Source: Gammaproteobacteria bacterium
Lineage (GTDB): Bacteria > Pseudomonadota > Gammaproteobacteria > Ga0077536
Direction of reading: 5' to 3'
Assembly: GCA_016209015.1 (NCBI GenBank)
Contig: JACQWY010000028.1
Coordinates: forward strand, 13,356-77,355
Length of the DNA: 64,000 bases
The notes under the pieces are model-generated. The model was not told where the DNA came from and did no database searches. It was given only the letters and a program-made list of their open reading frames with translations. Positions 1 to 64,000 of the stretch are shown piece by piece; within the stretch, counting starts at the first letter, position 1, and each line of letters begins with the position of its first letter. Position numbers and translations under genes: made by a program.

Positions 1-287
1 CTTCAAGGTCGCGCGGATGCTCTCGCCGTACACGGGGACTTCCCAGCGGCCGATGCGGACGTGCCCGGCCTCAACGCGGAGGCACTGCACGAGGGCCTGG
101 GTGATCGACCGGAGCACCAGACTCCGATCGACGCCCGGCAGGACCTCGAGCTCGGCGACGGCCATGCCGGCGGCGGGAGTGCCCAGCGGATTGAAGACTG
201 AGGTCACCCGCACGTCGGTGCCGGCAGGGGGATCGATGCTCAGGGCCATGAGCCCGGTGGCGTCGCGGCTCGCGATTTGAATCGTCA
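1..287 (-). CDS. partial CDS running off the left window edge (GTG start ~287 after a GAGGA Shine-Dalgarno); product unknown
   Basis: minus-strand translation VTIQIASRDATGLMALSIDPPAGTDVRV... is well composed and open to the edge; absent from the ORF track only because no stop lies inside the window. Confidence 0.3.
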
Positions 288-513
288 CTTTTTCGGTCCT
301 CTCGGCTCTCTTGCCGAGCTCGTGGCGCGCACTGGCACTGTAAACCCTATCGGGAGTATGCTGAAGGCGGCCCCGACCAGCGGTTGCAACGCCAGCCGGG
401 ACCTAACCACTTCTGCAACCTGTTGACGAGGTCGCATTCATGGCTCACGCCAGTTTATCCGATCCGACGCGCCACGCGTGCGACCTCCCATTGCCTCAAG
501 GGGGGGCCAAACG

Positions 514-762
514 ATGGACACTTCGAACCTCAGCAAATTCGACGATCAGAGCTTCAAGATGCGGCTGGCACTGGGCCATCTGCACGCGATGCTCACTACC
601 GTGGTCGGCGACGGCTTCGAGTCGTTCAGCCATTACTCGGTCGAGATCCAGAACGATTACCTCGACGCGTGCCGGTCTAAAGCGGCGGAGTGTGAAACGC
701 TGCTCGACGGCTTAGACGGAATCGCGAGACCCGCGCTCTCCGCGGAAGGAGTCGCGGCATGA
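514..762 (+). CDS. hypothetical protein (83 aa, start MDTSNLSKF), first gene of a 4-gene co-directional operon
   Basis: ORF 478..762 trimmed to the internal ATG; 4-nt overlap with the next gene. Confidence 0.35.
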   Translation: MDTSNLSKFDDQSFKMRLALGHLHAMLTTVVGDGFESFSHYSVEIQNDYLDACRSKAAECETLLDGLDGIARPALSAEGVAA

Positions 763-1361
763 ACACAGTACGGACCATCGAGCACAAGCGTGGCGGCCAT
801 CGTCGCGCCGGCAGCGAGTGCATCGCTGCGCGTGGCGTTGCGGCCGAGATCACCGCGTTCGCGCCGACATCCGTCAAGGCGGAGATCGAAGCGATCCAGA
901 TCGGCAATGCGGCAATCGAAGGACTAACGCTCGCCGGCATTCAGATTGATGAACTCCTCCGCGACCAGCCCGAAAGCGCCGTGGGCTCCTGCGTGGTGAT
1001 GCAGGCGATCGTCGACAGCGTCGAGCGCGCGAAGGATGCTCTCCACGAGCAACTCGCGAAGATCGCGCGTGGCGACGATCGCGGCGACGAAGCGAGCGCC
1101 TCGGAAGGCGAAGACGCGGCAGCCGGCGGCGTCGATGAGGAGCCCAGCCGCTTGCGAAGCGAGGCCAGCGGGATCACGCCGCGCAGGCTCACGCAGCGGC
1201 TCAACTATCTCACGGGCGTCGCCGACATGGCGGCCGCAATCGTCCATGAAGGATCCGATCTCGGCGATGGAGCCCTCGGCGCGGTGCTAAACGGACTACG
1301 CGATCAGTTATCGGAAGCCCTCGGCTGGGCGTCCGCGCTGGAACACGGAGAGCCAGCATGA
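759..1361 (+). CDS. hypothetical acidic protein (200 aa)
   Basis: ORF track; ATGA-type overlap with neighbours on both sides. Confidence 0.4.
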   Translation: MNTVRTIEHKRGGHRRAGSECIAARGVAAEITAFAPTSVKAEIEAIQIGNAAIEGLTLAGIQIDELLRDQPESAVGSCVVMQAIVDSVERAKDALHEQLAKIARGDDRGDEASASEGEDAAAGGVDEEPSRLRSEASGITPRRLTQRLNYLTGVADMAAAIVHEGSDLGDGALGAVLNGLRDQLSEALGWASALEHGEPA

Positions 1362-1795
1362 GCGCCGGCAGGAAACCAGCTTCGGCGAAAGCAGCGCCAG
1401 CGAAGCCTTCACGTCGCCGGGAGAAGGATCCCGACATTATCGAATACGAAGTTGCAACCAATGCGCTGGAAAAGGCGCCGCCGCTCTTCAGCGACGAACA
1501 AGTGATGGCCCTCGATCGAGTATTTCTCTGTGAAGGTACTAGCCGCCGGGTCGGTCTCGCTACCGGCACATTAAGCGGCCCCGATCTGCGAAAAGCACTC
1601 GAAACGGCAGACCCGCGGACGGCGTCGATGATGATCGCGTCCATTCGTCTATGGCAGGGAAGGTTCAAAGACATGCACGAGGTATTCGACGCTTTGCATG
1701 CACGAAGCCTGATCGCCACCTGCTATCGCAACGATTGCACGGACGTCCTAGGCGAAGCCGATCGCATGGTTCGGGAGGGATTTCCAGCCGAATAG
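1358..1795 (+). CDS. hypothetical protein (145 aa)
   Basis: ORF track; translationally coupled to the upstream gene. Confidence 0.4.
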   Translation: MSAGRKPASAKAAPAKPSRRREKDPDIIEYEVATNALEKAPPLFSDEQVMALDRVFLCEGTSRRVGLATGTLSGPDLRKALETADPRTASMMIASIRLWQGRFKDMHEVFDALHARSLIATCYRNDCTDVLGEADRMVREGFPAE

Positions 1796-1890
1796 GCTCG
1801 TCGTTTCACCTGCCGCCCGGGCTCCGGCTCGGGCAGCTGCCCAACTCGGGAATGGGCCGCATGTAGACGATGCGGCCGTGAGGTCAAGTC

Positions 1891-2571
1891 ATGAAACACG
1901 ATGAAAAATGGACGGCCTATCACGAGGCCGGGCACGCCGCCGCGGATCTGATCCTTGGGCACTATTCGATGGGCGTGTCCATCGTGGCCAAACCCGAAGA
2001 CGGATCGCGGGGTCGTGCCGTCGCTGACGGCTTGGACGAATTCAGTACCGCCGGGGTCGCGAATATCGTCGTCGCACTGCTGGCGGGAGCCGAAGCGCAA
2101 CGCCGCGTGATGAGGCCATGCAAGCGCAGCGCCGCGTGGATCCGGCGCGGCGGCGGAGACAACAGGCAGATCCAGCGCCACGAACGAATCCTTCGCGTTC
2201 GCGGCAGAGATCCAATTCCTGCGCTTCGTGAACGCACGCGAGCCTTGCTGTCCGAGCACTGGGATTTCGTCGAGATGATCGCCGAGGCGCTGCTCGAGCA
2301 TCGGGTGCTTCACGGTGACGAGGTGAACCTCCTGCACGACATTTACCGCGGCGACGCCGAGGCGCGCGACTTGACGGTTATGCGGGTGCACGTGCAGGAC
2401 ACGCTCCGGAGCATGCCCGGTCGGCGCGATCCGCTCACGGTGGAGGTCGACGGCGGCCGTGTCATTGTCATGGGCAGCGTAAACGAGCGATTGCGGGCGC
2501 GGCTGCTCGAGGCAGAGCCCGGAACGAAGCTGCACGCCGCCGACCTCCGCGCGGACGTGGACGACGTCTGA
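1891..2571 (+). CDS. HExxH metallopeptidase-like protein with FtsH/M41-type HEAGHA motif plus a C-terminal BON-like domain
   Basis: motif YHEAGHAAADLILG near the N-terminus; C-terminal VEVDGGRVIVMGSVNERLRARL resembles a BON domain. Confidence 0.45.
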   Translation: MKHDEKWTAYHEAGHAAADLILGHYSMGVSIVAKPEDGSRGRAVADGLDEFSTAGVANIVVALLAGAEAQRRVMRPCKRSAAWIRRGGGDNRQIQRHERILRVRGRDPIPALRERTRALLSEHWDFVEMIAEALLEHRVLHGDEVNLLHDIYRGDAEARDLTVMRVHVQDTLRSMPGRRDPLTVEVDGGRVIVMGSVNERLRARLLEAEPGTKLHAADLRADVDDV

Positions 2572-2856
2572 TCCGTGTTCGTCGGTTGCGAGGGAGACGA
2601 ACCGGCCGAGGGCGCGGAGCTTGTCCATCCCGAGTGGGATGCGCCGGTCCTGAAGTTCGGCATCCGGCGGGACTCCGGGGCAACGCCGGTGCTGTGGGAA
2701 CTTGACCTCGAGACTGGGCGAACAGCGCAGCGATGACCTTGTCCCAGGCAGCGGGCTACACGACTTATGCGCTGGGCTCAGAAAAACGCGCGCGATGCAT
2801 TAGGATGAGCAGAGCAGGCGTTCAAGCGAGCCTCAGTAACCGTTGGGGGGGTAACT

Positions 2857-3288
2857 ATGAGGTATGTAGGATTCGTCTTGTTCTTCGCGCTTTCGGCAAC
2901 AGCGGAAGCCGCATATTACAAGAAATCTTCGGAGCTGTTTCGCGAGTGCGCTTCAGAGGCGTCCGCTGATGCTGTTTCGTGCGTCTCATATGTGATTGCT
3001 GTAAACGACCTAGCGGAAGTGATGGCACACGCTGACACTGGCTCTAAACCGGCCTGGTGCGTACCTTCGGCGGTGACGGGAGGCGAACTACGCACAGCGG
3101 TGCTGCGCTATTACGGGGCTTACCCCGCCCGCGCCAATGGCGTCGCGGCCGCCGTGGTTGCGGATGCTTTAGCAGCCGCATATCCGTGTGGGGAGGCGGG
3201 CTCTCAAACGCTTATTCACAAAATGCTACACCCAGAAGACGAGCGGCCCGTGAAGCCACCGACGAGCCCAGTTCCCGAAGTTCGGTAA
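2857..3288 (+). CDS. secreted small protein (signal peptide MRYVGFVLFFALSATAEA) in a lower-GC islet
   Basis: classic n-h-c signal peptide; local AT enrichment 2733-3300. Confidence 0.5.
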   Translation: MRYVGFVLFFALSATAEAAYYKKSSELFRECASEASADAVSCVSYVIAVNDLAEVMAHADTGSKPAWCVPSAVTGGELRTAVLRYYGAYPARANGVAAAVVADALAAAYPCGEAGSQTLIHKMLHPEDERPVKPPTSPVPEVR

Positions 3289-3594
3289 CAGGCACCACGC
3301 GCGGGCCAATCCCTCACCCGATGATGATCGAATACAGGTGGTTCGTGCCCCCTCAGAATCGCACCTAACCCCACACGCGCGGCGGCATACTCGTGCAGCA
3401 GCCATACCGAGCAGGTCCTCGGAAAAATGCGCAGGACGCATTAGGCGAGACCGGCAGGCCCGAGCTCGCACCAGTTGAAGCCGGCATAGAAAGTCCTTGG
3501 CGCGCCATGTTCGCTTTGACGCGGATGCAGCGGGTGCCTATCTTACCCGCATCTACTGGACTGGAATCTGGGAAGTGCTGGGGGAGCCATAAAG

Positions 3595-4212
3595 GTGGAC
3601 AGAGACGTCGTTATCGATTGCCCTCAATGTGCCATTCGCGTTAATGCCAAAGTGCGGGGTAGCGTCCATGATCAGGACTCGGAGGTGAGCGTCGTACTAG
3701 CTGAGTGCCCTTCATGTCGCGGGCCGCTGGTCGGCCTGACGGAGGTATATCAGGACGGCTTTGACAACTGGGGATTTGCTCACGCCGAGCGCGTATGGCC
3801 CGCTCCTTCTGCCGTCGAGTTGAGCGCCACAATTCCAGAGGCTGCGCGGCGTGACATTAAGGACGCGCAGAAGTGCTTGGGGCACGGAATCTATTCTGCT
3901 GCCACAGTGTTATGCGGCCGAGCCCTCGAAAGACTCTCGAAGATGAAGGCGTCGAAGAGGTCGCTAGCGGAAGGCTTAGATGCGTTGAAGCAACAGGGCA
4001 CGATCGACGAACGCCTCTTTCAATGGGCCACCGCGCTTCGGAAAGAGCGCAACCTCGGCGCGCATGCTGCAGATGAGGAAGTTACGAAGCAAAATGCTGA
4101 AGACGTCCTCGCCTTTACTATCGCGATCTTCGAGTACGTCTATACCCTGTCGGAAAAGTACGCGGAATTCATGGCAAGGAAATCTGGGGTGGTGACCGAA
4201 GCAAAAGACTAA
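3595..4212 (+). CDS. zinc-ribbon (CPQC..CPSC) + DUF4145-like domain protein
   Basis: N-terminal CxxC-x~23-CxxC; C-terminal GRALERL...ALRKERNLGAHA...AIFEYVY matches the DUF4145 pattern I recall. Confidence 0.5.
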   Translation: MDRDVVIDCPQCAIRVNAKVRGSVHDQDSEVSVVLAECPSCRGPLVGLTEVYQDGFDNWGFAHAERVWPAPSAVELSATIPEAARRDIKDAQKCLGHGIYSAATVLCGRALERLSKMKASKRSLAEGLDALKQQGTIDERLFQWATALRKERNLGAHAADEEVTKQNAEDVLAFTIAIFEYVYTLSEKYAEFMARKSGVVTEAKD

Positions 4213-4384
4213 CCTGTCTTAGCGGCCGCAAGGTGTATCGCGCGCCCAGCCGCCGGCAAAGATTACAGCCACTGACGACAGCGATCTCTGGGCGGGACGT
4301 TCTCCAAATCAAATTGTGGCGTGTAGCTGCGTCGCGAATTCCGTCGTCAACGGAGATTCCGCGGCGTGCTACGATTTGAGAATC

Positions 4385-5134
4385 ATGGCCACAAAATCAT
4401 TAATCGAATGGACTGAACAGACGTGGAATCCGACCACGGGCTGTACGAAAATTTCGCCTGGCTGCAAGAATTGCTACGCGGAGGTCATGGCAAAGCGCCT
4501 GCAAGCCATGGGCGCGTCAGGGTACGACGTGGGGTTCGAGCTCGCGATGCATCCCGCGCGACTCAGCCAGCCGCTCCGGCGAAAAAAGCCGGCGGTTTAT
4601 TTCGTAAATTCGATGAGCGATCTTTTCCACAAGGACGTTCCTGACGCATTCCTCGACCGTGTGCTCGATGTGATTCGAAGCACCCCGCAGCACACCTATC
4701 AGGTCCTCACGAAGCGCGCCGAGCGGCTTCCCGCATTCTTCGCTCACCGCGAGTGCCCGCCGAACGTCTGGCTGGGCGTCTCCGTAGAGAATCGGGCCCA
4801 TGGGATCCCGCGTATCGGTCACCTGCGGGAAGTTGGCGCGCGCGTCCGTTTTCTTTCCATCGAACCGCTACTCGAAGATCTCGGCAAGCTGGACTTGCGA
4901 GGCATTCAGTGGGTGATTGTCGGAGGGGAATCTGGCCACAAGGCTCGGCCAATGCAGAAGGACTGGGTGCTAAACATCAAGCGGCAAGCCGAAGCGTCCG
5001 GGGTGCCGTTTTTCTTCAAGCAGTGGGGACGCTGGGGCTCGGACGGCGTCAGTCGCCACAAGAAGGTGAACGGCCGAATTCTCGATGGTCGCACGTGGGA
5101 CATGATGCCCTGCAGTGCGTCCGCGACCCGTTAG
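4385..5134 (+). CDS. phage Gp37/Gp68-family (PF07505, three-Cys-motif) protein
   Basis: IEWTEQTWNPTTGCTKISPGCKNCYA family signature at the N-terminus; ...WVIVGGESG... near the C-terminus. Confidence 0.7.
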   Translation: MATKSLIEWTEQTWNPTTGCTKISPGCKNCYAEVMAKRLQAMGASGYDVGFELAMHPARLSQPLRRKKPAVYFVNSMSDLFHKDVPDAFLDRVLDVIRSTPQHTYQVLTKRAERLPAFFAHRECPPNVWLGVSVENRAHGIPRIGHLREVGARVRFLSIEPLLEDLGKLDLRGIQWVIVGGESGHKARPMQKDWVLNIKRQAEASGVPFFFKQWGRWGSDGVSRHKKVNGRILDGRTWDMMPCSASATR

Positions 5135-6093
5135 AAGCCAAAGTCGCGCTGCGGCCCCACCTGCATAATGGCTTTCCAGAACTTCTGCGGGAGCCCATGT
5201 TTCGACGCCATCAGCAGCCAGTACAACGGCTGGTTCCTACTCCCGGTGATCAATCGCATTTCGGTCGATGCCCAAATTCCACTCCCGGCAACGAGGCCTC
5301 GCCAGTATTCGATGATGTTCCGGCGGAGTTCATGCTGAGGGACCTTGGCGGGAACGTGTTGCCGCCATCCAGGCGCGAATTTTTCAAACGCCGAGGACTC
5401 CGCGGCGAGATTCCTTTCCGAGTTTCGCTGAAGATCCATTGCGCTGAGATGAATCAGAATGTCCGGGCGGTGTAGCCTCGAGAGCGCCTGCAGAATTTCG
5501 AAATCGAGCTCGGCAAGGTTGTACGGATCCAGAAAAATCAGGTGGAGCCCGCGCGGATCGAGTTGCTGAAGCGCGGCATGCGTCGCTTCAACAGCAGGTC
5601 CGGCCAGTTCATATACGGGGGCGTTTAAGCGCCGAAGACGCTCAGCACATGCGACACGGCGAGGCTCGTCCACATCGGCGATTAACACCTTGGAGAAGGG
5701 GGCGTCGCCATCGACGCTCGTTTTCCAAGCAGTAGGGGCGCTACCGTCGATCCATTCGGCGGTGCCTTCGACTCGCGCGCGCCCCGAACCCGAAAAGAGA
5801 TCTATGAATGTCGCGCCGGCCTTCTTAGGGCCGATGAACTTCTTTCGTGCCGGTCCTGAGATTTCTAAATAGAGGCGAAGGCATTCGTGCTTTTCCTTCG
5901 TCCAGACACCGACCTCGTCGCCCAATAGCCCGTCGTCCGCTTCGATGATTGTCACGAACCGTCCTTCTGCCGATGAGGGAATCGTCCCATGAGCCCGCTC
6001 GGATTCTACCCGTAGAAGCCCGAGACGGAACGAGGCTAACGGAAACGAGGCAACGAATATCAAGCGGCCCGCAAATGCCACCAGATCTGCCAC
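5131..6093 (-). CDS. three-Cys-motif partner (TcmP-like) protein with methyltransferase-like motifs
   Basis: convergent and adjacent to the PF07505 gene; IDLFSGSG (SAM-motif-I-like) and LIFLDPYN (DPPY-like). Confidence 0.55.
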   Translation of the reverse strand: MADLVAFAGRLIFVASFPLASFRLGLLRVESERAHGTIPSSAEGRFVTIIEADDGLLGDEVGVWTKEKHECLRLYLEISGPARKKFIGPKKAGATFIDLFSGSGRARVEGTAEWIDGSAPTAWKTSVDGDAPFSKVLIADVDEPRRVACAERLRRLNAPVYELAGPAVEATHAALQQLDPRGLHLIFLDPYNLAELDFEILQALSRLHRPDILIHLSAMDLQRNSERNLAAESSAFEKFAPGWRQHVPAKVPQHELRRNIIEYWRGLVAGSGIWASTEMRLITGSRNQPLYWLLMASKHGLPQKFWKAIMQVGPQRDFGF

Positions 6094-6149
6094 GTATTAC
6101 TGAGTTTCGAAACGGAAGGGAGTCGCAATATGCTATCCCTTTGTTTCAT

Positions 6150-6197
6150 TGGCTCCCCGGGACGGGCTCGAACCGCCGACCCAGTGATTAACAGATA
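6150..6197 (-). tRNA. 3' portion of a tRNA gene (T-arm, acceptor 3' strand, CCA) with no matching 5' half; prophage att core (direct-repeat copy)
   Basis: minus-strand GGTCGGCGGTTCGAGCCCGTCCCGGGGAGCCA; the upstream sequence cannot form acceptor, D or anticodon arms. Confidence 0.6.
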
Positions 6198-6235
6198 GTT
6201 TCTCATGTGAGAAAGATCATCATCTTAACCTATTT

Positions 6236-6293
6236 TTCCGAATATTTTCGGGGGTCGGTTTCAATAACTTAGGAACTGTATATTCGGAAAATT
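6236..6293. repeat. AT-rich att arm with a CCGAA-N4-TTCGG palindrome and direct ATTCGGAA repeats (candidate integrase/IHF arm sites)
   Basis: ccgaatattttcgg; attcggaaaattcggaat, lying between the att core and the end of int. Confidence 0.4.
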
Positions 6294-6298
6294 CGGAA

Positions 6299-7327
6299 TC
6301 ACTTTTCAGCCTCGGATCCTATCGTCGGTACCAGCGTCGGCTTGCGATCGTAGAGCGCGACCATGCGCTCAGTCGCGTGCCCGCTGAACTTCCGCTTATC
6401 ACCCTCGAAGTCTGAGATCCCCTTCGCCTTCAAATCGTGGAAAGTCCAGTCCACCGCGGCACCCTTCGGAGCCAGGTCCTCGCGCAGCCGCGCCCATGCT
6501 GACTCGAAGCCGTTCCGCGTGTAGCCGTTGCCCTTCTTGTTGCAGACCACGCGCGTCGCGCCGGCCGGCGCTTCGGCGCGGCACATCTCGATCGCCCCCT
6601 TCAGCCGAGGCGACCACGCCTTGATCTGCCGCTTCGCGGTTTTCCCCTGACGAATGTAGACGCCTTCCTCGCGGAGCTCGAACGTCGTGAGCTTCAGCAC
6701 GTCGGAGAGACGTGCCGCGCAGAGATACGCGATTTCCATCGCGGCCCGGATTGGTGTGCTCGCCGCGTTGAACACGGCCGCGTACTCGGCGTCCGTCACG
6801 TAGCGGTCGCGAGCGCGCTCCGAAAAGCGGTCGACACCTTCGCAGGGGTTGTGCTCGATATAGCCGCGCTGCAGGCCCCAGACACAGATCACGCTGAGCA
6901 GGGCAAGGTAGCGATTCGCCATCGTCGTGGTGCGCTTCCCGGTGCGTGCATTCAGCCGAGATCCGACCTTGTCGACGTACTGCCGGACGTGTGTCGTCTT
7001 CAGGGCGTTGCAGCGCATCTTGCCGAACACGGCGAGCAGCCCGACGCCGCCGGCGTCGCGCTGGCGCTCGTAGCTTTTGCGCGTCTCGAGGGCGAGGTCT
7101 TCGAAATTCGAGCTCGCGAAATAGGCCTTGATGAGATCGGCCATGGTGCCGCTCGTCGTGATCTCTGCGAGCACGCTCCGGTGCGCGGCCAGGACCTCGG
7201 CGCGACTCGCGGTGAGCGCAGCCAAGCGCACGGCGCCGCCTGTGCGCGGACGGAACTCGTAGGCAGACCGACCGCGGTAGACTCGCGGCGGCATCCATCT
7301 ATCTTCGGGCGGACGATTTCGGCCCAT
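6299..7327 (-). CDS. int: tyrosine-type phage integrase
   Basis: ~340 aa; C-terminal catalytic region (ARLSDV, HDLKAKG, MVALYDR); sits next to the tRNA-derived att; alternative start at 7294. Confidence 0.85.
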   Translation of the reverse strand: MGRNRPPEDRWMPPRVYRGRSAYEFRPRTGGAVRLAALTASRAEVLAAHRSVLAEITTSGTMADLIKAYFASSNFEDLALETRKSYERQRDAGGVGLLAVFGKMRCNALKTTHVRQYVDKVGSRLNARTGKRTTTMANRYLALLSVICVWGLQRGYIEHNPCEGVDRFSERARDRYVTDAEYAAVFNAASTPIRAAMEIAYLCAARLSDVLKLTTFELREEGVYIRQGKTAKRQIKAWSPRLKGAIEMCRAEAPAGATRVVCNKKGNGYTRNGFESAWARLREDLAPKGAAVDWTFHDLKAKGISDFEGDKRKFSGHATERMVALYDRKPTLVPTIGSEAEK

Positions 7328-7550
7328 CTTTCAACACCCCCGAAAAGTCGGGTTCGGTTGTGGCCCGAGACAGAGCGGACGCGGGGTGATTCAGCGAGAA
7401 CCACGTGACCCGGACGGCGCCGTCGAGCCGGCGAATGAAAAAGATACCATGCCGGGCCAGGATCTCGGCCTGCTTGGCCGGCTGGACAGCGCCAGTCGCC
7501 TCGTGCAGTTCCACGTCGGTTAGGAACCTGTCCATGCCGAGGTCACCCAT
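7299..7550 (-). CDS. excisionase-like / DUF4224-type small DNA-binding protein
   Basis: 83 aa MGDLGMDRFLTDVELHEATGAVQPAKQAEILARHGIFFIRRLDGAVRVTW; immediately upstream of int. Confidence 0.5.
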   Translation of the reverse strand: MGDLGMDRFLTDVELHEATGAVQPAKQAEILARHGIFFIRRLDGAVRVTWFSLNHPASALSRATTEPDFSGVLKDGPKSSARR

Positions 7551-7821
7551 GACGACTCGCCAGGGCGGCGCACTTGCGGCAGCGCGGCCAGTTTCCGGCG
7601 CCGTAAAGCCAGCGCGCGGCGCCGCGACGACCACACAGCGAAACGGCATAGCTCGTGTTTTCGCGCCTGTAGTAATGCGCCTTTGCAATGTAATGGTCTG
7701 GGTCCACGTTCGTTGCCCAGCCGGCGCGGAAGTTCTCGAACTGACCTCCGCTGAAATAGGGAGGCCCCATGGCGGGCGCACAGCCCTCGGGCGCGATGCC
7801 GGGCTTCTCTCGTTGTGTCAT
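7543..7821 (-). CDS. hypothetical early protein (92 aa)
   Basis: ORF track; tight packing in the leftward operon. Confidence 0.35.
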   Translation of the reverse strand: MTQREKPGIAPEGCAPAMGPPYFSGGQFENFRAGWATNVDPDHYIAKAHYYRRENTSYAVSLCGRRGAARWLYGAGNWPRCRKCAALASRHG

Positions 7822-8192
7822 GCTCTCTCCCTCGCCTCCGCAAAGTCCGGATTGGTCAGGAACTCGCGGAACGTCATGTCGGGGAAGGATTCGCGCAGGT
7901 CCAGGAACTTCGCGTAGCGCCGCGTGCCGAGCGGCTCGCGGATGCTCTTGCGGCTCGCCATCGCGAGGTTGTATCCACGTGGAGTCGTGCGGTACCAGTC
8001 GTAGCTGAACCCCGGGCCCGACTCGCGGTAGCGCTCGACTAGCCCCATGCGCTCGAGCTCGGCGAACTCCGGGTCACCGGGATTCACCGCAGCGTAATTG
8101 CGGTACGGAGCGGGCCGGCGCGCGTAGGGCGTGTTGATTCCGAGCATGTGGCGCAGCGTGTGCAACTGGTCTTCTGTTGCGATCGGGGGCAT
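7818..8192 (-). CDS. hypothetical early protein (124 aa)
   Basis: ORF track; overlap coupling. Confidence 0.4.
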   Translation of the reverse strand: MPPIATEDQLHTLRHMLGINTPYARRPAPYRNYAAVNPGDPEFAELERMGLVERYRESGPGFSYDWYRTTPRGYNLAMASRKSIREPLGTRRYAKFLDLRESFPDMTFREFLTNPDFAEARERA

Positions 8193-8221
8193 TGAGGTTG
8201 CTCCTCATCTGTTGCGGTCGG

Positions 8222-8380
8222 TCATTGGCTGCACTGCTTCTCGATGCATTCAAACCAGATAACGCCGCGCACGAATGCGCCGCCGTGCTCGTGGCAGTTC
8301 CGCCAGCTCACGCCGATCAACGAGACAAAAATGACCACGATGAGCGCAAGTACAAGCGCCCAGATGAGTTCGGCTTTCAT
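8222..8380 (-). CDS. small single-TM membrane protein (52 aa, MKAELIWALVLALIVVIFVSLIG...)
   Basis: internal ATG preceded by GGTGGGAG SD; hydrophobic helix. Confidence 0.35.
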   Translation of the reverse strand: MKAELIWALVLALIVVIFVSLIGVSWRNCHEHGGAFVRGVIWFECIEKQCSQ

Positions 8381-8757
8381 CTCCCACCATCCTTCGGCGG
8401 CTCGGGGAGTGGCGGGGCAGAGTGCGCGACCTGTTGCGGCCAGAGGGCCAAGAACAGCAGGCACCCGAACTTACGCGAAGTCGTGATCGGCTTGCCGTCG
8501 CGGCTGCTCTCCCACAAGTCCCCCGCCACCTTCGGCTGCGCGTGCACGGTGCATGTGCCCCATGCGATTCTATCGATGCCGCGCATCCAGAATCCGCAAT
8601 CCTCGCAGTGGCCATAGGGTTCAGCCTTCTCGGCGCGATAGGCGCGCGCGGACGCAAGTCGCGCGGCATTGCGTAGGTAGTTGAGTTCCTTGTCTGATCG
8701 CTTGCGACCGGCCGCATAGCCCTTACTATAGCCACGCCCGTAGTCGTCGGATGTCAT
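8377..8757 (-). CDS. hypothetical early protein (126 aa)
   Basis: ORF track; ATGA overlap with the downstream gene. Confidence 0.4.
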   Translation of the reverse strand: MTSDDYGRGYSKGYAAGRKRSDKELNYLRNAARLASARAYRAEKAEPYGHCEDCGFWMRGIDRIAWGTCTVHAQPKVAGDLWESSRDGKPITTSRKFGCLLFLALWPQQVAHSAPPLPEPPKDGGR

Positions 8758-9077
8758 TTCTCCCCCTCGCCCAGCTCGCGCAGGGCACTATCAATGCAAT
8801 CCGGCCAATCGTCCCCGGTCGCCGTGAAATACTGGAACGCTCGCATCGCCACCTGTCGCGCATGGTCATCGCGGGAGGATTTGTATTCGTCCAGCAATCG
8901 CACAGCCGCCGAAAGCACATCGCGATGCAGGTAGTCGCATATTCCGTCACCATAATAGAGCCGAGTTTCATACGGTTGTTTGTTCCAAAAATCCTGCGCC
9001 TTTAGAAGTCCCTCCAGCCCGTGAGCGCCCTTGAAAACGCCGGTGTCGGTTAAAAGGTTTTCGACAGTCGTGCTCAT
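8754..9077 (-). CDS. hypothetical early protein (107 aa), tandem paralog of 9074..9316
   Basis: shared C-terminus IDSALRELGEGEK vs IDRALRELGEGGV and a ~35-bp DNA direct repeat. Confidence 0.4.
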   Translation of the reverse strand: MSTTVENLLTDTGVFKGAHGLEGLLKAQDFWNKQPYETRLYYGDGICDYLHRDVLSAAVRLLDEYKSSRDDHARQVAMRAFQYFTATGDDWPDCIDSALRELGEGEK

Positions 9078-9316
9078 ACCCCCCCCTCGCCCAGTTCGCG
9101 CAGGGCACGATCAATGCGTGCGTTGATTTCGGTGCTCGATGTGTAAAAGTCGTGCCCGTCCATTGTGCCGGACAGATATAGCGCCTTCGCAACGCGCCCC
9201 ACAGCAGCGCGGGAGTAGTAGGGCCCTTGGTCATACGTCGCGACGGGCTGTGCATACCATGTTCCGAACGTGGGCAGCGCGGAGTCCACGGGATAAATCA
9301 CATCTGGCATGCTCAT
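9074..9316 (-). CDS. hypothetical early protein (80 aa, start MSMPDVIY), paralog of 8754..9077
   Basis: GGGAGG SD 5 nt upstream of the internal ATG. Confidence 0.4.
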   Translation of the reverse strand: MSMPDVIYPVDSALPTFGTWYAQPVATYDQGPYYSRAAVGRVAKALYLSGTMDGHDFYTSSTEINARIDRALRELGEGGV

Positions 9317-9537
9317 TCCTTCCTCCCTCGCGACTTCCAGCAGTCGCACCTGGGGCCAGGGAACACCGCAGCACAAGGCCCTTTTGAAGCGCACTTTTTA
9401 CCGTGCGGCGCCTCGTCGATTAGTTTTCGGAGGGCGTCGCGCTCGCGCACAACTTGTTCGTAGTCGATGTACAGCACGAATGCGCCGCTCGCGCATTCCC
9501 AATCTTCTACGTCGTATCGCTTCACGGGAGCGCTCAT
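9313..9537 (-). CDS. hypothetical early protein (74 aa), Cys-rich C-terminus
   Basis: ORF track; ATGA coupling. Confidence 0.35.
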   Translation of the reverse strand: MSAPVKRYDVEDWECASGAFVLYIDYEQVVRERDALRKLIDEAPHGKKCASKGPCAAVFPGPRCDCWKSRGRKE

Positions 9538-9731
9538 TCCATTTCTCTCCTGGCTACGTCAAGGATTTCATCGACGGTCATCAGCTTGGCGTCTCCGGAT
9601 ATGCACATGGCTTCATTGCGCCATGTAATCTCCACCGCGCGGCGGGCGAATGCGATTGCGTCGGCTTTTGTTACGACCACTTCGAACGCATGGTCATCAC
9701 AGCCAATGCGCCGTGCTCGAAATACTTTCAT
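9534..9731 (-). CDS. hypothetical early protein (66 aa, start MKVFRARR)
   Basis: GGAGG SD before the internal ATG. Confidence 0.35.
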   Translation of the reverse strand: MKVFRARRIGCDDHAFEVVVTKADAIAFARRAVEITWRNEAMCISGDAKLMTVDEILDVARREME

Positions 9732-10063
9732 TTCCCGGCCTCCTCCAGTGCGGCGCCACGAATCGTCCCGAGTGCAATATGTGCGCATGTGCTGATAGCT
9801 TGATACTCTCCGTTTCGAATAGCCTGCGGGGTTTCTGGGTCCATGCTGCAATCACGTTTAAGCGCCTCTGCCATTCGGGCGCAGGTTAGGAGCGCTGCGC
9901 GCAGGGCATCGCATCTCTGTTCAAGCTCCACAACTCGCGCATGCAGTGCGAGAATGGCGGCTCGCGCATCACTGAATGCGTACATCATCGCAGCTTCACT
10001 TTGTCGAGCCATCGCTGCGGGCACGCAGTCGCGCCACTGTTCGATAGTGCGTTGTAATTTCAT
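9728..10063 (-). CDS. hypothetical early protein (112 aa, start MKLQRTIEQW), coiled-coil
   Basis: SD plus internal ATG; ATGA coupling. Confidence 0.35.
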   Translation of the reverse strand: MKLQRTIEQWRDCVPAAMARQSEAAMMYAFSDARAAILALHARVVELEQRCDALRAALLTCARMAEALKRDCSMDPETPQAIRNGEYQAISTCAHIALGTIRGAALEEAGK

Positions 10064-10329
10064 TTCACGGACTCCTCCAGTGCGGCGCTTAGTGTTTCCC
10101 ACGCGTGTCGCACGTGGATATTGTTATGGCCGATCCATGTCCAACCTGTGCCAGCCCAGTAACGGCACTTCTCTAAGTCATGTTGCGCTTGATCAATCGC
10201 CGCGTGCAGGGCATCGCGTTCCTGTTCAAGCTCTGTGATGCGGGTGTCTTTCTCGCACTCTCGGCACGGCGTTCCCGGATCGCGCAGCTCGCCATGGCCG
10301 AGCGGGCAGATTGTTCTATGCAGGCTCAT
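10060..10329 (-). CDS. hypothetical early protein (89 aa) with CxxC...CxxC
   Basis: ORF track. Confidence 0.35.
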   Translation of the reverse strand: MSLHRTICPLGHGELRDPGTPCRECEKDTRITELEQERDALHAAIDQAQHDLEKCRYWAGTGWTWIGHNNIHVRHAWETLSAALEESVK

Positions 10330-10351
10330 TTCGTTTCGCTCCCCGTTGCGC

Positions 10352-10537
10352 TCACGGCGCGGCTTCCGTCTCGAGGTCGCGGATCTGGAGCAACGTCTCG
10401 TAGCTCTCGTGCTCGAGCTTCAGCCTGAGCAAGATGTTGTCGAGCTCCGGTCCGCCGGTCTCGTGGAGATGCCCGAGCGTGATGCCGAGATAGAATGCGG
10501 TCTCTACGGACTCGCGGGATATGGGGGTGCTGCTCAT
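10352..10537 (-). CDS. hypothetical early protein (62 aa, start MSSTPISRE)
   Basis: AAGGAG SD 7 nt upstream. Confidence 0.35.
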   Translation of the reverse strand: MSSTPISRESVETAFYLGITLGHLHETGGPELDNILLRLKLEHESYETLLQIRDLETEAAP

Positions 10538-10628
10538 CGTGTCACTCCTTCGATGGGGGCAAAGAGCTTCTGATACTCGTCCCAGCGGCGCGCTTTCTCG
10601 CGGATCCGTGCTTACTCGACCTTCGCGC

Positions 10629-11000
10629 TCACGCGGCACCGTCCAGGACCTTGCGCATCAGCGCGTAGGTCTTCGGAGCCTCCCGCCTCCGGCACCAGTC
10701 GTAGCCAACTTCGTCGAGAAATTGCGCTTCTATGCGGTCCCAGTGCTGGATAATCGCCGCCCACTCCTTAGAGAGCTTCGCGATGGTGTAGAAGTGCTGG
10801 CGAGCCTCGGGCACGGCAGCCACAAACTTGAGGCAACGGTTGAAGTCCGCGGGGTCATGCGGGTAATCGATGCGGCGAGCGCCGAGGGGGGTCCCTACGA
10901 TCGCTAATGCCATCGTCAATGCCATCGTCTCGGACGATAGGCCGCGATCGCCGGTGGCGAGCCACGCCATGATCTTCGGTAGCAGTGTGGTGTTGTCCAT
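10629..11000 (-). CDS. hypothetical early protein (124 aa, start MDNTTLLPK)
   Basis: ORF track trimmed to avoid an implausible 75-nt overlap. Confidence 0.35.
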   Translation of the reverse strand: MDNTTLLPKIMAWLATGDRGLSSETMALTMALAIVGTPLGARRIDYPHDPADFNRCLKFVAAVPEARQHFYTIAKLSKEWAAIIQHWDRIEAQFLDEVGYDWCRRREAPKTYALMRKVLDGAA

Positions 11001-11431
11001 CAACCCTCCTGCGCCCACTTCGCTTCGGATCTTGCGATGGCGAGGGCGGCGACGTCCTTTTCCTGGACCGCCCACATCGGATGCTGACTGTCGTTGTTAG
11101 CCCATACCGCGCGCGCGATGTCGGCAGCCGCGCGCGCGATGTCGTTGACCTGTTCTCGCGTGAAGGCGGCTTCCGGAGCGCTGTGGAGCACGCTCACGAC
11201 GTCCGTGTGCATCGGAAATCCCGGATCGACGATTGCATTAGCGATGGCGGCATCGAGCAGGTCGTACGCCTGCCCGTAGAGCCGTCCTGACTCAGAGATA
11301 TGGGCCAGGGCGAGAATCGCGTGACGCGATGCGGCGAGCAGGATGTCATGCTGGGCGCGGAGCCTCATCATCATGTAGATCCACTCGCGTGGCACTTCGA
11401 CTGTGAAGTCTAGAGTCTTGTCGGTTTCCAT
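11000..11431 (-). CDS. hypothetical early protein (143 aa)
   Basis: ORF track. Confidence 0.4.
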   Translation of the reverse strand: METDKTLDFTVEVPREWIYMMMRLRAQHDILLAASRHAILALAHISESGRLYGQAYDLLDAAIANAIVDPGFPMHTDVVSVLHSAPEAAFTREQVNDIARAAADIARAVWANNDSQHPMWAVQEKDVAALAIARSEAKWAQEG

Positions 11432-11486
11432 CGGTCCTCCAAAAAGAGCCCGCCCGGAGTGCAGTATGCAGGGGCGGGCTAAGCCC

Positions 11487-11768
11487 TCAGTGATCGGCGA
11501 GCGCGCCGGCGACGTTCTTCGCGGGCTCGACGAAATCGATCGTGTTCGCGAGCTGGCGCAGCAACATCGCGATGCGCTCGCGCGGACCCCAGAACGTGAT
11601 CGCCGTGCGGTCGTCGTCGTCGGGGCGGTCGTGCAGCGCGGCCGGAGATTTCAGGAAGAGTCGCGCACCGTGATAGGTGATGCCGGTCTCGGCGGTCTTC
11701 GTGATGTGCTGCACGCAGCGATCCATGGAACCCTCCGGCAGTTCTTCGGCGTAGACGTTGATTCTCAT
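11487..11768 (-). CDS. hypothetical early protein (93 aa)
   Basis: ORF track. Confidence 0.4.
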   Translation of the reverse strand: MRINVYAEELPEGSMDRCVQHITKTAETGITYHGARLFLKSPAALHDRPDDDDRTAITFWGPRERIAMLLRQLANTIDFVEPAKNVAGALADH

Positions 11769-11795
11769 CGTGGTTTCCTCGTCGTGTTGTGGTGG

Positions 11796-12002
11796 TCAAA
11801 TCGAGAGCAAGGTCCCGAGGTCGTGCTCCATCGGGACGCAGTGGTAATCGCGCACTAGCTGCATCGCCATGTACTGCCGGCCCGCGGCGTCGCACGTGTC
11901 CGCCGTGGGCCAGTGCAGGCCCGCGACCTGCGGCGTGAAATAGTTCTGTGCGGGCTCGCGCAGCATCAGCACGAGAACCCAGTGCGCCAGGTTCGCGCTC
12001 AC
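11796..12002 (-). CDS. hypothetical early protein (68 aa)
   Basis: ORF track; coupled to the upstream gene. Confidence 0.3.
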   Translation of the reverse strand: MSANLAHWVLVLMLREPAQNYFTPQVAGLHWPTADTCDAAGRQYMAMQLVRDYHCVPMEHDLGTLLSI

Positions 12003-12223
12003 TGCAGGAGCTCCACGTCCTCGTGCTCGAACACGCCTATCTCCGCGCCGCGGCGGTATTCGGGATTGCGGACCATGAAGACGATGTCCGGAGCCGCCGG
12101 GTCGTGGTAAATGCGCGAAATCGTCGCGACGCCGCCCGGGTATTCACCCATCGGCTGCGTGCGGATGCGCAGGCCCACGACGTCTCCATGACGCGCTAGC
12201 AGAAGATCTCTTGCTGTCATCAC
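11999..12223 (-). CDS. hypothetical early protein (74 aa)
   Basis: ORF track. Confidence 0.4.
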   Translation of the reverse strand: MMTARDLLLARHGDVVGLRIRTQPMGEYPGGVATISRIYHDPAAPDIVFMVRNPEYRRGAEIGVFEHEDVELLQ

Positions 12224-12317
12224 TTCATCCTCAAATGGCGGGCCCCGCCCGGTTCCAGGATCACACTCGCCCCTGCGCGTCGAACCATAAAACGCGCTAC
12301 CGGACAGGGCCCATTGA

Positions 12318-13283
12318 TCATTGCGGGAACTCCCGCACTCTCAAATCTTCTGGCCACTCGTCCGGATCTCCGCCTTTGCGGTCCTTGAGGAGTGGGCCGT
12401 GGATATACATGCCGCCGAGTTGCCAGCGCGAGCCGAGTTGCTTGACGAACACCGGCACGTTCGCGGCCTTGCATTGCTCCACGATCGATTGGACCCAATC
12501 GACGTTGCACACACGCGCGCCGGGTCCGCTCTCGCCACCGACGATGACCCAGTCGATTGTCGCGTGCTCATTGAAGAACCGATCCTCGTCTCCCCTCCGC
12601 AAGCAATTAATCAAGCCGGGCGTCGTGATCGTGATGTTGTATTCCGGCGGAAGCTGAACGCACGTGAAATTTATCGGCGCGAGCAGCGGCTCCGCACTAA
12701 CAAAGCGCACGGCGGCGGGCGTCTGCAGCAGCAGCGGAATGCGCTCGTCGGCGGTCTCCTGATCCTCGCAGCTCACGCCGAGCCACAGATTCTTGAGCAC
12801 CGCCGGGCGCTGCCCGTCATCGTCCAAGTACAGCGCCGACTCGGTTTCCGAGCGCGGATTGAACCTGAAGCGCAGCCGAGACAGGAAATCCCGCATGCGC
12901 TCCGGGCGCTTCGTCAGGACTTGAAAGGTGTGCTCGCCTTCGCCGTCGCCGAGTTTCCCAACGTTCGAGCCGCCGTCGTATGACGTGCGGCGAATGATGT
13001 CGAGCACTTCGAGGATGAACGTGTCCGGCACGTCTGCATGGAAGAGGTCTGACATGCTGTTGACGAACACCCGCCGCGGCCGGCGCCAGCGGAGAGGCTG
13101 GTCGAGGCGGTCGGGGTGCGTCCGCACGTCGGTGAACTTGCGTCCAGGGTAGGGGCGCGGGAACACGCGTTCGGCATAGCAGTTCTTGCAGCCGGCGCTG
13201 ACCTTCGAGCAGCCCGTGACGGGGTTCCACGTTTCACCCGGGCGGCCATCATCACCGCGAGTCCACTCTATTTTCGTTGCCAC
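12318..13283 (-). CDS. second Gp37/Gp68-family (PF07505) protein, GTG start
   Basis: VATKIEWTRGDDGRPGETWNPVTGCSKVSAGCKNCYA...WVIVGGESG; the GTG sits 2 nt after the MazG stop, so the 100-aa N-terminal extension in the ORF track is an artefact. Confidence 0.7.
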   Translation of the reverse strand: MATKIEWTRGDDGRPGETWNPVTGCSKVSAGCKNCYAERVFPRPYPGRKFTDVRTHPDRLDQPLRWRRPRRVFVNSMSDLFHADVPDTFILEVLDIIRRTSYDGGSNVGKLGDGEGEHTFQVLTKRPERMRDFLSRLRFRFNPRSETESALYLDDDGQRPAVLKNLWLGVSCEDQETADERIPLLLQTPAAVRFVSAEPLLAPINFTCVQLPPEYNITITTPGLINCLRRGDEDRFFNEHATIDWVIVGGESGPGARVCNVDWVQSIVEQCKAANVPVFVKQLGSRWQLGGMYIHGPLLKDRKGGDPDEWPEDLRVREFPQ

Positions 13284-13285
13284 GA

Positions 13286-13612
13286 TCAGAACGCCTTGCC
13301 GCCGTGCTTGTATGATCGACGCTCGTTGTAGGCGGCCTTCGCAAGAACCGCCTCGCCGACGCGCAGCCCGCGCGCCTTCCCGAAATCCATGATGCGAATG
13401 ATTACGTCCGCCATTTCCGCCTCGACGGCCGAAAACTCCGGGATATGGTCGTCCGGCGGATTCCCGTGGCGCAGCCCTTCGAGGGCCTCCGAGAGCTCCG
13501 AGTGCATGAGGGCGATGATCTCGCCGTCGTTGCGCGGCTTGTCCCACCAACCCTTTTCGATGGCCGTCGCGCGGACCTGCGCCGACATCGTTTCCCAAGC
13601 GTGTACGAACAT
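13286..13612 (-). CDS. MazG-like nucleotide pyrophosphohydrolase
   Basis: ALMHSELSEALEGLRHG...EFSAVEAEMADVIIRIMDFG, the typical phage MazG pattern. Confidence 0.65.
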   Translation of the reverse strand: MFVHAWETMSAQVRATAIEKGWWDKPRNDGEIIALMHSELSEALEGLRHGNPPDDHIPEFSAVEAEMADVIIRIMDFGKARGLRVGEAVLAKAAYNERRSYKHGGKAF

Positions 13613-13613
13613 G

Positions 13614-13739
13614 CTATTTCCCCCTCGTGTCTGACATCGCGCGCTCGTCGTTCACAGCGACGGCAATGTCGTAGGCCGCGTGCGCGGCGCAGTAGAGAAG
13701 CGCCGCCATCGCCGCGGCGATGAGAATCCTCTTCAACAT
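13614..13739 (-). CDS. unlisted 41-aa hydrophobic peptide gene (MLKRILIAAAMAALLYCAAHAAYDIAVAVNDERAMSDTRGK)
   Basis: AGGAGG SD 6 nt upstream of the ATG; exactly fills the gap between the exonuclease and MazG genes. Confidence 0.4.
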   Translation of the reverse strand: MLKRILIAAAMAALLYCAAHAAYDIAVAVNDERAMSDTRGK

Positions 13740-13754
13740 TGGAAGCCTCCTTGG

Positions 13755-14534
13755 CTACGCCGCGTTGAGCACTTTCAGGATGCGGGTCGTGTTGAACGTC
13801 CGGCGCTCGCCGCGCAACAGGCAATGCCCGTGGAACATGATGTCCGGGCTATCGAGCTTCCCGGCCCAGCCGTAGGGGATGATGCTGCGCTCCGTCATGC
13901 CTCCCTTGGCGTCCTCGTAGGTGAACGCGAAGGGCGCGCCGGATTTGATGAGGTCCGGGAAATTCATCGAATCAGAACAGGTCCACGACGTGAATTCGTG
14001 CGTCGGGCACCAGGGTTCCGGAGCCGCCGTGGTGAGCTCGCGGGCGAGCATGAAGTACTGGCGGCACGCGTCCGCATCGTGCATCGCGCGGTGCGGCTTG
14101 CCGGGCGCTGAGATCTGGTAGTGATCGATGAGCGTCTCGAGCTTGTTGTCTCGCGTGGCCTTGATGCGCTTCGCCATCGCGCACGTGTCGATGATGAGAT
14201 TCTCGGGGTAGCGCAGGCCGGCATATCCGAGAGCCCACGACGCGATTTGAATATCGAACGGCGCGTAGTGCGCGATCAGAATGGCCTGGGGGTCGATCCA
14301 GTCGAGGAACGCGTGCGCGACGGCCGTGAAGGTCTCGGCGGTGCGCACCATCTCGTCGGTGATGCCGTGGACCTGCGTGGTGTCCGAGGGGATCGGCATC
14401 TGGGGGTCGATGAGGCATTCGAAACCATTCGTGATGGCCCCGTCCTCGGTGAATTCGAGCATCGCGAGCTCGACGGGGCGCGAACCTGGCTCGGTGCCGG
14501 TGGTCTCGAAATCGAAAGCAACGTACTTCTGCAT
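13755..14534 (-). CDS. DnaQ-like DEDDh 3'-5' exonuclease with a C-terminal extension
   Basis: AFDFETTG (Exo I), HYAPFD (Exo II), HRAMHDA (Exo III). Confidence 0.75.
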   Translation of the reverse strand: MQKYVAFDFETTGTEPGSRPVELAMLEFTEDGAITNGFECLIDPQMPIPSDTTQVHGITDEMVRTAETFTAVAHAFLDWIDPQAILIAHYAPFDIQIASWALGYAGLRYPENLIIDTCAMAKRIKATRDNKLETLIDHYQISAPGKPHRAMHDADACRQYFMLARELTTAAPEPWCPTHEFTSWTCSDSMNFPDLIKSGAPFAFTYEDAKGGMTERSIIPYGWAGKLDSPDIMFHGHCLLRGERRTFNTTRILKVLNAA

Positions 14535-14622
14535 GACTGAACTCCTATGTGAGGGGTCCCCGGGGATGCTCGCTAGCCGGGGTGTGGGGGTAGCATCACG
14601 AGCGGGGGACCCCGGGGACTCT

Positions 14623-15609
14623 TTACCGGCGCGACGAGCGCGCGATTCGGTCGTTCTTGGCCTCGAAGCCCGGAAGCGCGAAGAATTGCTTCTGCGCCTT
14701 CGCGAGCTTGTTGACGGCCTTCATGTTCACGTTGAGGTAGGCGACGAACTCCGGGCGCTCTGCGATCTGCGCGGCAATCGCCTTGATGGTTGCGCCCTCG
14801 TCCATCTCGCCGCTCGGCGTGAGCAGCTTCGGCACGGCAACCCAGTTGGCGGCGAGCCCGAAGTCCGCGGCGGTCGTCACGACCGGAGCCGGCATCGTGG
14901 CGTTGCTCGTGGCGTGGGCCTCGAGTTCGATCTGCGTCGCCTTAAATTCCGCGCTCTCGACCTTCGCGGCTGCGGCTTCGGTGCGCTTTGCAGCTTCGGC
15001 GGCGGCAGCCTGCGCGGCCTGCTCGGCCTTGCGTGCTTCTTTCGCGTTGCCCTCATCGCGCAGGCGCTGGGCCTCGGCTTCCTTCTCGCGGCGCTCGCGC
15101 TCGGCCTCCGCGGCCTTCGCGCGCTCGTCGGCTGCCGCCTGATCAGCGCGCGCTCGCTCGGCCGCGGCCCGCCGCTCTGCCTCCTGGCGGATGCGGCGCT
15201 GCTCGGCTTCGTGCGCCGCCTGCTCCTTCTGGACGCGGTCTTCCTCGTACTCTGTCCACTGCTTGAGCACCCCCTTGTAGTGGGCTTCGGCTTCGAGGTT
15301 CGCATTGATCGCGGGGTCGAAGAGCGCGGCGGCCTGTTCGATGATGGCCTTCGCTGGCTGCACGAACCCAGTCTTGAGCTTCTTCAGCCGGTCGATCGTG
15401 GTCTTCGTGTCGACGAGCGCGTCGTTCGCGAACGAAACGAGCGGCCGGAAGTCTTCCGGGTCTTTCGGATCGAACTGGTAGACGCGAGCGAGCTCGAGCG
15501 CGGTCGTTTCGTTCTTGAGCGTCTTGGCCTGCTCGGCGGGAAGCACGAGCTCAACGCTGAATTTCGGGGTTTCGATGATGTCGTTCTCAATGGATTGCGG
15601 GGCGCCCAT
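14623..15609 (-). CDS. hypothetical recombination-module protein with a long charged coiled-coil (328 aa)
   Basis: central EAERRAAAERARADQAAADERAKAAEAERE...; neighbours are an exonuclease and a candidate annealase. Confidence 0.45.
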   Translation of the reverse strand: MGAPQSIENDIIETPKFSVELVLPAEQAKTLKNETTALELARVYQFDPKDPEDFRPLVSFANDALVDTKTTIDRLKKLKTGFVQPAKAIIEQAAALFDPAINANLEAEAHYKGVLKQWTEYEEDRVQKEQAAHEAEQRRIRQEAERRAAAERARADQAAADERAKAAEAERERREKEAEAQRLRDEGNAKEARKAEQAAQAAAAEAAKRTEAAAAKVESAEFKATQIELEAHATSNATMPAPVVTTAADFGLAANWVAVPKLLTPSGEMDEGATIKAIAAQIAERPEFVAYLNVNMKAVNKLAKAQKQFFALPGFEAKNDRIARSSRR

Positions 15610-16210
15610 AGGCTTTCTCCTTCCAACGGTGGAGGCTCAGTGCAGCGAGCCATGCTTGGAAATCTTCGGGGTCTGGATAGGGCTCCAGCCGGTAGAGCCC
15701 ATCGGCTCTGAGCTGGAGCGCGAAACGGTTCTTCGCGACGACGCGCTCGTCCGGGTGGCAATCCTGGTTGTGCGCGAATGTGTAGGCCGCGGTCTGGAGC
15801 CCGATGGCCGGCCCGGCAAAGAACGACCGCTTGATGTCGATCAGGGCCACGCCCTTCACCTTCTTGAGGCGCGGCGCCTCGCCGGTGATGTCGAGCGTGC
15901 CCGCGTAGCGCAGGCGATGGTGATAGACGAGGCGTTCCGAGTAGTGGACGACGAACCCCGTCTCTTCGATGAAGCGGAGCAGCGCGGCGTAGCGCGGACG
16001 CATCCAGTCAGGCAGCGCGTCGACGTCGAGGTCGCCCGTGAAGTGGAGCTCGGCCATCTTGTGGATCGCCGTGCCTTCCTGCTGGGCGTTCGTGAGCACG
16101 TCCGCCGGGATCTTGTCGTAGCTCGTGAGCGATTCGAGCACGCGCGTTACGTTCACGACGGGCTGTCCGTCCCAGTAGTACTGGTGCGGGCCGGGGTCGA
16201 AGGTCAGCAC
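15587..16210 (-). CDS. YqaJ/lambda-Exo-like PD-(D/E)xK recombination exonuclease (GTG start)
   Basis: YAGTLDITGE...ALIDIKRS motifs; GGAGG SD before GTG; upstream 80 aa of the ORF track are an artefact. Confidence 0.6.
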   Translation of the reverse strand: MLTFDPGPHQYYWDGQPVVNVTRVLESLTSYDKIPADVLTNAQQEGTAIHKMAELHFTGDLDVDALPDWMRPRYAALLRFIEETGFVVHYSERLVYHHRLRYAGTLDITGEAPRLKKVKGVALIDIKRSFFAGPAIGLQTAAYTFAHNQDCHPDERVVAKNRFALQLRADGLYRLEPYPDPEDFQAWLAALSLHRWKEKAYGRPAIH

Positions 16211-16521
16211 GGCGGCGTGGCCTCCTTCCGAATCATCATCAGGATCACAGTGCCGATGCGATCTCGCGCCTCGAAGCCGAGCCGCATGATTTTGTCGTGG
16301 AACCCGAACGCGTGGCCCATCGGCATCACGCGCTCGAGCTGCACCATCAGCGGAATGAACCCTGTTTCGTCCGTGGGCGTGACGAGCGTCGCCGCCAGGA
16401 TGTACGCGTCGGTGAGCGGCGTCTTTTCGTTCCGCCGGCACCAGTCGAGGATCGCCTCAAGTTCCTCCGGGTCGCGGCGGAACTTGAACTTTCTGACCCG
16501 CTCGTACGCGCTCTTACTCAT
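16204..16521 (-). CDS. hypothetical early protein (105 aa)
   Basis: ORF track. Confidence 0.4.
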   Translation of the reverse strand: MSKSAYERVRKFKFRRDPEELEAILDWCRRNEKTPLTDAYILAATLVTPTDETGFIPLMVQLERVMPMGHAFGFHDKIMRLGFEARDRIGTVILMMIRKEATPPC

Positions 16522-17515
16522 TGGCCGCGGCCCGCTCTTTGATCCAGGCCATGACCTCCTGCATCTGCCACTGCTGCAGGCCGTCGAGAGGTCCGAATTT
16601 AGCCTCGAGGTCGCGATCGTTCATGGCCGCGCGCTGCATGGTGGCGCGGATGACGCGGAGGTTCCCGTCGGAAATCGGTGCGGTGTTCCGCTCCGCGGCC
16701 GGCTTATCGTTGCTGTGCGAGGCGCCATTCGCGTGGCCGTTTCCGTTCGACTCCGAACGCGCTCGGGGCTGCTCGACCGTGCGGCCCTGCGTCGCGCGCT
16801 CGCCGCGGTCCTGGTTCTCGCGTGCGGCCTCGTAGGTGTTGCCGGCCATGAACTCGTCCGGCGTCTCGTCGTCCGGCGCGAATATATCGGAAGCGGCAGT
16901 CGCGCTCAGGATCGCGTCGAGGTAGGCCCGCTTCTTCGCGATCTTCAGGCACGTGTTGTAGTAGTCGGCCGGGTTGTCGTGCTCGATTTTCTGGAAGATG
17001 TACCAGCCCTGCTTCTGATCCACGTAGGCTTTGCGCGCCACGAACGTCGGGCCACCGAGCAGCGCGAGGTCGCGCGTGTCCCAATACGCCGACGGGACCT
17101 TTTCTTTTGTGTTCTCCCAGCGGAACCGATACTTGGACTCGAGCGTCGAGCACGAGCCCACGCCTTCGGCGATGAAGCGATCGGTGTGGCGCTGGGTGAG
17201 CAGGCAGCGGACGTCATACTCGCGATGCCCGGCTTTGAAATTCTCGACCTTGATGTCGAAGCGCGGCGCGAAGTTGAAGAGCATGCCGAGCTTCTGAGCG
17301 CCAGCCTGATAGAGCACCGGCTTGTCTCCGCAGCCCGGGATCGTGCCGTAGTGGACGCCGGCCTCTATCTCCTTTCCGTTTTCGTACTTGGGCCCGCGAA
17401 GCACGTTCTTCATCATGCTTACCACGAGCCGTATGGCTTGCAGAACTTCCGACACCGTCATCGTCATCGAGAACGTCGGCGCGGACAACGTCGTCAATTC
17501 GTTTTCTTCACTCAT
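16514..17515 (-). CDS. candidate single-strand annealing protein (RecT-like) partner of the YqaJ-like exonuclease
   Basis: position next to the PD-(D/E)xK exonuclease; ~230-aa conserved core then an acidic, low-complexity tail; family assignment uncertain. Confidence 0.45.
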   Translation of the reverse strand: MSEENELTTLSAPTFSMTMTVSEVLQAIRLVVSMMKNVLRGPKYENGKEIEAGVHYGTIPGCGDKPVLYQAGAQKLGMLFNFAPRFDIKVENFKAGHREYDVRCLLTQRHTDRFIAEGVGSCSTLESKYRFRWENTKEKVPSAYWDTRDLALLGGPTFVARKAYVDQKQGWYIFQKIEHDNPADYYNTCLKIAKKRAYLDAILSATAASDIFAPDDETPDEFMAGNTYEAARENQDRGERATQGRTVEQPRARSESNGNGHANGASHSNDKPAAERNTAPISDGNLRVIRATMQRAAMNDRDLEAKFGPLDGLQQWQMQEVMAWIKERAAANE

Positions 17516-17560
17516 GGGTTAAACGCCCCGTTGCCGGGGCGTTCCTCGTCGTTGATGAAC

Positions 17561-17788
17561 TCAGGCGCGGCTCTTGGTGGCCGCGTCTTCGATGTCGACT
17601 CCGTCCTTGACTGCCGCCGCGACTTCACGCGGGTTGATCGTCTCGACCGCCCAGCCGTGCCGCGCGAGATGCTGGTAGACCTGCGCGGGATTCTGGGCAT
17701 CGACGATCCGGAGCTTCTGGTCCGGGTCGGGCTCGCCGTCCTTCATGGGCACGGCCTTGTACAAGCGCTTTTCTGCGGACTCACTCAT
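17561..17788 (-). CDS. hypothetical early protein (75 aa)
   Basis: ORF track. Confidence 0.35.
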   Translation of the reverse strand: MSESAEKRLYKAVPMKDGEPDPDQKLRIVDAQNPAQVYQHLARHGWAVETINPREVAAAVKDGVDIEDAATKSRA

Positions 17789-17985
17789 CGGTGGTGGTTT
17801 TCCTCCAGGTAGAAAGTGAACGACTTGGGTTTGGCGTCCGGCACAGGCCGAAGCACGCTGGGAAGCACGACTCCGACGCCGAGCACGATGGCGATCGCCA
17901 CGATGCTCCAGCCTCGGCCGTCGAGCGGTTCACGGCGCAGCCACGCGCGTTTGGCGGGTTGCGCGAAATCGGTGTTGAACGTCAC
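17785..17985 (-). CDS. hypothetical small TM protein (66 aa)
   Basis: hydrophobic stretch WSIVAIAIVLGVGVVLPSVL. Confidence 0.35.
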   Translation of the reverse strand: MTFNTDFAQPAKRAWLRREPLDGRGWSIVAIAIVLGVGVVLPSVLRPVPDAKPKSFTFYLEENHHR

Positions 17986-18260
17986 GGTGTATCCACCGTG
18001 GATACGAGCACGGCGTCCTCACCGCGCTCCGTCGCCATGAAGTACTGCCAGCCATCACCCGAGGTCCCCGACGACTGCGCCATCAAGCCGAGCTCCACGA
18101 GCTCGTTGAGCGCCGACATCGCATCGGCGTCCGTCGGATCCGCGCAATACCAGTTGCGGAGCGGGCACTGTCCGGTGTCTAGGCCGAGCGTGTGTCGCAG
18201 GATGCGGCGCTGCTCGGACGTGATCTCGATCGCTTCAGTCGTTTCCATCGAGGCCCCCAC
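17982..18260 (-). CDS. first gene of the leftward early operon (92 aa), unknown
   Basis: ORF track; lies just downstream of the OL operators. Confidence 0.4.
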   Translation of the reverse strand: MGASMETTEAIEITSEQRRILRHTLGLDTGQCPLRNWYCADPTDADAMSALNELVELGLMAQSSGTSGDGWQYFMATERGEDAVLVSTVDTP

Positions 18261-18272
18261 GGCTGTTGATGG

Positions 18273-18302
18273 TTAAAACCCCCGACCCTCACGGGCCGGG
18301 GA
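18273..18302 (-). terminator. candidate intrinsic terminator/attenuator on the leftward strand (CCCCGGCCC-GUGA-GGGUCGGGG + UUUU)
   Basis: 9-bp stem with one G-U pair, GNRA-like loop and a T-tract, between OL and the first early gene. Confidence 0.35.
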
Positions 18303-18337
18303 ATTGGGAGGTCAGAAGCAGGTGCTTCGAGATCAAC

Positions 18338-18378
18338 AATAGCAAACGCTACGCGCTGAAGCAATAGCAAACGCTACC
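18338..18378. promoter_or_regulatory. OL-like operator pair: two identical 12-bp TAGCAAACGCTA sites 25 bp apart
   Basis: sites at 18340-18351 and 18365-18376; same TAGC-N4-GCTA inverted-repeat motif as in the cI/cro intergenic region. Confidence 0.55.
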
Positions 18379-18418
18379 CTCACGGGCGAGCGAACGGAGA
18401 AGCCGGAATCGAAGAGAT

Positions 18419-18940
18419 TCAGCGGGGCGTGTTGAGGTCGGTGTTATCTCTGGACGGGGGCAGTCCGGCGCGCTTACACCACGCGTCGAATTCGATGATG
18501 TAATCGCGAACGGCAACTGCATCGTTGCTGTTCACGATTTCAGATTGCTTCGCAGCGGGCAGGTATTTTAGGTAGGCATCGAATTGTGGGGATCTGATTT
18601 TGGAGCGCCAGCCAGGACTAACGCGATCGAGGTAGGATTCATTCGCGGCGTCCAAAGAACTTCTCGGAGACGCGGGCGGCGCGTCGGTAGTAGCGAGCGC
18701 CATTGACGGGGACTCAGGAAACTTATCGCGGCAGGTTCGAGCCACGAGAGCCGCGGTTCCCGCCGATGAACTGCTCGGCAAGTGCTTTAGGACGCAGTCC
18801 TCGTAGCTCCGCGGGATGAATGCGAAATACGCCGCGCACGCTGTAGCGATGAGCACGGCAACTAGAACGAGCATTCGCGGCATCGTGGGTCTCGCGCTCA
18901 TCGTCCGATGTAGCGAACGGCGACGACGCATAAAGGGCAC
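18419..18940 (-). CDS. membrane/periplasmic protein in the immunity region (rex/sie-like position)
   Basis: N-terminal TM/signal (MLVLVAVLIATACAAYFAF); lies between OL and the repressor gene. Confidence 0.45.
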   Translation of the reverse strand: MPFMRRRRSLHRTMSARPTMPRMLVLVAVLIATACAAYFAFIPRSYEDCVLKHLPSSSSAGTAALVARTCRDKFPESPSMALATTDAPPASPRSSLDAANESYLDRVSPGWRSKIRSPQFDAYLKYLPAAKQSEIVNSNDAVAVRDYIIEFDAWCKRAGLPPSRDNTDLNTPR

Positions 18941-18975
18941 CGCACAGCGGCGCTATGTGAACACAGGCGTTTGGG

Positions 18976-19383
18976 TTAAGGAACGCCCCTTTTTCTGACG
19001 GGGCGTTCGCGCTGCATTTCTCCTTTCAGGGCTTTCCACATTCCCTTCCATTCACTCCGTCTTGCGTCGTCGAGCTGGGCCGCCATGTCCGCAAACTCGG
19101 AATATGAGTGACGTGCTTCGGATACTTCCCTAATTGAAATTGGTGAATTCTGGGCGCCGCTGCTGTCATCGTCGGCACTGCGATCCATCCATTCGCGCTC
19201 GAGACGCAACCGCTTTTCTATCTTTCGGGCCGTCTTCTCGGTAATGGGTCGAGTCCCGTTGAGCATCTGACTGATATGCCCTGGTGTCACGCCTAGCCGG
19301 TCGGCAAGCGCGCGTTGAGAGCCCTCTTTGGCTACCAACGCTTGCAGGTTCGCAACACGAATATCGTTCTTGGATTGGCCCAT
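18976..19383 (-). CDS. cI-like HTH (XRE-family) repressor, 135 aa, no S24 peptidase domain
   Basis: QRALADRLGVTPGHISQMLNGTRPITEKTARKIEKRL helix-turn-helix; divergent from cro with operators in between. Confidence 0.7.
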   Translation of the reverse strand: MGQSKNDIRVANLQALVAKEGSQRALADRLGVTPGHISQMLNGTRPITEKTARKIEKRLRLEREWMDRSADDDSSGAQNSPISIREVSEARHSYSEFADMAAQLDDARRSEWKGMWKALKGEMQRERPVRKRGVP

Positions 19384-19466
19384 ACGCGAACCGTAGCAAA
19401 AGCTACGTTGCGGCGCAGGTAGCGTTAGCTGTTGAACGAAAATGTAGCGTTTGCTATTCTTCGGCA
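19384..19466. promoter_or_regulatory. OR-like divergent promoter/operator region with three TAGC-N4-GCTA operators
   Basis: TAGCAAAAGCTA (19394-19405), TAGCGTTAGCTg (19420-19431), TAGCGTTTGCTA (19445-19456); ~25-bp spacing. Confidence 0.55.
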
Positions 19467-19697
19467 ATGACATTCCTTCGGTATTACTCCGCCCTTGATG
19501 CTGACGGCAAGAAGCAGTTGGCTGAGAAACTGGAAACCTCTATCGCCTATCTTTCTCAGCTCGCTCACGGCCATCGAAAGCCCGGGGCACGGATTCTGGC
19601 GCGCATCGAGAGCGCGACCGGAGGGCAAGTCACTCCGGCTGATATGCGGCCCGATCTCTTCGCCGCCCCGAAGCTCCGCGCACGAAAAGTCGGCTGA
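19467..19697 (+). CDS. Cro-like small HTH regulator (76 aa)
   Basis: MTFLRYYSALDADGKKQLAEKLETSIAYLSQLAHGHRKP...; ORF-track start trimmed to the ATG at 19467. Confidence 0.6.
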   Translation: MTFLRYYSALDADGKKQLAEKLETSIAYLSQLAHGHRKPGARILARIESATGGQVTPADMRPDLFAAPKLRARKVG

Positions 19698-19700
19698 GCC

Positions 19701-20006
19701 ATGGCGTCATCGTCTCCCCTGGCCGATGCAACCGCACGCAAGAACCTGACAGCCATCTTGCGGGCCATTGAGCACGTGAAGCTCGGGCCGGTCGCCGAGG
19801 CGGCGCGTGTCGACGAGAGCCAGGTCTCGCGTTGGAAATCGACGCTCTTCCCCCAAATGGCCGCGGCGCTCGCCGCCGCCGGCCTGAAAGTGGTCCCCAT
19901 CGAACAGAAGCTCTATCGCGAAGACGAGGTCGAAGCGCTGCGCGTCCTCGCGACACGCCGCCTCGAGACCATCGACCACGCCTCGAAGCTCGAGGACGGC
20001 GAATGA
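19701..20006 (+). CDS. lambda-CII-like transcriptional activator
   Basis: AEAARVDESQVSRWKS matches the lambda CII HTH signature VGVDKSQISRWKRD, and the gene sits right after cro. Confidence 0.6.
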   Translation: MASSSPLADATARKNLTAILRAIEHVKLGPVAEAARVDESQVSRWKSTLFPQMAAALAAAGLKVVPIEQKLYREDEVEALRVLATRRLETIDHASKLEDGE

Positions 20007-20308
20007 GCACGCAGCTCGGGCTCTTTGATCGCCGCGCGCCGTATCAGCGCGATTCCGCGACATCGAAGGCGGCGGCCGAAGCCATCGAGCCGCGCGCCGG
20101 GACGAAACGCGCGATCGTGCTCGCGTTCATCCGCGGCCGCGGCGCGCTCGGTGCGACGAATGAAGAAATCTCGGCGGGCTGCGGACTCCAGATACAGACC
20201 GTGTGCCCGCGCGTCGTCGAGCTCCGCGAGTGCAAGCTCATCAAGGACGGCCTCACACGCCGTCCGACGCAGAGCGGCAACAACGCGGTCGTGTGGGTGA
20301 TGGCATGA
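20003..20308 (+). CDS. winged-helix DNA-binding protein (101 aa)
   Basis: AIVLAFIRGRG...NEEISAGCGLQIQTVCPRVVELRE; ATGA overlap. Confidence 0.4.
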   Translation: MSTQLGLFDRRAPYQRDSATSKAAAEAIEPRAGTKRAIVLAFIRGRGALGATNEEISAGCGLQIQTVCPRVVELRECKLIKDGLTRRPTQSGNNAVVWVMA

Positions 20309-20901
20309 GTGATCTCATGGCATTGCCCGCGTTCGAGTTCGAAGAGACGAGCCTCACGATGTCGCCCGATGCGACGTTCGAGGACTGGTTCACGTGCGGC
20401 GAGACGCTGAAGCGCATGGACAAGGCCGTCCAGTTCTGGATCGGCGACTGGCTCATCCAGGGTGAGGTGATGTTCCCGGACCGCTACTCGCAGGCGCTCG
20501 AAGCGACAGGCGCCTCGTACACGTCGCTGCGCGCCTACGCGTGGGTGGCACGCGCCATCCCCCCAGATATGCGCTCAGACGCGCTCTCGTGGAGCGTGCA
20601 TCGCGAGATCGCCGCGTTGCCCGAGCCCGTTCGCGAAACCACGATTGCCAAGGCCGTCGAGGAAGACTGGTCGGCGCGCCGCGCGCACGCCGAGGTCCGC
20701 GAGGCCACGCGCGATCCCGCGCCGAAGTCCGAAGAGCCCGCGGACGGCTGGAAGGAGCGCGACGACTTCGATAAGCCCAGCATCGATCCGATGTGGCTGC
20801 CCAAGGTCCGCGCACTCAGCGATCACGATCTCCTGGCCTTCATCCAAGAATTGCTCGACCACGGCTGGGAGCATGCCCGCCGTCGGTTGGGCGATGAATA
20901 G
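20305..20901 (+). CDS. hypothetical replication-region protein (198 aa)
   Basis: ORF trimmed to the ATGA-coupled ATG. Confidence 0.4.
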   Translation: MSDLMALPAFEFEETSLTMSPDATFEDWFTCGETLKRMDKAVQFWIGDWLIQGEVMFPDRYSQALEATGASYTSLRAYAWVARAIPPDMRSDALSWSVHREIAALPEPVRETTIAKAVEEDWSARRAHAEVREATRDPAPKSEEPADGWKERDDFDKPSIDPMWLPKVRALSDHDLLAFIQELLDHGWEHARRRLGDE

Positions 20902-20910
20902 GACACGCAC

Positions 20911-21957
20911 GTGACCTCAAACCTTCCCGCCCCACCCATTCCGGTAGACGTCTCTGTAGACGGCCTCGATGGGTTTCTTCTGAACGTACAGAAGCTCATG
21001 GCGTCAGAGCTGTTCGCGCTGAGCACCGGGGATGAGTTCAAGGCCGCAGTAGCGCTGTGGTGCCGCGCGTGGGTCCAGACGCCGCCCGGCTCGCTACCCG
21101 ACGACGACCGCGTGCTGGCCGCGTTCAGCGGCGCCAGAGAGTCCTGGCCTGCGGTCCGCGATATGGCTCTCCGCGGCTTCGTGAAGTGCTCAGACGGCCG
21201 CCTGTACCACACCACGCTCTGCGAGGACGTGTTGCGCGCGGCCGAGAGCCGTGACCAGCATGCAGCCCGCGTCCAGAACAAGAACGAGCGTCAAGCCCGG
21301 TGGCGTGAACGCCTCAAAGTCGTCTCGGCTGCGCTGCGTGAGAAAGGCATCAAACCGCCTCGAGGGGCGTCACTGGAGACGCTGGAGGGACTACTCGAAG
21401 CGTCTACGCATGACATTGGTGTAGGCGTCTACAGAGACGCTCATGTAGACGGTGGTGAGATTGGTTGTAAAGGGAATAGGAAGGGAAATATATCCAATAC
21501 CCAGAGAGAGATCAGATCCCCTCGCGCGCGCGACTCCGCCGACGCCCTGTTCCCTCTCTCTCTGGATTTTGAAATACCGAAGGACTGGCTGACCTGGGCG
21601 CGCGGCCAGCGCGCCGATTTGCACCACGAGGAAATCTACGCGGCCGCCGAGAAATTCCGATCGCACCACGCGGCGCGGAGTCACGCGAGGACCCGTGCCG
21701 GCTGGGAATCCGAGTGGCGCAAGTGGGTCGTCAACGAACGCGCCGTCCCGAAAAACGGGAGCGGCGGGAATCAGGGGCGCAGCTTCCACTACAACGGCGA
21801 AACCATCGTCGTTCGCATGAATGTTCGCGGCGAGTTCGACAACGAGCACGTCGCCATTGCACGGAAAATCGGCGTAACGAGTATGGGTCTTCCGCGTGAG
21901 CAGCTCGAGCAGAAGCTGCTCGGCAAACTCAGGCAGCTCGCGAACGCCGAAGCCTGA
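20911..21957 (+). CDS. putative replication initiation protein (DUF1376/YdaU-like N-terminus)
   Basis: ELFALSTGDEFKAAVALWCRAWVQTPPGSLPDDD; contains a candidate iteron/AT-rich origin internally. Confidence 0.45.
   Translation: MTSNLPAPPIPVDVSVDGLDGFLLNVQKLMASELFALSTGDEFKAAVALWCRAWVQTPPGSLPDDDRVLAAFSGARESWPAVRDMALRGFVKCSDGRLYHTTLCEDVLRAAESRDQHAARVQNKNERQARWRERLKVVSAALREKGIKPPRGASLETLEGLLEASTHDIGVGVYRDAHVDGGEIGCKGNRKGNISNTQREIRSPRARDSADALFPLSLDFEIPKDWLTWARGQRADLHHEEIYAAAEKFRSHHAARSHARTRAGWESEWRKWVVNERAVPKNGSGGNQGRSFHYNGETIVVRMNVRGEFDNEHVAIARKIGVTSMGLPREQLEQKLLGKLRQLANAEA
21421..21566. other. candidate origin of replication inside the initiator gene: GTAGAC/GTCTAC iterons, AT-rich stretch, flanking CCAGAGAGAGA/TCTCTCTCTGG inverted repeats
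   Basis: local GC drop; the same GTAGACGTCTCTGTAGAC iteron cluster occurs at 20945-20962. Confidence 0.4.
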
Positions 21958-21996
21958 TCTAAAACCGACTTACGACGAGACACAGGGGAATGGACC

Positions 21997-22404
21997 ATGG
22001 CAGCAAAAACAATCGACGAGCTCAAGCGCGCGATTCTCGCGTGCGCGGTGATGAGCACGGAAGACTACATAAGCACCAATAGCGTGCGTGCGAAATTCCC
22101 GGATTGGCATCCGAGCGACATCGTCGCGACGCTCGGCGAACTCAACAAGGCGGGCCTGCTCAAGCGCATCGGAATCGATCGCGACGGCTCCGAGCAGTTC
22201 GTGGCGACGGAGCATGCGGCCGAATACCGAATCGAAATCGGCGGCACCGCCCCGGAGCGTGCGGAAGGCAGGTTCGCGATGCGCCGCAAGGTCACGAGTT
22301 TCGATCTGACGGTCGGAGACTGCCGCATCAGCCTGCAAGGCGATGAGGATTTCGTGCGCGAACTGGCGGCCGAAGCTATGCGCCGCCTCGGGATCACTCC
22401 GTGA
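21997..22404 (+). CDS. hypothetical protein (135 aa)
   Basis: ORF track. Confidence 0.4.
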   Translation: MAAKTIDELKRAILACAVMSTEDYISTNSVRAKFPDWHPSDIVATLGELNKAGLLKRIGIDRDGSEQFVATEHAAEYRIEIGGTAPERAEGRFAMRRKVTSFDLTVGDCRISLQGDEDFVRELAAEAMRRLGITP

Positions 22405-22739
22405 ACGCCTTCTGGAAATTCCTGCAGGGTGTCGCGGCCACGGTCGCAATCATCGTGCTCGTGGTGCTCGTGGTCGCCGGGCTCATGGCCGTGACAGACC
22501 GCGCTTTCGCAGACGAGACGCGGCCCACCCCGCATCAGGCCGCGGAGCTCGTGCGCGAGTGGCGTGCGAACCATGAGCAGGAAGCCATCGCGACCGAGTT
22601 CGACAAGATGCCGGTCACGCACTGCGTGCAGATCAATCGGCGCGGCGCGTCCGTCGTCTGCATCTCGTTCGACGAGTGGGCGCGCATGCACGCCGATGAC
22701 CGCACGGCCGTCGAGACGCGGCGCGGGGGGCGGATGTGA
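22401..22739 (+). CDS. small membrane protein (112 aa)
   Basis: N-terminal TM VAATVAIIVLVVLVVAGLMAV. Confidence 0.4.
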   Translation: MNAFWKFLQGVAATVAIIVLVVLVVAGLMAVTDRAFADETRPTPHQAAELVREWRANHEQEAIATEFDKMPVTHCVQINRRGASVVCISFDEWARMHADDRTAVETRRGGRM

Positions 22740-23059
22740 ACTACCGTAACCCCGAACTGCTCGAGCTCGCGCGCGGCAAGCCCTGCATGATGCGCTTGCA
22801 GCGGGTCTGCAACGGAAACCCAGAAACCGTCGTCTGGGCGCACCTGAACAGCTTGGACAGCGGGAAGGGCACGGGTATCAAGGGGCACGACAGCGAAGGC
22901 GGCTTCGCGTGCTCGGCGTGTCACGACGCGTTAGATGGGCGTACACGCGTCCACTACTCGCGCAACGAGCTCCGCGAAGCCGGGCTGCACATGATGCGGC
23001 GGACCATGACCTTCCTTCTCGCCGAAGGGCTCATCGCCGTGGTGAAGCCGAAGAAATGA
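22736..23059 (+). CDS. Cys-rich small nin-region protein (DUF1364-like)
   Basis: C..C..CNG ... CSACHD; size and position typical of a lambdoid nin region. Confidence 0.35.
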   Translation: MNYRNPELLELARGKPCMMRLQRVCNGNPETVVWAHLNSLDSGKGTGIKGHDSEGGFACSACHDALDGRTRVHYSRNELREAGLHMMRRTMTFLLAEGLIAVVKPKK

Positions 23060-23211
23060 TCCACGTGGAACATATCGGCAACGCCAATCTCCACATCGGC
23101 GACTGCCGTGAGGCCCTGGCGACGCTGCCCGACGGCTGTATTCAGTGCTGCGTGACGTCCCCGCCGTACTGGGGCCTCCGGGACTATGGCGTCGATGGGC
23201 AGATCGAATGA
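23056..23211 (+). pseudogene. N-terminal remnant (51 aa) of an N4C/N6A DNA methyltransferase (motif IV SPPY only)
   Basis: MIHVEHIGNANLHIGDCREALATLPDGCIQCCVTSPPYWGLRDYG then a stop; no motif I downstream in any frame. Confidence 0.5.
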
Positions 23212-23221
23212 GGCTGATGGT

Positions 23222-23467
23222 ATGAGCGCACTCGTCTGGGAGAAGTCGCGTTGCGGTCGGATGCTCATCGCCGAGGGCGGGTATGCGGTGAAGCGCTTTC
23301 ACTGCGGCATTGCGGCCTACCACACGCCGCGCGTGCCCGCCGGCTGCACGCTGATGTCGGGCTCTGGGCTCCGGAAGCAACTCGGGTACTTCGACTCCTT
23401 CCAGGCGGCGAAGGACGCGTGTCAGAGGCACTGTGACGCGCGCGACCTCGGACGCGAGGCTGCGTGA
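23222..23467 (+). CDS. hypothetical protein (81 aa)
   Basis: ORF track trimmed. Confidence 0.3.
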   Translation: MSALVWEKSRCGRMLIAEGGYAVKRFHCGIAAYHTPRVPAGCTLMSGSGLRKQLGYFDSFQAAKDACQRHCDARDLGREAA

Positions 23468-23820
23468 TGCGCCCCTGCCTCGACTACCGCTGTGCGAAGA
23501 AAGGGAAACTGCAACCGTTCTCGAACTTCGGCGAGACGCCGCGCGGCACGCCGAGGCGCATCTGCAAGGCGTGCACGGCTCGCCGAGACGCCGAGGCTCA
23601 GGAGCGCCGCGATCGTCGCAACGAGAGGCGCCGCAACGCCTACGAGCCGCCGAGCCTCAACCCGAACGCGATGTATCGCCAGTGGTTCAACACAGAAAAT
23701 GAATTCAACGCGGCGATGCGGCGCGCTGACGACCTCGAGCGGCGCGGGTGCCCGCTGCGCGCATCGCGCGTGAGGCTCAACGTCGACTCCATGCTCACCC
23801 CGCTGAAGGCGTATCGGTGA
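23464..23820 (+). CDS. Cys-rich (zinc-finger-like) basic protein (118 aa)
   Basis: CLDYRC...CKAC. Confidence 0.4.
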   Translation: MMRPCLDYRCAKKGKLQPFSNFGETPRGTPRRICKACTARRDAEAQERRDRRNERRRNAYEPPSLNPNAMYRQWFNTENEFNAAMRRADDLERRGCPLRASRVRLNVDSMLTPLKAYR

Positions 23821-24803
23821 ATGAACTACGTGTCGGCAGTCTGTTCGCCGGTATCGGATCCTTCGATCTCGGATTCGAGCGCGCCGGCGGCTTCCGCACC
23901 GTGTGGTTCAGCGAAATCGATCGCTTCTGTTCAGCCGTGCTCGACGCCAGGTTCCCCGGCATACCGAACCATGGCGACATTACCGCTATTCGAGGATGCA
24001 ATGTCGAGCCCGTCGACGTGCTCGTCGGAGGTTTCCCATGCACCGACATTTCCGTCGCCGGCCGGGGCGCGGGCATCGAAGGGCCGGAGTCTGGTCTTTG
24101 GAGAGAGTTCGCTCGACTTGCTGGCGAGCTTAGACCCCGTTGGATCGTTATTGAAAACAGCCGTGCTCTCCGAAATCGAGGCTATGACCGGGTTGCGTCA
24201 CAGTTGGAAGCACTCGGGTACGCCGTGTGGCCGTTCGTGGTTTCGGCTGCTGACGTCGGGGCGGTCCATCTCCGCGAGCGCGTCTGGGTTATTGCCCACA
24301 CCGACAGCGAACGATGCCGAGAACTCGGGCTCGCGGAACACAGCGAACAGCAAAGCACACCCGGGCGTGAGCCTGACCGACTGGGTACGGGGCGACCAGG
24401 GCAGGGGGCGGCTACTGCCGACGCCGACGACGACAGCCTACGGCTCGAACAGTGGGGGACGCCACGAGGGCCACGCACGGCCGGGCCTCAAGACGATGGC
24501 GACGCACGGCATGCTCCCGACACCCTCGCACCGCGACTACCGCTCCCCGAATGCGAAGCCGTACTCCGAGCGGGGTGGCGGTATGAAAGGCGAGCAGTTG
24601 CCGAATGCGATCGCGCACGACCTTGGGATGCCGGGCCGCCTGTCGCCCCTGTTTGTCTCGTGGATGATTGGACTCCCGACTCGCTGGTGCGACATCGGCG
24701 ACCGGCGCTTAGGGCGCTCGGCAACAGCCTCCTCCCGCAAATCGCGGAAATCATCGCGCGTGCAATCCGACGGGTCGAAGACCAGTTGAGGGGGCTTCAT
24801 TGA
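23817..24803 (+). CDS. DNA cytosine-5 methyltransferase (GTG start overlapping the upstream stop)
   Basis: motif I FAGIGSFDLGF, motif IV GGFPCTDIS, motif VI ENS, C-terminal motif X LGNSLLPQIAEII. Confidence 0.75.
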   Translation: MNELRVGSLFAGIGSFDLGFERAGGFRTVWFSEIDRFCSAVLDARFPGIPNHGDITAIRGCNVEPVDVLVGGFPCTDISVAGRGAGIEGPESGLWREFARLAGELRPRWIVIENSRALRNRGYDRVASQLEALGYAVWPFVVSAADVGAVHLRERVWVIAHTDSERCRELGLAEHSEQQSTPGREPDRLGTGRPGQGAATADADDDSLRLEQWGTPRGPRTAGPQDDGDARHAPDTLAPRLPLPECEAVLRAGWRYERRAVAECDRARPWDAGPPVAPVCLVDDWTPDSLVRHRRPALRALGNSLLPQIAEIIARAIRRVEDQLRGLH

Positions 24804-25354
24804 AGGCGGAATACCTGCTCACGCGCGCGGCCGGCGGCATCTGCGGCTACGAGGCGCAGATCCCGGGAACGAATCAGACCGTGAAGTTCACGACGGCCGA
24901 TGTCGGTCACGCGCTCGCCGGCGCGCACTGGTACGAGCGCGACCTTGTGCTGCTGAAGTGGGCGATGACGCCGCAGAACATCAACGCGCTCGCCAGGTCT
25001 GCGCTCGCGCGAGTGCAGCGCTCCGGTGTGGAGCTCCCGCCGCGTGGGGGCGCGCGCCTCATCCTCGTCGCGCGCGGCGCCCTGGCCGAAGTCGTGAGCG
25101 CGACGCTCTGCGGGAAGTGCGCTGGGCTCGGCTTCACTGTGCCGACAGAGCACAAGCGCGAAGTCTGCGAGTCGTGCGCAGGTCTCGGCGTCGGTCCGTG
25201 GTCGTCACGGCAGCGCGCCGCCGAATTAAAGATCCCCCGCGAGACCTTCCGCCGCAGTTGGTCGAAGCCGTACGACGAGCTCCGAAGAACATTTATCGCT
25301 GACGAGACGAATGCGCTCACCCTGATGTATCACCATCTGCGCAACCGCCTCTGA
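24800..25354 (+). CDS. Q-like late-gene antiterminator candidate (zinc-binding)
   Basis: CGKCAGLG-x21-CESCAGLG zinc finger; last gene before a hairpin terminator and the lysis/late genes. Confidence 0.45.
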   Translation: MKAEYLLTRAAGGICGYEAQIPGTNQTVKFTTADVGHALAGAHWYERDLVLLKWAMTPQNINALARSALARVQRSGVELPPRGGARLILVARGALAEVVSATLCGKCAGLGFTVPTEHKREVCESCAGLGVGPWSSRQRAAELKIPRETFRRSWSKPYDELRRTFIADETNALTLMYHHLRNRL

Positions 25355-25420
25355 TCGTCCGTTGCAATGGGTCAGATTTCGGTATCAAATTTCTATGAAT
25401 CCCTCGCCACCAGCGAAACG

Positions 25421-25448
25421 AAGCCCCGCCCCTGAGCGGGGCTTTTTC
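25421..25448 (+). terminator. intrinsic terminator (tR'-like) after the Q-like gene
   Basis: AGCCCCGC-CCCTGA-GCGGGGCT followed by TTTTT. Confidence 0.6.
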
Positions 25449-25482
25449 GTTTCCTACTCTGTATCCACGTGGAGACAACGAT

Positions 25483-25812
25483 GTGAACCGCGACGACATC
25501 ACGCAGGAGTCCGCGCGCCCGCGTGCGCGTGTGCATATCGATCCCAAGATTACGATCGATGGCGTGCTCCAGGTGCTCGTCATCGGTGCTGGCCTCGTCA
25601 TGTGGTTCGCGAAGGCCGAGGCCGTCGGGCCGCAACTCCAGGAGCGCCTGTCCTCCGTCACCGCGCTGCTCGAGACCAAGATCGACGCGAATGCGAAGCT
25701 CAGCCAGCAAGCCACTCTCGACATTGACAAGCGGCTCGCGCGCATCGACGCGAAGCTCGATCAACTGCTCGTGTTTCCGACCACCGGGACGCATCAGGCG
25801 TCCGCCCCGTGA
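25483..25812 (+). CDS. single-TM small membrane protein, putative holin/lysis regulator
   Basis: GVLQVLVIGAGLVMWF helix; first gene of the lysis cassette. Confidence 0.4.
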   Translation: MNRDDITQESARPRARVHIDPKITIDGVLQVLVIGAGLVMWFAKAEAVGPQLQERLSSVTALLETKIDANAKLSQQATLDIDKRLARIDAKLDQLLVFPTTGTHQASAP

Positions 25813-26408
25813 CCCCGATCCCGAGCCTGTACGACAGCCTCATCAAGGCCGCCGTCGCGAAGCACGCGCCGGGCCTCGACTGGCGCTGGATTAAAGCCCA
25901 GTGCTGGCAGGAGTCGCACTTCGACGTCGACGCCAAGTCCCCGGTTGGCGCGCGCGGGATCGCGCAGTTCATGCCCGCGACGTGGGCGGAAGAGTGCAAG
26001 CTGCTCGGCTACGGGCTGTCCGCGGATCCGTGCGACCCCGAGCTCGCCATCCCTGCGTGCGCGCACTACATGAGCCGGCTGCGCTTCGCATGGCGGTCAG
26101 CCGCCGCGAGCTCCGCAGATCTCCAGGCGCTCGCGCTCGCGAGCTACAACGCCGGCTCCGGGAACATCTACCGCGCGAGCCGTATCGCGTTTCCGATCTG
26201 GAAAATGGTGACATGGGACGCGGTGGCGTCCGAGCTGCACAAAGTCACTGGCGACGATGACGCCCCGGAGACGCTCGACTACATCGCGAAGGTTCACAGC
26301 TACTACCGACAAATCTGCGCCGCCGAGAGCATCACCCCTGAATCAGTTCTGAGCCCGGCAGATCAACCGGGAAGCAACGGCGCCGCGGCCGTTCCGCGGC
26401 AACAGTAG
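25809..26408 (+). CDS. endolysin, lytic transglycosylase (SLT domain)
   Basis: ESHFDVDAKSPVGARGIAQFMPATW ... YNAG motifs. Confidence 0.8.
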   Translation: MTPIPSLYDSLIKAAVAKHAPGLDWRWIKAQCWQESHFDVDAKSPVGARGIAQFMPATWAEECKLLGYGLSADPCDPELAIPACAHYMSRLRFAWRSAAASSADLQALALASYNAGSGNIYRASRIAFPIWKMVTWDAVASELHKVTGDDDAPETLDYIAKVHSYYRQICAAESITPESVLSPADQPGSNGAAAVPRQQ

Positions 26409-26422
26409 TGAGGAGATTTAGC

Positions 26423-26476
26423 ATGGCGAAGAACAAGCCGCGCGGCAGCAAGCCGAAACCGAAACCGGACTGCTAG
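26423..26476 (+). CDS. 17-aa basic Lys/Pro-rich peptide (MAKNKPRGSKPKPKPDC) with a strong RBS
   Basis: GAGGAG 7 nt upstream of the ATG; followed by a GGGCGC/GCGCCC hairpin. Confidence 0.25.
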   Translation: MAKNKPRGSKPKPKPDC

Positions 26477-26514
26477 GCCGAGGGGCGCTCCGGCGCCCTT
26501 CATCCAGCGCACCT

Positions 26515-26814
26515 ATGGAAACCCCAGTTGCACAGACCGAGGACGCGACTTCGTTCGAACGCGAAGTCGTTCCCGGTGAACCCCGAGCGCTCGCGGAGCG
26601 CCGCTCGCACGCCTGGAAGCAGCGCGAGCGCATGGCGTGGGTCGCGACCATCACGATTGCGATCACGATGATTGTCCCGCTTGGGCACGACGTGACGGCC
26701 GGGAGCTCGGGCATCATCAGCAACGGACAATGGGCATTCGCGGTCGTTCTGTTGGTTTTCGTCGGCGGCAAAGCGGCTGTCGAGGCGCTCGTCTCGATCC
26801 GCGGTATCAAGTGA
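26515..26814 (+). CDS. two-TM holin-like protein (99 aa)
   Basis: two hydrophobic helices; sits between the endolysin and the spanins. Confidence 0.5.
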   Translation: METPVAQTEDATSFEREVVPGEPRALAERRSHAWKQRERMAWVATITIAITMIVPLGHDVTAGSSGIISNGQWAFAVVLLVFVGGKAAVEALVSIRGIK

Positions 26815-27179
26815 TGTTCGGGCTCACCGCAAAGATGCAGGCCGTCGTCGCGGGGATCCTCGTGGCGATCATCATCGGCCTCGGGATCTCCCTGTTCGTG
26901 GAATGGGGGCGCGTTAAGGTGCTCGAGGTCAAGGTCGCGAGCGCGCAGACCGACGCCGTCGCTTACAAGGCGACGATCGACAAGTTCAGCACCGAGAATC
27001 GCAACCTCGCCGATTCCATTCGCGCGCAGGATGCCCGCATCGAGCGCATGAAAGCAGACCAGGACCGCGCACAGTCGGAGGCCGACGCACGAGCTCGAGC
27101 CGCGCTGGGGCGCAAGGTGGCCGTTCCCGAAACGCACGGACCGGACACGCTCAATCTATGGTGGGGGCGCTTGCAGTGA
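26814..27179 (+). CDS. i-spanin (Rz-like): N-terminal TM plus periplasmic coiled-coil
   Basis: MFGLTAKMQAVVAGILVAIIIGLGISLFV then a charged helical region; ATGA-coupled. Confidence 0.6.
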   Translation: MFGLTAKMQAVVAGILVAIIIGLGISLFVEWGRVKVLEVKVASAQTDAVAYKATIDKFSTENRNLADSIRAQDARIERMKADQDRAQSEADARARAALGRKVAVPETHGPDTLNLWWGRLQ

Positions 27180-27505
27180 CACGCCGCGCGACTGTTTACC
27201 TCCTGGCAGTGGCGTGGCTCGCGGGCTGCACGCACACCCCGCCGCCACCCCCCGTCGAGCATGCTGTCAAAGTCGATATGCCCGTAGTCATGCCGTGCAA
27301 ACCGATCCCGGAATTGCTGGCTCCGCTCGATCTGCCCACGCCGCACGCGCACCGGCCCTGGCAGACCGAGACCTGCCCGCCCGGCGCCGACTGCGCCGTG
27401 GTCTCCGGGCTCTACGCCGCCGATGAGAGCGCGCTGATGATGCGCGAGGCGCTGTTGTGGGCACGACTCCAGTCGTGGATTGCCTGGGGCGGCTGCCGGC
27501 CGTGA
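27158..27505 (+). CDS. o-spanin (Rz1-like) proline-rich lipoprotein, overlapping the i-spanin 3' end
   Basis: lipobox LAGC, PPPPP tract, Cys-rich. Confidence 0.55.
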   Translation: MVGALAVTRRATVYLLAVAWLAGCTHTPPPPPVEHAVKVDMPVVMPCKPIPELLAPLDLPTPHAHRPWQTETCPPGADCAVVSGLYAADESALMMREALLWARLQSWIAWGGCRP

Positions 27506-27753
27506 TGCACTGGCGCCTCCAATCGCATTTGGGGCGGAACGTCCTCTGGGAATGGCTGGAGAGCGTGGACGGGGTTTATCTCGTCTGGAAGCACCGCACG
27601 CACGACGGCAGCGCCCGCTACGGCCTCGAACGTCGCAACGAGTGCGGGCAGTGGGAAGCCCTGAGCGGCCACGACTCCAGCGAGGAGGCGAAGGCCGCGG
27701 CGGAAGCAGGCCGCGAGGCGCGCGTCGCCGCGAAGCGACGGCACGCCGCATGA
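27505..27753 (+). CDS. hypothetical protein (82 aa)
   Basis: ATGA-coupled to the o-spanin stop. Confidence 0.3.
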   Translation: MHWRLQSHLGRNVLWEWLESVDGVYLVWKHRTHDGSARYGLERRNECGQWEALSGHDSSEEAKAAAEAGREARVAAKRRHAA

Positions 27754-27759
27754 GCGCGA

Positions 27760-28083
27760 TTATCTGGATTGAGGCGGCGCAATAGCCGACTCGACCGCCG
27801 CGGCGGTTTTCGAATCGCCCAACAGCACCTCGAGCACGATGCGCCGCATGTGGTGCTGCACGCCCTCGGGAATCGAGCGGCGTGCGTTGCGCCACTCGCC
27901 CAGCCGGGAGAGCGTGTAGGCGCCATCCGTGGCCACATTGAGCAGGCTCAGGCCGTCGCTCAGCGTGCCGTGTGCGAGCGTGACGGCCTGCCACGCCGCC
28001 ACGAGGTCGGGGCCTAAGGCGGCCGCCTGCTCGCGCAGACGGGCACGCCAGTTGCGGTTCGGGTGGTTCATCCGATTTCCCAC
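27760..28083 (-). CDS. moron operon gene 3 (107 aa), paralog of 29319..29606
   Basis: ...LGPDLVAAWQAVTLAHGTLSDGLSLLNV...W.NARRSIPEGVQHHMRRIVLEVLL aligns with the other copy. Confidence 0.4.
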   Translation of the reverse strand: MGNRMNHPNRNWRARLREQAAALGPDLVAAWQAVTLAHGTLSDGLSLLNVATDGAYTLSRLGEWRNARRSIPEGVQHHMRRIVLEVLLGDSKTAAAVESAIAPPQSR

Positions 28084-28265
28084 GATTCGCGCGGCTCGGC
28101 GAGCGCGGCGAATGCCTCGGCTTGTTCGGTCGGCTTGGTGCGCTCGTACGCGAGCAGCGCGTCATGCGCTGCGCTCAATGCGCTTTCGATCGCCTCCGTG
28201 ACGTTCGGACCGGAAAGAATCGCGCCAAGCGCGGATCGGGCTTTTACGACTTTCTGCATATCCAT
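28068..28265 (-). CDS. moron operon gene 2 (65 aa)
   Basis: ORF track. Confidence 0.35.
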   Translation of the reverse strand: MDMQKVVKARSALGAILSGPNVTEAIESALSAAHDALLAYERTKPTEQAEAFAALAEPRESWEIG

Positions 28266-28312
28266 TTTCGTATCCTCCGAAAAAGGCGCCCGATGGGCCG
28301 GGCGCCGTGGGG

Positions 28313-28990
28313 TTAGATCGATCCGCCGAGAAACTGCACGCGGCGATAGTGCTCGGCGTAGTCATTCCAGCCGCCGACGCCGGGGTACTCGTAGCACCCC
28401 ACCGAGTCGTGGATCGCCTCGCGGATGCGGCGCTCCAGCTCATCCGCGATGGAGCCGTGGATGAGCACATCGTTTGCGGCGGCCTCGGCCTCCAGGCCGG
28501 CGACGGCCTCGGCCAGGGTGGCGTACCGCCGCATGTACTCGGAATCCGGGCAGCACGCGAGGTAGTCGCCGGCCGCCCAGATCTGCGCGAGGTTTGCGGG
28601 GTCCTCGCCGATCGCGTCGAGCATATCCTGAATGCGCTCCCGCGCGTCTACGGCGTCATCCGTGAGGCGCCCGACGTGGTTGTTGCCGTCCCACTTGATT
28701 GAGTGGCCGGCATGCAAAAGCTCGAATTCGGGCCGCAGTTCGTTGAGCACGTCGGCGAGCACGTCGCCGGACACGTAGGGCGATACGCCCCACCGCAGGG
28801 TCCGGGTGTGCCATACGGCCATCGGCAAGCCGCTGCCGGGGTTGTAGCTGGCGGAGACGACTCCGCCGTCGTCCATCTCCACGATCCCGGGCTGCGGGCT
28901 GCTCTGCCCGGGGTACTGGTGATAGAGCGGGGCGCGCTCGGCGCGCAGGGCGTCGGTGCACAGGGTGATGGTTGATTCTGTTGTGGTCAT
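28313..28990 (-). CDS. moron operon gene 1 (225 aa), unknown; C-terminal Rx5H (HEPN-like?) motif
   Basis: GGAG SD; directly downstream of a near-consensus sigma70 promoter; ELERRIREAIHD. Confidence 0.5.
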   Translation of the reverse strand: MTTTESTITLCTDALRAERAPLYHQYPGQSSPQPGIVEMDDGGVVSASYNPGSGLPMAVWHTRTLRWGVSPYVSGDVLADVLNELRPEFELLHAGHSIKWDGNNHVGRLTDDAVDARERIQDMLDAIGEDPANLAQIWAAGDYLACCPDSEYMRRYATLAEAVAGLEAEAAANDVLIHGSIADELERRIREAIHDSVGCYEYPGVGGWNDYAEHYRRVQFLGGSI

Positions 28991-29049
28991 CGGATTTCTC
29001 CGCCCCTGAACCCCGAGGCGCGGGCGCTCTGGTATCAGAGCGTGGTGTA

Positions 29050-29078
29050 ATAATATCCCAGAAGTGGGATAGTGTCAA
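29050..29078 (-). promoter_or_regulatory. near-consensus sigma70 promoter, leftward: TTGACA-17 bp-TATTAT
   Basis: minus strand TTGACActatcccacttctgggaTATTAT, ~55 nt upstream of the ATG at 28990. Confidence 0.55.
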
Positions 29079-29079
29079 G

Positions 29080-29096
29080 CCCCCCCCCTTTTTTTT
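29080..29096. repeat. C9T8 homopolymer tract just upstream of the -35
   Basis: cccccccccttttttttat; a slippage-prone simple repeat. Confidence 0.5.
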
Positions 29097-29318
29097 ATCT
29101 CGATGGAGTCCGCGATGAAGATCCACGCGCCGCCGGAGAGCGGCAACGCCCTCAATGCCGTCGCGCACCAGATCGGCATCGCACCGGAGTCCCCGCCGCC
29201 TCGCGCCAAGCCGAAGAAGGCGCGCGAGGCGACCGGCAAGACGCACGGACTGAATTTATCACTACGCCACTGGTGTAGAGCGAAGCCCGGGGCCTGGAGC
29301 GGCCCCGGGCAGAGCGTA

Positions 29319-29606
29319 TTAGGGCGGGCTCAGAACGGCGGTGAGCGCGGAAGTCGCGCCACCTGACGGGAAGAGAAAGTCGATGACGACCTGTCGCATG
29401 ATGCGCTGAAACCGTTCGGGGACGGGACGCTCGCCGCGTCGCCACTGCCCGAACCGCGCGTGGTCGTACGACGAGCCGAGGCGGGCATTGATGGCCTGCA
29501 GCACGTCGCCGAGGCTGTGCCCATCCGCCTCGACGACAGACTGAAACGCCTCCACGAGGTTAGAGCCGAGCGCTTCCGCGCGGGCCTTGAGCGGATTCGC
29601 CATCAC
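29319..29606 (-). CDS. second leftward operon, last gene (95 aa), paralog of 27760..28083
   Basis: alignment as above; ATGA-coupled. Confidence 0.4.
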   Translation of the reverse strand: MMANPLKARAEALGSNLVEAFQSVVEADGHSLGDVLQAINARLGSSYDHARFGQWRRGERPVPERFQRIMRQVVIDFLFPSGGATSALTAVLSPP

Positions 29607-29866
29607 ACCATTTCCGTGCTGACGGCGGGGAACGGCCATTCGTGGCCGCAGGCGCTGCACTTGAGCGTCGCGCCAGACGCGTCGCCCTCGTAGACGCACG
29701 AGTCGGCGTCGATGAGCACCTTAGGCTTGCGGTTCGCGCCCGGGTGGGGCTCGTCGCACCACAGGATTTCGCTCAGGTCGTAGTACGCCTTGCACGGCTC
29801 GATGTAGAGCATTAGCGCGGGGTCCTCGTTCGAGCACACCGGGCATGCTGCTGGATGCTTGTTCAT
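29603..29866 (-). CDS. zinc-ribbon protein (87 aa; CPVC...CSACGHEW)
   Basis: two CxxC pairs. Confidence 0.4.
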   Translation of the reverse strand: MNKHPAACPVCSNEDPALMLYIEPCKAYYDLSEILWCDEPHPGANRKPKVLIDADSCVYEGDASGATLKCSACGHEWPFPAVSTEMV

Positions 29867-29875
29867 GGGTCCTCC

Positions 29876-30139
29876 TTAGTGGCCGTAGACGGAGTCGTCG
29901 ACCATCACGATGTGGAATTCCGGCGCAGCGCCCCCGCCCATGAGGTAGGGCTCTGCGACGCCGGTCTCGGGTAGCGGACGCAACAGGTCCGCGAGCATTT
30001 CGGCTTCGTCGATTCCGTTCACGGCCGCGAACTCCGCAATCGGCCCCTGCCACGTCATCTCGTACCACTGGATCGCGTCGGTGCGGTGCACGCGGAAAAC
30101 TTGGATATGCGATTGGGTCGTGTGCATGTTCGTCTCCAA
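29876..30139 (-). CDS. hypothetical protein (87 aa)
   Basis: ORF track. Confidence 0.4.
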   Translation of the reverse strand: METNMHTTQSHIQVFRVHRTDAIQWYEMTWQGPIAEFAAVNGIDEAEMLADLLRPLPETGVAEPYLMGGGAAPEFHIVMVDDSVYGH

Positions 30140-30174
30140 GGGGGCGGCGCCCGATGGGCCGGGCGCTGGGGTGG

Positions 30175-30414
30175 TTATTCGTCGCGTGCCGGGACGAGAC
30201 GCAATTTGTCGTAGCCGTAGGGCTCAAGGCGCGCCGAATCGGCGTCTGGGCCATCGCCGTAGCCGCCACCGCATTTGCAGTCGGGCGCCGACGGGCACAG
30301 GGCGCGCTCTACGCGGCGGGTCTGGCTCCGCGATAAGACGAATCCCTCCGCGGGGCCGACGAGCGTGATGCCATAGCGCCCGTGAAAATTATGGCCGGAG
30401 ATTGTGTGCTTCAT
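30175..30414 (-). CDS. hypothetical protein (79 aa)
   Basis: ORF track. Confidence 0.4.
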   Translation of the reverse strand: MKHTISGHNFHGRYGITLVGPAEGFVLSRSQTRRVERALCPSAPDCKCGGGYGDGPDADSARLEPYGYDKLRLVPARDE

Positions 30415-30524
30415 TTCGATTCTCCTGGGCGGAATGCCCGTGTCACTACATTAGGCCAAATCTGGCCTAGTAGTCAAGGCCGACGTTTCTTTGTTTCCCG
30501 AGTCCATCACGCACCCGCGAGGAA

Positions 30525-30767
30525 TTGCGCATGCAAATCAGCGTCAACGAGTTCCCGAAAGAGCGCTACAGCGCCTACTACGAGATGTTCTTCGAGCCGA
30601 GCCTCGAGGGCAGTGGCTTCGACTGGTCGACCCGCATCATGCCGCGCAACGGCGAGGGCATCCTGCAGCAGGAAGCCGGCCTCGCGCCGTCCCGTGACGA
30701 GGCGCTGCTCGCGGCCTCGGAGTGGGTGCGTGAGCACATGATTCCCTATCGCAAGGCGGAGGGCTGA
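30525..30767 (+). CDS. hypothetical protein (80 aa), first gene of the rightward accessory cluster
   Basis: preceded by an AGGCCAaatcTGGCCT palindrome (30453-30468). Confidence 0.4.
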   Translation: MRMQISVNEFPKERYSAYYEMFFEPSLEGSGFDWSTRIMPRNGEGILQQEAGLAPSRDEALLAASEWVREHMIPYRKAEG

Positions 30768-30770
30768 GCC

Positions 30771-31172
30771 ATGGCACTCGGATTTAACGCGACCCTGCGC
30801 ACCGCGCGGGGTCAGAAGATCGCCGATGCCGTCAACGGCGGGGCCGGGGCAGGCAAGCTGCGCATCTACGCGGGCACGCGCCCAGCGACCGGCGGCACCG
30901 CGACCACGCTGCTCGCCGAGCTCACGTTCGCGGACCCGATGGAAGCCTCGGTGTCCTCGGGCGTGCTCACGGCCGACTCGATCATCGGGGATACGTCTGC
31001 CGACGCCACGGGCACCGCGGCGTGGTTCCGGGTGGTGGACTCGACGGGCACGCACGTCATGGATGGCGACGTCGGGACGTCGGGCTCGGACCTCAACCTC
31101 ACGAGCACAAGCATCGTCGCGACCGAGGGCGTGGACGTGACTTCTTTCGTGCTCACCGAGGGTAACGCTTGA
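30771..31172 (+). CDS. structural-paralog-family protein (133 aa), homolog of 51919, 52379 and 33653 products
   Basis: shared ...IYAGT.P......TLLA...GTAAWFRVVD...G.SG.DLNL motif. Confidence 0.5.
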   Translation: MALGFNATLRTARGQKIADAVNGGAGAGKLRIYAGTRPATGGTATTLLAELTFADPMEASVSSGVLTADSIIGDTSADATGTAAWFRVVDSTGTHVMDGDVGTSGSDLNLTSTSIVATEGVDVTSFVLTEGNA

Positions 31173-31210
31173 TCTCTGCTGACGCTCGCGCGGCGCTGCG
31201 GAGGATTATG

Positions 31211-33643
31211 TCGGGAGGCGCGGGCCGGTATCGCGCGATCTTGCGTGTGGTCGCGTTGCTGGCCTGCCTGCCAGGTCTCGCGCTCGCCGCCGGCACGCAG
31301 GGTCGCAGCGCGGCGAACGTCTACGTGGCCCCCCAAGCCACCGACGTCGACGCGAGCGCGGTTGCGAGCGCGAATTTCGACAACGCGTACGGCACGCTGT
31401 CGTTTCGGTGCGGTCAGCAAGGGGTCCTCGTCTGCCAGTCATTCGACGACTCATCGGTATTCGTCAATGCCTCCGGCACCGGCGGCGGCTACGGCTCAGG
31501 ACTCTATCCCAGCGGCCAGGACGGCCAGCTCCACGGCGTCCGCGACACGGCTACGAAGTTTGAGGGTGCGGGATCGCTGCGCTTCGACATTCGAGCCGGC
31601 GCGAACGGCGGTCCAGGAGGGAGCCCTGTCGAGTTCACGACGTTGCCGGCGGGAGAATGGCGCTCGCAATTCGGTCCGGATGGTCAAGCGACGCGCATCG
31701 GCGGAGACAACAGCAAGGTCTACATCCAGTTCAGCTATCGGCTCTCTCCGGAAATGCTCACATTCGACTGGCCGTCGCTCGGGGGGCAGGGCTGGAAAAG
31801 CTTCATCGTCTTCGGGCCGTACAACACGAGCTCCTGCACGTCCGACCAATTCGTGCAGGAAAACAGCAACCAGAAAAACATTCTGATCGGGTACACGCAC
31901 TGCTCGGCTCCGAGTTTGCGCACTCAGCAATCGACGCCCTACAACTACCAGCAAGGAAAATACTCCTGCCCGTACGGCACGAACTACGCGACCGACCCCA
32001 CCTGTCTGCGCTACCAGTCCGACACGTGGATCACCGAATACTGGGTCGTGCACATCGGGCAACTCGGCACGGCGAGCACGACATTCGAGGCGTATGCGAG
32101 TTTCAATCGCGGCCCGTTCGAGAAATTCATCGGGCTGACGGGATTCACGCTCGGCGACTACGACCCGAATCACAACCTCGCGAACTACGTTGGTTTGCAG
32201 ACGATATTGCTGACGCCCTATTTCTCGGGCATCACCACGACGCACTACGACTATCCCGCGGCGTCCGTCTGGTACGACTCACTGATCGTGTCGACGAGTC
32301 CGATCATGATGCCCGGAGGATTCCACATCGGCACGACCCCGGGATGGTACGAGGTCCCTGATTCCTGGCTCTGGCCGTGCCCGACGACGACGTACTCGAC
32401 CGGCATCACGTCGAATATCTGCACCGGCCTCATCGACGCCTGGAACGGCGGCGCGATGGACACGAAGCGGCATCGGCTGTTGCTCCACGGTGGCGGGCAC
32501 CAGGACTATCGCGGTAACGAGGTCTGGGCGATCAACACCGCCGATGGCACGACCCAGAAGTTCATTGAAGCCTCGGACGTCGCATGCGGCGTCGACTCGC
32601 TCGACCCCGCCTCGTACTGGCAGTACGGCACCTATCTGCCGATTGCGGCGACGACAGCGCGCTCGGCGTCCGGCACAACCGCGACGCTGACGCTCTCGGA
32701 TGCCTCGCACTCGAGTCTGGTCGCTGGGCGCACCGTCACGATTCAGGGCATGGGCAACGCGAGCTACAACAAGGCCCACGCGATCCTGACCGCGGTCAAT
32801 CGGGTCGCGAGAACCGTGAGTTACACGATCCCGGCGACGACCGAGACGACAACGGCCGACACCGGCGGGCAAATCGTGGACGAGGCATGCGAGTACTACC
32901 CTGATGGGCGGCCCTCGGCACGCCACAACTACGAGGGGCTCGTCTACGTCGGGCCTCGAGCGGGCGACGCGAACGACTATATGTACGAGCTCGGCGGCTC
33001 ACTGAACGGCCAGGGCCTGAAGCCGGTGCGCGCGAGTTTCGCGATCTGGCGCCTGAACCTCGTCACGAACCAGTGGGAGTCGATGTGGCCCTACAACGGC
33101 ACCGTGATGAACAGCGCGGTGCAGGCGTGCGCGTATCACGCCGCCTACGGCTCGATCTATTGCTGGGACGAATACAACCAGGTCAACCGCTACGAGCTCG
33201 CGACAAACACGATGGACCGCTCGGCCTCGCGCTCGGGCAACTCGGGTCACGCCTCGGTCGCCATCGATCCCGCGCGCAATCAAATGCTGATCATCGGCGA
33301 CAGCACGCTCTACCGCGCTAATCTCGCCCCACCCGGCACACCGCAGGCCAAGGGCGACAACATCACGAGCTCCACGTTCGGCTGCGCGACGATGCTCGCC
33401 CAGCAGAACGCGGGATTCGTCTATGACCCTGTCGACCAGACATTCGTCGCGTGGAACGGCGGGGACACCGTCTGGCGCTTCCATCCGGACTCGCTGGTCT
33501 GCGACACCCTGAGTTATTCGTTCGGTCCCGGCGCGAATGCGCCCTGGGGAGCGTTCTCGCATTTTCAGTACGACCCCTACACGGACGGCTTCATCGTCGT
33601 CACGAACTACAAGCGAAACGCTTTCATCCTCAAGACTCGATAG
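31211..33643 (+). CDS. large secreted (or lipo-)protein: NVYVAP beta-helix-type N-terminus plus C-terminal Kelch-like beta-propeller
   Basis: signal peptide RYRAILRVVALLACLPGLALA; repeated blades such as GLVYVGPRAGD, AYGSIYCWDEYNQ, GFVYDPVDQTFVAWNGGD; the ORF track begins upstream at 31169. Confidence 0.5.
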   Translation, partial: SGGAGRYRAILRVVALLACLPGLALAAGTQGRSAANVYVAPQATDVDASAVASANFDNAYGTLSFRCGQQGVLVCQSFDDSSVFVNASGTGGGYGSGLYPSGQDGQLHGVRDTATKFEGAGSLRFDIRAGANGGPGGSPVEFTTLPAGEWRSQFGPDGQATRIGGDNSKVYIQFSYRLSPEMLTFDWPSLGGQGWKSFIVFGPYNTSSCTSDQFVQENSNQKNILIGYTHCSAPSLRTQQSTPYNYQQGKYSCPYGTNYATDPTCLRYQSDTWITEYWVVHIGQLGTASTTFEAYASFNRGPFEKFIGLTGFTLGDYDPNHNLANYVGLQTILLTPYFSGITTTHYDYPAASVWYDSLIVSTSPIMMPGGFHIGTTPGWYEVPDSWLWPCPTTTYSTGITSNICTGLIDAWNGGAMDTKRHRLLLHGGGHQDYRGNEVWAINTADGTTQKFIEASDVACGVDSLDPASYWQYGTYLPIAATTARSASGTTATLTLSDASHSSLVAGRTVTIQGMGNASYNKAHAILTAVNRVARTVSYTIPATTETTTADTGGQIVDEACEYYPDGRPSARHNYEGLVYVGPRAGDANDYMYELGGSLNGQGLKPVRASFAIWRLNLVTNQWESMWPYNGTVMNSAVQACAYHAAYGSIYCWDEYNQVNRYELATNTMDRSASRSGNSGHASVAIDPARNQMLIIGDSTLYRANLAPPGTPQAKGDNITSSTFGCATMLAQQNAGFVYDPVDQTFVAWNGGDTVWRFHPDSLVCDTLSYSFGPGANAPWGAFSHFQYDPYTDGFIVVTNYKRNAFILKTR

Positions 33644-33652
33644 GAGAACGAC

Positions 33653-34099
33653 ATGACCGCATTGACCGGCAAGGGCGACACGTTCGAGAACGCGATGCTC
33701 AAACTCGTGCTCTGGAATCAGGCGTTCGGCACGTTGTGGGCGGCTGGCGCGCTCGGGAATCTCTGGTGCTCTCTGAACTACGCCGATCCGACTGAAGAGG
33801 GCACCGCGCAGTCTAGTGAAGCCTCGTATCCGTCCTACGCGCGCGCCTCTCTGAACCGCAACGCGGGCAGCTTCACGATCGTCGGCAATGCCGCGAACTT
33901 CGCGGCCGACGTCGCGTTCACGCGCTCGACTGGCGCTGAGCCGAATGGCGGTGGCTCACTCGGATTTTGGACCCTCACGGACGCCGTGAGCGGCGCCTCG
34001 ACCGCCCTCTATGGTGGCCCGCTCTCGGGCGCCATCCCGGTCGGAAGCACCGGTATCGCGCCGATTCTCACGACGGGCACCGTCATCCGCGAAGGCTGA
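33653..34099 (+). CDS. paralog-family protein (148 aa)
   Basis: GGGSLGFWTLTDAVSGASTALYGG... Confidence 0.45.
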   Translation: MTALTGKGDTFENAMLKLVLWNQAFGTLWAAGALGNLWCSLNYADPTEEGTAQSSEASYPSYARASLNRNAGSFTIVGNAANFAADVAFTRSTGAEPNGGGSLGFWTLTDAVSGASTALYGGPLSGAIPVGSTGIAPILTTGTVIREG

Positions 34100-34107
34100 G
34101 ATGATCC

Positions 34108-35760
34108 GTGGCGGTCATCAACTTCGCCGGCTGGAACGCGGGCAGCGTCAACCAGGACGGCGCATCGAGCTCCGGCGGCACGCTGTCGGTCGTCGCCGGC
34201 GCGGGGGCGCGCGGGGAGAACGCACTCCGCTGTAACCCGACCGGCACGAACACCGGCGTATTCGACCTCGGTGGATTCTCGAGCACAGGCCAGCCGACGA
34301 CGTTCTCGGGCCTCGCCGCGCTCTACGGCGGGTTCTGGTTCAAGTATCACTTGGCGCCCGCCACCGGCGACGAGCCGATCGCCGCGTGGTATTCGAGTTC
34401 GAGCGCGCTGCGCGGCGAGCTGCGCCTCAATAGCGGCGGATTTCTCGTGCTCTACGACGCGGCGCTCGTCGCGCGCGGCACGTCAGCGACGCCGCTCGAC
34501 CCCGACACGTGGTATTACATCCGCGGCCGGATGGGCGGCGCGGCCTCGGCGCAAACGCAGATCCAGGTGTGCACGGCGCCGACCTATTCGCCTGTCACGG
34601 TCATCGACTACACCGGGAATTTCGGCGGCACTATCGCGTTCATGCGCCTCGGGAAGGGGGTGAACCGCAACGGAAACGCGGTCGACTTCTACTACGCGGT
34701 CGTCGTCATCGACACGGCGAGTGTTCCGATCCCGCAGTACTACGTGCGAAACGGCCAGCCGACGGCGAACGGCTCGACGTACACGTTCAGCGGCAGCGGC
34801 GCGGGCGCGAACGATTACACGTCGGTGGACGAAGTCATCATCTCGACCGCGGATTACGTGCGCTCCGGCGCGCAGAACGAGCTCGCGCTTTTCGCGATGG
34901 CGAATTGCAGCGCGATGGGCATAGCGAACGGCGACACCATCATCTCCGTGCGTGCCGGCGCCAGCCTGCGCGAGGCGACGGCCGGGGCCTCGGCCTACGT
35001 GCTCCGCATCAAGAGCGGCGCGACGAACAGCGACAACGCAGCGCTCGACCCCGGCACGACGTTCATCCCGCGATTCCGGCTGGTCAACACCGATCCCGCG
35101 ACCGCGACGACGTGGACGCAGAGCGGCGTCGACGGCCTCGAGATCGGCGTGCTCGATTCGAGCACCGGCGGCCGCGTCGACGTCGCGTGGGTCGATCTGG
35201 CGGTGCTCGCCCAGGTCTCGCCAGCGGCGGCCGGCACGGCGGATGCGGGTGCAACCGCGACCGGCGACGCCGGGGCGAACGTCTACGCGTCCGCGACCGT
35301 CGATGCGGGGGCCGACGCGCTCGGTGTGCCACAGACGTACAGCGCGGCCGGCAGTTCGACCGTCATCGCGACGGCGGAAGCCGAAGGCATCGCGGCGATC
35401 GACGTCTCGTCCGACGGCATCGGCGCCGATGCTCAGGCGTCCGTGGCCGCAGACAACTATGCCGACGATCAGTCGTATGCGCTCGCCGCGGGCGTCGCCG
35501 GCACCGAGACGCCGGACACCGTCGCGGCGCTGCTCGCCGACGCGACGCTGAGCGCGAGCGGCAGGCTCACGCACAAAGGCGTGGCCGCGCGCCAGGTCCA
35601 GGACGCGACGTCCACCGGCAGCGGCAGGCTGAAGCACAAGGGCGCGGCTGCGCGGAGCACCGCCAATGCGGCCTCGAACTCCACGGGCCGCGTGCGCAAG
35701 CCTCGCAAGGTCTCGGGCGGCGTCGCCCTCGTGGGGTCCATTCGAGTGGAGTTGCGATAA
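34108..35760 (+). CDS. fibre-like structural protein (550 aa) with C-terminal GRLxHKG repeats
   Basis: GTG start with GAAGG SD; C-terminus SGRLTHKGVAARQ.../SGRLKHKGAAARS. Confidence 0.5.
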   Translation: MAVINFAGWNAGSVNQDGASSSGGTLSVVAGAGARGENALRCNPTGTNTGVFDLGGFSSTGQPTTFSGLAALYGGFWFKYHLAPATGDEPIAAWYSSSSALRGELRLNSGGFLVLYDAALVARGTSATPLDPDTWYYIRGRMGGAASAQTQIQVCTAPTYSPVTVIDYTGNFGGTIAFMRLGKGVNRNGNAVDFYYAVVVIDTASVPIPQYYVRNGQPTANGSTYTFSGSGAGANDYTSVDEVIISTADYVRSGAQNELALFAMANCSAMGIANGDTIISVRAGASLREATAGASAYVLRIKSGATNSDNAALDPGTTFIPRFRLVNTDPATATTWTQSGVDGLEIGVLDSSTGGRVDVAWVDLAVLAQVSPAAAGTADAGATATGDAGANVYASATVDAGADALGVPQTYSAAGSSTVIATAEAEGIAAIDVSSDGIGADAQASVAADNYADDQSYALAAGVAGTETPDTVAALLADATLSASGRLTHKGVAARQVQDATSTGSGRLKHKGAAARSTANAASNSTGRVRKPRKVSGGVALVGSIRVELR

Positions 35761-37104
35761 GTGGCGAACCGATACGTAAGGTCCACGGACGGCAGCGATG
35801 CCGATGACGCCTCGACGTGGGCGCTCGCCAAGGCGACGATCGCCGGGCTCGACGCCATCGACACCGCCGGAGATTACCTCTACGTCTCGCAGTCGCACGC
35901 CGAGACGACGGGCGCCGCGGTGTCGTGGTCGTTCGCCGGCACCGAGGCGTCACCGACGAAACTCGTGTGCGCGAACGACGGCGCCGAGCCGCCGACCACG
36001 CTCGCGAACACGGCGACGGCGACTACGAACGCCGCCTCGTCCGGCTTCACGTTCTCCGGGAATTGCTACGTCCACGGGATCTCGTTCACGGCGGGCAGCG
36101 GGCAGAGCACGACGTGTTCAATCCTGCAGAGCCAAGCCTCGAGCACGATTCAGACGTTCAATCAGTGCAAGTTCATCTTGGCCTCGACGGGCGTGAGCTC
36201 GCGCATCCAGGCGTCGCTGTCGTCGGCCATCAACCCGGTGCAAACCATCTGGAACGACTGCGACGTGAAGTTCGCGGCGTCCGGCCAGGGCATCCAGGTC
36301 GGCGAAGGGGAGTTCCAGTGGCGCGGCGGCTCTCTGCTCTCGGGCGGGACCTCGCCGACGTCGCTATTCGTGACCGCGGCGGGCTCGCAGCGCGGCGGGA
36401 AATGCACCATCGACGGCGTCGACCTCTCGAACGCCGGCACCGGCATCACGATTTTTGGCAGCGTCGCTGCGCCCACGGTCGCGAAAATCCGGAACTGCAA
36501 GCTCCCGGCGAGCTGGAGCGGGACGCTGACAACCGGCACGCTCTATCCCGGCCAGCGCTACGAGATGATCAACTGCGACGCCGGCGACACGCATTACCGG
36601 ATCTGGGTGCAGGCGTACTGGGGCACCATCAAGAGCGAAGCGACGCTCGTGCGCACGGGGTCTCCGACGAACGGCGCCGACAACATCAGTTGGCAAATGG
36701 TGAGCGTCGCCAACACCGAATATCCGCACCAAACCCTCGAGTCGCCCGAGATCATCGCGTGGAACGACACCGTCGGGAGTTCGGTGACCGCGACGCTCCA
36801 CGTGCTCCACGACAGCGCGACGAACCTCAAGGACAACGACATCTGGATCGAGGTCATGTACTGCGGGACTTCGGGCGCGCCGCTCGGCAGCTACACCCGG
36901 GATTCGGTTGCCGTGCTCGGCGCGGCCGCTGATCAGGCGTCGGATGCTGGCGAGACCTGGACGACGACCGGCATGACGAATCCGAACAAGCAGAAGCTCA
37001 ACGTCAGTTTCACGCCGCAAGAAGTGGGCTGGGTTGTGGCGCGCGTGCATCTCGCGCTCGCGAGCAAGACCGTCTACGTCGATCCCGTCCTCGAGCTGGC
37101 CTGA
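35761..37104 (+). CDS. beta-helix/tailspike-like protein (447 aa, no signal peptide)
   Basis: N-terminus RYVRSTDGSDADDAS; Ser/Thr/Gly-rich repeats. Confidence 0.5.
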   Translation: MANRYVRSTDGSDADDASTWALAKATIAGLDAIDTAGDYLYVSQSHAETTGAAVSWSFAGTEASPTKLVCANDGAEPPTTLANTATATTNAASSGFTFSGNCYVHGISFTAGSGQSTTCSILQSQASSTIQTFNQCKFILASTGVSSRIQASLSSAINPVQTIWNDCDVKFAASGQGIQVGEGEFQWRGGSLLSGGTSPTSLFVTAAGSQRGGKCTIDGVDLSNAGTGITIFGSVAAPTVAKIRNCKLPASWSGTLTTGTLYPGQRYEMINCDAGDTHYRIWVQAYWGTIKSEATLVRTGSPTNGADNISWQMVSVANTEYPHQTLESPEIIAWNDTVGSSVTATLHVLHDSATNLKDNDIWIEVMYCGTSGAPLGSYTRDSVAVLGAAADQASDAGETWTTTGMTNPNKQKLNVSFTPQEVGWVVARVHLALASKTVYVDPVLELA

Positions 37105-37766
37105 TGGCGACGTTCAAGCGGTTCACGCCGCAGGGCATCGCCGTCAGCTACTCGGATGCCTCGGCATTCAAACGATTCACGCCGGCCGGAGACCAGTTCT
37201 CGGTCGCGTCCGCGCCCTCGGTCAGCGGGTCGCTCGCGCTTACCCTGGCCGATGCGACGTCCTCGAGCGCGGGGCGACGCCGGCATTCGGGCTCTCTGGC
37301 GCACACGCTGGGCGTCACGACGCCGAGCATCGCGGGCAAGCGTCGGCACTACGGCAATGCCGCGCGCAGCCTCGACAGCGCGACCTCAAGCGCGGCAGGA
37401 CGGCGCACGCATCGCGGCGCGGCCTCGGCGACACTCGACGCCGGCGTATCCAGCGCCAGCGGGAAGCTCAGCCACCGCGGCGCGAGCTCCGCCTCCCTGG
37501 CGGCGGTCGTGCTCAACGCGAGCGGCACGATTTCCGGCGGCGGCGCGGGCATCACCGGCTCGGCCTCGGCCTACACGCTCGGCGCCGCGCTCTCCGCGCA
37601 GGGCAGGCTCCTCCACTACGGAGCGATCGAGAACCATCTCGACGCCGTGACGATGACGGCGTCAGGCCCCGGCGCAACGGGTCTGCATCGCTACGTGATG
37701 GGATTGAGTGTATTCATCGGCTCGCGCCGTCTCGGTCGCGACCTCAAAGGGAGTGGCACGCTGTGA
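37104..37766 (+). CDS. tandem-repeat protein: seven ~21-aa units ending GR(R/L)xHxG
   Basis: SLALTLADATSSSAGRRRHSG / SLAHTLGVTTPSIAGKRRHYG / ...GRRTHRG / ...GKLSHRG / ...GRLLHYG. Confidence 0.5.
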   Translation: MATFKRFTPQGIAVSYSDASAFKRFTPAGDQFSVASAPSVSGSLALTLADATSSSAGRRRHSGSLAHTLGVTTPSIAGKRRHYGNAARSLDSATSSAAGRRTHRGAASATLDAGVSSASGKLSHRGASSASLAAVVLNASGTISGGGAGITGSASAYTLGAALSAQGRLLHYGAIENHLDAVTMTASGPGATGLHRYVMGLSVFIGSRRLGRDLKGSGTL

Positions 37767-38467
37767 CGACACGCAAGTTCCCGCCGCGCGTCCGGGTATT
37801 CAGTGCGACGACAGGCACGGGCACGCTGACGCTCGGCGCCGCGTGGCCTGGCAGCCAGGCCGTGCCTGCGAACTGCGACGGCTGCGAGATCGACTACACG
37901 ATCGCGGACGGCGCCGACTGGGAAGAGGGGCGCGGCGTCTATTCGGCCGGCGCGAACACGCTGACGCGCGGCCTCATCGCGAGCTCCACCGGCGCGCTGC
38001 TCGATCTGAGCGGAAACGAATCGGTGTTCTCGACGATCTCGTCGCGCACCATGGAAGAGCTCTGGCGTACCGAGTGGGTGGAGTTCACGTACGACGGCGC
38101 GCATTTCTCCGGGGGCCCGAACGGGCTGTACTGGCAAGTCGACGCGGCAGATCAGAAGCAATATAGGTATCGCTACATCAGCGATTCGACGCTCGCCATC
38201 GCGATTACGCTCACGGGGACCACGTTCGCCGGGCTCGCGGACTTTCAGTTGCAGATCACGCTCCCCGCCGGGCGCACCGTCGCTAAAACGAGCCTCATCG
38301 GGAGCATCGTCGCGACGTCGTCGGTCTCCGGGGTCATCCCTGTACTGGCGCTTGCGGCGGGGAACAATTCGCTTATCGTCATCGACAAGCAGAGCGGGGA
38401 TCCGTGGAGTTCTGCCGATGGATCCGTGGCGATTTATATCCAGGCGATATTCGAGGTCAACCCCTGA
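37763..38467 (+). CDS. hypothetical structural protein (234 aa), GTG start
   Basis: GTGA overlap with the upstream stop. Confidence 0.45.
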   Translation: MTTRKFPPRVRVFSATTGTGTLTLGAAWPGSQAVPANCDGCEIDYTIADGADWEEGRGVYSAGANTLTRGLIASSTGALLDLSGNESVFSTISSRTMEELWRTEWVEFTYDGAHFSGGPNGLYWQVDAADQKQYRYRYISDSTLAIAITLTGTTFAGLADFQLQITLPAGRTVAKTSLIGSIVATSSVSGVIPVLALAAGNNSLIVIDKQSGDPWSSADGSVAIYIQAIFEVNP

Positions 38468-38733
38468 TGCTCGGTCATCACGGGATCTCGGAAGCCCCGA
38501 TCTCGACGCTGCGCGGCGGCGTCACCGGCGCCGCGGCATCTCTGCTCGGCGCGGTAGCAGTCTCTGCGGTCGGCAGACTGATTCACTACGGCGAAGTCGT
38601 GTCAACGCTCGCCGCGACCACGCTCGTCGCGTTCGAAACCCTCGAGCCCGTCGGCATGGGGCTTTCGATATTCCGCGGACTCTGGCGGCGCGGCCGGGAC
38701 CTGCAGGGCACATGCGGTACTTCTGGAGACTGA
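38467..38733 (+). CDS. small protein (88 aa) with one GRLIHYG repeat unit
   Basis: ATGA-coupled; AVGRLIHYGEVVSTLAAT. Confidence 0.4.
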   Translation: MLGHHGISEAPISTLRGGVTGAAASLLGAVAVSAVGRLIHYGEVVSTLAATTLVAFETLEPVGMGLSIFRGLWRRGRDLQGTCGTSGD

Positions 38734-38734
38734 A

Positions 38735-39103
38735 ATGGCGAAAACCGGCCAGGACGACACGTTCTACTGCAACAACCCGCGCACGTTGCGGTACACCATC
38801 GCAGACGAAGAGGTCGGCGGCGCTCTCGATCTCACCGGACTCGCGCCAAAGTGGGCGCTCGTCCGCCTCAAGAGCGATGGTACGTATGATGCGACGCCGG
38901 TGCTCCAGAAGGTCCTGAATTCAGGCATCACGATCGTCAGCGTGGTGGACGGGCAACTGAACGTGCAGATCGATCCGGTCGATACGCGCGATCTCGCGCC
39001 CGGCAAGTACTACCACGAACTCGAAATCTTCGACAACACGGGCAATGGCATCGTCGCCGCCACCGGCACGCTGACCCTGCTGCGCAACGTCACCAATACA
39101 TGA
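38735..39103 (+). CDS. hypothetical protein (122 aa)
   Basis: ORF track. Confidence 0.45.
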   Translation: MAKTGQDDTFYCNNPRTLRYTIADEEVGGALDLTGLAPKWALVRLKSDGTYDATPVLQKVLNSGITIVSVVDGQLNVQIDPVDTRDLAPGKYYHELEIFDNTGNGIVAATGTLTLLRNVTNT

Positions 39104-39113
39104 GGACGCAATA

Positions 39114-39587
39114 ATGCGATCGAGACACTTCGCGGCGCTCGCCGCATTTCTGATGTTCTGTGCTGGCGCCTATGCCGCCGACCGCGTGCAGGTCCAGCTC
39201 AACCAGGACACCGGACAGCCGGTCACGCAGGGCGGCGTCGCCGATGCGGCCAAGGTCACGCTGTCTACGTTGCTGTCGTGCGAAGACCAGGCGCTGTCGA
39301 GCTGCTGGGTCAGCCTTGGCGGAAGTTCTGTGAACCTCACGCAAGCCACGACCTCGAACCAGGTCAAGGCGGCGGCCGGCGAAGTCATCGGGTTCTTCGT
39401 CAACACCACGAACTCCGGAACGCTTCGATTCTGGGATCAGGTAGGCGCGACGTGCAACTCTGGCGCCAAGGGCGCGACCATCACTCCAGCTGCTGGCGCG
39501 TGGTACACGTACCCCGTTAAGTTCTCGACTGGCATCTGCGTGCTGACCGGCGGCACCGGGATCGACGTCACCGTGGTGTATCGGTGA
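39114..39587 (+). CDS. secreted protein (157 aa) with a classic signal peptide
   Basis: MRSRHFAALAAFLMFCAGAYA|AD. Confidence 0.5.
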   Translation: MRSRHFAALAAFLMFCAGAYAADRVQVQLNQDTGQPVTQGGVADAAKVTLSTLLSCEDQALSSCWVSLGGSSVNLTQATTSNQVKAAAGEVIGFFVNTTNSGTLRFWDQVGATCNSGAKGATITPAAGAWYTYPVKFSTGICVLTGGTGIDVTVVYR

Positions 39588-41251
39588 TGCGCAAGATAGC
39601 GCTCATTCTTCTGCTCGCCATTTCTGGATCGGCGTGGGGCGAGAATCTGTACGTAGCGCCGACCGCGGCTGGGAGTGCCAACGGAGCAAGCTGCGCAAAT
39701 GCGTGGGGATGGCCGATTCAGGGCGCCACGTACTGGGGATCTGGCGCCGGCAAAATCTCAGCGGGCGACACGCTGTACCTATGTCCAGGCACCTACGACG
39801 TGGTCTCGACATCCACTCAGCTCAGTATCGACGGATCAGGTTCGGCCGGGAACATCATTACGATCACGTCCTCTGACCTGTCGAACCAAGCTGTCCTAGA
39901 CGGTCACTGGACTCCTGGTTGCTCTTTGCATAGCGCGTGCGAAGGCGATGTCGTGAATAACAGCAACGGCCGGACGTACGTCACCGTCGATCACCTGACG
40001 CTACGTAACTGCGCGAATAATGACTGCCTCATTACCGCGGGCTCCGGCAATTTCACCGCTAAGTTCTTGACTATAACGAACAGCAATAAGCACGGAATCT
40101 ATTGCTACGCGTGCTCATCGTCTTCGTTTCTTAATAACGTCATCGTCGCAAATCCTACCTCAGGAGGGACGGGAGGCGTCGGAGTGTACGTGTTCAACGT
40201 AAACAACACGCTTCAGTCCTCAGACGTCACGATTGACGGAAATGTGATCACGAAAGCTGCGTCGTCCGGGATACGCATAGAAGGAATCATGACCCCGTCT
40301 CAGTCTTGCACTACAGGTTGTGCAGTCGACACCGTGAATAGTAAGGGATGGGTGCTTCGTCCTGTCGTCACAAACAACGACGTCTCCAGGAGCGGCAATG
40401 GGGTCTACGTAATAGGAACGCAGTACGCCGTAACGCGCGGAAACAGAGTCCACGAAAACGATGTGGCGGGCCAGGAGAACTACGGTCTCGCCGGAGAGAT
40501 ATGCGATCAGTGCCTATGGGAGCAGAACGACTCGTATCTCAACGCCCGCCAGGGATTCGAGTCGTGGAGCGCGGACACCGCTACCGGACGTCAGACCGGG
40601 GTCGTGATTCGGCGAAACTATATTCACGACAACAACACCGGGAAGATCGCGAGCGCCTGCAACTTCCGATTGGGTCACGAATCAGGCACGCCGACCAACG
40701 CCGGCAGCAACATCCTGATCTATGCAAACGTATTGGAGGGAGGATGTGGGATGTCGATATATGACGCGTTCAGCGGCGTCGTGATCGCGAATAACCACGT
40801 TCTTCGCGCAGACGATACGGACTCTCAGTTGGGCGGAATATTTTTGGTATCTGGGTCTTCGGGTACGCTTCAGAACAATCTCGTCACGGCAAAAAAGGGC
40901 TACGCACTTCTCGGCTCCAACAGCGGCAACATCGGCAGTTGGACGCATAGTACAAATCACTACTATGCGCCGAACTCCGCTACGCCTGTTCGCGTTAACT
41001 CAGTGAACTACACCGACCCAAAATCATGGGAAGCGAGCGCGTTGACCTCAGATCCAACACTTGTAGGCGGCGCAAACGCAATGGGAATTTCCGCGTCTCG
41101 CCTATCACCGGGATCCCCTGACATCGGCGCCGGCGCCGTAGTAGGCCCCTACCACGACTATCTGAATCACCGCTTCCGCGAGCCGCCGAGTATCGGGGCG
41201 TTCGAGCAAGGCAGCCGCAGTCAAGCCGCGGCGAGAGCGGCGAGGAACTGA
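39584..41251 (+). CDS. secreted right-handed beta-helix (pectate-lyase-fold) protein, 555 aa, lower GC
   Basis: signal peptide MMRKIALILLLAISGSAWG; NLYVAP N-terminus; IHDNN/NNHV-type beta-helix rungs; AT-richer codons. Confidence 0.6.
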   Translation: MMRKIALILLLAISGSAWGENLYVAPTAAGSANGASCANAWGWPIQGATYWGSGAGKISAGDTLYLCPGTYDVVSTSTQLSIDGSGSAGNIITITSSDLSNQAVLDGHWTPGCSLHSACEGDVVNNSNGRTYVTVDHLTLRNCANNDCLITAGSGNFTAKFLTITNSNKHGIYCYACSSSSFLNNVIVANPTSGGTGGVGVYVFNVNNTLQSSDVTIDGNVITKAASSGIRIEGIMTPSQSCTTGCAVDTVNSKGWVLRPVVTNNDVSRSGNGVYVIGTQYAVTRGNRVHENDVAGQENYGLAGEICDQCLWEQNDSYLNARQGFESWSADTATGRQTGVVIRRNYIHDNNTGKIASACNFRLGHESGTPTNAGSNILIYANVLEGGCGMSIYDAFSGVVIANNHVLRADDTDSQLGGIFLVSGSSGTLQNNLVTAKKGYALLGSNSGNIGSWTHSTNHYYAPNSATPVRVNSVNYTDPKSWEASALTSDPTLVGGANAMGISASRLSPGSPDIGAGAVVGPYHDYLNHRFREPPSIGAFEQGSRSQAAARAARN

Positions 41252-41273
41252 TCTCCAACGTAGAGAGGAAACC

Positions 41274-41834
41274 ATGACAACCAAGAAGACGACCGCCCAC
41301 AAGGCGGGGCAGCGCCGCTCCCGAGCGGCCCAGCCCAAACGGGAGAAATCAGGGCGCCCGTCGAAGTATCGTCAAGAACTCGATGCCATCGCACACAAGA
41401 TGTGCCTGATGGGCGCGACTGACGCCGACCTCGCCGAGGCTTTCGACGTGTGCGAAGACACGATCAACGAATGGAAGAAGGTGCACCCGACATTCGCCAA
41501 GGAGCTGGAAAACGGCAAGACCTTTGCGGACGCCGAGATCGCGGCGGCGCTCTTCCATCGAGCGAAGGGATATTCGCACCCCGCGTTGCACTTCGCGAGC
41601 TTCGAGGGCGACATCTACAGCGAGGAATACACCGAGCATTACCCGCCCGACACCGCGGCGTGCAGGTTCTGGCTGATGAATCGCCAGCGTTCGAAGTGGC
41701 GCGAGAAGATCGACGTCGAGCACGGCGGCAAGGATGGCGCCCCGCTGACCTCGGCGGAGTACAAGATTGACGCGAACACCAACCCCGAAGAAGCAGCGCG
41801 CAAGTACAAAGCCTTCCTCGAACACTGCCGCTGA
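41274..41834 (+). CDS. terminase small subunit
   Basis: basic N-terminus, HTH-like region; directly precedes the large subunit. Confidence 0.55.
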   Translation: MTTKKTTAHKAGQRRSRAAQPKREKSGRPSKYRQELDAIAHKMCLMGATDADLAEAFDVCEDTINEWKKVHPTFAKELENGKTFADAEIAAALFHRAKGYSHPALHFASFEGDIYSEEYTEHYPPDTAACRFWLMNRQRSKWREKIDVEHGGKDGAPLTSAEYKIDANTNPEEAARKYKAFLEHCR

Positions 41835-43506
41835 GGCGCCGTTCGATTTCAGGAATCCGGACTACACGGCCGTCTTCGCGGCGCGGATGCGAAAACTCGA
41901 GGCGATCCAGAAGAACCCCGAGTTCGGAGTGGACCTGAAGAAGCACTACCGGCACGCGCCATGGGATCTCATCAGCGATTGGGGGATGACCTTCGAGCCC
42001 CGCAATCTCGAGCTCGGGCTCATCACGGCGATCCCGTTCGTGCTCTGGAAGCGACAGCGCGAGTACCTGCAATGGCTGCACACGCGCTGGAAGCGGCGCG
42101 AGCGCGGGCTCGTCGAGAAGTCCCGCGACTGCGGAGTGACCTGGCTAACGGTCGGCTTTGGCGTTGCGATGTGGATCGCCGAGGACGGTTTCCTCGCGGG
42201 CTTCGGAAGCCGCAAGGAAGAACTCGTCGATAAGCGCGGCGACGATAAAAGCATCTTCGAGAAGATCCGATTCTTCATAGACAACCTGCCGCCGTTCCTC
42301 CAGCCGGCGGCGATGAATCGCAAGAACGACTGGTCGCATCTCAGAATCTCGAACTCGGACAACGGGTCGGCGCTGATCGGAGAGGCCGGAGACCAGATCG
42401 GCCGCGGAGGGCGAGCTTCCATCTATTTCGTGGACGAGGCGGCGTTCGTCGAGCACCAGCTCACCGTCGACGCCGCGCTCTCCCAGACGACGAACTGCCA
42501 GATCGACATCTCGACGCCGAACGGCAGCGGCAACGCCTTCTACAAGAAGCGTCTCAGGTTCAACAATACCGATCGCATCTTCATCTTCGACTGGCGGGAC
42601 GACCCCCGCAAAGATCAGGCGTGGTACGACCGGCAGGTAGAGGAACAGGACGAAGTGACGGTCGCCCAAGAAATCGATCGCGACTACAACGCCTCGAAAG
42701 AAGACTCGTTCATCCCGGCGAAGTGGGTCGCGGCGGCCGTCGATGCGCATATCCGGCTGGGGTTCCGCAGCGAGGGTATCAAGGTCACGTCGTTCGACCC
42801 GGCCGACACTGGCGACGCGCGCTCAGTCGTCAATCGCTACGGCTCGGTCGTGCTCGAGGCCGAGCAGATGACGAAAGGAAACATCACGAACGCGATCCCG
42901 TGGGCCGTCGAGCACGGCGTGAACCATCGCGCCGACGTATTCATCTTCGACGGAGACGGACTCGGAACGCCGACCATCAAGATGGCGCTTCAGGTCCCGG
43001 CGCTGCGCGCCAGGATCCGGCTCTCGCGGATGAACATCCTCGTGTTTCGCGGCTCGGGAGCCGTGCAGAACCCCGGGCAGCCGGCTGGCAAGCGCACGCA
43101 CAAGGAGAGTGAGGCACTGAAGTCAAACATCGACACGTACCTGAACTTCCGGGCGCAGGCCTGGAGTTGGGTACGAGCGCGCTTCGAGAAGACCTTCGAT
43201 GCGGTCGAGGCGGCGCGCGCCGGCAAAATCGTGCGCGCGGATCCCGAAGATCTGATCAGCATTAATTCGAAGTGCGCGCACATGCAGGAGCTCGTGGCCG
43301 AGCTCTCACGCCCGCTGCGCATCTATTCGGCCAACGGGAAAATCCAGGTCGAGAGCAAGGAGTCCATGAAGAAGCGCGAGATCATGAGCCCGAACCTCGC
43401 CGATGCCCTCGTGATGGCGTTCTCGGTCAGCGCCCCCTCGGCACCGACGACCGGCGGAATCAAAACCCAGGAATTCGCGCCCCTCGATCCGTCGATGGGC
43501 TATTAG
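41767..43506 (+). CDS. terminase large subunit (start uncertain: 41767 or 41887)
   Basis: ATPase Walker-B-like IYFVDEAAF; C-terminal nuclease-like region; size and position. Confidence 0.7.
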   Translation: MTRTPTPKKQRASTKPSSNTAAEAPFDFRNPDYTAVFAARMRKLEAIQKNPEFGVDLKKHYRHAPWDLISDWGMTFEPRNLELGLITAIPFVLWKRQREYLQWLHTRWKRRERGLVEKSRDCGVTWLTVGFGVAMWIAEDGFLAGFGSRKEELVDKRGDDKSIFEKIRFFIDNLPPFLQPAAMNRKNDWSHLRISNSDNGSALIGEAGDQIGRGGRASIYFVDEAAFVEHQLTVDAALSQTTNCQIDISTPNGSGNAFYKKRLRFNNTDRIFIFDWRDDPRKDQAWYDRQVEEQDEVTVAQEIDRDYNASKEDSFIPAKWVAAAVDAHIRLGFRSEGIKVTSFDPADTGDARSVVNRYGSVVLEAEQMTKGNITNAIPWAVEHGVNHRADVFIFDGDGLGTPTIKMALQVPALRARIRLSRMNILVFRGSGAVQNPGQPAGKRTHKESEALKSNIDTYLNFRAQAWSWVRARFEKTFDAVEAARAGKIVRADPEDLISINSKCAHMQELVAELSRPLRIYSANGKIQVESKESMKKREIMSPNLADALVMAFSVSAPSAPTTGGIKTQEFAPLDPSMGY

Positions 43507-43516
43507 GAGTCACCCC

Positions 43517-43690
43517 ATGCCTTCGAAGACACCAGCCCAAGCGCGGCTGATGGCCGCGGCTGCCCACGATCCGAAGTTCGCGAAGAAAGCAGGCGTCCCG
43601 CAGGGCGTCGCGAAGGAGTTCAACCGGGACGACGCCGGCACCGGGATCATCCAGCGCGCGCGCCGGCAGGCGCCCAAGAAGAAGTGCTGA
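43517..43690 (+). CDS. small conserved phage protein (57 aa; below the ORF-track cutoff)
   Basis: MPSKTPAQARLMAAAAHDPKFAKKAGVPQGVAKEFN...; SD present. Confidence 0.4.
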   Translation: MPSKTPAQARLMAAAAHDPKFAKKAGVPQGVAKEFNRDDAGTGIIQRARRQAPKKKC

Positions 43691-43799
43691 TGCAGACCTA
43701 CGCCAGCACCCCGCAGCGCGTCGGCGTCATCGCGCCGGGCACGAAACAGTCTGGAATCATCGCGCGCGAGCGCGCCCGCAAGAAGCAGCGAGACCCCAA

Positions 43800-45875
43800 A
43801 TGCAAAGCGCGGTGACCTCCGTAGTCGGCGACACGCCCGAAGAACAGGACGGTTACAGTCGGCTCGACGCGTTCGGCATGGAAATCGCGAAGTACCGCAA
43901 GGAGGCCGTGGACGGCCGCGTCCAAATCGGGATCGAAGAGGAATGGCTCGAGGACGAAGAGGCCTATGTCGGCATCGACGCCGCGAACCGCGGCGAACAT
44001 CTCTCGACGTGGCGTCACCTGAAGCCGAGCAAGAAGGTTTTCTCGACGGCGAACTCGAGCACCGCCGACCCGACGCGCAGCACCGCGCTCGTCAACATCA
44101 CGCGGCCCTACTGCGACGCCGCGGCCGCCCGCGTCGCCGACATGCTGCTCCCGAACGACGATCGGTGCTGGGGCCTCGACTGCACGCCGTTGCCTGACCT
44201 CGCCGAGCAGGCCCAGCCGGACGTCGCCGTGATCGTCGCCGACGCCTCCGGTGGCCAGATGGAGGTCAGCCACAAGGTCTTCATGGATGCGGTAGTCACC
44301 GCAGCCAAGGCGCGCATGGAGCGTGCCGAGACCCAGATCGAGGACTGGCTCGGCGAGACGAAATGGTCGGCGGAGTGCCGCGTCGTCATCGAAGACACGG
44401 CGAAGCTCGGCACCGGCGTACTCAAGGGGCCCTACCCGAAGGCGAAGCGCAAGGTCCGGTTCAACTACCAGGACGGTCAGAGCGCCATCGCCTTCGAGTC
44501 GAAGACCGTACCGCACTCACGGCGTGTCGATGTCTGGAATTGCTTCCCGGACCCCTCGTGCGGCGAGAACATCCAGGACGGCGCCTACTTCTTCGAGCGC
44601 GACGAGATCACGCTGCGCAAGCTGCTCGCGCTCAAGACCGAGCCCGGCTACATCGCGGCGCAGATCGAGGCCTGTGCTCAGGAAGGCCCGATCGGCTACG
44701 AGGTCAACTGGACGCCCTCGATCGCTCAGGAGCGCACGGCAGGCCTCCGCCAGACGAAGTACGAGATCTGGTATTTCTACGGCATGGTCGAGCGCGACGC
44801 GCTCATCGCCTCCGGCCTCATCCCCGAGCAGCTCACCGAGGATTACTACTCGGCGGTCGTCACGATGGTGAATCACCGTGTCGTCAAGGCGGCCATCATG
44901 CCGCTCGAGGACGGGTCATTCCCCTACGATTTCATGGTGTGGCAGCGCCGACCTGGGCTGCCCTACGGGATCGGTGTCTCGCGTCAGATCCGAATTCCCC
45001 AGCGTATGCTGACCGCGGCGATCCGCAATCTCATGGACAACGCGGCGCTTTCGGCCGGGCCTCAGATCATCATCGACACGACGAAGATCGTGCCGGCGAA
45101 CGGCAAGATGGAGCTCGTGCCGCGAAAGGTCTGGATCGCGAAGACCGGCGACGACGTCTCCGAGATCGACGTCGAGAAGGCGTTCACGATCGTCCACATC
45201 GAGACGCGACAGCCGGAACTCATGAACATCATCGAGTTCTCGTTGCGGATGGCCGAGGAATCGACCGGGCTCCCGATGATCCTGCAGGGCCAGCTCGGCG
45301 AGCAGAACCCACAGACGCTCGGCCAGCAGCAGATGTTGCAGAACAACGCGAGTTCGGTGCTGCGCCGTCTCGCCAAGCTCTGGGACGACCGGGTCACGGT
45401 CCCCCATCTCACGCGCTACTACCACTGGCTGATGGAGTACGGCGACGACGACGTCAAAGGCGACTTCGAAGTCATCGCGCACGGCTCGTCGACGCTCGTC
45501 GAGCGCGACATCCAGAACCAGGGCATCGCGCTACTCATGGATCTCAGTTGGAAGGCGCCGGCGCTCGGCCTAGATCCCGAGAAGACTACCGAGGAATACA
45601 TCCGGTCACAGCATCTCGCGCCGGCCCGCTTCACGAAGGACGAGCAGCAGAAGGAGGCCGAAGCCGAAGCGCAGCCCGAGCAGCCGCAGGATCCGAGCAT
45701 CACGGCCGCCGCGATCACTGCTGATGCTCAGCTCCAGAAGCAGACCGCGGCGAACCAGGACCGCCAAGCAGAGCGCGATCAGCGCTGGCAAGAAAAGCTC
45801 CTCGATAAGAACACCGAAGTCGCGCTCTACAACGCCGAACAGGCTCTAAAGGAGACCGAGGGTTCAGGCGTATGA
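43800..45875 (+). CDS. portal protein
   Basis: 691 aa; position between terminase and scaffold; acidic C-terminus. Confidence 0.65.
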   Translation: MQSAVTSVVGDTPEEQDGYSRLDAFGMEIAKYRKEAVDGRVQIGIEEEWLEDEEAYVGIDAANRGEHLSTWRHLKPSKKVFSTANSSTADPTRSTALVNITRPYCDAAAARVADMLLPNDDRCWGLDCTPLPDLAEQAQPDVAVIVADASGGQMEVSHKVFMDAVVTAAKARMERAETQIEDWLGETKWSAECRVVIEDTAKLGTGVLKGPYPKAKRKVRFNYQDGQSAIAFESKTVPHSRRVDVWNCFPDPSCGENIQDGAYFFERDEITLRKLLALKTEPGYIAAQIEACAQEGPIGYEVNWTPSIAQERTAGLRQTKYEIWYFYGMVERDALIASGLIPEQLTEDYYSAVVTMVNHRVVKAAIMPLEDGSFPYDFMVWQRRPGLPYGIGVSRQIRIPQRMLTAAIRNLMDNAALSAGPQIIIDTTKIVPANGKMELVPRKVWIAKTGDDVSEIDVEKAFTIVHIETRQPELMNIIEFSLRMAEESTGLPMILQGQLGEQNPQTLGQQQMLQNNASSVLRRLAKLWDDRVTVPHLTRYYHWLMEYGDDDVKGDFEVIAHGSSTLVERDIQNQGIALLMDLSWKAPALGLDPEKTTEEYIRSQHLAPARFTKDEQQKEAEAEAQPEQPQDPSITAAAITADAQLQKQTAANQDRQAERDQRWQEKLLDKNTEVALYNAEQALKETEGSGV

Positions 45876-46090
45876 GCGTGCTCGGCCCCGAAGATTTCGA
45901 CTCTCGAACCTGGCGCAAGCTGCGCGAGCACCTAAATGCACGGCTCGTCGCGCTGCGCACACGTAACGACATCGACCAGCCCGCCGAGAAGACCGCGAGT
46001 CTCCGCGGGCGCATCTCCCAGATCAAGGAATTGCTGGCGCTCGAACGAGCTCCAGACCCGGAGACGGCCGAGGAAACTCCGTCGTCGTAG
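45872..46090 (+). CDS. hypothetical protein (72 aa)
   Basis: ORF track; coupled to the portal. Confidence 0.35.
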   Translation: MSVLGPEDFDSRTWRKLREHLNARLVALRTRNDIDQPAEKTASLRGRISQIKELLALERAPDPETAEETPSS

Positions 46091-46124
46091 CGCCCCTCGG
46101 GGCACCCCGCCAATGAGGTAACCG

Positions 46125-47012
46125 ATGAGCACCAGTGAGCAACAGCAGGATGACGCTGCCGCCCAGGCCGCAGCATTAGAGAAGGCACGCGACGAAGAAG
46201 AGCAGGCGTTCAACGAGGGTTTCGCGAGCGTCATGGGCCTCGGGCCCGAGCCGCCGCGCGCACCCGAGCCAGCGCCGAAGGTCGAAGATCCGAAGCCCGA
46301 AGAGGGCACGACCGAAGACACCCGGGAAGACGCCAAGACCGAAGCCGATGAGGGCGCCGCTGATGAGCCGCGCACACTCACGATGGACGAGGTCACGGAA
46401 TTCATCACTCGGGAGCTCGACACCCGCGACGCGCGCCACGCTGAAGAAATCCGCAAGCTCCACGGAAAATACGGAAGCCTCCACGGTTCGTTGAAGAAGC
46501 TCCGCGACATCCCTGTACTGACGCGAGAGCACCTGTCCGATCTGACCCACGAGTACCCCGAAGTCGGGGAATTGCTCGGCAAGAAACTCCCGGAGTCGTA
46601 CACGCCGCCCGAGTTGCCCGCTGATGCCGGCAACGACGAACCCGCGCCGGTGACGCCTCAGGTCGAGTCCGACGATCAACAGGAGCGCTATCTCGATCGG
46701 TTCTGCAAGGGTTGGCGCGACAAGATCGTGTCGGGCGACTGGGCTCAATGGGTCTCCACGCTGTCGCCCAAAGAGCGCGACGCGATGGAGAAGAGCGATG
46801 ACGCGATCTTCGTCGCGGATTCCGTAGAGCGGTTCGACAAGTGGGCCAAGCAACGCGCCAAGAAGGCGGCGGAACAGCAACAGCGGCAAGAGCGCCTCGA
46901 GCGCGCAGCCCCGGCCACTACGGGGCAGTCCGCACCCAACCCAATCGAAGACGAAGAGGCCGCGATGGCTGCTGGATTCCAATCGGTCTACGGCAGACGC
47001 GCCCCTTCCTAG
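46125..47012 (+). CDS. scaffolding protein
   Basis: acidic, helical, low complexity; immediately upstream of the capsid gene. Confidence 0.6.
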   Translation: MSTSEQQQDDAAAQAAALEKARDEEEQAFNEGFASVMGLGPEPPRAPEPAPKVEDPKPEEGTTEDTREDAKTEADEGAADEPRTLTMDEVTEFITRELDTRDARHAEEIRKLHGKYGSLHGSLKKLRDIPVLTREHLSDLTHEYPEVGELLGKKLPESYTPPELPADAGNDEPAPVTPQVESDDQQERYLDRFCKGWRDKIVSGDWAQWVSTLSPKERDAMEKSDDAIFVADSVERFDKWAKQRAKKAAEQQQRQERLERAAPATTGQSAPNPIEDEEAAMAAGFQSVYGRRAPS

Positions 47013-47021
47013 GAGTAAGTC

Positions 47022-48059
47022 ATGCAGACGTATCAAGCTACTTCCCAGCGAATCGGCAAGCTCAAGGGTGAGCTGCTCGCGCACGCGATGCACAAGGAAG
47101 TCATGGGCATCACCGGCCAGCAGAAGAAGATGCCGGGGGGCGGCGGCGACACCATCATCTACCGTCGCTGGCTGCCGTTCGGCGCATCGATCACCGATTT
47201 CAACACCATCAACCGCCCCGCCGCCGTCGCGGCCGCGCACATCCTCGAGGAAGGCGTGACGCCGACCCCGGACACGATGACCCCGCAGGATGTCAGCGTC
47301 GCCATGCAGCAGTACGGCTGCCTCTACGAGTTCAGCGACAAGCTCGTCGATCTCAACGAGGACGACGTGCCGGCGCAGATGAAGCAGCAGGTCGGCGAGC
47401 GCATGGGTCTCGTGCGCGAGATGATCCGCTACGGCATCCTCAAGGCGGGCACCAACGCCTACTACGCCGGTGGCTCGTCGCGCTCCACGGTCGCCGCGGC
47501 GGTTACGCTGAACTTGCTCCGCAAGATTACGCGCAACCTCAAGTCGAACCACGCCAACATGATCACGCAGGTGCTCGCCCCGTCGACGAACTTCGCGACG
47601 ACGCCGGTCGAGGCCGCGTGGCTCGTGTTCTGCCACTCCGACTGCGAGGCCGACATCCGCGAGCTCCCTGGCTTCAAGCACACGGCCGAGTACGGTACGC
47701 GCAAGCCCGTCCACGATCTCGAGATCGGCTCGTGCGAGTCGTTCCGGTTCGTCATGTCGCCGGAGCTCGCGCCCTATGCGCACGCCGGCGCGGCGGTCGG
47801 CACGACGGGCCTCTACTCGAGCAACGCCACGAACATCGACGTCTACCCGATGATCGTCGTCGCCGAGGACGCGTGGGGCCAGGTCGCGCTGCGCGGCGTC
47901 AACTCCATCGATCCGACCTACATCCCGGTCGGCCAGAAGGACAAGACCGATCCGCTCGGCCAGCGTGGCTACGCGGGCGCGAAGTTCTATCAGGCGGCGG
48001 TCATTCTCAACCAGGGGTGGATGGCGGTCGCGGAAGTCGGGATCACCGATCTGGGCTGA
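47022..48059 (+). CDS. major capsid protein
   Basis: 345 aa after the scaffold; followed by a strong hairpin terminator. Confidence 0.65.
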   Translation: MQTYQATSQRIGKLKGELLAHAMHKEVMGITGQQKKMPGGGGDTIIYRRWLPFGASITDFNTINRPAAVAAAHILEEGVTPTPDTMTPQDVSVAMQQYGCLYEFSDKLVDLNEDDVPAQMKQQVGERMGLVREMIRYGILKAGTNAYYAGGSSRSTVAAAVTLNLLRKITRNLKSNHANMITQVLAPSTNFATTPVEAAWLVFCHSDCEADIRELPGFKHTAEYGTRKPVHDLEIGSCESFRFVMSPELAPYAHAGAAVGTTGLYSSNATNIDVYPMIVVAEDAWGQVALRGVNSIDPTYIPVGQKDKTDPLGQRGYAGAKFYQAAVILNQGWMAVAEVGITDLG

Positions 48060-48076
48060 TCACTCGTCGTGAACAC

Positions 48077-48104
48077 TGGGGCGCCTTCGGGCGCCCGTTT
48101 ATTT
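48077..48104 (+). terminator. hairpin terminator after the capsid gene
   Basis: GGGGCGCC-TTCG-GGCGCCC + GTTTATTT. Confidence 0.5.
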
Positions 48105-48135
48105 AGCTGACCCACAAAGAGAGAGGAAAGCAACC

Positions 48136-48606
48136 ATGCACGCAACCGAAACTCGTGAACGCGGCGGCACGCGCTGCCTGAGCAAGGCAGGGCTCGCCGA
48201 GGGCACCAACGCGAACACCATCAAGACCGCGGCCCCGAACGGCGCCGGCACCGACTACGCGATCTACGGCTACGCCTATCACAAGGCCGACACCGACAAC
48301 ATCGCGATGAACGCGCTCGCCGTACAGGCGGTCGCGACGAAGTGTCTCTACTGCATCCAGGCGGACACCGGCGGGACCGTCACGCTCGTCAAAGGCGACG
48401 AGGTCCTGACCGCCGATCTGTCGGCCGGCAAGACCGTGCTGCACTGGCCGCTCCCCGCGGCCGGTCAGTGCGCTCTCGGCTTCCTGAAGGTCGAGACCGA
48501 CGCCACGCACACGTTCACGTCAGGCACCACGGATCTGAGCGCGGCCGGTATCACCGCGACGTTCTACGACGTCATGGGGATCCCGACGGCGGGCCTCCAG
48601 TCCTGA
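48136..48606 (+). CDS. virion protein (156 aa), possibly head decoration/adaptor
   Basis: ORF track; flanked by hairpins. Confidence 0.4.
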   Translation: MHATETRERGGTRCLSKAGLAEGTNANTIKTAAPNGAGTDYAIYGYAYHKADTDNIAMNALAVQAVATKCLYCIQADTGGTVTLVKGDEVLTADLSAGKTVLHWPLPAAGQCALGFLKVETDATHTFTSGTTDLSAAGITATFYDVMGIPTAGLQS

Positions 48607-48628
48607 TCTGAACGCAACCGACGCGAGA

Positions 48629-48654
48629 GGGCCCTTCGGGGCCCTTATCGCTTT
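48629..48654 (+). terminator. GGGCCC-TTCG-GGGCCC hairpin (identical stem-loop recurs at 49246)
   Basis: perfect 6-bp GC stem with a UUCG tetraloop. Confidence 0.4.
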
Positions 48655-48666
48655 AAGGAGATCACC

Positions 48667-49218
48667 ATGATTCTGCCCTGGTTCAAAACGCTCGATCTGA
48701 GCGTCACGAAGATCCTCCGACTCAAGAAGACCGCAGTCATCGACGTCGACGGAACCATCCTCAGCGTCGCCGAACTGAAGAAACTCGACGTGAACTCGAG
48801 AATCGTCGTGCTCGACGCCAACACGACCCTCAGCAAGGACGCCCACGACAACAAGGTGCTCGTGCTCAACTCGGCTTCGGCGCGCACCCACACGCTGCCG
48901 GCGGCGACGGGCAGCGGCGCGCGCTTCCAGTTCATCGTCGGCGCAGTCAACACGTCGGGCTACGTCATCCAGGTCACGGGAGACGACACCATCGACGGCG
49001 TGCTGCTCAACGTCGACACCGACACGTCTGGCGCGCTCCGCGGCTTCACGCCGTCGGCCGCCGACGACACGGTCACGCTCAACGGCACGACGCAGGGCGG
49101 CGCCTCGATCGGCGACGTCATGACGTTCGTCGACATCGCCGCCGATCAGTGGGCGATCGACGGCCGCGTCTCGGCAACCGGCTCGCCGGCGACCCCGTTC
49201 AGCTCCGCCGTGACCTGA
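48667..49218 (+). CDS. virion protein (183 aa)
   Basis: ORF track. Confidence 0.4.
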   Translation: MILPWFKTLDLSVTKILRLKKTAVIDVDGTILSVAELKKLDVNSRIVVLDANTTLSKDAHDNKVLVLNSASARTHTLPAATGSGARFQFIVGAVNTSGYVIQVTGDDTIDGVLLNVDTDTSGALRGFTPSAADDTVTLNGTTQGGASIGDVMTFVDIAADQWAIDGRVSATGSPATPFSSAVT

Positions 49219-49245
49219 TTCACCAGCGCTACCTACTAACTCACA

Positions 49246-49270
49246 GGGCCCTTCGGGGCCCTTTTTTTTG
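49246..49270 (+). terminator. intrinsic terminator GGGCCC-TTCG-GGGCCC + T8
   Basis: sequence. Confidence 0.55.
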
Positions 49271-49278
49271 GAGATCCC

Positions 49279-49767
49279 ATGGCCACGAAGAATCACAACC
49301 GTCCCCGGAAACCCATTCGCACGCTCGAGATGGACGTCGGTCAGGAAGGCATCGCACAGATCAGCCTCTCCGGCGCCGCCAGCATCGAGCGTTCCGACAT
49401 CGAAATCGTCGACGGCCCGGACGCGCTCAAGCACGCCGAGGAGCTGGCGTTCATGGAAGAGGAAGTCGTGATCAACATTCACGAGACCGACGATCCGAAC
49501 GCCGAGCCCTATGTCCAGGTCGGCTCCAACGGAAAGATCATCTACATCACGCGCGGCGAGGACGTCATCATCAAGCGCAAGTACCTCGAGCGTCTCGCGC
49601 GAGCGAAGCGCGTCGGCTACCAGCAGAAGCACCTCAACTCGTCGGACCCCCTGAAGTACAACCGGCTCGACATGAAGACCGCGCTTCAGTATCCGTTCGA
49701 GCTCAAGGAAGACCTCAACCCGCGCGGCCGCGACTGGCTCGTGAAGATCCTGAAAGAGGCGGCGTAA
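49279..49767 (+). CDS. virion protein (162 aa)
   Basis: ORF track. Confidence 0.4.
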   Translation: MATKNHNRPRKPIRTLEMDVGQEGIAQISLSGAASIERSDIEIVDGPDALKHAEELAFMEEEVVINIHETDDPNAEPYVQVGSNGKIIYITRGEDVIIKRKYLERLARAKRVGYQQKHLNSSDPLKYNRLDMKTALQYPFELKEDLNPRGRDWLVKILKEAA

Positions 49768-49768
49768 C

Positions 49769-50431
49769 GTGAAGCTCGTCAGCCTCATTGCCCAGTGGCG
49801 CGCCGACGTCGATGACGCACAGCAACCGTTCCTCTGGTCCGAGGCGTCGGTGCTCAACTGGTTCAATGAGGCTGAACAGGAGGCGTGCCGTCGCGCGGAG
49901 CTGATCGTCGATTCGTCCACGGCCGAGATCTGCACGCTCCAGGTCACGGCCAATAACCCGTGGGTGGCCTACGATCCGCGCATCGTGCGCGTGCTCCGGG
50001 CCCGTCCCGTTGGGCATGTCGGGATCGGCGTCCTCACGATGGCCGAGATGGATGAGCGCCCGAACTGGGAAGACGAGACCGGAACCGTGCTGAAAGCGCT
50101 CGTCACCGACATGGAGACCGGGAAGTTCCGGTGCTGGCCGACGCTGACCGCCAACACCACGATCGCGATCACGGCCTCGCGGCTGCCGCTCGCCGACATG
50201 GACGACAGCGTGAACGCCGAGCCGGAGATCCGCGCGGAGTATCACCTGAAGCTGCTCGACTGGGTGAAGTGGCGGGCCTACAGCGTGGACGACGTCGATG
50301 GGACAGATCCCGCGAAGGCCAGGGCCGCGCTGAAGCGCTTCGAAGCCGAATTCGGAACGGCCTCGGCGCTGCTCGACGCGTGGTTGCGCCGCTACGGAAA
50401 CCGTGAATTCGTCGGCGGGAGCTTCGCCTGA
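49769..50431 (+). CDS. virion protein (220 aa), possible head-tail connector
   Basis: ORF track. Confidence 0.4.
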   Translation: MKLVSLIAQWRADVDDAQQPFLWSEASVLNWFNEAEQEACRRAELIVDSSTAEICTLQVTANNPWVAYDPRIVRVLRARPVGHVGIGVLTMAEMDERPNWEDETGTVLKALVTDMETGKFRCWPTLTANTTIAITASRLPLADMDDSVNAEPEIRAEYHLKLLDWVKWRAYSVDDVDGTDPAKARAALKRFEAEFGTASALLDAWLRRYGNREFVGGSFA

Positions 50432-51606
50432 TGGCGCGCATCGGCCCGTTCGCCGGCATCGACAACGTCACGGCCCGCGAGCTTCTGAAACCCGACCATC
50501 TACAGGCGGGTGTGAACGTAGACGTGATGGACTCGAAGCGCGTGAAGCGCCGCGTCGGCCGCGCGACGTTCTCGGCGGGTGGCGCGGACTCGCTCTACGT
50601 GCACGATGGCGTGTTCGTGTTCCGGCGCGGCACCGAGCTCCGGCGCATGCGCCCCAGCGGGCAGAGCGACGTCATCGCCTCTGGACTCGCGCGGCGCCCG
50701 TGTTACTGGGGTGTCAAAGACCGCATCTACTGGAGCGACGGGCTGCAGACAGGCGTCATCGTGCGTGGTCTAAACGAGGCCTGGGGCATCGCCCCGCCGC
50801 CGACGCAACCCGACTACGCCGCGGCGCCGGGCGGTAACCTGCCGCGCGCGAGCTACCGCTACGCGCTGACGTTCGAGCGCGATGGCCAGGAGTCGGGGAC
50901 CGGGCCGGCGCGCGACACCGCGGAGATCGAGGGCGCGATCACGTTCTCCAACATCGCCGTCCCGACCGGCGCAGATTGCAAGCACCTGTATCTCTCATAC
51001 CCGGACGGCCGCAGGCTACATCGCCTGATGACACTCGCGCCCGGCACCACGACGGCCACCTATGCGGGCACCGCGGCCGCACTCGGCGCGCCCCTCGAGA
51101 CGCAATTCATGCAGCCGCCGCCGGCCGGCAGTGCGATTGCCGAGCACCACGGGCGTATGCTCGTCGCGATCGGCGAGTTCCTGCTCTTCTCGCCGCCGTA
51201 CCGCGGCTATCTATTCGACCCCGTGCACATGAATTACCGCTTCGGGTCGCGGATCACGATGGTTGCGCCGGTCGAAGGCGGCGTCTATGTCGGCACCGAG
51301 AAGACCATCGAGTTCCTGGCCGGCGACGACATCGCCACCGCGACGCGCTACGAGAAAGCCGCGTACGGCGCCGTCGAAGGCACGCTCGACTATGTGAGCG
51401 CCGATCAACTCGGCGTCGTCTCGCTCCCCGGCAAGGTCGCGCTCTTCGCCGCCCAGGCGGGGATCTGCGTCGGCGGGATCGGCGGCGCTTTCCACAACCT
51501 GACGACGGGACGATACGCGTACCCAGTGGCGTCGCGCGGGGCCGCGCGGGTCATTCAGGAAGAGAACGCGACGCGCCTCGTCATCGCAATGCGAGGGATT
51601 TCATGA
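50431..51606 (+). CDS. virion/tail protein (391 aa)
   Basis: ORF track; ATGA coupling. Confidence 0.4.
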   Translation: MARIGPFAGIDNVTARELLKPDHLQAGVNVDVMDSKRVKRRVGRATFSAGGADSLYVHDGVFVFRRGTELRRMRPSGQSDVIASGLARRPCYWGVKDRIYWSDGLQTGVIVRGLNEAWGIAPPPTQPDYAAAPGGNLPRASYRYALTFERDGQESGTGPARDTAEIEGAITFSNIAVPTGADCKHLYLSYPDGRRLHRLMTLAPGTTTATYAGTAAALGAPLETQFMQPPPAGSAIAEHHGRMLVAIGEFLLFSPPYRGYLFDPVHMNYRFGSRITMVAPVEGGVYVGTEKTIEFLAGDDIATATRYEKAAYGAVEGTLDYVSADQLGVVSLPGKVALFAAQAGICVGGIGGAFHNLTTGRYAYPVASRGAARVIQEENATRLVIAMRGIS

Positions 51607-51860
51607 TGTCCGCACTCATCCTCCCGTCCGCCGGCACGCAAGCAGTCTTCGCGCCGCGCCTTGAGGCTTCCGGCACGGTGAAGACGCTGAAGCACCGTGT
51701 CGCCGAAGTCCCGGTCACCGACGGCCTAGTCAACGTGCTCGACCTGCCGGCGCCGCTCATCGAACCCTTCGGGCGATTCATGCGCAAGCGGGTCCCGGCC
51801 GGCACGTTCCGCGTGAAGCTCGAGCACTGGCAGGAGTTCTGCGCAACGCTCGGCCTCTGA
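51604..51860 (+). CDS. small virion protein (85 aa)
   Basis: ORF track. Confidence 0.35.
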
Positions 51861-51880
51861 GCCACCCCATTCCCCACCAA

Positions 51881-51902
51881 CCCGCTTCGGCGGGTTTTTT
51901 TA
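51881..51902 (+). terminator. intrinsic terminator CCCGC-TTCG-GCGGG + T7
   Basis: sequence. Confidence 0.55.
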
Positions 51903-51918
51903 TGCCTGGAGAAAACCG

Positions 51919-52368
51919 ATGTCACTGAATCGATCGACCGGCCTGCGCAACAAGCTGCTCGACACCGGAAGTTTCAAGAGCGTGATGAACTTGTGTTTCA
52001 TCAACATCTATTCCGGGGCGCGCCCGGCGAGCGCCGACGACGCGGTGCCGGGCGGCTGCGTGCTGCTCGCCGTGATCTCCGATAACGGCGGCGGCAGCGG
52101 GCTCAACTGGGATGCCGCGGCGGCGGCCGGCGCACTGCTCAAGAGCCAGACCCAGACGTGGTCCGAGGATTCGATTCTGGCCGACGGCACCGCAGGCTGG
52201 TTCCGGATTTACGAGGCCACCGACACGCCGGCTGGCGCGAGCACGACCAAGGCGCGCGCCGACGGCACCATCGGCACGTCGGGGGCGGATCTCAATCTCT
52301 CGAGCGTCAATCTCACCGCCGGCACTCCGCTGACGCTGAGCAACGCCAGTCAGTTCACGATGTCTTGA
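51919..52368 (+). CDS. structural-paralog-family protein (149 aa)
   Basis: GTAGWFRIYEATD...GTSGADLNLSS. Confidence 0.5.
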   Translation: MSLNRSTGLRNKLLDTGSFKSVMNLCFINIYSGARPASADDAVPGGCVLLAVISDNGGGSGLNWDAAAAAGALLKSQTQTWSEDSILADGTAGWFRIYEATDTPAGASTTKARADGTIGTSGADLNLSSVNLTAGTPLTLSNASQFTMS

Positions 52369-52378
52369 GGACCACTCC

Positions 52379-52819
52379 ATGAGCAATCTGAGTCTTTCCA
52401 CCGGCTTTCGCAACGCACTGCTCGACGCAGGGCTGTTGCCCCTTTTCGACAACGGCTTCCTCGACATCTACTCGGGCACGATCCCGACCGACGCGAATCA
52501 GAGCGAGGGCGCGGGCACACTGCTTGCGAGCGTCGTCCTGCCCGCCTCGGCGCTCGCGGCCGCGGCGTCCGGCGGATCGGTCTCCAAGGACAGCGGCGCC
52601 TGGACCGAGCCCGATGCGAACGCGGGAGGCACGGCCGCGTGGTTCCGCCTCTACGACTCAGCCCACACGACTGGTGCGAGCACGACCGCGGTCCGCGTCG
52701 ACGGCGAGGTCACGCTGTCCGGCGGCGGCGGGGATCTCATCCTGACCACGCTCACCATCGCGCTCCACGACTCGCTCACCATCGATACGTTCTCGTTCTC
52801 GATTCCGTTGAGCGCGTAA
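52379..52819 (+). CDS. structural-paralog-family protein (146 aa)
   Basis: GTAAWFRLYDSAH... Confidence 0.5.
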   Translation: MSNLSLSTGFRNALLDAGLLPLFDNGFLDIYSGTIPTDANQSEGAGTLLASVVLPASALAAAASGGSVSKDSGAWTEPDANAGGTAAWFRLYDSAHTTGASTTAVRVDGEVTLSGGGGDLILTTLTIALHDSLTIDTFSFSIPLSA

Positions 52820-52822
52820 CCC

Positions 52823-54448
52823 ATGTCCGGAGCCGCCTGGAATCCATCCGACAAGCATTCGTCAATCACCCTGACGAATGCAAATCGGACGGCCGAGAAC
52901 ACGTCCGGGCTCAGTGGGATCCGATCGGTACGTGCCGATCAGTTCATGTCGTCCGGGAAGTTCTATTTCGAGTTCGTCGTCGATCAGGCGGGCGCGGGGT
53001 CTCCCGAGTGGTACGCGGGTATCGACGACGGCACGCTGAACCTGGCGAACGTCCTCGGCAGTACGGCAGGCGGCTACGGTATTCGGGGTTGGACCGGGCA
53101 GAAGATCCACAACGGCAGCACGACGGCGTACGGCTCGGCGTTCGCGACGGGCGACGTCGTTGGCGTGGCCGTCGACTTCTCGGCCGGAGCGATCTGGTTC
53201 TCGAAGAACGGCACGTGGTTCAACAGCGCGACGATCTCCGAAATCCAGGCGGGCACGACGACGCACGCCGCCTACACGGGGATCTCCGGCTCGTTCACGC
53301 CGGCATGGTCGGCGAACGACTCGACGACGGCGCCCAAGACCACGCTGCGCACCGAGGCCGCGCAGCTCACGGGTAGCGTACCGTCCGGCTTCACGGCCGG
53401 CTGGCCGCTTCCGACGCACGGTGACGGCGCGGCGGGCATCCCGGTCGCGGCCGCCGGCACGGGCAACGTGCAGCCGGTCCACGTCACCGGCGGAGCGGGG
53501 GTGCCACTGGCGATTGTGGCGACCGGCTACGTACTGCCGATCCATGGCGATGCCGCGCTCACGGTGCCGCTCGCGCCGAGCGGCACGGCCTCGCTGCCCG
53601 GCAAGGGCCAGGGCGCTGTCACGCTGATGCCGAGCCTCGTGGCGACCGGCGCGGTATCTCGCGCAGGATCCACCGACGCCGCCATGGAGGGCCCCGAGGC
53701 GCTGCTCTTCGGTGTCATCAGCATCGGCGGAACGGTAGATGCCGCGCTCGGCGTGCTCGGCGCGGCCTGTGAGGCCACCATCCCGGTGACAGGCGGCATC
53801 GATGCCGAGCTCGGCGCCCTCGAGGCCGAGGCGAGCGGGGTTGTGACGGTCGTCGGCGTGATCAGCACGGCGCTCGGCGCGCTCGAGCCCGCGCTCGTCG
53901 GCTACGTTCCGATCACCGGCACGCTCGCCACGGAGCTCGCGGTCCTCGGCGCGTATCTGGTCGCCGACTGCGGAGATTCAGAGACTTGGCGCGTGGTCGT
54001 GATGAACCTCAAGCACGGCGGGATCAGCGAGTACGAGAGCTATCCCATGAATTCGATCGTCGAGTGGAACGGCACGTACTACGGTGCCGACGATTCTGGG
54101 ATCTACACGCTCGCCGGCGAGTTCGACGTCGCAGCCGACATCGATGCCGTGATCCGCACGGCCCGCCACGATTTCGGAACCGACATCACGAAGCGCGTCT
54201 CGGACGTCTACGTGCAGTGCAAGTCGGCCAAGAAACTCGTGCTCCGAATGCGGGACGGCGATCGGATCTGGGAATACCCGGTCCCCTCGGACGCTTACCC
54301 GGGCTTCGAATCCGTGAAGGTCGACACGGGCCGCGGGCTGCGCGTCCGCTACCACGAGTTCGAGCTCGCGAACTTCGAGGGCGCGGATTTCGAGACCGAC
54401 GGGTTCGACCTCGTCATCACGCCGATCGAGCGCCGCCGCAAGCGATGA
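52823..54448 (+). CDS. tail fibre/host-specificity protein with an N-terminal SPRY-like domain
   Basis: GKFYFEFVVD...GW.G...GDVVGVAVDFSAGAIWFSKNG; Gly/Ala-rich C-terminus. Confidence 0.5.
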   Translation: MSGAAWNPSDKHSSITLTNANRTAENTSGLSGIRSVRADQFMSSGKFYFEFVVDQAGAGSPEWYAGIDDGTLNLANVLGSTAGGYGIRGWTGQKIHNGSTTAYGSAFATGDVVGVAVDFSAGAIWFSKNGTWFNSATISEIQAGTTTHAAYTGISGSFTPAWSANDSTTAPKTTLRTEAAQLTGSVPSGFTAGWPLPTHGDGAAGIPVAAAGTGNVQPVHVTGGAGVPLAIVATGYVLPIHGDAALTVPLAPSGTASLPGKGQGAVTLMPSLVATGAVSRAGSTDAAMEGPEALLFGVISIGGTVDAALGVLGAACEATIPVTGGIDAELGALEAEASGVVTVVGVISTALGALEPALVGYVPITGTLATELAVLGAYLVADCGDSETWRVVVMNLKHGGISEYESYPMNSIVEWNGTYYGADDSGIYTLAGEFDVAADIDAVIRTARHDFGTDITKRVSDVYVQCKSAKKLVLRMRDGDRIWEYPVPSDAYPGFESVKVDTGRGLRVRYHEFELANFEGADFETDGFDLVITPIERRRKR

Positions 54449-55695
54449 TCCCCCGCATTCGCACGCTGCTACTCGGCGACCAGACCGAGGCCGCGCGCTG
54501 GGTGCCGTTCGCGGCCGGCAAGCTCCGCGCGCTGCAGGCGATCATCGCGAAGGGGGTGCGGAAGGCCTGCGATCAGACCTTCCAGATTGGCGGGGTCTCG
54601 ATCGCGCTCCGCGCCGATGAGCACGGCGGGCGCATCGTGATCACGGCCGCCGCCGTCCTGGCGCGGTTACGCGTGCTCGTCGCGACGACCGATTCGACGT
54701 GGTCGCAGCTCGCAACGGCGCCGACGACGCTCGTTCCCCATTCGGCGGTCACCGTGCCGGCGCACGTCGCCAGCGACGGACTGAACACGATCGACTACCG
54801 GGAATTGCTCGGCGAGCTCAGTTACCGCACCGACGCGCTGCGCATGCGGCGCCACAATCCGGACGGGACCCTGGCCTGGGAGGAACGCGCGACCTCGAGG
54901 GACACGCCGTCGACGGGCATCACGACGGAATCCACGGCGAGCGCGGTGCGCGCCGCAGCCTATGCCGGGGCGCACGTCGTCTGGGACGAGATCGATTATC
55001 GAGAGTACTACTCGCCGATCATCGGCTGGCTGCGCGAAGCGCTGCCGTGCTACGTGCGGGCGAGCGCCGACACCGGCGTGGTCGATCTCCGCGTCGCGAC
55101 GGCCAGCGACGACTACTTCGACCCATCGCTCGGGATCTCGGTGTCGAAACGCTTCTTCCCTCTGTGCATCGCGGGGTACTTGGGCACGGACGGACTGTTC
55201 TTCGCCCTCGGCTATATGTACGAGGTCGCCGATCGCTCGACCCCCGACGGCCTGTTCACGCCGTGGGACATCGGCGGCTACTCCGGCGCCTTCGAGCTCC
55301 ACGCCGTCGACGCGGCTACCCTCGTCACCGTCGCGCGCGTCACGGTCGCGACGACCGACGGCGGGCAGGCCGTGCAGCTCATCGCCGACGAGCATGCCCT
55401 GCCGTATGTCGCAGACATCGACGCCGGAGGCCTGCTCGCCAGCGTGTTCGCGTACAGCCGCGCGCTCGAGCGCGTGCTGACCCGGGATTTCCTGCTCATC
55501 GGAGCGAGCCTCGATCCGCGAACTGGCGTGGCGGTGTGCGCCGACCAGGTCTACGCGAAAGCGGCCGGCGTGACGACGCTCTTCCGGTTCGTCCCGAATG
55601 TGACCCGTGCCGGCACCGTCGTCACCGATCTCGAACTATCCGCGGCGTCCTGGCCGGTCGACGGCCTGCTCGCGCTGTTGCCCACGAAGACCTGA
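54445..55695 (+). CDS. tail/virion protein (416 aa)
   Basis: ATGA-coupled. Confidence 0.4.
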   Translation: MIPRIRTLLLGDQTEAARWVPFAAGKLRALQAIIAKGVRKACDQTFQIGGVSIALRADEHGGRIVITAAAVLARLRVLVATTDSTWSQLATAPTTLVPHSAVTVPAHVASDGLNTIDYRELLGELSYRTDALRMRRHNPDGTLAWEERATSRDTPSTGITTESTASAVRAAAYAGAHVVWDEIDYREYYSPIIGWLREALPCYVRASADTGVVDLRVATASDDYFDPSLGISVSKRFFPLCIAGYLGTDGLFFALGYMYEVADRSTPDGLFTPWDIGGYSGAFELHAVDAATLVTVARVTVATTDGGQAVQLIADEHALPYVADIDAGGLLASVFAYSRALERVLTRDFLLIGASLDPRTGVAVCADQVYAKAAGVTTLFRFVPNVTRAGTVVTDLELSAASWPVDGLLALLPTKT

Positions 55696-55704
55696 GGACC
55701 CCCA

Positions 55705-56739
55705 ATGACCGACGCCACTTCGCTGATCTCCGACGCGCAAGCCTACGCCGACAGCAAAGACAACGATGCGCGGGCCTTCATCAACAAGCTCGCCGACGCG
55801 GCGAACGTGATCTACGACGGGGTGGTGGGCGACGTCGAGGCCTACCACGTGCCGATCACGGCCGCCGAAACGATGATCGACGACCTCGCCATCACCTTCC
55901 CAGAAATTCCTACCATCGTCGTGCCCGGCTACACCGTGCCGGCCGTCCCGACCATCTCCTTCACGCCCATCATCCACGACATCACGCTGCTCGAGGCCGC
56001 GCGCTCCAAGCTGCTCGGCGATCTCCAGGCCGGTGGGTACGGCATCGATGTCAATGACGAAACCCAGCTTCTCGATCGCGAGCGCGAGCGCATCGTCGCC
56101 GAGGCCCAGCAGACCGCCGACTCCGTCGAAGTCGCGTTCGCGACCCGCCGCTTCAGCGAGCCCCCGGGCACGATGTTCGGCGCCATGTCGCGCATGAAGG
56201 AGTCGATCCGCGAAGCCGTCCAGCTCGCGAGCCGCAACATCTACATCCAGCGCGCGACGCAGTTCTTTCAGGCCAGGCAGTTCGCCGTCCAGACCGCGGC
56301 GACCCTCGATCGCACGCGCGCCGACATCATCGAGATCCAGTTCCAGATCGAAGAGGCCCGCGCGCGTTTCGCGCTCGCGCTGTTCCAATCCCAGCTCGAG
56401 CAGTTCAAGACCCAGCTCTCGGCGGCGATCGACAAGGCGAGCCTCGCCGTTCGGATCTACGAGGCGCAGGCCACGATGGTCGACGCGCGCGCCCGGATCT
56501 CCACCCAGAAAGCGCAGGTCTTCATCGCCGAGTACCAAGCCAACGTGCAGGCATTCCTCGGCGTCATGGAGATCCGCCTGCGCAACGCTCAGAACAAGCT
56601 CGCCGCCGCGACCGCGACGGGCGACGCACGCCGCGACGCCGCGAAAGCCGGCGCCGATTTCTATTCGACGCTGGTCGCCGGCGCCCTCGGCGCGGTGAAC
56701 ACCATGGTCAGCCAGTCCGCACAGGAGACCACTGCATGA
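55705..56739 (+). CDS. internal virion/ejection-type protein (344 aa)
   Basis: helical, Ala/Gln-rich; position before the giant protein. Confidence 0.4.
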   Translation: MTDATSLISDAQAYADSKDNDARAFINKLADAANVIYDGVVGDVEAYHVPITAAETMIDDLAITFPEIPTIVVPGYTVPAVPTISFTPIIHDITLLEAARSKLLGDLQAGGYGIDVNDETQLLDRERERIVAEAQQTADSVEVAFATRRFSEPPGTMFGAMSRMKESIREAVQLASRNIYIQRATQFFQARQFAVQTAATLDRTRADIIEIQFQIEEARARFALALFQSQLEQFKTQLSAAIDKASLAVRIYEAQATMVDARARISTQKAQVFIAEYQANVQAFLGVMEIRLRNAQNKLAAATATGDARRDAAKAGADFYSTLVAGALGAVNTMVSQSAQETTA

Positions 56740-58190
56740 GACCCACGATCTACGTGAATTCCGAGGGGGGCGCGGACAACGCGCCGCCGTACGTCCGCGA
56801 CGCCATCACGAGCCTCCAGCAGCGCGCGAGCGCGCAGCGTTCCGCGGCCGCCGCCGTGCAGCCCACCGCGGCGCCGGGCTCCTACGCGAATCCCCTGCAG
56901 GGCCAGGACCAGACGTCGATCATGGGCCGCGTGAAAGCGGCCGCCGGGATCCCGGGGCCGGGCGCCGCACCCGAGACGGGGAACGCCGGTGTGCCGCAGC
57001 CGCCGCAGCCGCCGCAGCCCGGCGTCAACGGCAGCGCGCCGGCGCCGAAGGGCATCATCGGCAAGGTGGCCGGCGCGGCAGGCCGCGTCTCGCGCTCGCC
57101 GGTCGGCCGCTACGTCGCACCCATCGCGGGGGCCGCGCAGGCGATTCACGGGCTCGCGGACGTCGCGGGCGGTGATACCGTCAATGGCGTCGAGAACACC
57201 GTGCTCGGCGGCCTCACTGCCATCCCGGCGACAGCGCCGGCCGGCATCATCGGCAACGTCCTGAAGACGGCGCGCGATGCCGCGCTCGGCTGGGGCGCCC
57301 AGAAGTACGTCGACGCAACGACGCCCCCGAACTCGGGCTCGCGCATCGTCGGACCCGCGCTCGCGGCCCAGCTCAACGGCAAGACGCCCGAGCGGGCACT
57401 CATCGACGCCGGTCATCGGGCCGCCCCTGGACAGCCCCAGAAACCGACGGAGAGCACGCCTGCGCCGATTTCGGCCCCTGCCGCACCGAGCCCCGCGTCG
57501 CTCGTCGATAATGGCGCCTACGTGCCTCCGCGGGGCACCGGCATCATTCGGAACAACGGCACCGGGGCGATCACCGAGATCAACGGATCCCCGGCCCCGG
57601 AGCAGGTCGCCCAGGCGCCCTCCGACATCGGTCGTCGCGAGCCCGTGAACGTCCCGAACGCGGCGCTCGCCACCGACATCGATACGCTGCCGCAGTTCTT
57701 GCAGGGAGCCTCGGAGGCCGGTCAGGCGCTCGTCAATAACAAGCAGCAGGCCGCGAAGGAGGCGGGGCTCATCCGCCGCGCGAAAGCGGGCCAGGAATAC
57801 CAGAAGGGCGAGACCGAGCTCGGTGCGCAGCAGCGCCTCGATCACGTGCTCGAGCAGCTTACCCAGCTCAACGACCAGAACGATCCGCAGGGCGCGAAGC
57901 GTGCCGAGCTCCAGAACACCGCGCTCACGCTCCGCGGCCACGTCCCGACGACGTCCGACACCCCCGAAGATCGCTACCGCAACACGCTCACGAAAGGCGT
58001 GCTGCCGGCGGCGCTCGACGAGAAGGGGCGCACCGATGCGCTCAAGTGGGTGGATCAGCAGATGGCCGACTACCGGGAGCGCCGCTCCGGCCGTGCGGCC
58101 GCGCCGCAGTACGAAGAGGGCAAGGTCTACGTCGACGGGAAAGGAAATCGCGCGAAGTACCAGAACGGGCAGTGGGTGGCGGCAGCGTGA
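56736..58190 (+). CDS. internal virion/ejection-type protein (484 aa), Pro/Gly/Ala-rich
   Basis: low-complexity PQPPQPPQPG region; coupled. Confidence 0.4.
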   Translation: MRPTIYVNSEGGADNAPPYVRDAITSLQQRASAQRSAAAAVQPTAAPGSYANPLQGQDQTSIMGRVKAAAGIPGPGAAPETGNAGVPQPPQPPQPGVNGSAPAPKGIIGKVAGAAGRVSRSPVGRYVAPIAGAAQAIHGLADVAGGDTVNGVENTVLGGLTAIPATAPAGIIGNVLKTARDAALGWGAQKYVDATTPPNSGSRIVGPALAAQLNGKTPERALIDAGHRAAPGQPQKPTESTPAPISAPAAPSPASLVDNGAYVPPRGTGIIRNNGTGAITEINGSPAPEQVAQAPSDIGRREPVNVPNAALATDIDTLPQFLQGASEAGQALVNNKQQAAKEAGLIRRAKAGQEYQKGETELGAQQRLDHVLEQLTQLNDQNDPQGAKRAELQNTALTLRGHVPTTSDTPEDRYRNTLTKGVLPAALDEKGRTDALKWVDQQMADYRERRSGRAAAPQYEEGKVYVDGKGNRAKYQNGQWVAAA

Positions 58191-61100
58191 TCAACTTCGA
58201 CCCGTCTACCGCACGTCTCGAGGCCGCGCCGGCTGCCGGCGGTTTCGACCCGTCCACGGCGCAGCTCGCGCCCGAGCCCGAGAAGCCCGGCATCATCGCG
58301 CGCGCGGCCGGCGCCGCGGGGTCCGCGGGCCGCGGGCTGCTCGACACCGCAAAGGCCGACGTCGGCAAGATCACCGAGGCGGTGGCGCCGGCTGCGCCCG
58401 CTCCGGTCGCGACGCCGACGCCAGCCCCGGCGCCGGCTCCCCTGCCGGCTGCCGCGCCGGCGCCGAACTTCCGTCCCGAGACCGCGAAGCCCGCCCCCGA
58501 GCCGCAGCAACCCGGCACCGGCGGGATCGGCAGCGAATTCGTGCAGGGGTTCAAGGCGGGTGTCGGTGGTCAGAACGCCTCGATGCTCGGCGGCGCCCTC
58601 GAGGCCGGCGGCATCATCGCGCGCAACCGCGCGCCCGGCATGGCGAAGGCTGCGATCGACGCCGGCCAGAAGCTCCAGGACTGGGGCACCGAGCACACGC
58701 CGACGCCGCAGGTCGGCAGCATCACGGACGTCCCGGGTGACGGCATCCTGGACACCGCGGAGCGCGCCGCGAAGTACGCGGCATTCCAGGCGGGCTCGGG
58801 CATCGGCACGTCAGCACCCTCGCTCGTCGCCGGCACCGCGGCCGGGCTCGCCACCGAGAATCCGCTCGTCGGCTTCCTCGCAGGCGCCGTCGGGCCCTCG
58901 TACCTCCAGAATCTCGGCGACGTCTACACGAGCGCGAAATCCGATCCGGACATCTCGAAAGCGCTCTCGAGCGGCCATCTCACGCCAGAGCAGATCGCGC
59001 GTACCTCGGCGCTCGCCGCCGTGCCGATCGCGGCGCTCGACGCGCTCTCGCTCGAAAACGTGCTCCACAACGCGTTCAAGCCGGCGAAGGACGAGCTCGC
59101 GAAACGGATCCTCAAGGGCATCGCCACCGGCGCGATTACCGAGGGCTCGACCGAAGGCCTGCAGGACGTCGTCTCGCAGTGGGCACAATCCACGCTCGGC
59201 CAGCACAAGGAACTCAAGGACCGCGTGGTCGAAGTCGTCGACAACGCACTCGGAGGCGTGTTCTCTGGCGGTCTGATGGGTGGCGTCAGCGGAGTGCGCG
59301 GTCATCCGAACGAGCCCCCGCCGGCTCCCGGCGGTGCCGCCTACGTGCCGCGTGAAGGCGAAGTCATCCCGGGCGCGCCGCCCGGCACCGCACGGGTCGC
59401 CGCGCCCCAGCCGGCGGGGATGCCGGCCGTCCCCGGCGTGCCGCCAGGTGCGCCGCCCGCCGGCCCCGCGCTCACGCCGCCGCGCACCGCGCCGACCCGC
59501 GTCGACCCCGCGCACATCATGGACGCGACCCAGCGCGGCATTCTCATCCCGGTGCAGCAGCCCGGAGGCATGATCTCGCGCGCTCGTGCGCAGCAGAAGA
59601 CGGCGGAGGGAACTCACCAGCCCGACGCGCCGGCGCCGGGCATGGTTCGCATGTACCACGGCGGAAGCGTAGAAGCGGGCGTTGATGGTCCCCGCTGGTT
59701 CTCCAGCAACAAGAACTATGCACAGCAATACGCTGAGAGAGTGGGCGCGGGGAAACATCTCTATTACGTCGACATTCCGGAAAGTCATCCATCCGTGGCT
59801 CCCGATGAATTCAATCCGGAGCAGTCGATCAAGAATGGATTTACGGTGAATACAGAGTTGCCCGAAGAGATCGCGAGGAACGCAAAGCCGCTATCTTCGG
59901 TCGACGAGTCTCTCACCAACGTCCCCGCACAACCCGCCGCCCCAGCCCAAGAGAAAGGGACAGTAGCGACCGCTAGTGTCCATTCCCCGGAGGCCTTCAC
60001 CCCCACCCACGAACTCCCCGACGGCACCCCGGTCCGCGCCACGGAGGAGCCGCACGTCTACACCGACGCCGCCGGCACCGAGATCGAAGACCGCAACGCC
60101 AAGCCGTTCGCGGCCGAGCGCATCGCCGCGGCAGCCGCGCAGGCTGCGACCTCCCCGGACAACGCCCTGGCCGAGCCGACCGACGGACAGAAGGCAGCCG
60201 GCAACTATCAGAAAGGACATGTCAACCTGCACGGGCTTGACATCGCGATCGAGAACCCGGCGGGTTCGAAGCGCACCGGGGTCGGCGAGAACGGCAAGCC
60301 GTGGTCCGTGGAGATGTCGGCGCACTACGGCTACCTGAAGCAGACCGAGGGTGCCGATGGCGATCAGGTCGACGTCTACCTGACCGACCACGCGGGAGAT
60401 GCGAATCGCCCGGTCTACGTCTTCGATCAAGTCAGCAAAGACGGGACCTTCGACGAGCACAAGGCCGTGCTGGGCGCCGCAGATCAGACCGAGGCCGAGA
60501 AGCTCTACGACGCGCACTTCAGCGACGGCAGCGGCCCGAAGCGCCGTGCCGCGGTCACGGAGATGAGCATCGCCGAGTTCAAGGACTGGGCGCGCGGGGA
60601 CACGCGGGCGCCTGTCGTCAACGTCGCCACTGGCGAGGAGCACATCCCAACGCGGAAGACGGATTCCACGATCTCGCCGACTCAAACCGAGAAAACCGAC
60701 GAAACCAACAAACCGGCCACGAAACCGTTCGAGCATGGCCCGCGGCAGAATCGCAATCAGGGACAAGTCTTCACGTTCTCTCAGGACATCGCGCATGACA
60801 TTCGACGCGGCGCGAGGCCGGTCAATGACCTGCATCGGAAGCCGACCGGCTGGCTCATGAGTGACGGCGATCGTGGCGTCGTCCTTATCCACCCTCACGA
60901 AGACTCGGGGCTCGTGTTTCGCTTCGACGAGAAGAGCGGTACCGACCACATGCGCGCCCGTGCTCGAGCGCAGGTCTATGCGATCGATAACCGAATCGAA
61001 GGTGGAACGTCGGCGGCCGAGCCAGCGATGGAAGAGCCGAAGTCCGAGGCGCCGCGCGAGCGCTGGAAGAGTTTCACTGTCTCCCCGGCGGCGGACCCCT

Positions 61101-64000
61101 CGTGGTACGTAGTTCGTGAGCCGAGTGCTGGGCAGAGCAGCGCAGCGCAGAACCTCGCGCGGTTTAAGATTCGTGACGACGGTCGCCTCGGGAAGGTGGA
61201 CCATTTCTTCGAGTCGTCGCAGACGCGCGAGCCGGTCGAAAAGGCGATCCGAAGATTTGTCGATTCCCAGAAGCAAGGTCAGGCCGCGCCCGCGAAAGAG
61301 CAGCCGAAGGCCGCGCCTAAGCCGGCACCAGAATCAGTGAAGAAGGACGAGCCGAAAGCCGCCCCGAAACCAGCGCCCGTCGTATCGGCCAACACCATCG
61401 TCACCGACGACACCGCGGAGGCTGCTCGCAAACTGCTCCGCTCCAAGCTCGGGCAACTCAATACCGGCATCGATCCCGAAGTGTTGCAGGCCGGCATCAC
61501 GCTGGCCGTCTACCACATCGAGCGCGGCGCCCGGACGTTCGCGGCCTATGCGAAGGCGATGATCGGGGACCTGGGCGACCTCGTGCGGCCGTACCTCAAA
61601 AGCTGGTACATGGCCGCGAAGTACGATCCCCGCACCACCGACGAACTCCGCGCGGCCATGAGCCCGGCGGACGAGATCGATGCGATCGACGCGTCGGCTA
61701 TACTTAGGGCAGAGGAACCCACCGATGGAATTCAGAACGGCCTACCTGAACGCGATGCGGGATCACAGTCCGCGCGAGTTCAATCAACTGACGCGGAGCG
61801 GCCAGATGGAGGCGCACCTGCAGGAGAAGACGCAGGAGGCGTACCGGATGCTGGACGAGCACTTGGCGAACGTGCCCCGCGCGGCAAACGGGGCGCCACG
61901 CGACGCGCGCGCGGTGAGCGAAGCGGAGAGGATAGTGCTGGACACGCTGATCGACTTCCCACCCGCAGCAACTTCCGAATCGAGCCCGGCGGCCTAGAAG
62001 AGGACCGCGGCTGGACGCAGAAGGCGCGCGATAACGTCCGCGCCATCGAACTACTCCAGGAAATCGAATCTGAGGGCCGCGCGGCCACCCCTGAAGAGCA
62101 GAAGGCGCTCAGCCTGTACGTTGGCTGGGGCGGCATGCCGGGTGTGTTCCCGGTCAAGGAAGGCGACTACGGAAAGGGCTTCGAGAAGGTTGGAGCGCGC
62201 GTGCGCGAACTCCTGACCGACGAGGAATATGACGCCGCCAGCCGCAGCACCCAGTACGCCCACTACACGAGCGAGCGCATCATCCGCTCCATGTGGGATC
62301 TCGCGCAGCGCCTGGGCTTCCGTGGCGGCGCGATATTCGAGCCCGGCATGGGCGTCGGACACTTCGCTGGCCTCATCCCGGCCGACGTCGACCCCGGCAC
62401 CATGTACCAAGGTCTCGAGATGGACCCGACCTCGGCGCGCATCGCCAAGCTGCTCTACCCGAAGTTCGGTGTCCGGCTCGAGGACTTCACGAAGGCGCCG
62501 CTGCCCGAGAACGCATTCGACCTCGTGATCGGCAATCCGCCGTTCGCCGACATCCCGATCAAGGCCGATCCGAAGTACGCGACGCACGGCTTCCTGTTGC
62601 ATGACTACTTCTTCGCGAAGAGCCTCGATGCCGTCAGGCCCGGAGGCCTCCTGATGTTCATCTCGTCGGCAGGCACGATGAACAAGCAGGACACGAAGGC
62701 GCGCGAGTGGATGGCGAAGCGGGCGGATCTCATCGGCGCGGTGCGCCTGCCCTCGAACGCGTTCAAGCAGAACGCTGGCACCGAGGTCACGACTGACATT
62801 CTCGTGTTTCGGAAGCGCCGCCCCGGCGAAGCGATTCGGGTGAATAGCTCTGGCCGCTGGTTGACCCAGACGAACGACGCCGGAGAGGCTGTCGGCTCCC
62901 CGGTTCTTGAAGACGCGCCGGAATGGGTCGACGTGTCCGAGATCACGCTGCCGAACAAGGACGGCGTACCCACCACGGGCTACTCGAATCAGTATTTCGT
63001 CGAGCATCCCGAGATGGTGCTCGGAGAGCAAGGTTTCTTCGACAAGCTCTATCAGGGGCGCTACGCCGTGCACGCGACGCCCGGCGCCGATCTGGCCGCG
63101 CAGCTCCGCGAAGCGCTCGGCCGGTTCCCGTCCCAGGTGATGTCGGACTGGACCACGACGCACAGCCACGACGATCTCGACTTCGCGAGCGGCGAGCGCA
63201 AGGAGGGCAGCTACTACCTCGACAAGGACGGTCGCCTCATGCAATTCACGGGCGGCGTAGGCCGCGCGGTGGAACGCCGCGGCAAAGGCGTGGAGGGCGG
63301 CAAGTCCAAAGACGAGCTCGACCGCATTCGCGCGCTCATCCCGATGCGCGACGCGCTGCGCGCCGTCTATGCCGCGGATCTCGGCGGGCAAGCCGAGAAG
63401 GCCACGGCGGCACGCGCTGCACTGAACAAGGCTTACGACAAATTCGTCGCCGAGTTCGGTCCCATCAATCAGGCGGAATTCAGCTACCGCCGTCCGAACA
63501 GGGTCCAGGCAGAGAGCGCACGCGCGGAGGCGCGCGAGGAAGCACGCTCAGCCGGGCTGCCGTTCGATGAGGGTTCGTTCGATCCGACGCGCATGGTCAA
63601 GGCGGGCGCCACACTCGCGGCCATCGGGAAGGCGCGCGCGGAGGCGCGCGAAGCCGCGCTCACCGCCGGCGAGGAATGGCGCGAGGGCAGCTTCGACCCC
63701 GAGGACATGCCGGACATCGTCATCGAGAAGCGGCCGAACATCGATCCGTTCATCGACGACCAGGAGTCCTACCGCCTGCGCGCGATCGAGCGCTACGACG
63801 AGGCGACCGGCAAGGCGACCAAGGGTCTCGTGTTCTCCGAGAGCACGCTCGCCCGCGAGCGCAAGCCCACCATCAACAGCGTCGGTGACGCTCTGTTCCA
63901 CGTCCTCAACGTCCAGGGCTATCCGGACATCGACGCGATCGCCGAGGCCGCGGGGAAATCTCCGACCGAAGTACTGTCCGAGCTCGGCAATTCGCTGTTC
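58187..64000 (+). CDS. giant virion 'polyvalent' protein (>1,938 aa, 3' end beyond the window) with an N6-adenine DNA methyltransferase domain; DarB-like injected anti-restriction candidate
   Basis: frame open from the GTG at 58187 to the window edge (missing from the ORF track because it has no stop inside the window); motif I FEPGMGVGHF (~62340), motif IV VIGNPPFAD (62534-62545); low-GC insert 59640-59900 with ART-like R/S motifs. Confidence 0.65.
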   Translation, partial: MINFDPSTARLEAAPAAGGFDPSTAQLAPEPEKPGIIARAAGAAGSAGRGLLDTAKADVGKITEAVAPAAPAPVATPTPAPAPAPLPAAAPAPNFRPETAKPAPEPQQPGTGGIGSEFVQGFKAGVGGQNASMLGGALEAGGIIARNRAPGMAKAAIDAGQKLQDWGTEHTPTPQVGSITDVPGDGILDTAERAAKYAAFQAGSGIGTSAPSLVAGTAAGLATENPLVGFLAGAVGPSYLQNLGDVYTSAKSDPDISKALSSGHLTPEQIARTSALAAVPIAALDALSLENVLHNAFKPAKDELAKRILKGIATGAITEGSTEGLQDVVSQWAQSTLGQHKELKDRVVEVVDNALGGVFSGGLMGGVSGVRGHPNEPPPAPGGAAYVPREGEVIPGAPPGTARVAAPQPAGMPAVPGVPPGAPPAGPALTPPRTAPTRVDPAHIMDATQRGILIPVQQPGGMISRARAQQKTAEGTHQPDAPAPGMVRMYHGGSVEAGVDGPRWFSSNKNYAQQYAERVGAGKHLYYVDIPESHPSVAPDEFNPEQSIKNGFTVNTELPEEIARNAKPLSSVDESLTNVPAQPAAPAQEKGTVATASVHSPEAFTPTHELPDGTPVRATEEPHVYTDAAGTEIEDRNAKPFAAERIAAAAAQAATSPDNALAEPTDGQKAAGNYQKGHVNLHGLDIAIENPAGSKRTGVGENGKPWSVEMSAHYGYLKQTEGADGDQVDVYLTDHAGDANRPVYVFDQVSKDGTFDEHKAVLGAADQTEAEKLYDAHFSDGSGPKRRAAVTEMSIAEFKDWARGDTRAPVVNVATGEEHIPTRKTDSTISPTQTEKTDETNKPATKPFEHGPRQNRNQGQVFTFSQDIAHDIRRGARPVNDLHRKPTGWLMSDGDRGVVLIHPHEDSGLVFRFDEKSGTDHMRARARAQVYAIDNRIEGGTSAAEPAMEEPKSEAPRERWKSFTVSPAADPSWYVVREPSAGQSSAAQNLARFKIRDDGRLGKVDHFFESSQTREPVEKAIRRFVDSQKQGQAAPAKEQPKAAPKPAPESVKKDEPKAAPKPAPVVSANTIVTDDTAEAARKLLRSKLGQLNTGIDPEVLQAGITLAVYHIERGARTFAAYAKAMIGDLGDLVRPYLKSWYMAAKYDPRTTDELRAAMSPADEIDAIDASAILRAEEPTDGIQNGLPERDAGSQSARVQSTDAERPDGGAPAGEDAGGVPDAGRALGERAPRGKRGATRRARGERSGEDSAGHADRLPTRSNFRIEPGGLEEDRGWTQKARDNVRAIELLQEIESEGRAATPEEQKALSLYVGWGGMPGVFPVKEGDYGKGFEKVGARVRELLTDEEYDAASRSTQYAHYTSERIIRSMWDLAQRLGFRGGAIFEPGMGVGHFAGLIPADVDPGTMYQGLEMDPTSARIAKLLYPKFGVRLEDFTKAPLPENAFDLVIGNPPFADIPIKADPKYATHGFLLHDYFFAKSLDAVRPGGLLMFISSAGTMNKQDTKAREWMAKRADLIGAVRLPSNAFKQNAGTEVTTDILVFRKRRPGEAIRVNSSGRWLTQTNDAGEAVGSPVLEDAPEWVDVSEITLPNKDGVPTTGYSNQYFVEHPEMVLGEQGFFDKLYQGRYAVHATPGADLAAQLREALGRFPSQVMSDWTTTHSHDDLDFASGERKEGSYYLDKDGRLMQFTGGVGRAVERRGKGVEGGKSKDELDRIRALIPMRDALRAVYAADLGGQAEKATAARAALNKAYDKFVAEFGPINQAEFSYRRPNRVQAESARAEAREEARSAGLPFDEGSFDPTRMVKAGATLAAIGKARAEAREAALTAGEEWREGSFDPEDMPDIVIEKRPNIDPFIDDQESYRLRAIERYDEATGKATKGLVFSESTLARERKPTINSVGDALFHVLNVQGYPDIDAIAEAAGKSPTEVLSELGNSLF
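61725..61997 (+). CDS. embedded alternative-frame ORF (90 aa, MEFRTAYLNAMRDH...) with its own RBS inside the giant gene; status uncertain
   Basis: GAGGAA 7 nt upstream of the ATG; local third-position GC is high in this frame and low in the giant-gene frame; ends at TAG exactly where giant-frame codon usage recovers. Confidence 0.25.
   Translation: MEFRTAYLNAMRDHSPREFNQLTRSGQMEAHLQEKTQEAYRMLDEHLANVPRAANGAPRDARAVSEAERIVLDTLIDFPPAATSESSPAA

Follow-up and report, generated by a model that had tools for sequence, protein, structure and literature searches.

The closest described relatives of the locus reported here are the acr-aca operons. These operons are characterised by a strong promoter whose core contains an inverted repeat, together with structured 5′UTRs, RNA motifs between the cistrons and adjacent operons that are co-regulated (PMC9410906, PMC13551039); in the autorepressed acr-aca promoters, the inverted repeat lies inside the core promoter (PMC9410906). 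In JBD30 (acrIF1-aca1), DMS3 (acrIE3-aca1), ZF40 (acrIF8-aca2) and others of the Aca1–Aca13 series, a sigma70-like promoter with a core inverted repeat is followed by a structured 5′UTR, and a small cargo gene comes first and a small regulator last. The loci of Aca11, Aca13 and Aca14 consist of adjacent small-gene operons with an inverted repeat on the −10 and RNA motifs between genes, and one regulator there controls several operons by way of near-identical inverted repeats (PMC12658196, PMC13551039). New anti-CRISPR and anti-defence proteins are found chiefly through guilt by association with Aca genes. Two further systems resemble our locus in part. The controller (C) proteins of restriction-modification (R-M) systems are small XRE-type helix-turn-helix (HTH) proteins that act on palindromic operators in their own promoter and in this way time expression. 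The bor-type morons of phage lambda lie directly behind the lysis genes, as leftward, independently promoted inserts in a late region that runs rightward; bor itself is a single lysogenic-conversion lipoprotein gene, without operator or autoregulator.

We analysed a stretch of 64,000 nucleotides (64 kb, hereafter the window) in which the host element is a lambdoid prophage. Seven minus-strand ORFs at 27760–30414, the same as the seven NCBI genes HY749_16185–16215, interrupt the rightward late region, as a first-pass annotation of this DNA had stated, and every neighbor of the block is on the plus strand. The block separates the lysis cassette from the virion genes, with a Q-like antiterminator, an SLT endolysin and an Rz-like spanin on its upstream side, and a virion protein, a head-like protein, TerL, portal and major capsid protein on its downstream side. 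GC3 of the seven genes (0.70–0.88) was similar to that of flanking genes. Reading leftward, operon 1 consists of promoter P1, the 225-aa gene, hairpin copy 1, the 65-aa gene and paralog A; operon 2 consists of P2, the 79-aa gene, hairpin copy 2, the 83-aa gene, the 87-aa gene and paralog B. The coding features are as follows.

27760–28071, minus strand: Aca-like paralog A, 103 aa, pI 10.6, closing operon 1; its start overlaps the stop of the 65-aa gene (ATGA)
28068–28265, minus strand: 65-aa acidic cargo protein, pI 4.75, second gene of operon 1, no family or PDB match
28313–28990, minus strand: 225-aa acidic protein, DUF8280 (PF26929), first (cargo) gene of operon 1
29115–29366, plus strand: doubtful 83-aa ORF between the operons, a Logan call and not an NCBI one, GC3 0.84
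29319–29603, minus strand: Aca-like paralog B, 94 aa, pI 8.4, closing operon 2; its start overlaps the preceding gene (ATGA)
29603–29866, minus strand: 87-aa acidic protein, putative zinc ribbon with CxxC pairs C8xxC11 ... C70xxC73 and sub-threshold Pfam hits
29876–30127, minus strand: 83-aa acidic cargo protein, most likely from ATG 30127 with a GGAGA ribosome binding site (RBS); listed from TTG 30139 as 87 aa
30175–30414, minus strand: 79-aa protein, first (cargo) gene of operon 2, with invariant H3, H11, C40, C46 and C48 and a GGGYGDGPD motif

The start of paralog A is most likely ATG 28071 (103 aa), and the alternative GTG 28083 would give 107 aa. No homologs were found for the plus-strand ORF at 29115–29366. 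The moron-like placement proposed earlier was borne out by predicted promoters of the block's own (P1 and P2), a probable terminator for operon 2, the opposite strand, and the position in the gap between spanin and virion genes; no clear terminator was found 3′ of operon 1. This leftward, independently promoted insert right after the lysis genes is like a bor-type moron; unlike bor, it holds two multi-gene, putatively autoregulated operons. Searches of GenBank phages with the region (megablast, tblastn) gave no match, and the same was true of the 225-aa, Aca-like and 79-aa proteins. Rfam had no match in the window or region, and neither tRNA nor CRISPR array was found in the 64 kb. Scans of the seven proteins, the gap ORF and two flanking small plus-strand ORFs against Pfam, PHROGs, PADLOC and NCBIfam returned nothing significant.

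We concluded that the block is probably a tandem pair of leftward, acr-aca-type anti-defence operons, each with an Aca-like paralog that would repress the operon encoding it. The promoters and their candidate operators are as follows.

29050–29078, minus strand: promoter P1, TTGACA-17-TATTAT, 11/12 consensus matches
29054–29071, within P1: candidate operator TATCCCA-N4-TGGGATA, a perfect 7-N4-7 palindrome
30448–30477, minus strand: promoter P2, TTGACT-18-TAATGT, carrying a palindrome
30452–30469, within P2: candidate operator TAGGCCA-N4-TGGCCTA, a perfect 7-N4-7 palindrome

P1 is the near-consensus sigma70 promoter that had been reported for this locus, found on the minus strand at 29078–29050. 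A consensus scan returned two promoter-like sites, versus 0.6 expected in shuffles; the second site, GTGACA-16-GAGAAT (30446–30419), was rejected because the RBS of the 79-aa gene and the −10 of this site overlap. P2 was absent from the scan output because its poor −10 matches at only 3/6 positions. Both palindromes span the spacer and the −10, and their register with respect to the two hexamers is the same. The combination of TTGAC[AT] with a palindrome occurred in just these two cases in 64 kb, and each operator sequence was unique within the window. The candidate operator DNA is TATCCCAGAAGTGGGATA for paralog A and TAGGCCAAATCTGGCCTA for paralog B. In a search of IMG/VR for the promoter/operator pattern, four matches were obtained (L011–L014), all without Aca-like genes and at about the number expected by chance.

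The first-pass annotation had considered P1 likely constitutive in the lysogen. We doubt this: each promoter has a palindrome spanning its spacer and −10, and each operon closes with a small, basic, helical protein, an arrangement known from autorepressed acr-aca promoters (PMC9410906). The same operators bear on the idea that the block is one or more morons of benefit to the host, that is, a novel defence, superinfection-exclusion or toxin-antitoxin (TA) module expressed constitutively in the lysogen. Such a moron could well sit on the opposite strand between lysis and morphogenesis genes under its own near-consensus promoter, and the small paired genes with stop/start overlaps resemble TA layouts; however, candidate operators in both promoters argue against simple constitutive expression. 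If the operons are instead of the acr-aca type, host RNA polymerase would fire the promoters once the DNA becomes available, and the resulting burst of cargo would neutralise host immunity (CRISPR-Cas or other). The Aca-like protein would then build up and bind its own operator, probably as a dimer, and the operon would be throttled, which may also limit collision with the convergent late transcript.

Four RNA-level features accompany these promoters.

28991–29043, minus strand: predicted 5′UTR of operon 1, two stem-loops; SL1 is 29025–29042, CGCTCTG-N4-CAGAGCG
28285–28306, minus strand: hairpin copy 1, GGCGCCCGGCCCATCGGGCGCC, then TTTTT and the RBS of the 65-aa gene
30146–30166, minus strand: hairpin copy 2, with a 20-nt core identical to copy 1
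29285–29310, minus strand: strong GC hairpin, probable operon-2 terminator, −33.9 kcal/mol, z = −3.4, just 3′ of paralog B

In each operon the hairpin lies directly 3′ of the first gene. The 20-mer was exact in 6/6 cassette copies, each time after TAA-CC..CC, and such an invariant hairpin after the first gene sets these operons apart from acr-aca operons. Scans of three collections for the 20-mer yielded 0 occurrences in IMG/VR, 37 in JGI metagenomes and 36 in GTDB genomes (596 Gb); every one of these was in an unrelated context without an Aca-like or cargo homolog, and no new cassettes were obtained. For the hairpin, a role in the RNA is most likely: it may terminate transcription leakily, stabilise a 3′ end or bind a protein, and it would keep the output of the first gene high relative to that of the regulator.

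The same scaffold was present in a metagenomic cassette, L006, whose last gene is an ortholog of paralog A (64% identity). The L006 promoter reads TTGACA-c-TATCCCG-N4-CGGGATA-TAATAA, in which an A..T to G..C change relative to P1 preserves the palindrome; conservation of the operator is read here from three promoters only. The L006 5′UTR has two stem-loops as in the window, SL1 being kept with a different stem sequence (compensatory changes), and the exact 20-nt hairpin lies 3′ of gene 1. That gene encodes an AcrIE3 homolog (E 6.5e-21 versus PDB 8hel/8zey, residues 1–66), a likeness to acr-aca operons that consists of an association in one metagenomic contig. The slot filled by AcrIE3 in L006 is the slot of the 225-aa DUF8280 protein in operon 1, and cargo differs between cassettes with this regulator. 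AcrIE3 in the cargo slot of the L006 scaffold is among the grounds on which we read the cassettes as anti-defence loci, and the window's own cargo would serve the same function. An anti-CRISPR rather than a defence gene in the orthologous scaffold also speaks against a moron of benefit to the host. The first-pass annotation had missed the operators, as well as the intercistronic hairpin common to both operons and the AcrIE3 link.

L006 is informative on a further element of P1.

29080–29096, no strand assigned: C9T8 tract (A8G9 on the transcribed strand), C9 at 29080–29088 and T8 at 29089–29096, abutting the −35

This tract, which spans roughly −37 to −53 in P1 coordinates, was indeed found beside the −35 as described earlier, in a window with only seven homopolymers of at least 7 nt. 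It had been proposed as a slipped-strand switch, turning P1 on and off or changing its strength. Two adjacent long homopolymers beside a −35 are very unlikely by composition, and the A8 run falls where a subsite of an UP element is expected relative to a promoter. On the other hand, because the two homopolymers lie outside the hexamer pair, 5′ of the −35, slippage would leave hexamer spacing unchanged. Moreover, the predicted length polymorphism was not seen: tract length was identical in three assemblies from two runs (the GenBank MAG and two independent run assemblies), and the homologous L006 promoter lacks the tract altogether. A switch of this kind therefore seems very unlikely to us.

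Among the cargo proteins, the 225-aa protein (P0001) and all seven of its homologs carry a match to DUF8280 that is a precomputed Pfam hit, the PF26929 model being outside the Pfam set that we scanned. Its AF2 model (pLDDT 82) had no PDB fold match, nor did its sequence. The C-terminal Rx5H motif reported for this protein is present (R188–H194, RRIREAIH), but the suggested HEPN likeness did not hold: the motif was not conserved among eight homologs, model confidence falls in this region (pLDDT block means of 83 for residues 181–190 and 57 for residues 191–200), and no HEPN match was found with Pfam, PADLOC or Foldseek-PDB. We rejected HEPN for the 225-aa protein on these grounds. Homologs with DUF8280 adjoin Acr-type or Aca-like genes. 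The closest (L097) is beside a weak AcrIC5-like gene (E 0.015), an RHH gene and an HTH gene; in L007, DUF8280 occurs with the hairpin and an Aca-like gene, adjoining a lysis cassette; and in L003 and L004 it has no Aca-like neighbour. The 79-aa protein (pI 7.76, near neutral) has homologs in small accessory cassettes of other phages. Two zinc-ribbon proteins had been claimed; only the 87-aa protein resembles a classical zinc ribbon, and the Cys/His pattern of the 79-aa protein is a different one. The 87-aa protein had no relatives in the PDB or IMG/VR, and none were found for the 83-aa protein, IMG/VR included. A PDB sequence search of each cargo protein gave nothing.

No protein in the window matched a known Acr (Pfam, PHROGs, PDB) or an anti-defence or defence family. 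The promoters with inverted repeats and the regulator-last order are those of acr-aca operons, and a cargo with no match to a known Acr is one of the points of difference. Earlier, defence, anti-defence and TA functions had all been entertained for this locus; anti-defence is the option that our results favor, and defence and TA modules lost ground, with no match to a defence or toxin family in PADLOC, Pfam or NCBIfam. Given also the failure of the HEPN idea, we consider it quite improbable that the block is a host-benefit moron. We judge less improbable, but still unlikely, that the operons are generic accessory or host-takeover cassettes that are HTH-autoregulated and act in metabolism or lysis-lysogeny with no role in immunity evasion, AcrIE3 being an interchangeable passenger. 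In favor of this, cargo varies among cassettes, the DUF8280 and 79-aa families also occur in early/replication-type neighbourhoods, and weak Aca-like homologs are found on conjugative plasmids, adjoining a phosphoribosyltransferase. However, Acr-type genes are associated with the cassettes in two independent cases (AcrIE3 and the weak AcrIC5-like gene), the cargo proteins are mostly small and acidic, and the regulatory layout matches that of anti-defence loci (PMC9410906, PMC13551039).

The acr-aca reading also makes a regulator of the last gene in each operon. The two last genes are paralogs, as the first-pass annotation had recognised (36% identity over 90 aa, E 3e-19, BLASTP). Both stand last and are translationally coupled, with ATGA overlaps, and the Aca-like gene is likewise last in L006–L010; their pI values (10.6 and 8.4) compare with 4.6–4.75 in 4/5 cargo proteins. 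The AF2 model of paralog A (pLDDT 87) has six helices. Foldseek searches of PDB and BFVD listed mostly XRE HTH repressors, R-M C-proteins and Aca2, with no significant hit (best E of 1.9 in PDB and 0.82 in BFVD), and hhalign of a paralog against the window's own CI-like HTH protein aligned 24 columns, a helix+GxRxP segment, at a probability of 12%. The paralogs may be XRE-type HTH proteins, at a level of similarity that is non-significant, and would bind DNA and repress. The C proteins C.Esp1396I and C.Csp231I were among the fold matches, again without significance, and the paralogs as proposed would resemble C proteins in their size, fold and operators; unlike R-M systems, the window operons have no R or M genes.

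Two profiles (A3 and A7) were compared with the PDB, in which Aca1, Aca2, Aca7, Aca10 and Aca11 are present, and retrieved only Aca2 (E about 0.85); the direct comparison covers those five families. A Pfam scan of 102 members of the Aca-like family gave just sporadic HTH matches, and by sequence the paralogs could not be assigned to any of the Pfam HTH families. In these respects the window's regulators differ from those of acr-aca operons, falling outside the Pfam HTH families and the PDB-held Aca1, 2, 7, 10 and 11. Protein-pattern scans for the family gave nothing usable in GTDB genomes or IMG/VR. It is possible, if short of probable, that the locus represents a new Aca family (~186 clusters at 50% identity, no Pfam model), with the hairpin as a new post-transcriptional control point, five new inhibitors of CRISPR-Cas or other defence systems (DUF8280, the 79-aa His/Cys protein and the remaining three small acidic proteins), and insulated circuits. 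Such a regulator family, if true, would come with an operator, a 5′UTR fold and a diagnostic 20-nt hairpin by which new cassettes could be mined, and five cargo families, including the Pfam family DUF8280, would be nominated.

Two paralogous regulators with different operators side by side are a further departure from acr-aca operons, and the Aca11, Aca13 and Aca14 loci, where one regulator controls several operons, contrast with the one paralog per operon seen here. The half-sites of P1 and P2 differ at positions 3–4 (TATCCCA vs TAGGCCA). Orthologs with the TATCCC operator have a common predicted recognition helix, YTLSRLGEW, and that predicted for paralog B (TAGGCC operator) is YDHARFGQW. 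The differing half-sites suggest, on sequence grounds, that the two circuits may be insulated from each other. If true, two regulator/operator pairs would let one phage time two sets of anti-defence genes independently, and such adjacent pairs would be a natural test case for divergence of Aca specificity. No convincing further operator copies were found elsewhere in the window; one internal palindrome shares the core of the P2 operator.

29634–29647, no strand assigned: internal palindrome GGCCA-N4-TGGCC, core as in the P2 operator, ~30 nt upstream of the paralog B start

The seven leftward genes (HY749_16185 to HY749_16215) lie within a lambdoid gene organisation, in a MAG of ~65% GC annotated as 'Gammaproteobacteria bacterium'. 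The first-pass annotation had placed them between the lysis cassette and the late structural region, and this placement was correct because all of their neighbours are on the plus strand. The seven minus-strand ORFs were also judged real from their position, their GC3 (0.70–0.88, as in flanking genes) and independent NCBI and Logan calls.

Features in and around the two leftward operons.
18976–19473, minus strand: CI-like HTH repressor
23748–24803: DNA methyltransferase
24800–25354: Q-like antiterminator
25809–26408: SLT endolysin
26814–27179: Rz-like spanin, after which come the seven leftward genes
28285–28306, minus strand: intercistronic hairpin, operon 1 copy
30146–30166, minus strand: intercistronic hairpin, operon 2 copy
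30771–31172: virion protein
33653–34099: head-like protein
41767–43506: TerL
43800–45875: portal/adaptor
47022–48059: major capsid protein

The most likely start of paralog A, the last gene of operon 1, was ATG 28071 (103 aa), and its orthologs begin MTNHPNR; that of the middle gene of operon 2 was ATG 30127 (83 aa), with a GGAGA ribosome binding site. The start codon of each paralog gene overlaps the stop codon before it (ATGA). Of the five cargo proteins, four were acidic (pI 4.6–4.75); the 79-aa protein was near neutral (7.76), and the paralogs were basic (pI 10.6 for A and 8.4 for B). A virion-type gene block at 30771–38700, which includes phrog_3758, an 811-aa protein without a PHROG match and a phrog_240 head-like protein, precedes the large terminase gene instead of following it. 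In the head/tail gene region, GC hairpins with a TTCG loop occur at 48079, 48628, 49245 and 51879; those at 48628 and 49245 are identical (AGGGCCCttcgGGGCCCT), with a T8 run after the 49245 copy, and all are probably terminators or RNA-stabilising hairpins.

The near-consensus promoter of operon 1 (P1) was present as described earlier (TTGACA-17-TATTAT, 29078..29050), as was the C9T8 pair beside its −35 hexamer (C9 29080–29088, T8 29089–29096). P1 and the promoter of operon 2 (P2) both contain a perfect 7-N4-7 palindrome in identical register: P1 reads TTGACA-c-TATCCCActtcTGGGATA-TTAT, and P2 reads TTGACT-ac-TAGGCCAgattTGGCCTA-ATGT. Such palindromes are not rare (13 observed in 64 kb versus ~9.5 expected); three of the 13 fall in the two promoter regions, and P1 and P2 are the sole cases in 64 kb of TTGAC[AT] followed by one. 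Each operator sequence occurs once in the window. A further palindrome, GGCCAttcgTGGCC (29634–29647), ~30 nt before the start codon of paralog B, has a core as in the P2 operator. As RNA it folds into a 7-bp hairpin, which may mimic the operator.

The C9T8 tract had been proposed as a slipped-strand phase switch for P1, and the run pair is indeed statistically odd. However, because the tract lies at about −37 to −53, slippage would leave the distance between its −35 and −10 hexamers unchanged. Its length was identical in the MAG and two run-level assemblies, and it is missing from the promoter of a related metagenomic cassette (L006). A phase switch appears unlikely. In our own reading, the A8 run could possibly have an UP-element-like effect on P1.

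In each operon the stop codon of gene 1 is followed by an identical 20-nt hairpin, GCGCCCGGCCCATCGGGCGC (minus strand), and the 20-mer was exact in all six copies from the window and related cassettes. Elsewhere it was found at only 36 sites in GTDB genomes (596 Gb) and at 37 in JGI metagenomes, none of them in a related context. Because a T-run lies 3' of some copies only, the copies do not uniformly qualify as intrinsic terminators; the invariance of stem and loop suggests that the hairpin is recognised by its sequence or marks a conserved boundary of recombination. Operon 1 has a predicted 5'UTR with two stem-loops, and a strong hairpin follows operon 2 (29285–29310; −33.9 kcal/mol, z = −3.4). 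An 83-aa plus-strand ORF between the operons (29115–29366), called by Logan and absent from the NCBI calls, has a GGAG ribosome binding site and a gene-like GC3 of 0.84; it spans the probable operon 2 terminator, overlaps paralog B by 48 nt and had no family match. There is a faint resemblance between its 'KTHGLNLSLRHW' stretch and the RHH strand in a regulator ORF of another locus (L097), and thus the 83-aa ORF may be a decayed gene.

Five close metagenomic homologs of the paralog family were found (44–75% identity), and among their loci only L006 had a complete operon. Its promoter, TTGACA-c-TATCCCGcagaCGGGATA-TAATAA, carries the P1 operator, in which A..T has become G..C and the palindrome is kept, and its 5'UTR has the same two stem-loops as operon 1, the first stem being different yet complementary. 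After gene 1 come TAA-CCCCAA, an exact copy of the 20-nt hairpin and two more genes; the last gene encodes a 120-aa protein orthologous to paralog A (64% identity). Gene 1 encodes a true homolog of AcrIE3, extended at its C terminus (phmmer, E 6.5e-21 over residues 1–66 with PDB 8hel_A and 8zey_A). The other cassettes were partial: L007 repeats the operon 1 layout (DUF8280 homolog of 41% identity, hairpin, 79-aa gene, Aca-like gene) and is convergent with a holin/lysozyme cassette, and L009 and L010 have the order cargo, hairpin, Aca-like gene. Because the hairpin is exact in six cassette copies versus unrelated contexts elsewhere, the conserved unit, as read from sequence, is a regulatory scaffold whose cargo slot varies, and the hairpin is a putative diagnostic feature of it. 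At 3663–4045 of L006, two copies of ACTTGCCATTCrGTGC...CCGAATGGCAAATA flank a segment of ~300 nt that closely follows the Aca-like gene, and a 208-aa gene there has an HxK...-type (PLD-like) motif.

In published acr–aca loci, strong host-type promoters contain an inverted repeat within their core and are repressed by the co-encoded Aca (PMC9410906); the 5'UTRs are structured, RNA motifs lie between cistrons, and co-regulated anti-defence operons sit next to each other (PMC13551039; PMC12658196). The window operons match these loci in layout. Given this layout and AcrIE3 in the orthologous cargo slot, the best explanation is, on balance, that these are two acr-aca-type anti-defence operons, in which each Aca-like paralog would repress its own operon's promoter. 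We infer the anti-defence function of the locus from association.

The last genes of the two operons were paralogous, as had been claimed (36% identity, E 3e-19). An AF2 model from a seven-sequence alignment has six helices (pLDDT 87). Foldseek with this model gave no significant match (best E 1.9 in PDB, 0.82 in BFVD); XRE/lambda-repressor-like HTH proteins dominated both non-significant lists, whose members included SinR, ClgR, R-M C-proteins, Aca2, P22 c2 and HTH_XRE phage proteins. The segment YTLSRLGEW-RNARRSIP fits the XRE pattern, recognition helix then G-x-R-x-P, and hhalign aligned exactly this segment, weakly (probability 12%), to the window's CI-like HTH. The putative recognition helix is common to orthologs having the TATCCC operator; the corresponding helix in paralog B, with operator TAGGCC, is YDHARFGQW. 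An exhaustive profile search returned 186 clusters at E <= 1e-3, mostly 75–135 aa, and a Pfam scan of 102 of them gave sporadic HTH_3, HTH_31 and HTH_33 matches only. The PDB profile search reached Aca2 entries at E ~0.85 and no other solved Aca. By these searches, the putative regulator family is not in Pfam and is without detectable relation to Aca proteins in PDB. DNA binding by the paralogs would fit all data. Weak Aca-like homologs (~32% identity, E 3e-3) occur on MOBP conjugative plasmids (NZ_CP030081.1 17398–19344 and eight others) of Enterobacter, Edwardsiella, Piscirickettsia, Vibrio and Aeromonas, in third position of a small operon ahead of a phosphoribosyltransferase.

The 225-aa protein belongs to DUF8280 (PF26929) by precomputed Pfam match, and its conserved core includes H-x-G-H ... 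W-D-G-N-N-H-V-G. Its AF2 model (pLDDT 82) had no fold match in PDB (best E 0.58), nor did its sequence. A HEPN-like reading of its Rx5H motif was rejected because R188–H194 is not conserved. Overall, the first-pass annotation was confirmed in its sequence observations and borne out in part in its interpretation. The closest homolog (P0003, 48% identity) is the second gene of an L097 operon that extends to an HTH-like ORF. The operon immediately upstream contains an RHH-like ORF and an AcrIC5-like gene, the latter a weak assignment (weak in Pfam; PDB 7yhr, E 0.015), and a 25-nt motif is common to both promoters. Two other loci (L003, L004) have DUF8280 without such neighbours. The L097 stretch 880–1650, with tandem operons (AcrIC5-like and RHH; 92 aa, DUF8280 and HTH), the motif GCGTGTTACAAAAAAGTnCTTGCGG in both promoters and a perfect palindrome, TGTCCTAATATTAGGACA, over the −10 of the second operon, has the look of a multi-operon anti-defence locus of the Aca14 style.

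The 65-, 83- and 87-aa proteins had no relatives in family libraries, PDB, IMG/VR or the fetched loci. In the 79-aa protein, H3, H11, C40, C46 and C48 are invariant and a GGGYGDGPD motif is present; small accessory cassettes house its homologs. One such cassette (L093) runs opposite to the terminase (GpA) and portal genes that flank it, and has a near-consensus promoter (TTGACA-N17-TAGAAT) and an intercistronic hairpin, GGCCA-N4-TGGCC (GGCCAcggaTGGCC). It comprises three to four genes (2913–4160; 89-aa, 79-aa-family, CxxC zinc-finger ORF, 97-aa membrane protein) and repeats the theme of a reverse cassette in the late region, in a phage unrelated to that of the window.

Follow-up and report, generated by a model that had tools for sequence, protein, structure and literature searches.

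Giant injected multi-enzyme proteins are, to our knowledge, among the least understood counter-defence tools of phages. In some phages they account for roughly a fifth of the genome. The Alt protein of phage T4 is a packaged and injected ADP-ribosyltransferase (ART) of the R-S-E clade.

DarB of phage P1 is a component of the head. It is ejected along with the DNA, which it shields in cis from EcoB and EcoK (PMC5512222; PMC12810830). Phage-type polyvalent proteins, for which packaging and injection are predicted, characteristically contain InPase, LPD38 and ART domains (PMC5512222). In the dyad of methyltransferase (MTase) and helicase, a TP helix N-terminal to the MTase core is a described feature, and MPTase, a zincin peptidase for self-processing, is the top-ranked hub in the polyvalent domain network (PMC5512222); we did not take this peptidase as obligatory. 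JC1 gp69, a homologue of the protein described here, was represented by 51 unique peptides in CsCl-purified virions (PMC9144972).

The stretch of DNA analysed in this study, referred to as the window, comprises 64,000 nucleotides. Its 3' end very probably carries the 5' part of a late gene of a temperate podovirus-like phage or prophage, encoding a DarB-like polyvalent effector of 4,701 aa. This giant protein is a member of the known polyvalent/DarB-like class and matches phrog_10089, 'DarB-like antirestriction', with E = 2.8e-273. The following features were assigned:

56736 to 58190, + strand: upstream gene of 484 codons, its TGA overlapping the GTG of the giant gene (GTGA)
58187 to 64000, + strand: giant DarB-like polyvalent protein gene, N-terminal 1,938 codons (0 stops, identity to P0059, phrog_10089)
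58778 to 59302, + strand: N-terminal Gly/Ala-rich module, aa ~198-372 (phrog_10089 and phrog_2206)
59639 to 59896, + strand: mini ART-like domain, aa 485-570 (low GC, predicted fold)
60185 to 60592, + strand: InPase domain, type I inorganic-pyrophosphatase-like, polyvalent-protein clade, aa 667-802 (PF18823)
60650 to 61280, + strand: region aa ~822-1031, no family matched
61295 to 61696, + strand: helical domain before the MTase cassette, aa 1037-1170 (phrog_10089, phrog_938)
61725 to 61997, + strand: putative nested TnpV-like gene of 90 codons in the +1 frame, overlapping main-frame aa ~1180-1270, a Gly/Ala/Arg/Asp/Glu-rich linker
62033 to 62839, + strand: N6-adenine DNA methyltransferase module (Pfam, PHROG, P1 DarB alignment, motifs)
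62840 to 64000, + strand: conserved region between MTase and helicase, aa 1552-1938 (matches to P0001, L004 and L008)

Results

The open frame and its genomic setting

The main frame starting at position 58187 runs through 1,938 codons to the window end at 64000 without a single stop, whereas the other five frames contain 24, 31, 9, 48 and 65 stops over the same stretch. From the base composition, 43 stops were expected for the main frame, and the probability of finding none is about 2e-19. The last in-frame stop before the GTG start lies at 57737-57739. With a GC3 of 0.81, the giant gene is as usual for the genes of the window. Its start codon shares the tetranucleotide GTGA with the TGA of the upstream gene, a putative ejection-protein gene in the original prediction whose product matched no PHROG family, and this overlap suggests translational coupling. 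The same start was used by independent gene calls on the Logan contig L001 and for the protein P0059, which has 4,701 aa and is 100% identical to the window product over aa 1-1938. The window is expected to hold the 5' 41% of a 4,701-codon gene, with about 8.3 kb more beyond its end; for the remaining 3' 59% only the protein sequence is available, from P0059, for which no source contig was found.

The original prediction had described a frame open for more than 5.8 kb from a coupled GTG and leaving the window, and had explained its absence from the open reading frame (ORF) track by the want of an in-window stop. Both statements were borne out, the latter because the list tool drops ORFs running off the end of the source sequence. 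The extension of the contig, proposed there as a check, succeeded in part: P0059 supplied the end of the protein, and searching IMG/VR, GTDB genomes and JGI metagenomes for exact 60-mers yielded no contig extending the window. An identical piece of 10.2 kb is present in SRR12113406. The sole contig found with the upstream gene stops inside the giant gene.

On the same strand, the large terminase (41767-43506), the portal protein (43800-45875) and the major head protein (47022-48059) are encoded upstream, together with homologues of head-closure and internal virion proteins. The giant genes of the phages DC1 (gp67, 4,650 aa) and POI1126 (gp30, ~4,840 aa) occupy the same genomic position, and by comparison with these two phages a lysis cassette would be expected to follow. 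The giant gene lies at the end of this podovirus-type virion module, and it shares with polyvalent proteins the location among phage packaging and virion (late) genes. Context and the virion proteomics of the JC1 homologue together indicate that the giant protein is probably packed in the virion and injected with the DNA.

Domain architecture

Within the full-length protein the order is N-terminal module, mini ART-like domain, InPase, the region aa ~822-1031, helical domain, dual-coding linker, N6-adenine MTase, SF2/SNF2-type helicase, three ART-PolyVal domains and LPD38. At least two distinct effector domains, the InPase and the N6-adenine MTase, are present in the window, and the helicase, the three ART-PolyVal domains and LPD38 in P0059.

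The N-terminal module is common to DarB-like proteins and N4-like virion RNA polymerase families. It matched positions 385-571 of phrog_10089 (E = 5e-14) and positions 225-414 of phrog_2206, 'virion RNA polymerase' (E = 1.4e-6), and aa 100-460 of the giant protein matched P0002, P0003 and P0007-P0009 with E = 1e-46 to 1e-54. From these relationships we infer a candidate role in capsid incorporation or ejection. The InPase domain, overlooked in the original prediction, is the strongest Pfam domain of the window: PF18823 was matched over model positions 2-134 of 135 with E = 1.3e-46 and 158.3 bits against a gathering threshold of 26.8. The same segment also matches the C-terminus of a portal protein, 9b41 gp19. 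For aa ~806-1030, which have a slightly low GC3 of 0.73-0.74, there was no match in Pfam, in PHROG or among 58 relatives. The helical domain matched positions 1227-1349 of phrog_10089 (E = 1.4e-46) as well as phrog_938, is kept in DarB-like giants, and has homologues upstream of the nested ORF in the contigs L005 and L008; it may correspond to LPD36 of Iyer et al.

Pro/Ala-rich linkers had been said to separate the parts of the protein. One at aa 61-110 passes the threshold, and the translation shows others around aa 380-470 and 1005-1030; the supposed linker at aa ~1180-1270 is the dual-coding stretch described below.

The MTase module contains motif I (FxGxG) as FEPGMGVGHF at aa 1384-1393 (nt 62336-62365) and motif IV (NPPF) as VIGNPPFAD at aa 1447-1455 (nt 62525-62551). 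Motif I precedes motif IV, as in EcoKI/TaqI-like N6-adenine MTases. The lead-in TPEEQKALSLYVGWGG at aa 1301-1316 (nt 62087-62134) is the N-terminal TP helix; the TP-motif helix ATPEEQKALSLYVGWGG, aa 1300-1316, is conserved in the contigs L004, L005 and L008. Matches in Pfam were near the threshold (Eco57I, E = 1.5e-7, 32.1 vs 25.3; N6_Mtase, E = 3.7e-4, 20.4 vs 20.4), and phrog_11801, 'DNA methyltransferase', was matched with E = 3.5e-67. The two motifs and the lead-in had been read from the letters as those of an N6-adenine MTase, an assignment which Pfam and PHROG back. The adjoining aa 1552-1938 match P0001 (E = 3e-50) as well as L004 and L008.

A helicase had been suspected beyond the window and is present in P0059 from about aa 2149, here known at protein level only: ResIII/DEAD at aa 2149-2273, a weak SNF2-related match at aa 2389-2478 and Helicase_C at aa 2640-2703. 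Three ART-PolyVal domains and LPD38 were identified by Pfam in the part of P0059 beyond the window. No Pfam peptidase (MPTase) was found in P0059 at E <= 0.1, and a segment containing HEIGVH matched no family at E <= 10. Similarities of the full protein to helicases and methylases of defence systems in NCBIfam, such as DISARM DrmD and MADS, were far below threshold; membership in these systems was rejected, since the similarity reflects generic SF2 and MTase likeness.

A mini ART-like domain in a low-GC segment

An AT-richer segment at 59640-59900 had been noticed in the original prediction, and both measures of composition support it. At 59640-59879 GC falls to 0.54, from roughly 0.65-0.80 in the flanks, and GC3 falls to 0.57-0.62, compared with 0.81-0.88 elsewhere. 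Because GC3 falls too, amino-acid composition as the mere cause of the dip was ruled out. The domain encoded there is missing from the diverged relative L008 and is probably a compositionally foreign module that was shuffled in recently.

An exhaustive HMMER search assembled a family of 247 protein clusters, while a word-indexed homology search with the domain returned nothing even at E <= 10. Its conserved residues are R488, Y490, H491, W504, D529, P531 and E557. R488 and H491 in strand 1 are conserved to 99% each, strand 2 carries W504-F505-[ST]-[ST] instead of Tyr, and D529 (99%) and E557 (80%) are candidate acids. The predicted model is confident and its structural neighbours belong to the ART fold. 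The ART-PolyVal profile (PF18760) matched nothing when run against the whole 1,938-aa fragment and gave only a weak match, below the gathering threshold, with the isolated segment; no Pfam family was above threshold, the polyvalent-protein models (LPD, ART-PolyVal) included. Similarity to ARTs of the Alt/VIP2 type was found neither in Pfam nor in PHROG scans of the segment. Of the earlier reading as an ART/Alt-like insert, the discrete insert with an ART-like predicted fold stands, and sequence similarity to Alt does not.

The structural model points to an ART-like core. Whether the ~85-aa domain would be the smallest active type of ADP-ribosyltransferase known seems doubtful to us. With a somewhat better chance, still short of even, it would lack catalysis and work in binding or as an adaptor, for example as a sensor of NAD+ or ADP-ribose or as a docking domain, built on a partial ART-like beta-alpha-beta core.

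A putative nested +1-frame gene in the linker

Over 61640-61950 the frame plot of the giant gene is inverted. The main frame uses atypical synonymous codons across this stretch, and the +1 frame shows a genome-typical GC of 0.65/0.42/0.90 by codon position. Total GC of the linker is normal and only its phase is shifted, which rules out a second low-GC foreign patch. The +1 frame contains the 90-codon ORF at 61725-61997, preceded by AGAGGAA at 61711-61717, a likely Shine-Dalgarno (SD) sequence. Four other contigs (L004, L005, L007 and L008) have related giant genes with the same nesting, and P0209 and P0210 are homologues of the nested product. Across the ORF, dN/dS is 0.32-0.46 in the +1 frame and 0.90-1.34 in the main frame.

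TnpV (PF14198) was the top match, a weak one, in 4 of 4 homologues of the nested product (best E = 1.9e-5); the window copy reached 17.7 bits against a gathering threshold of 27. Together with an AF2 model of pLDDT 81.5, obtained from an alignment of three sequences, this suggests a four-helix TnpV-like protein. No PHROG or NCBIfam family and no significant BFVD fold match was found for it. Searches by tblastn against 50,697 phage records gave no match, plasmids gave none either, and IMG/VR and GTDB genomes contained no match to the product. TnpV is absent from the text of the polyvalent-protein survey (PMC5512222).

The anomaly at the linker bears on the giant gene itself, which might be an artefact: ordinary genes seemingly fused by the rarity of stops in GC-rich DNA or by assembly or frameshift errors, with the inverted periodicity marking a compensated double frameshift. 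Over ~300 nt GC3 does drop to 0.35-0.5 and the GC maximum shifts to codon position 1, the +1 frame is open exactly there, and by our estimate off-frame stretches of ~90 codons are often open in 65% GC DNA. However, the stop counts given above can hardly be due to chance, and GC3 periodicity is normal on either side of the anomaly. At the corresponding spot the four other contigs also keep the long frame open, one of them for at least 3,738 codons in 59% GC DNA, and isolated phages have homologous single ORFs of 4,515-4,842 codons, one of them confirmed by virion proteomics. Moreover, the +1 stretch has stops at both ends, an ATG and SD of its own and signs of purifying selection, the sole indel among the relatives measures 3 nt, and related giant proteins contain no in-frame homologue of the +1 peptide. 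On these points a compensated double frameshift at the linker was rejected, and the artefact reading, to which we assign a very low probability, is already largely refuted. A stop or frameshift splitting the gene into ordinary ones with no MTase had been feared in the original prediction; the frame is intact and the MTase is matched in both Pfam and PHROG.

If the giant gene is real, the nested ORF could still be an undecayed relic, namely a small TnpV-like gene which once lay between two genes that were later fused by read-through. Only four homologous loci were found, with the annotated phages, plasmids, IMG/VR and GTDB genomes devoid of matches; taken by itself, the skew of variable sites among codon positions has P = 0.06, and at the largest divergence the two frames are similar in identity (43% vs 44%). 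Yet lineages with only 54% identity between their giant proteins have the start codon, the length, the SD-like motif and the frame in common, and the nesting persists despite their difference in GC (0.59 vs 0.65). The dN/dS ratios set a constrained +1 frame against a main frame at about 1, the BLOSUM score favours the +1 frame (174 vs 139), and the fold of the product was confidently predicted from just three sequences. We regard a relic as rather unlikely and lean towards true dual coding, in which 61725-61997 would specify a flexible linker and, by internal initiation, a 90-aa TnpV-like protein that is a dedicated partner of the MTase-helicase and conserved across diverged lineages of giant DarB-like proteins.

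Discussion

A course of action can be proposed for the giant protein. It would be made alongside the head and tail proteins and packed in the capsid, the N-terminal module being a candidate for incorporation or ejection, and would leave the capsid together with the DNA at infection. The MTase-helicase pair might then track the entering DNA, methylating or shielding it in cis against type I restriction, as was proposed for P1 DarB. The ART domains could modify host targets using NAD+, and the InPase might clear pyrophosphate or a nucleotide-like signal. The TnpV-like protein, probably translated from its own ribosome-binding site, would travel with the MTase-helicase cassette. If dual coding is true, the nested protein may, for example, serve as an assembly factor or keep a dangerous enzyme in check inside the producing cell.

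The giant protein adds little to a concept already known from P1 DarB, Bcep22 gp75 and the 2017 survey of polyvalent proteins. New are a widespread ART-like predicted domain of ~85 aa with 247 clusters outside the Pfam thresholds, and a conserved +1-frame gene in the linker just upstream of the MTase, a possible functional partner of DarB-like modules. Annotation pipelines overlook such a nested gene or call it at the cost of the giant gene, and inversions of the frame plot within very long ORFs of GC-rich phages are worth checking during annotation. The locus is also a clear example of how GC3 makes recent domain shuffling inside a giant gene visible.

Comparison with known systems

With T4 Alt the giant protein has only the concept in common, an ART that is carried in the capsid, enters with the DNA and modifies proteins of the host. 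No sequence relationship was found; the true ARTs of the giant protein are the ART-PolyVal domains of the H-Y-D type beyond the window, and the only sequence link of the mini-domain is to ART-PolyVal, not to Alt.

Like the polyvalent proteins (PMC5512222), it is a single polypeptide with many effector domains whose gene lies among those for packaging and the virion. Its MTase-helicase dyad has the N-terminal TP helix, and its InPase, ART-PolyVal and LPD38 domains are hallmarks of the phage type. It differs from them in that no MPTase was detected and in the presence of the mini ART-like family and the dual-coding linker.

Nearer in size are the giants of Bcep22-like and related podophages, such as Bcep22 gp75, DC1 gp67 (4,650 aa), JC1 gp69 (4,515 aa), Ochrobactrum POI1126 gp30 and those of Sinorhizobium PBC5 and Ralstonia phages. 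They share phrog_10089, the position at the end of the virion module, the N-terminal module, the helical domain and the MTase-helicase core, with about 40% identity over the shared parts. The best phage match spans only about 50% of the window fragment, however, and the podophage giants have no counterpart of the mini ART-like domain or of aa ~806-1030. Conversely, a lytic transglycosylase domain is annotated in DC1 and CSP3, and none was found in the protein described here.

P1 DarB, with 2,255 aa, has half the length of the giant protein, which additionally possesses the N-terminal module, the mini ART-like domain, InPase, three ART-PolyVal domains and LPD38. Their overall settings also differ, a podovirus-type module in one case and a P1-like myovirus in the other, and identity is low (22-31%). 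Both genes are nonetheless located beside or among virion genes. In BLASTP the MTases were collinear, with 31% identity over DarB aa 91-278 (E = 4e-21), and both SF2 helicase halves aligned in the same order (E = 4e-13 and 2e-14), in agreement with the architecture of P1 DarB that had been predicted for this locus.

Gene structure and genomic setting

In the frame of the GTG at 58187, the nearest preceding stop lies at 57737, and none follows up to base 64000. Within 58187-64000 it contains no stop in 1,938 codons, while the remaining five frames contain 24, 31, 9, 48 and 65; base composition alone would predict 43 (P(0) ~2e-19). At 0.81 overall, its GC3 is comparable to the values for two virion genes in the same window, portal (0.87) and major head (0.92), which indicates a coding frame. 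The GTG shares bases (GTGA) with the TGA of an upstream 484-codon ORF and was also used as start in two independent gene calls, on Logan contig L001, which is identical to the window DNA, and for the database protein P0059. Both the giant open frame and its start coupled to the upstream gene, as originally predicted, were thus borne out.

P0059 (4,701 aa) was recovered when the low-GC segment was searched exhaustively with HMMER. Its residues 1-1,938 are identical to the window translation, hence the window holds 41% of the gene. Exact-match scans did not find the source contig of the full gene. Within the first 25 residues of the giant protein the short motif FDPSTA[RQ]L is duplicated (58196-58213 and 58244-58261); a diverged relative on contig L008 has three NPFE[DN]D repeats in its place. 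The duplicated motif may act as a short signal for docking or targeting in giant virion proteins.

The giant gene is located downstream of homologues of large terminase, portal, major head and head-closure/internal-virion genes on the same strand. Together with the large terminase, an integrase shows the window to represent a temperate phage or prophage.

6299-7327, minus strand: tyrosine integrase
41767-43506, plus strand: large terminase
61725-61997, plus strand (+1 frame relative to the giant gene): nested TnpV-like ORF of 90 codons, indicated by inversion of the GC frame plot, an ATG and Shine-Dalgarno motif of its own, dN/dS and a matching nested position on four related contigs (L004, L005, L007, L008)

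Between 14 kb and 41 kb, several ORFs longer than 400 codons matched no PHROG family. In the virion module, a 541-codon gene (52823-54448, plus strand) yielded a SPRY match (PF00622) on the identical contig L001 together with 'virion structural protein' PHROGs; its product is a candidate for receptor binding or decoration.

A probable gene nested in the +1 frame

Between 61640 and 61955 the GC maximum shifts from main-frame codon position 3 to position 1 (0.85-0.93), and GC3 falls to 0.35-0.5. Such an inverted periodicity was observed in only 6 of 476 in-frame windows from eight genes, all six at this site. The +1 frame is open precisely at the inversion (61662-61997), has a genome-typical GC pattern of ~0.65/0.42/0.90 and offers an ATG at 61725, seven bases past AGAGGAA. 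A composition rich in Gly, Ala, Arg, Asp and Glu was considered as sole cause of the inversion and ruled out by the atypical synonymous choice of the main frame, where 8 of 15 glycines are encoded by GGA and 7 of 11 aspartates by GAT. The giant ORF remains unbroken, since neither a stop nor a frameshift is involved; a split of the gene at this site was therefore not found. The original prediction had placed Pro/Ala-rich linkers between the domains; one of these, ahead of the MTase, is an overprinted gene.

Two close homologues of the nested product, of 85 aa (74% identity) and 84 aa (67%), were each called as a separate gene on other contigs. On these contigs (L005 and L004) the MTase frame is open straight through the small ORF, with normal periodicity on the flanks and inverted periodicity inside. 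Within the small ORF, substitutions peak at the wobble position of the +1 frame; downstream, they peak at that of the main frame. Correspondingly, dN/dS in the overlap was 0.32-0.46 for the +1 frame and 0.90-1.34 for the main frame; in the MTase lead-in downstream, values were 1.15-1.62 and 0.16-0.36, respectively. An AGGA motif 7-8 nt ahead of the nested ATG is kept despite differing flanks. The metagenome contigs L007 and L008 (GC 0.59) encode an 87-aa homologue (43% identity) in the +1 frame, preceded by GGAG. The frame that surrounds it has no stop over at least 3,738 codons, and the product of this long frame shares 54% identity with P0059 aa 1013-2991. At this distance both frames retain ~43-44% identity, a similarity that suggests true dual coding.

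The AlphaFold model of the nested product is a four-helix fold (pLDDT 81.5). All four members matched TnpV (PF14198) weakly, under the gathering score (best E = 1.9e-5). No function was obtained from PHROG, NCBIfam, tblastn of phages and plasmids, a BFVD fold search or the TnpV literature. As far as the searches reach, a conserved TnpV-like gene nested in the +1 frame ahead of an MTase is new. On L004 and L005, which are short contigs, automatic gene calling chose the small ORF and began the MTase gene anew from an internal ATG, leaving the giant frame unannotated; similar mis-annotation is likely at other occurrences of the cassette.

Domain architecture of the giant protein

Pfam domains of P0059 (positions in aa)
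667-802 (window 60185-60592): InPase, E = 1e-46
~1385-1546: Eco57I / N6_Mtase
2149-2273, beyond the window: ResIII / DEAD
2389-2478, beyond the window: SNF2-related (weak)
2640-2703, beyond the window: Helicase_C
3477-3618, beyond the window: best of three tandem ART-PolyVal copies (256 bits summed)
4406-4596, beyond the window: LPD38

The predicted MTase motifs were located at aa 1384-1393 (FEPGMGVGHF) and 1447-1455 (VIGNPPFAD), with the conserved lead-in TPEEQKALSLYVGWGG at aa 1301-1316, and the helicase expected past the window end is present in P0059, as are the true ART domains. InPase, the strongest Pfam domain of the window, had been overlooked. Its only sequence relative with a solved structure is the C-terminus of the phage portal gp19 (PDB 9b41_L residues 636-761, E = 3e-18). 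This portal location fits the view that InPase travels in capsids, and the C-terminal domain of 9b41_L can serve as structural template for polyvalent-protein domains of the InPase clade.

The N-terminal module (aa ~100-380) abounds in hydrophobic Gly/Ala stretches and is common to other DarB-like giants; a weak similarity extends to N-terminal sequences of N4-like virion RNA polymerase families. The module may serve in incorporation into the capsid or in ejection. The region aa ~806-1030, with two apparently folded stretches at ~822-1031 (60650-61280), has no Pfam or PHROG family and no homologue. Its GC3 is somewhat lowered (0.73-0.74), and aa ~822-1031 may be another shuffled-in module. No processing peptidase was detected in P0059 by Pfam. 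Directly ahead of the three ART-PolyVal copies, at aa ~3130-3150, lies LLHEIGVHYG, an HExxxH rather than a classical HExxH motif, in a stretch that matches no Pfam family and might represent a divergent processing peptidase.

A mini-domain with ART-like features

The predicted AT-richer patch is real (GC 0.54 at 59640-59879). It encodes a mini-domain (aa 485-570, 59639-59896) with a GC3 of 0.57-0.62, the adjoining domains having 0.81-0.88; as GC3 falls too, the patch is compositionally foreign beyond its content of AT-coded residues. The mini-domain family comprises 247 protein clusters at E <= 1e-3 (HMMER). Most are multidomain proteins of large size, the median being ~1,280 aa, and the mini-domain typically follows a Pro-rich linker. 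Partner domains in 39 members are ART-PolyVal (6), LPD38 (3), LPD22 (3), TrwC relaxase, portal, PBECR5, SLT and GNAT, which is the polyvalent-protein repertoire. The relative on L008 lacks the mini-domain and has another N-terminal domain set, in agreement with a presumably recent shuffling.

R488, H491, D529, A512 and P531 are kept at 98-99%, Y490, W504 and Y527 at 90-95% and E557 at 80%. The strand-1 motif R-x-Y-H-G-[GS] and strand-2 motif W-[FVL]-[ST]-[ST] are reminiscent of ART signatures. Above-threshold coverage by Pfam, PHROG or PDB sequences was not found. Comparisons with ART-PolyVal were weak but consistent: E = 0.025 with the family's own profile (single test), P = 1.3e-4 and 54% probability in hhalign profile-profile alignment, and 13.3 bits in Pfam (cutoff 31.2), all three spanning only the YHG...[YW]F...YA half. 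The AlphaFold model from a 61-sequence alignment is confident (pLDDT 89.3, pTM 0.82) and has four strands and two helices. Of the predicted ART/Alt-like insert, the ART-like core is probably correct, and the likeness to Alt did not hold at sequence level. That the mini-domain is an active enzyme appears doubtful. Within the searches made, this widespread mini ART-like domain without an above-threshold Pfam match is new.

Proposed function and comparison with known systems

The giant protein would be packaged in the virion and ejected with the DNA. The MTase-helicase pair could then track the incoming DNA and methylate or shield it, while the ART domains might modify host targets in an NAD+-dependent manner and InPase might hydrolyse pyrophosphate or a nucleotide signal. 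The TnpV-like protein would be translated internally and be functionally linked to the MTase-helicase cassette that it precedes.

The window fragment matches phrog_10089, 'DarB-like antirestriction' (E = 2.8e-273), with three separate parts (aa 198-372, 1037-1170 and 1188-1938) aligning to the profile of 4,647 positions. The top tblastn matches among 50,697 phage records were giant 'DarB-like' genes that aligned to no more than half of the fragment with ~40% identity, from Ochrobactrum POI1126, Sinorhizobium PBC5, Agrobacterium Atu_ph08, Ralstonia phages and the Burkholderia Bcep22-like phages DC1, JC1 and CSP3. In DC1 and POI1126 the homologue is one uninterrupted ORF, of 4,650 and ~4,840 codons respectively, that closes the virion module and precedes lysis genes. 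The predicted likeness to P1 DarB is substantiated by this profile match and by collinear homology of P0059 over the MTase (31% identity, E = 4e-21) and the N-terminal (E = 4e-13) and C-terminal (E = 2e-14) helicase halves.

Membership in the class of polyvalent, DarB-like giant virion proteins is secure; such a protein as such is unsurprising to the specialist, the class being already known. The MTase-helicase dyad with an N-terminal TP helix was described in a 2017 survey of polyvalent proteins, where InPase, ART (H-Y-D type) and LPD38 count among the phage-type domains for which packaging and injection are predicted (PMC5512222). Packaging and antirestriction activity are predicted here by analogy with relatives from the literature, virion association from JC1 gp69 and co-ejection and cis-protection against type I restriction from P1 DarB. 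JC1 gp69, a 4,515-aa homologue, was represented by 51 unique peptides in CsCl-purified virions (PMC9144972), and P1 DarB is a head protein that is ejected along with the DNA and shields it in cis from type I restriction by EcoB and EcoK (PMC5512222, PMC12810830).
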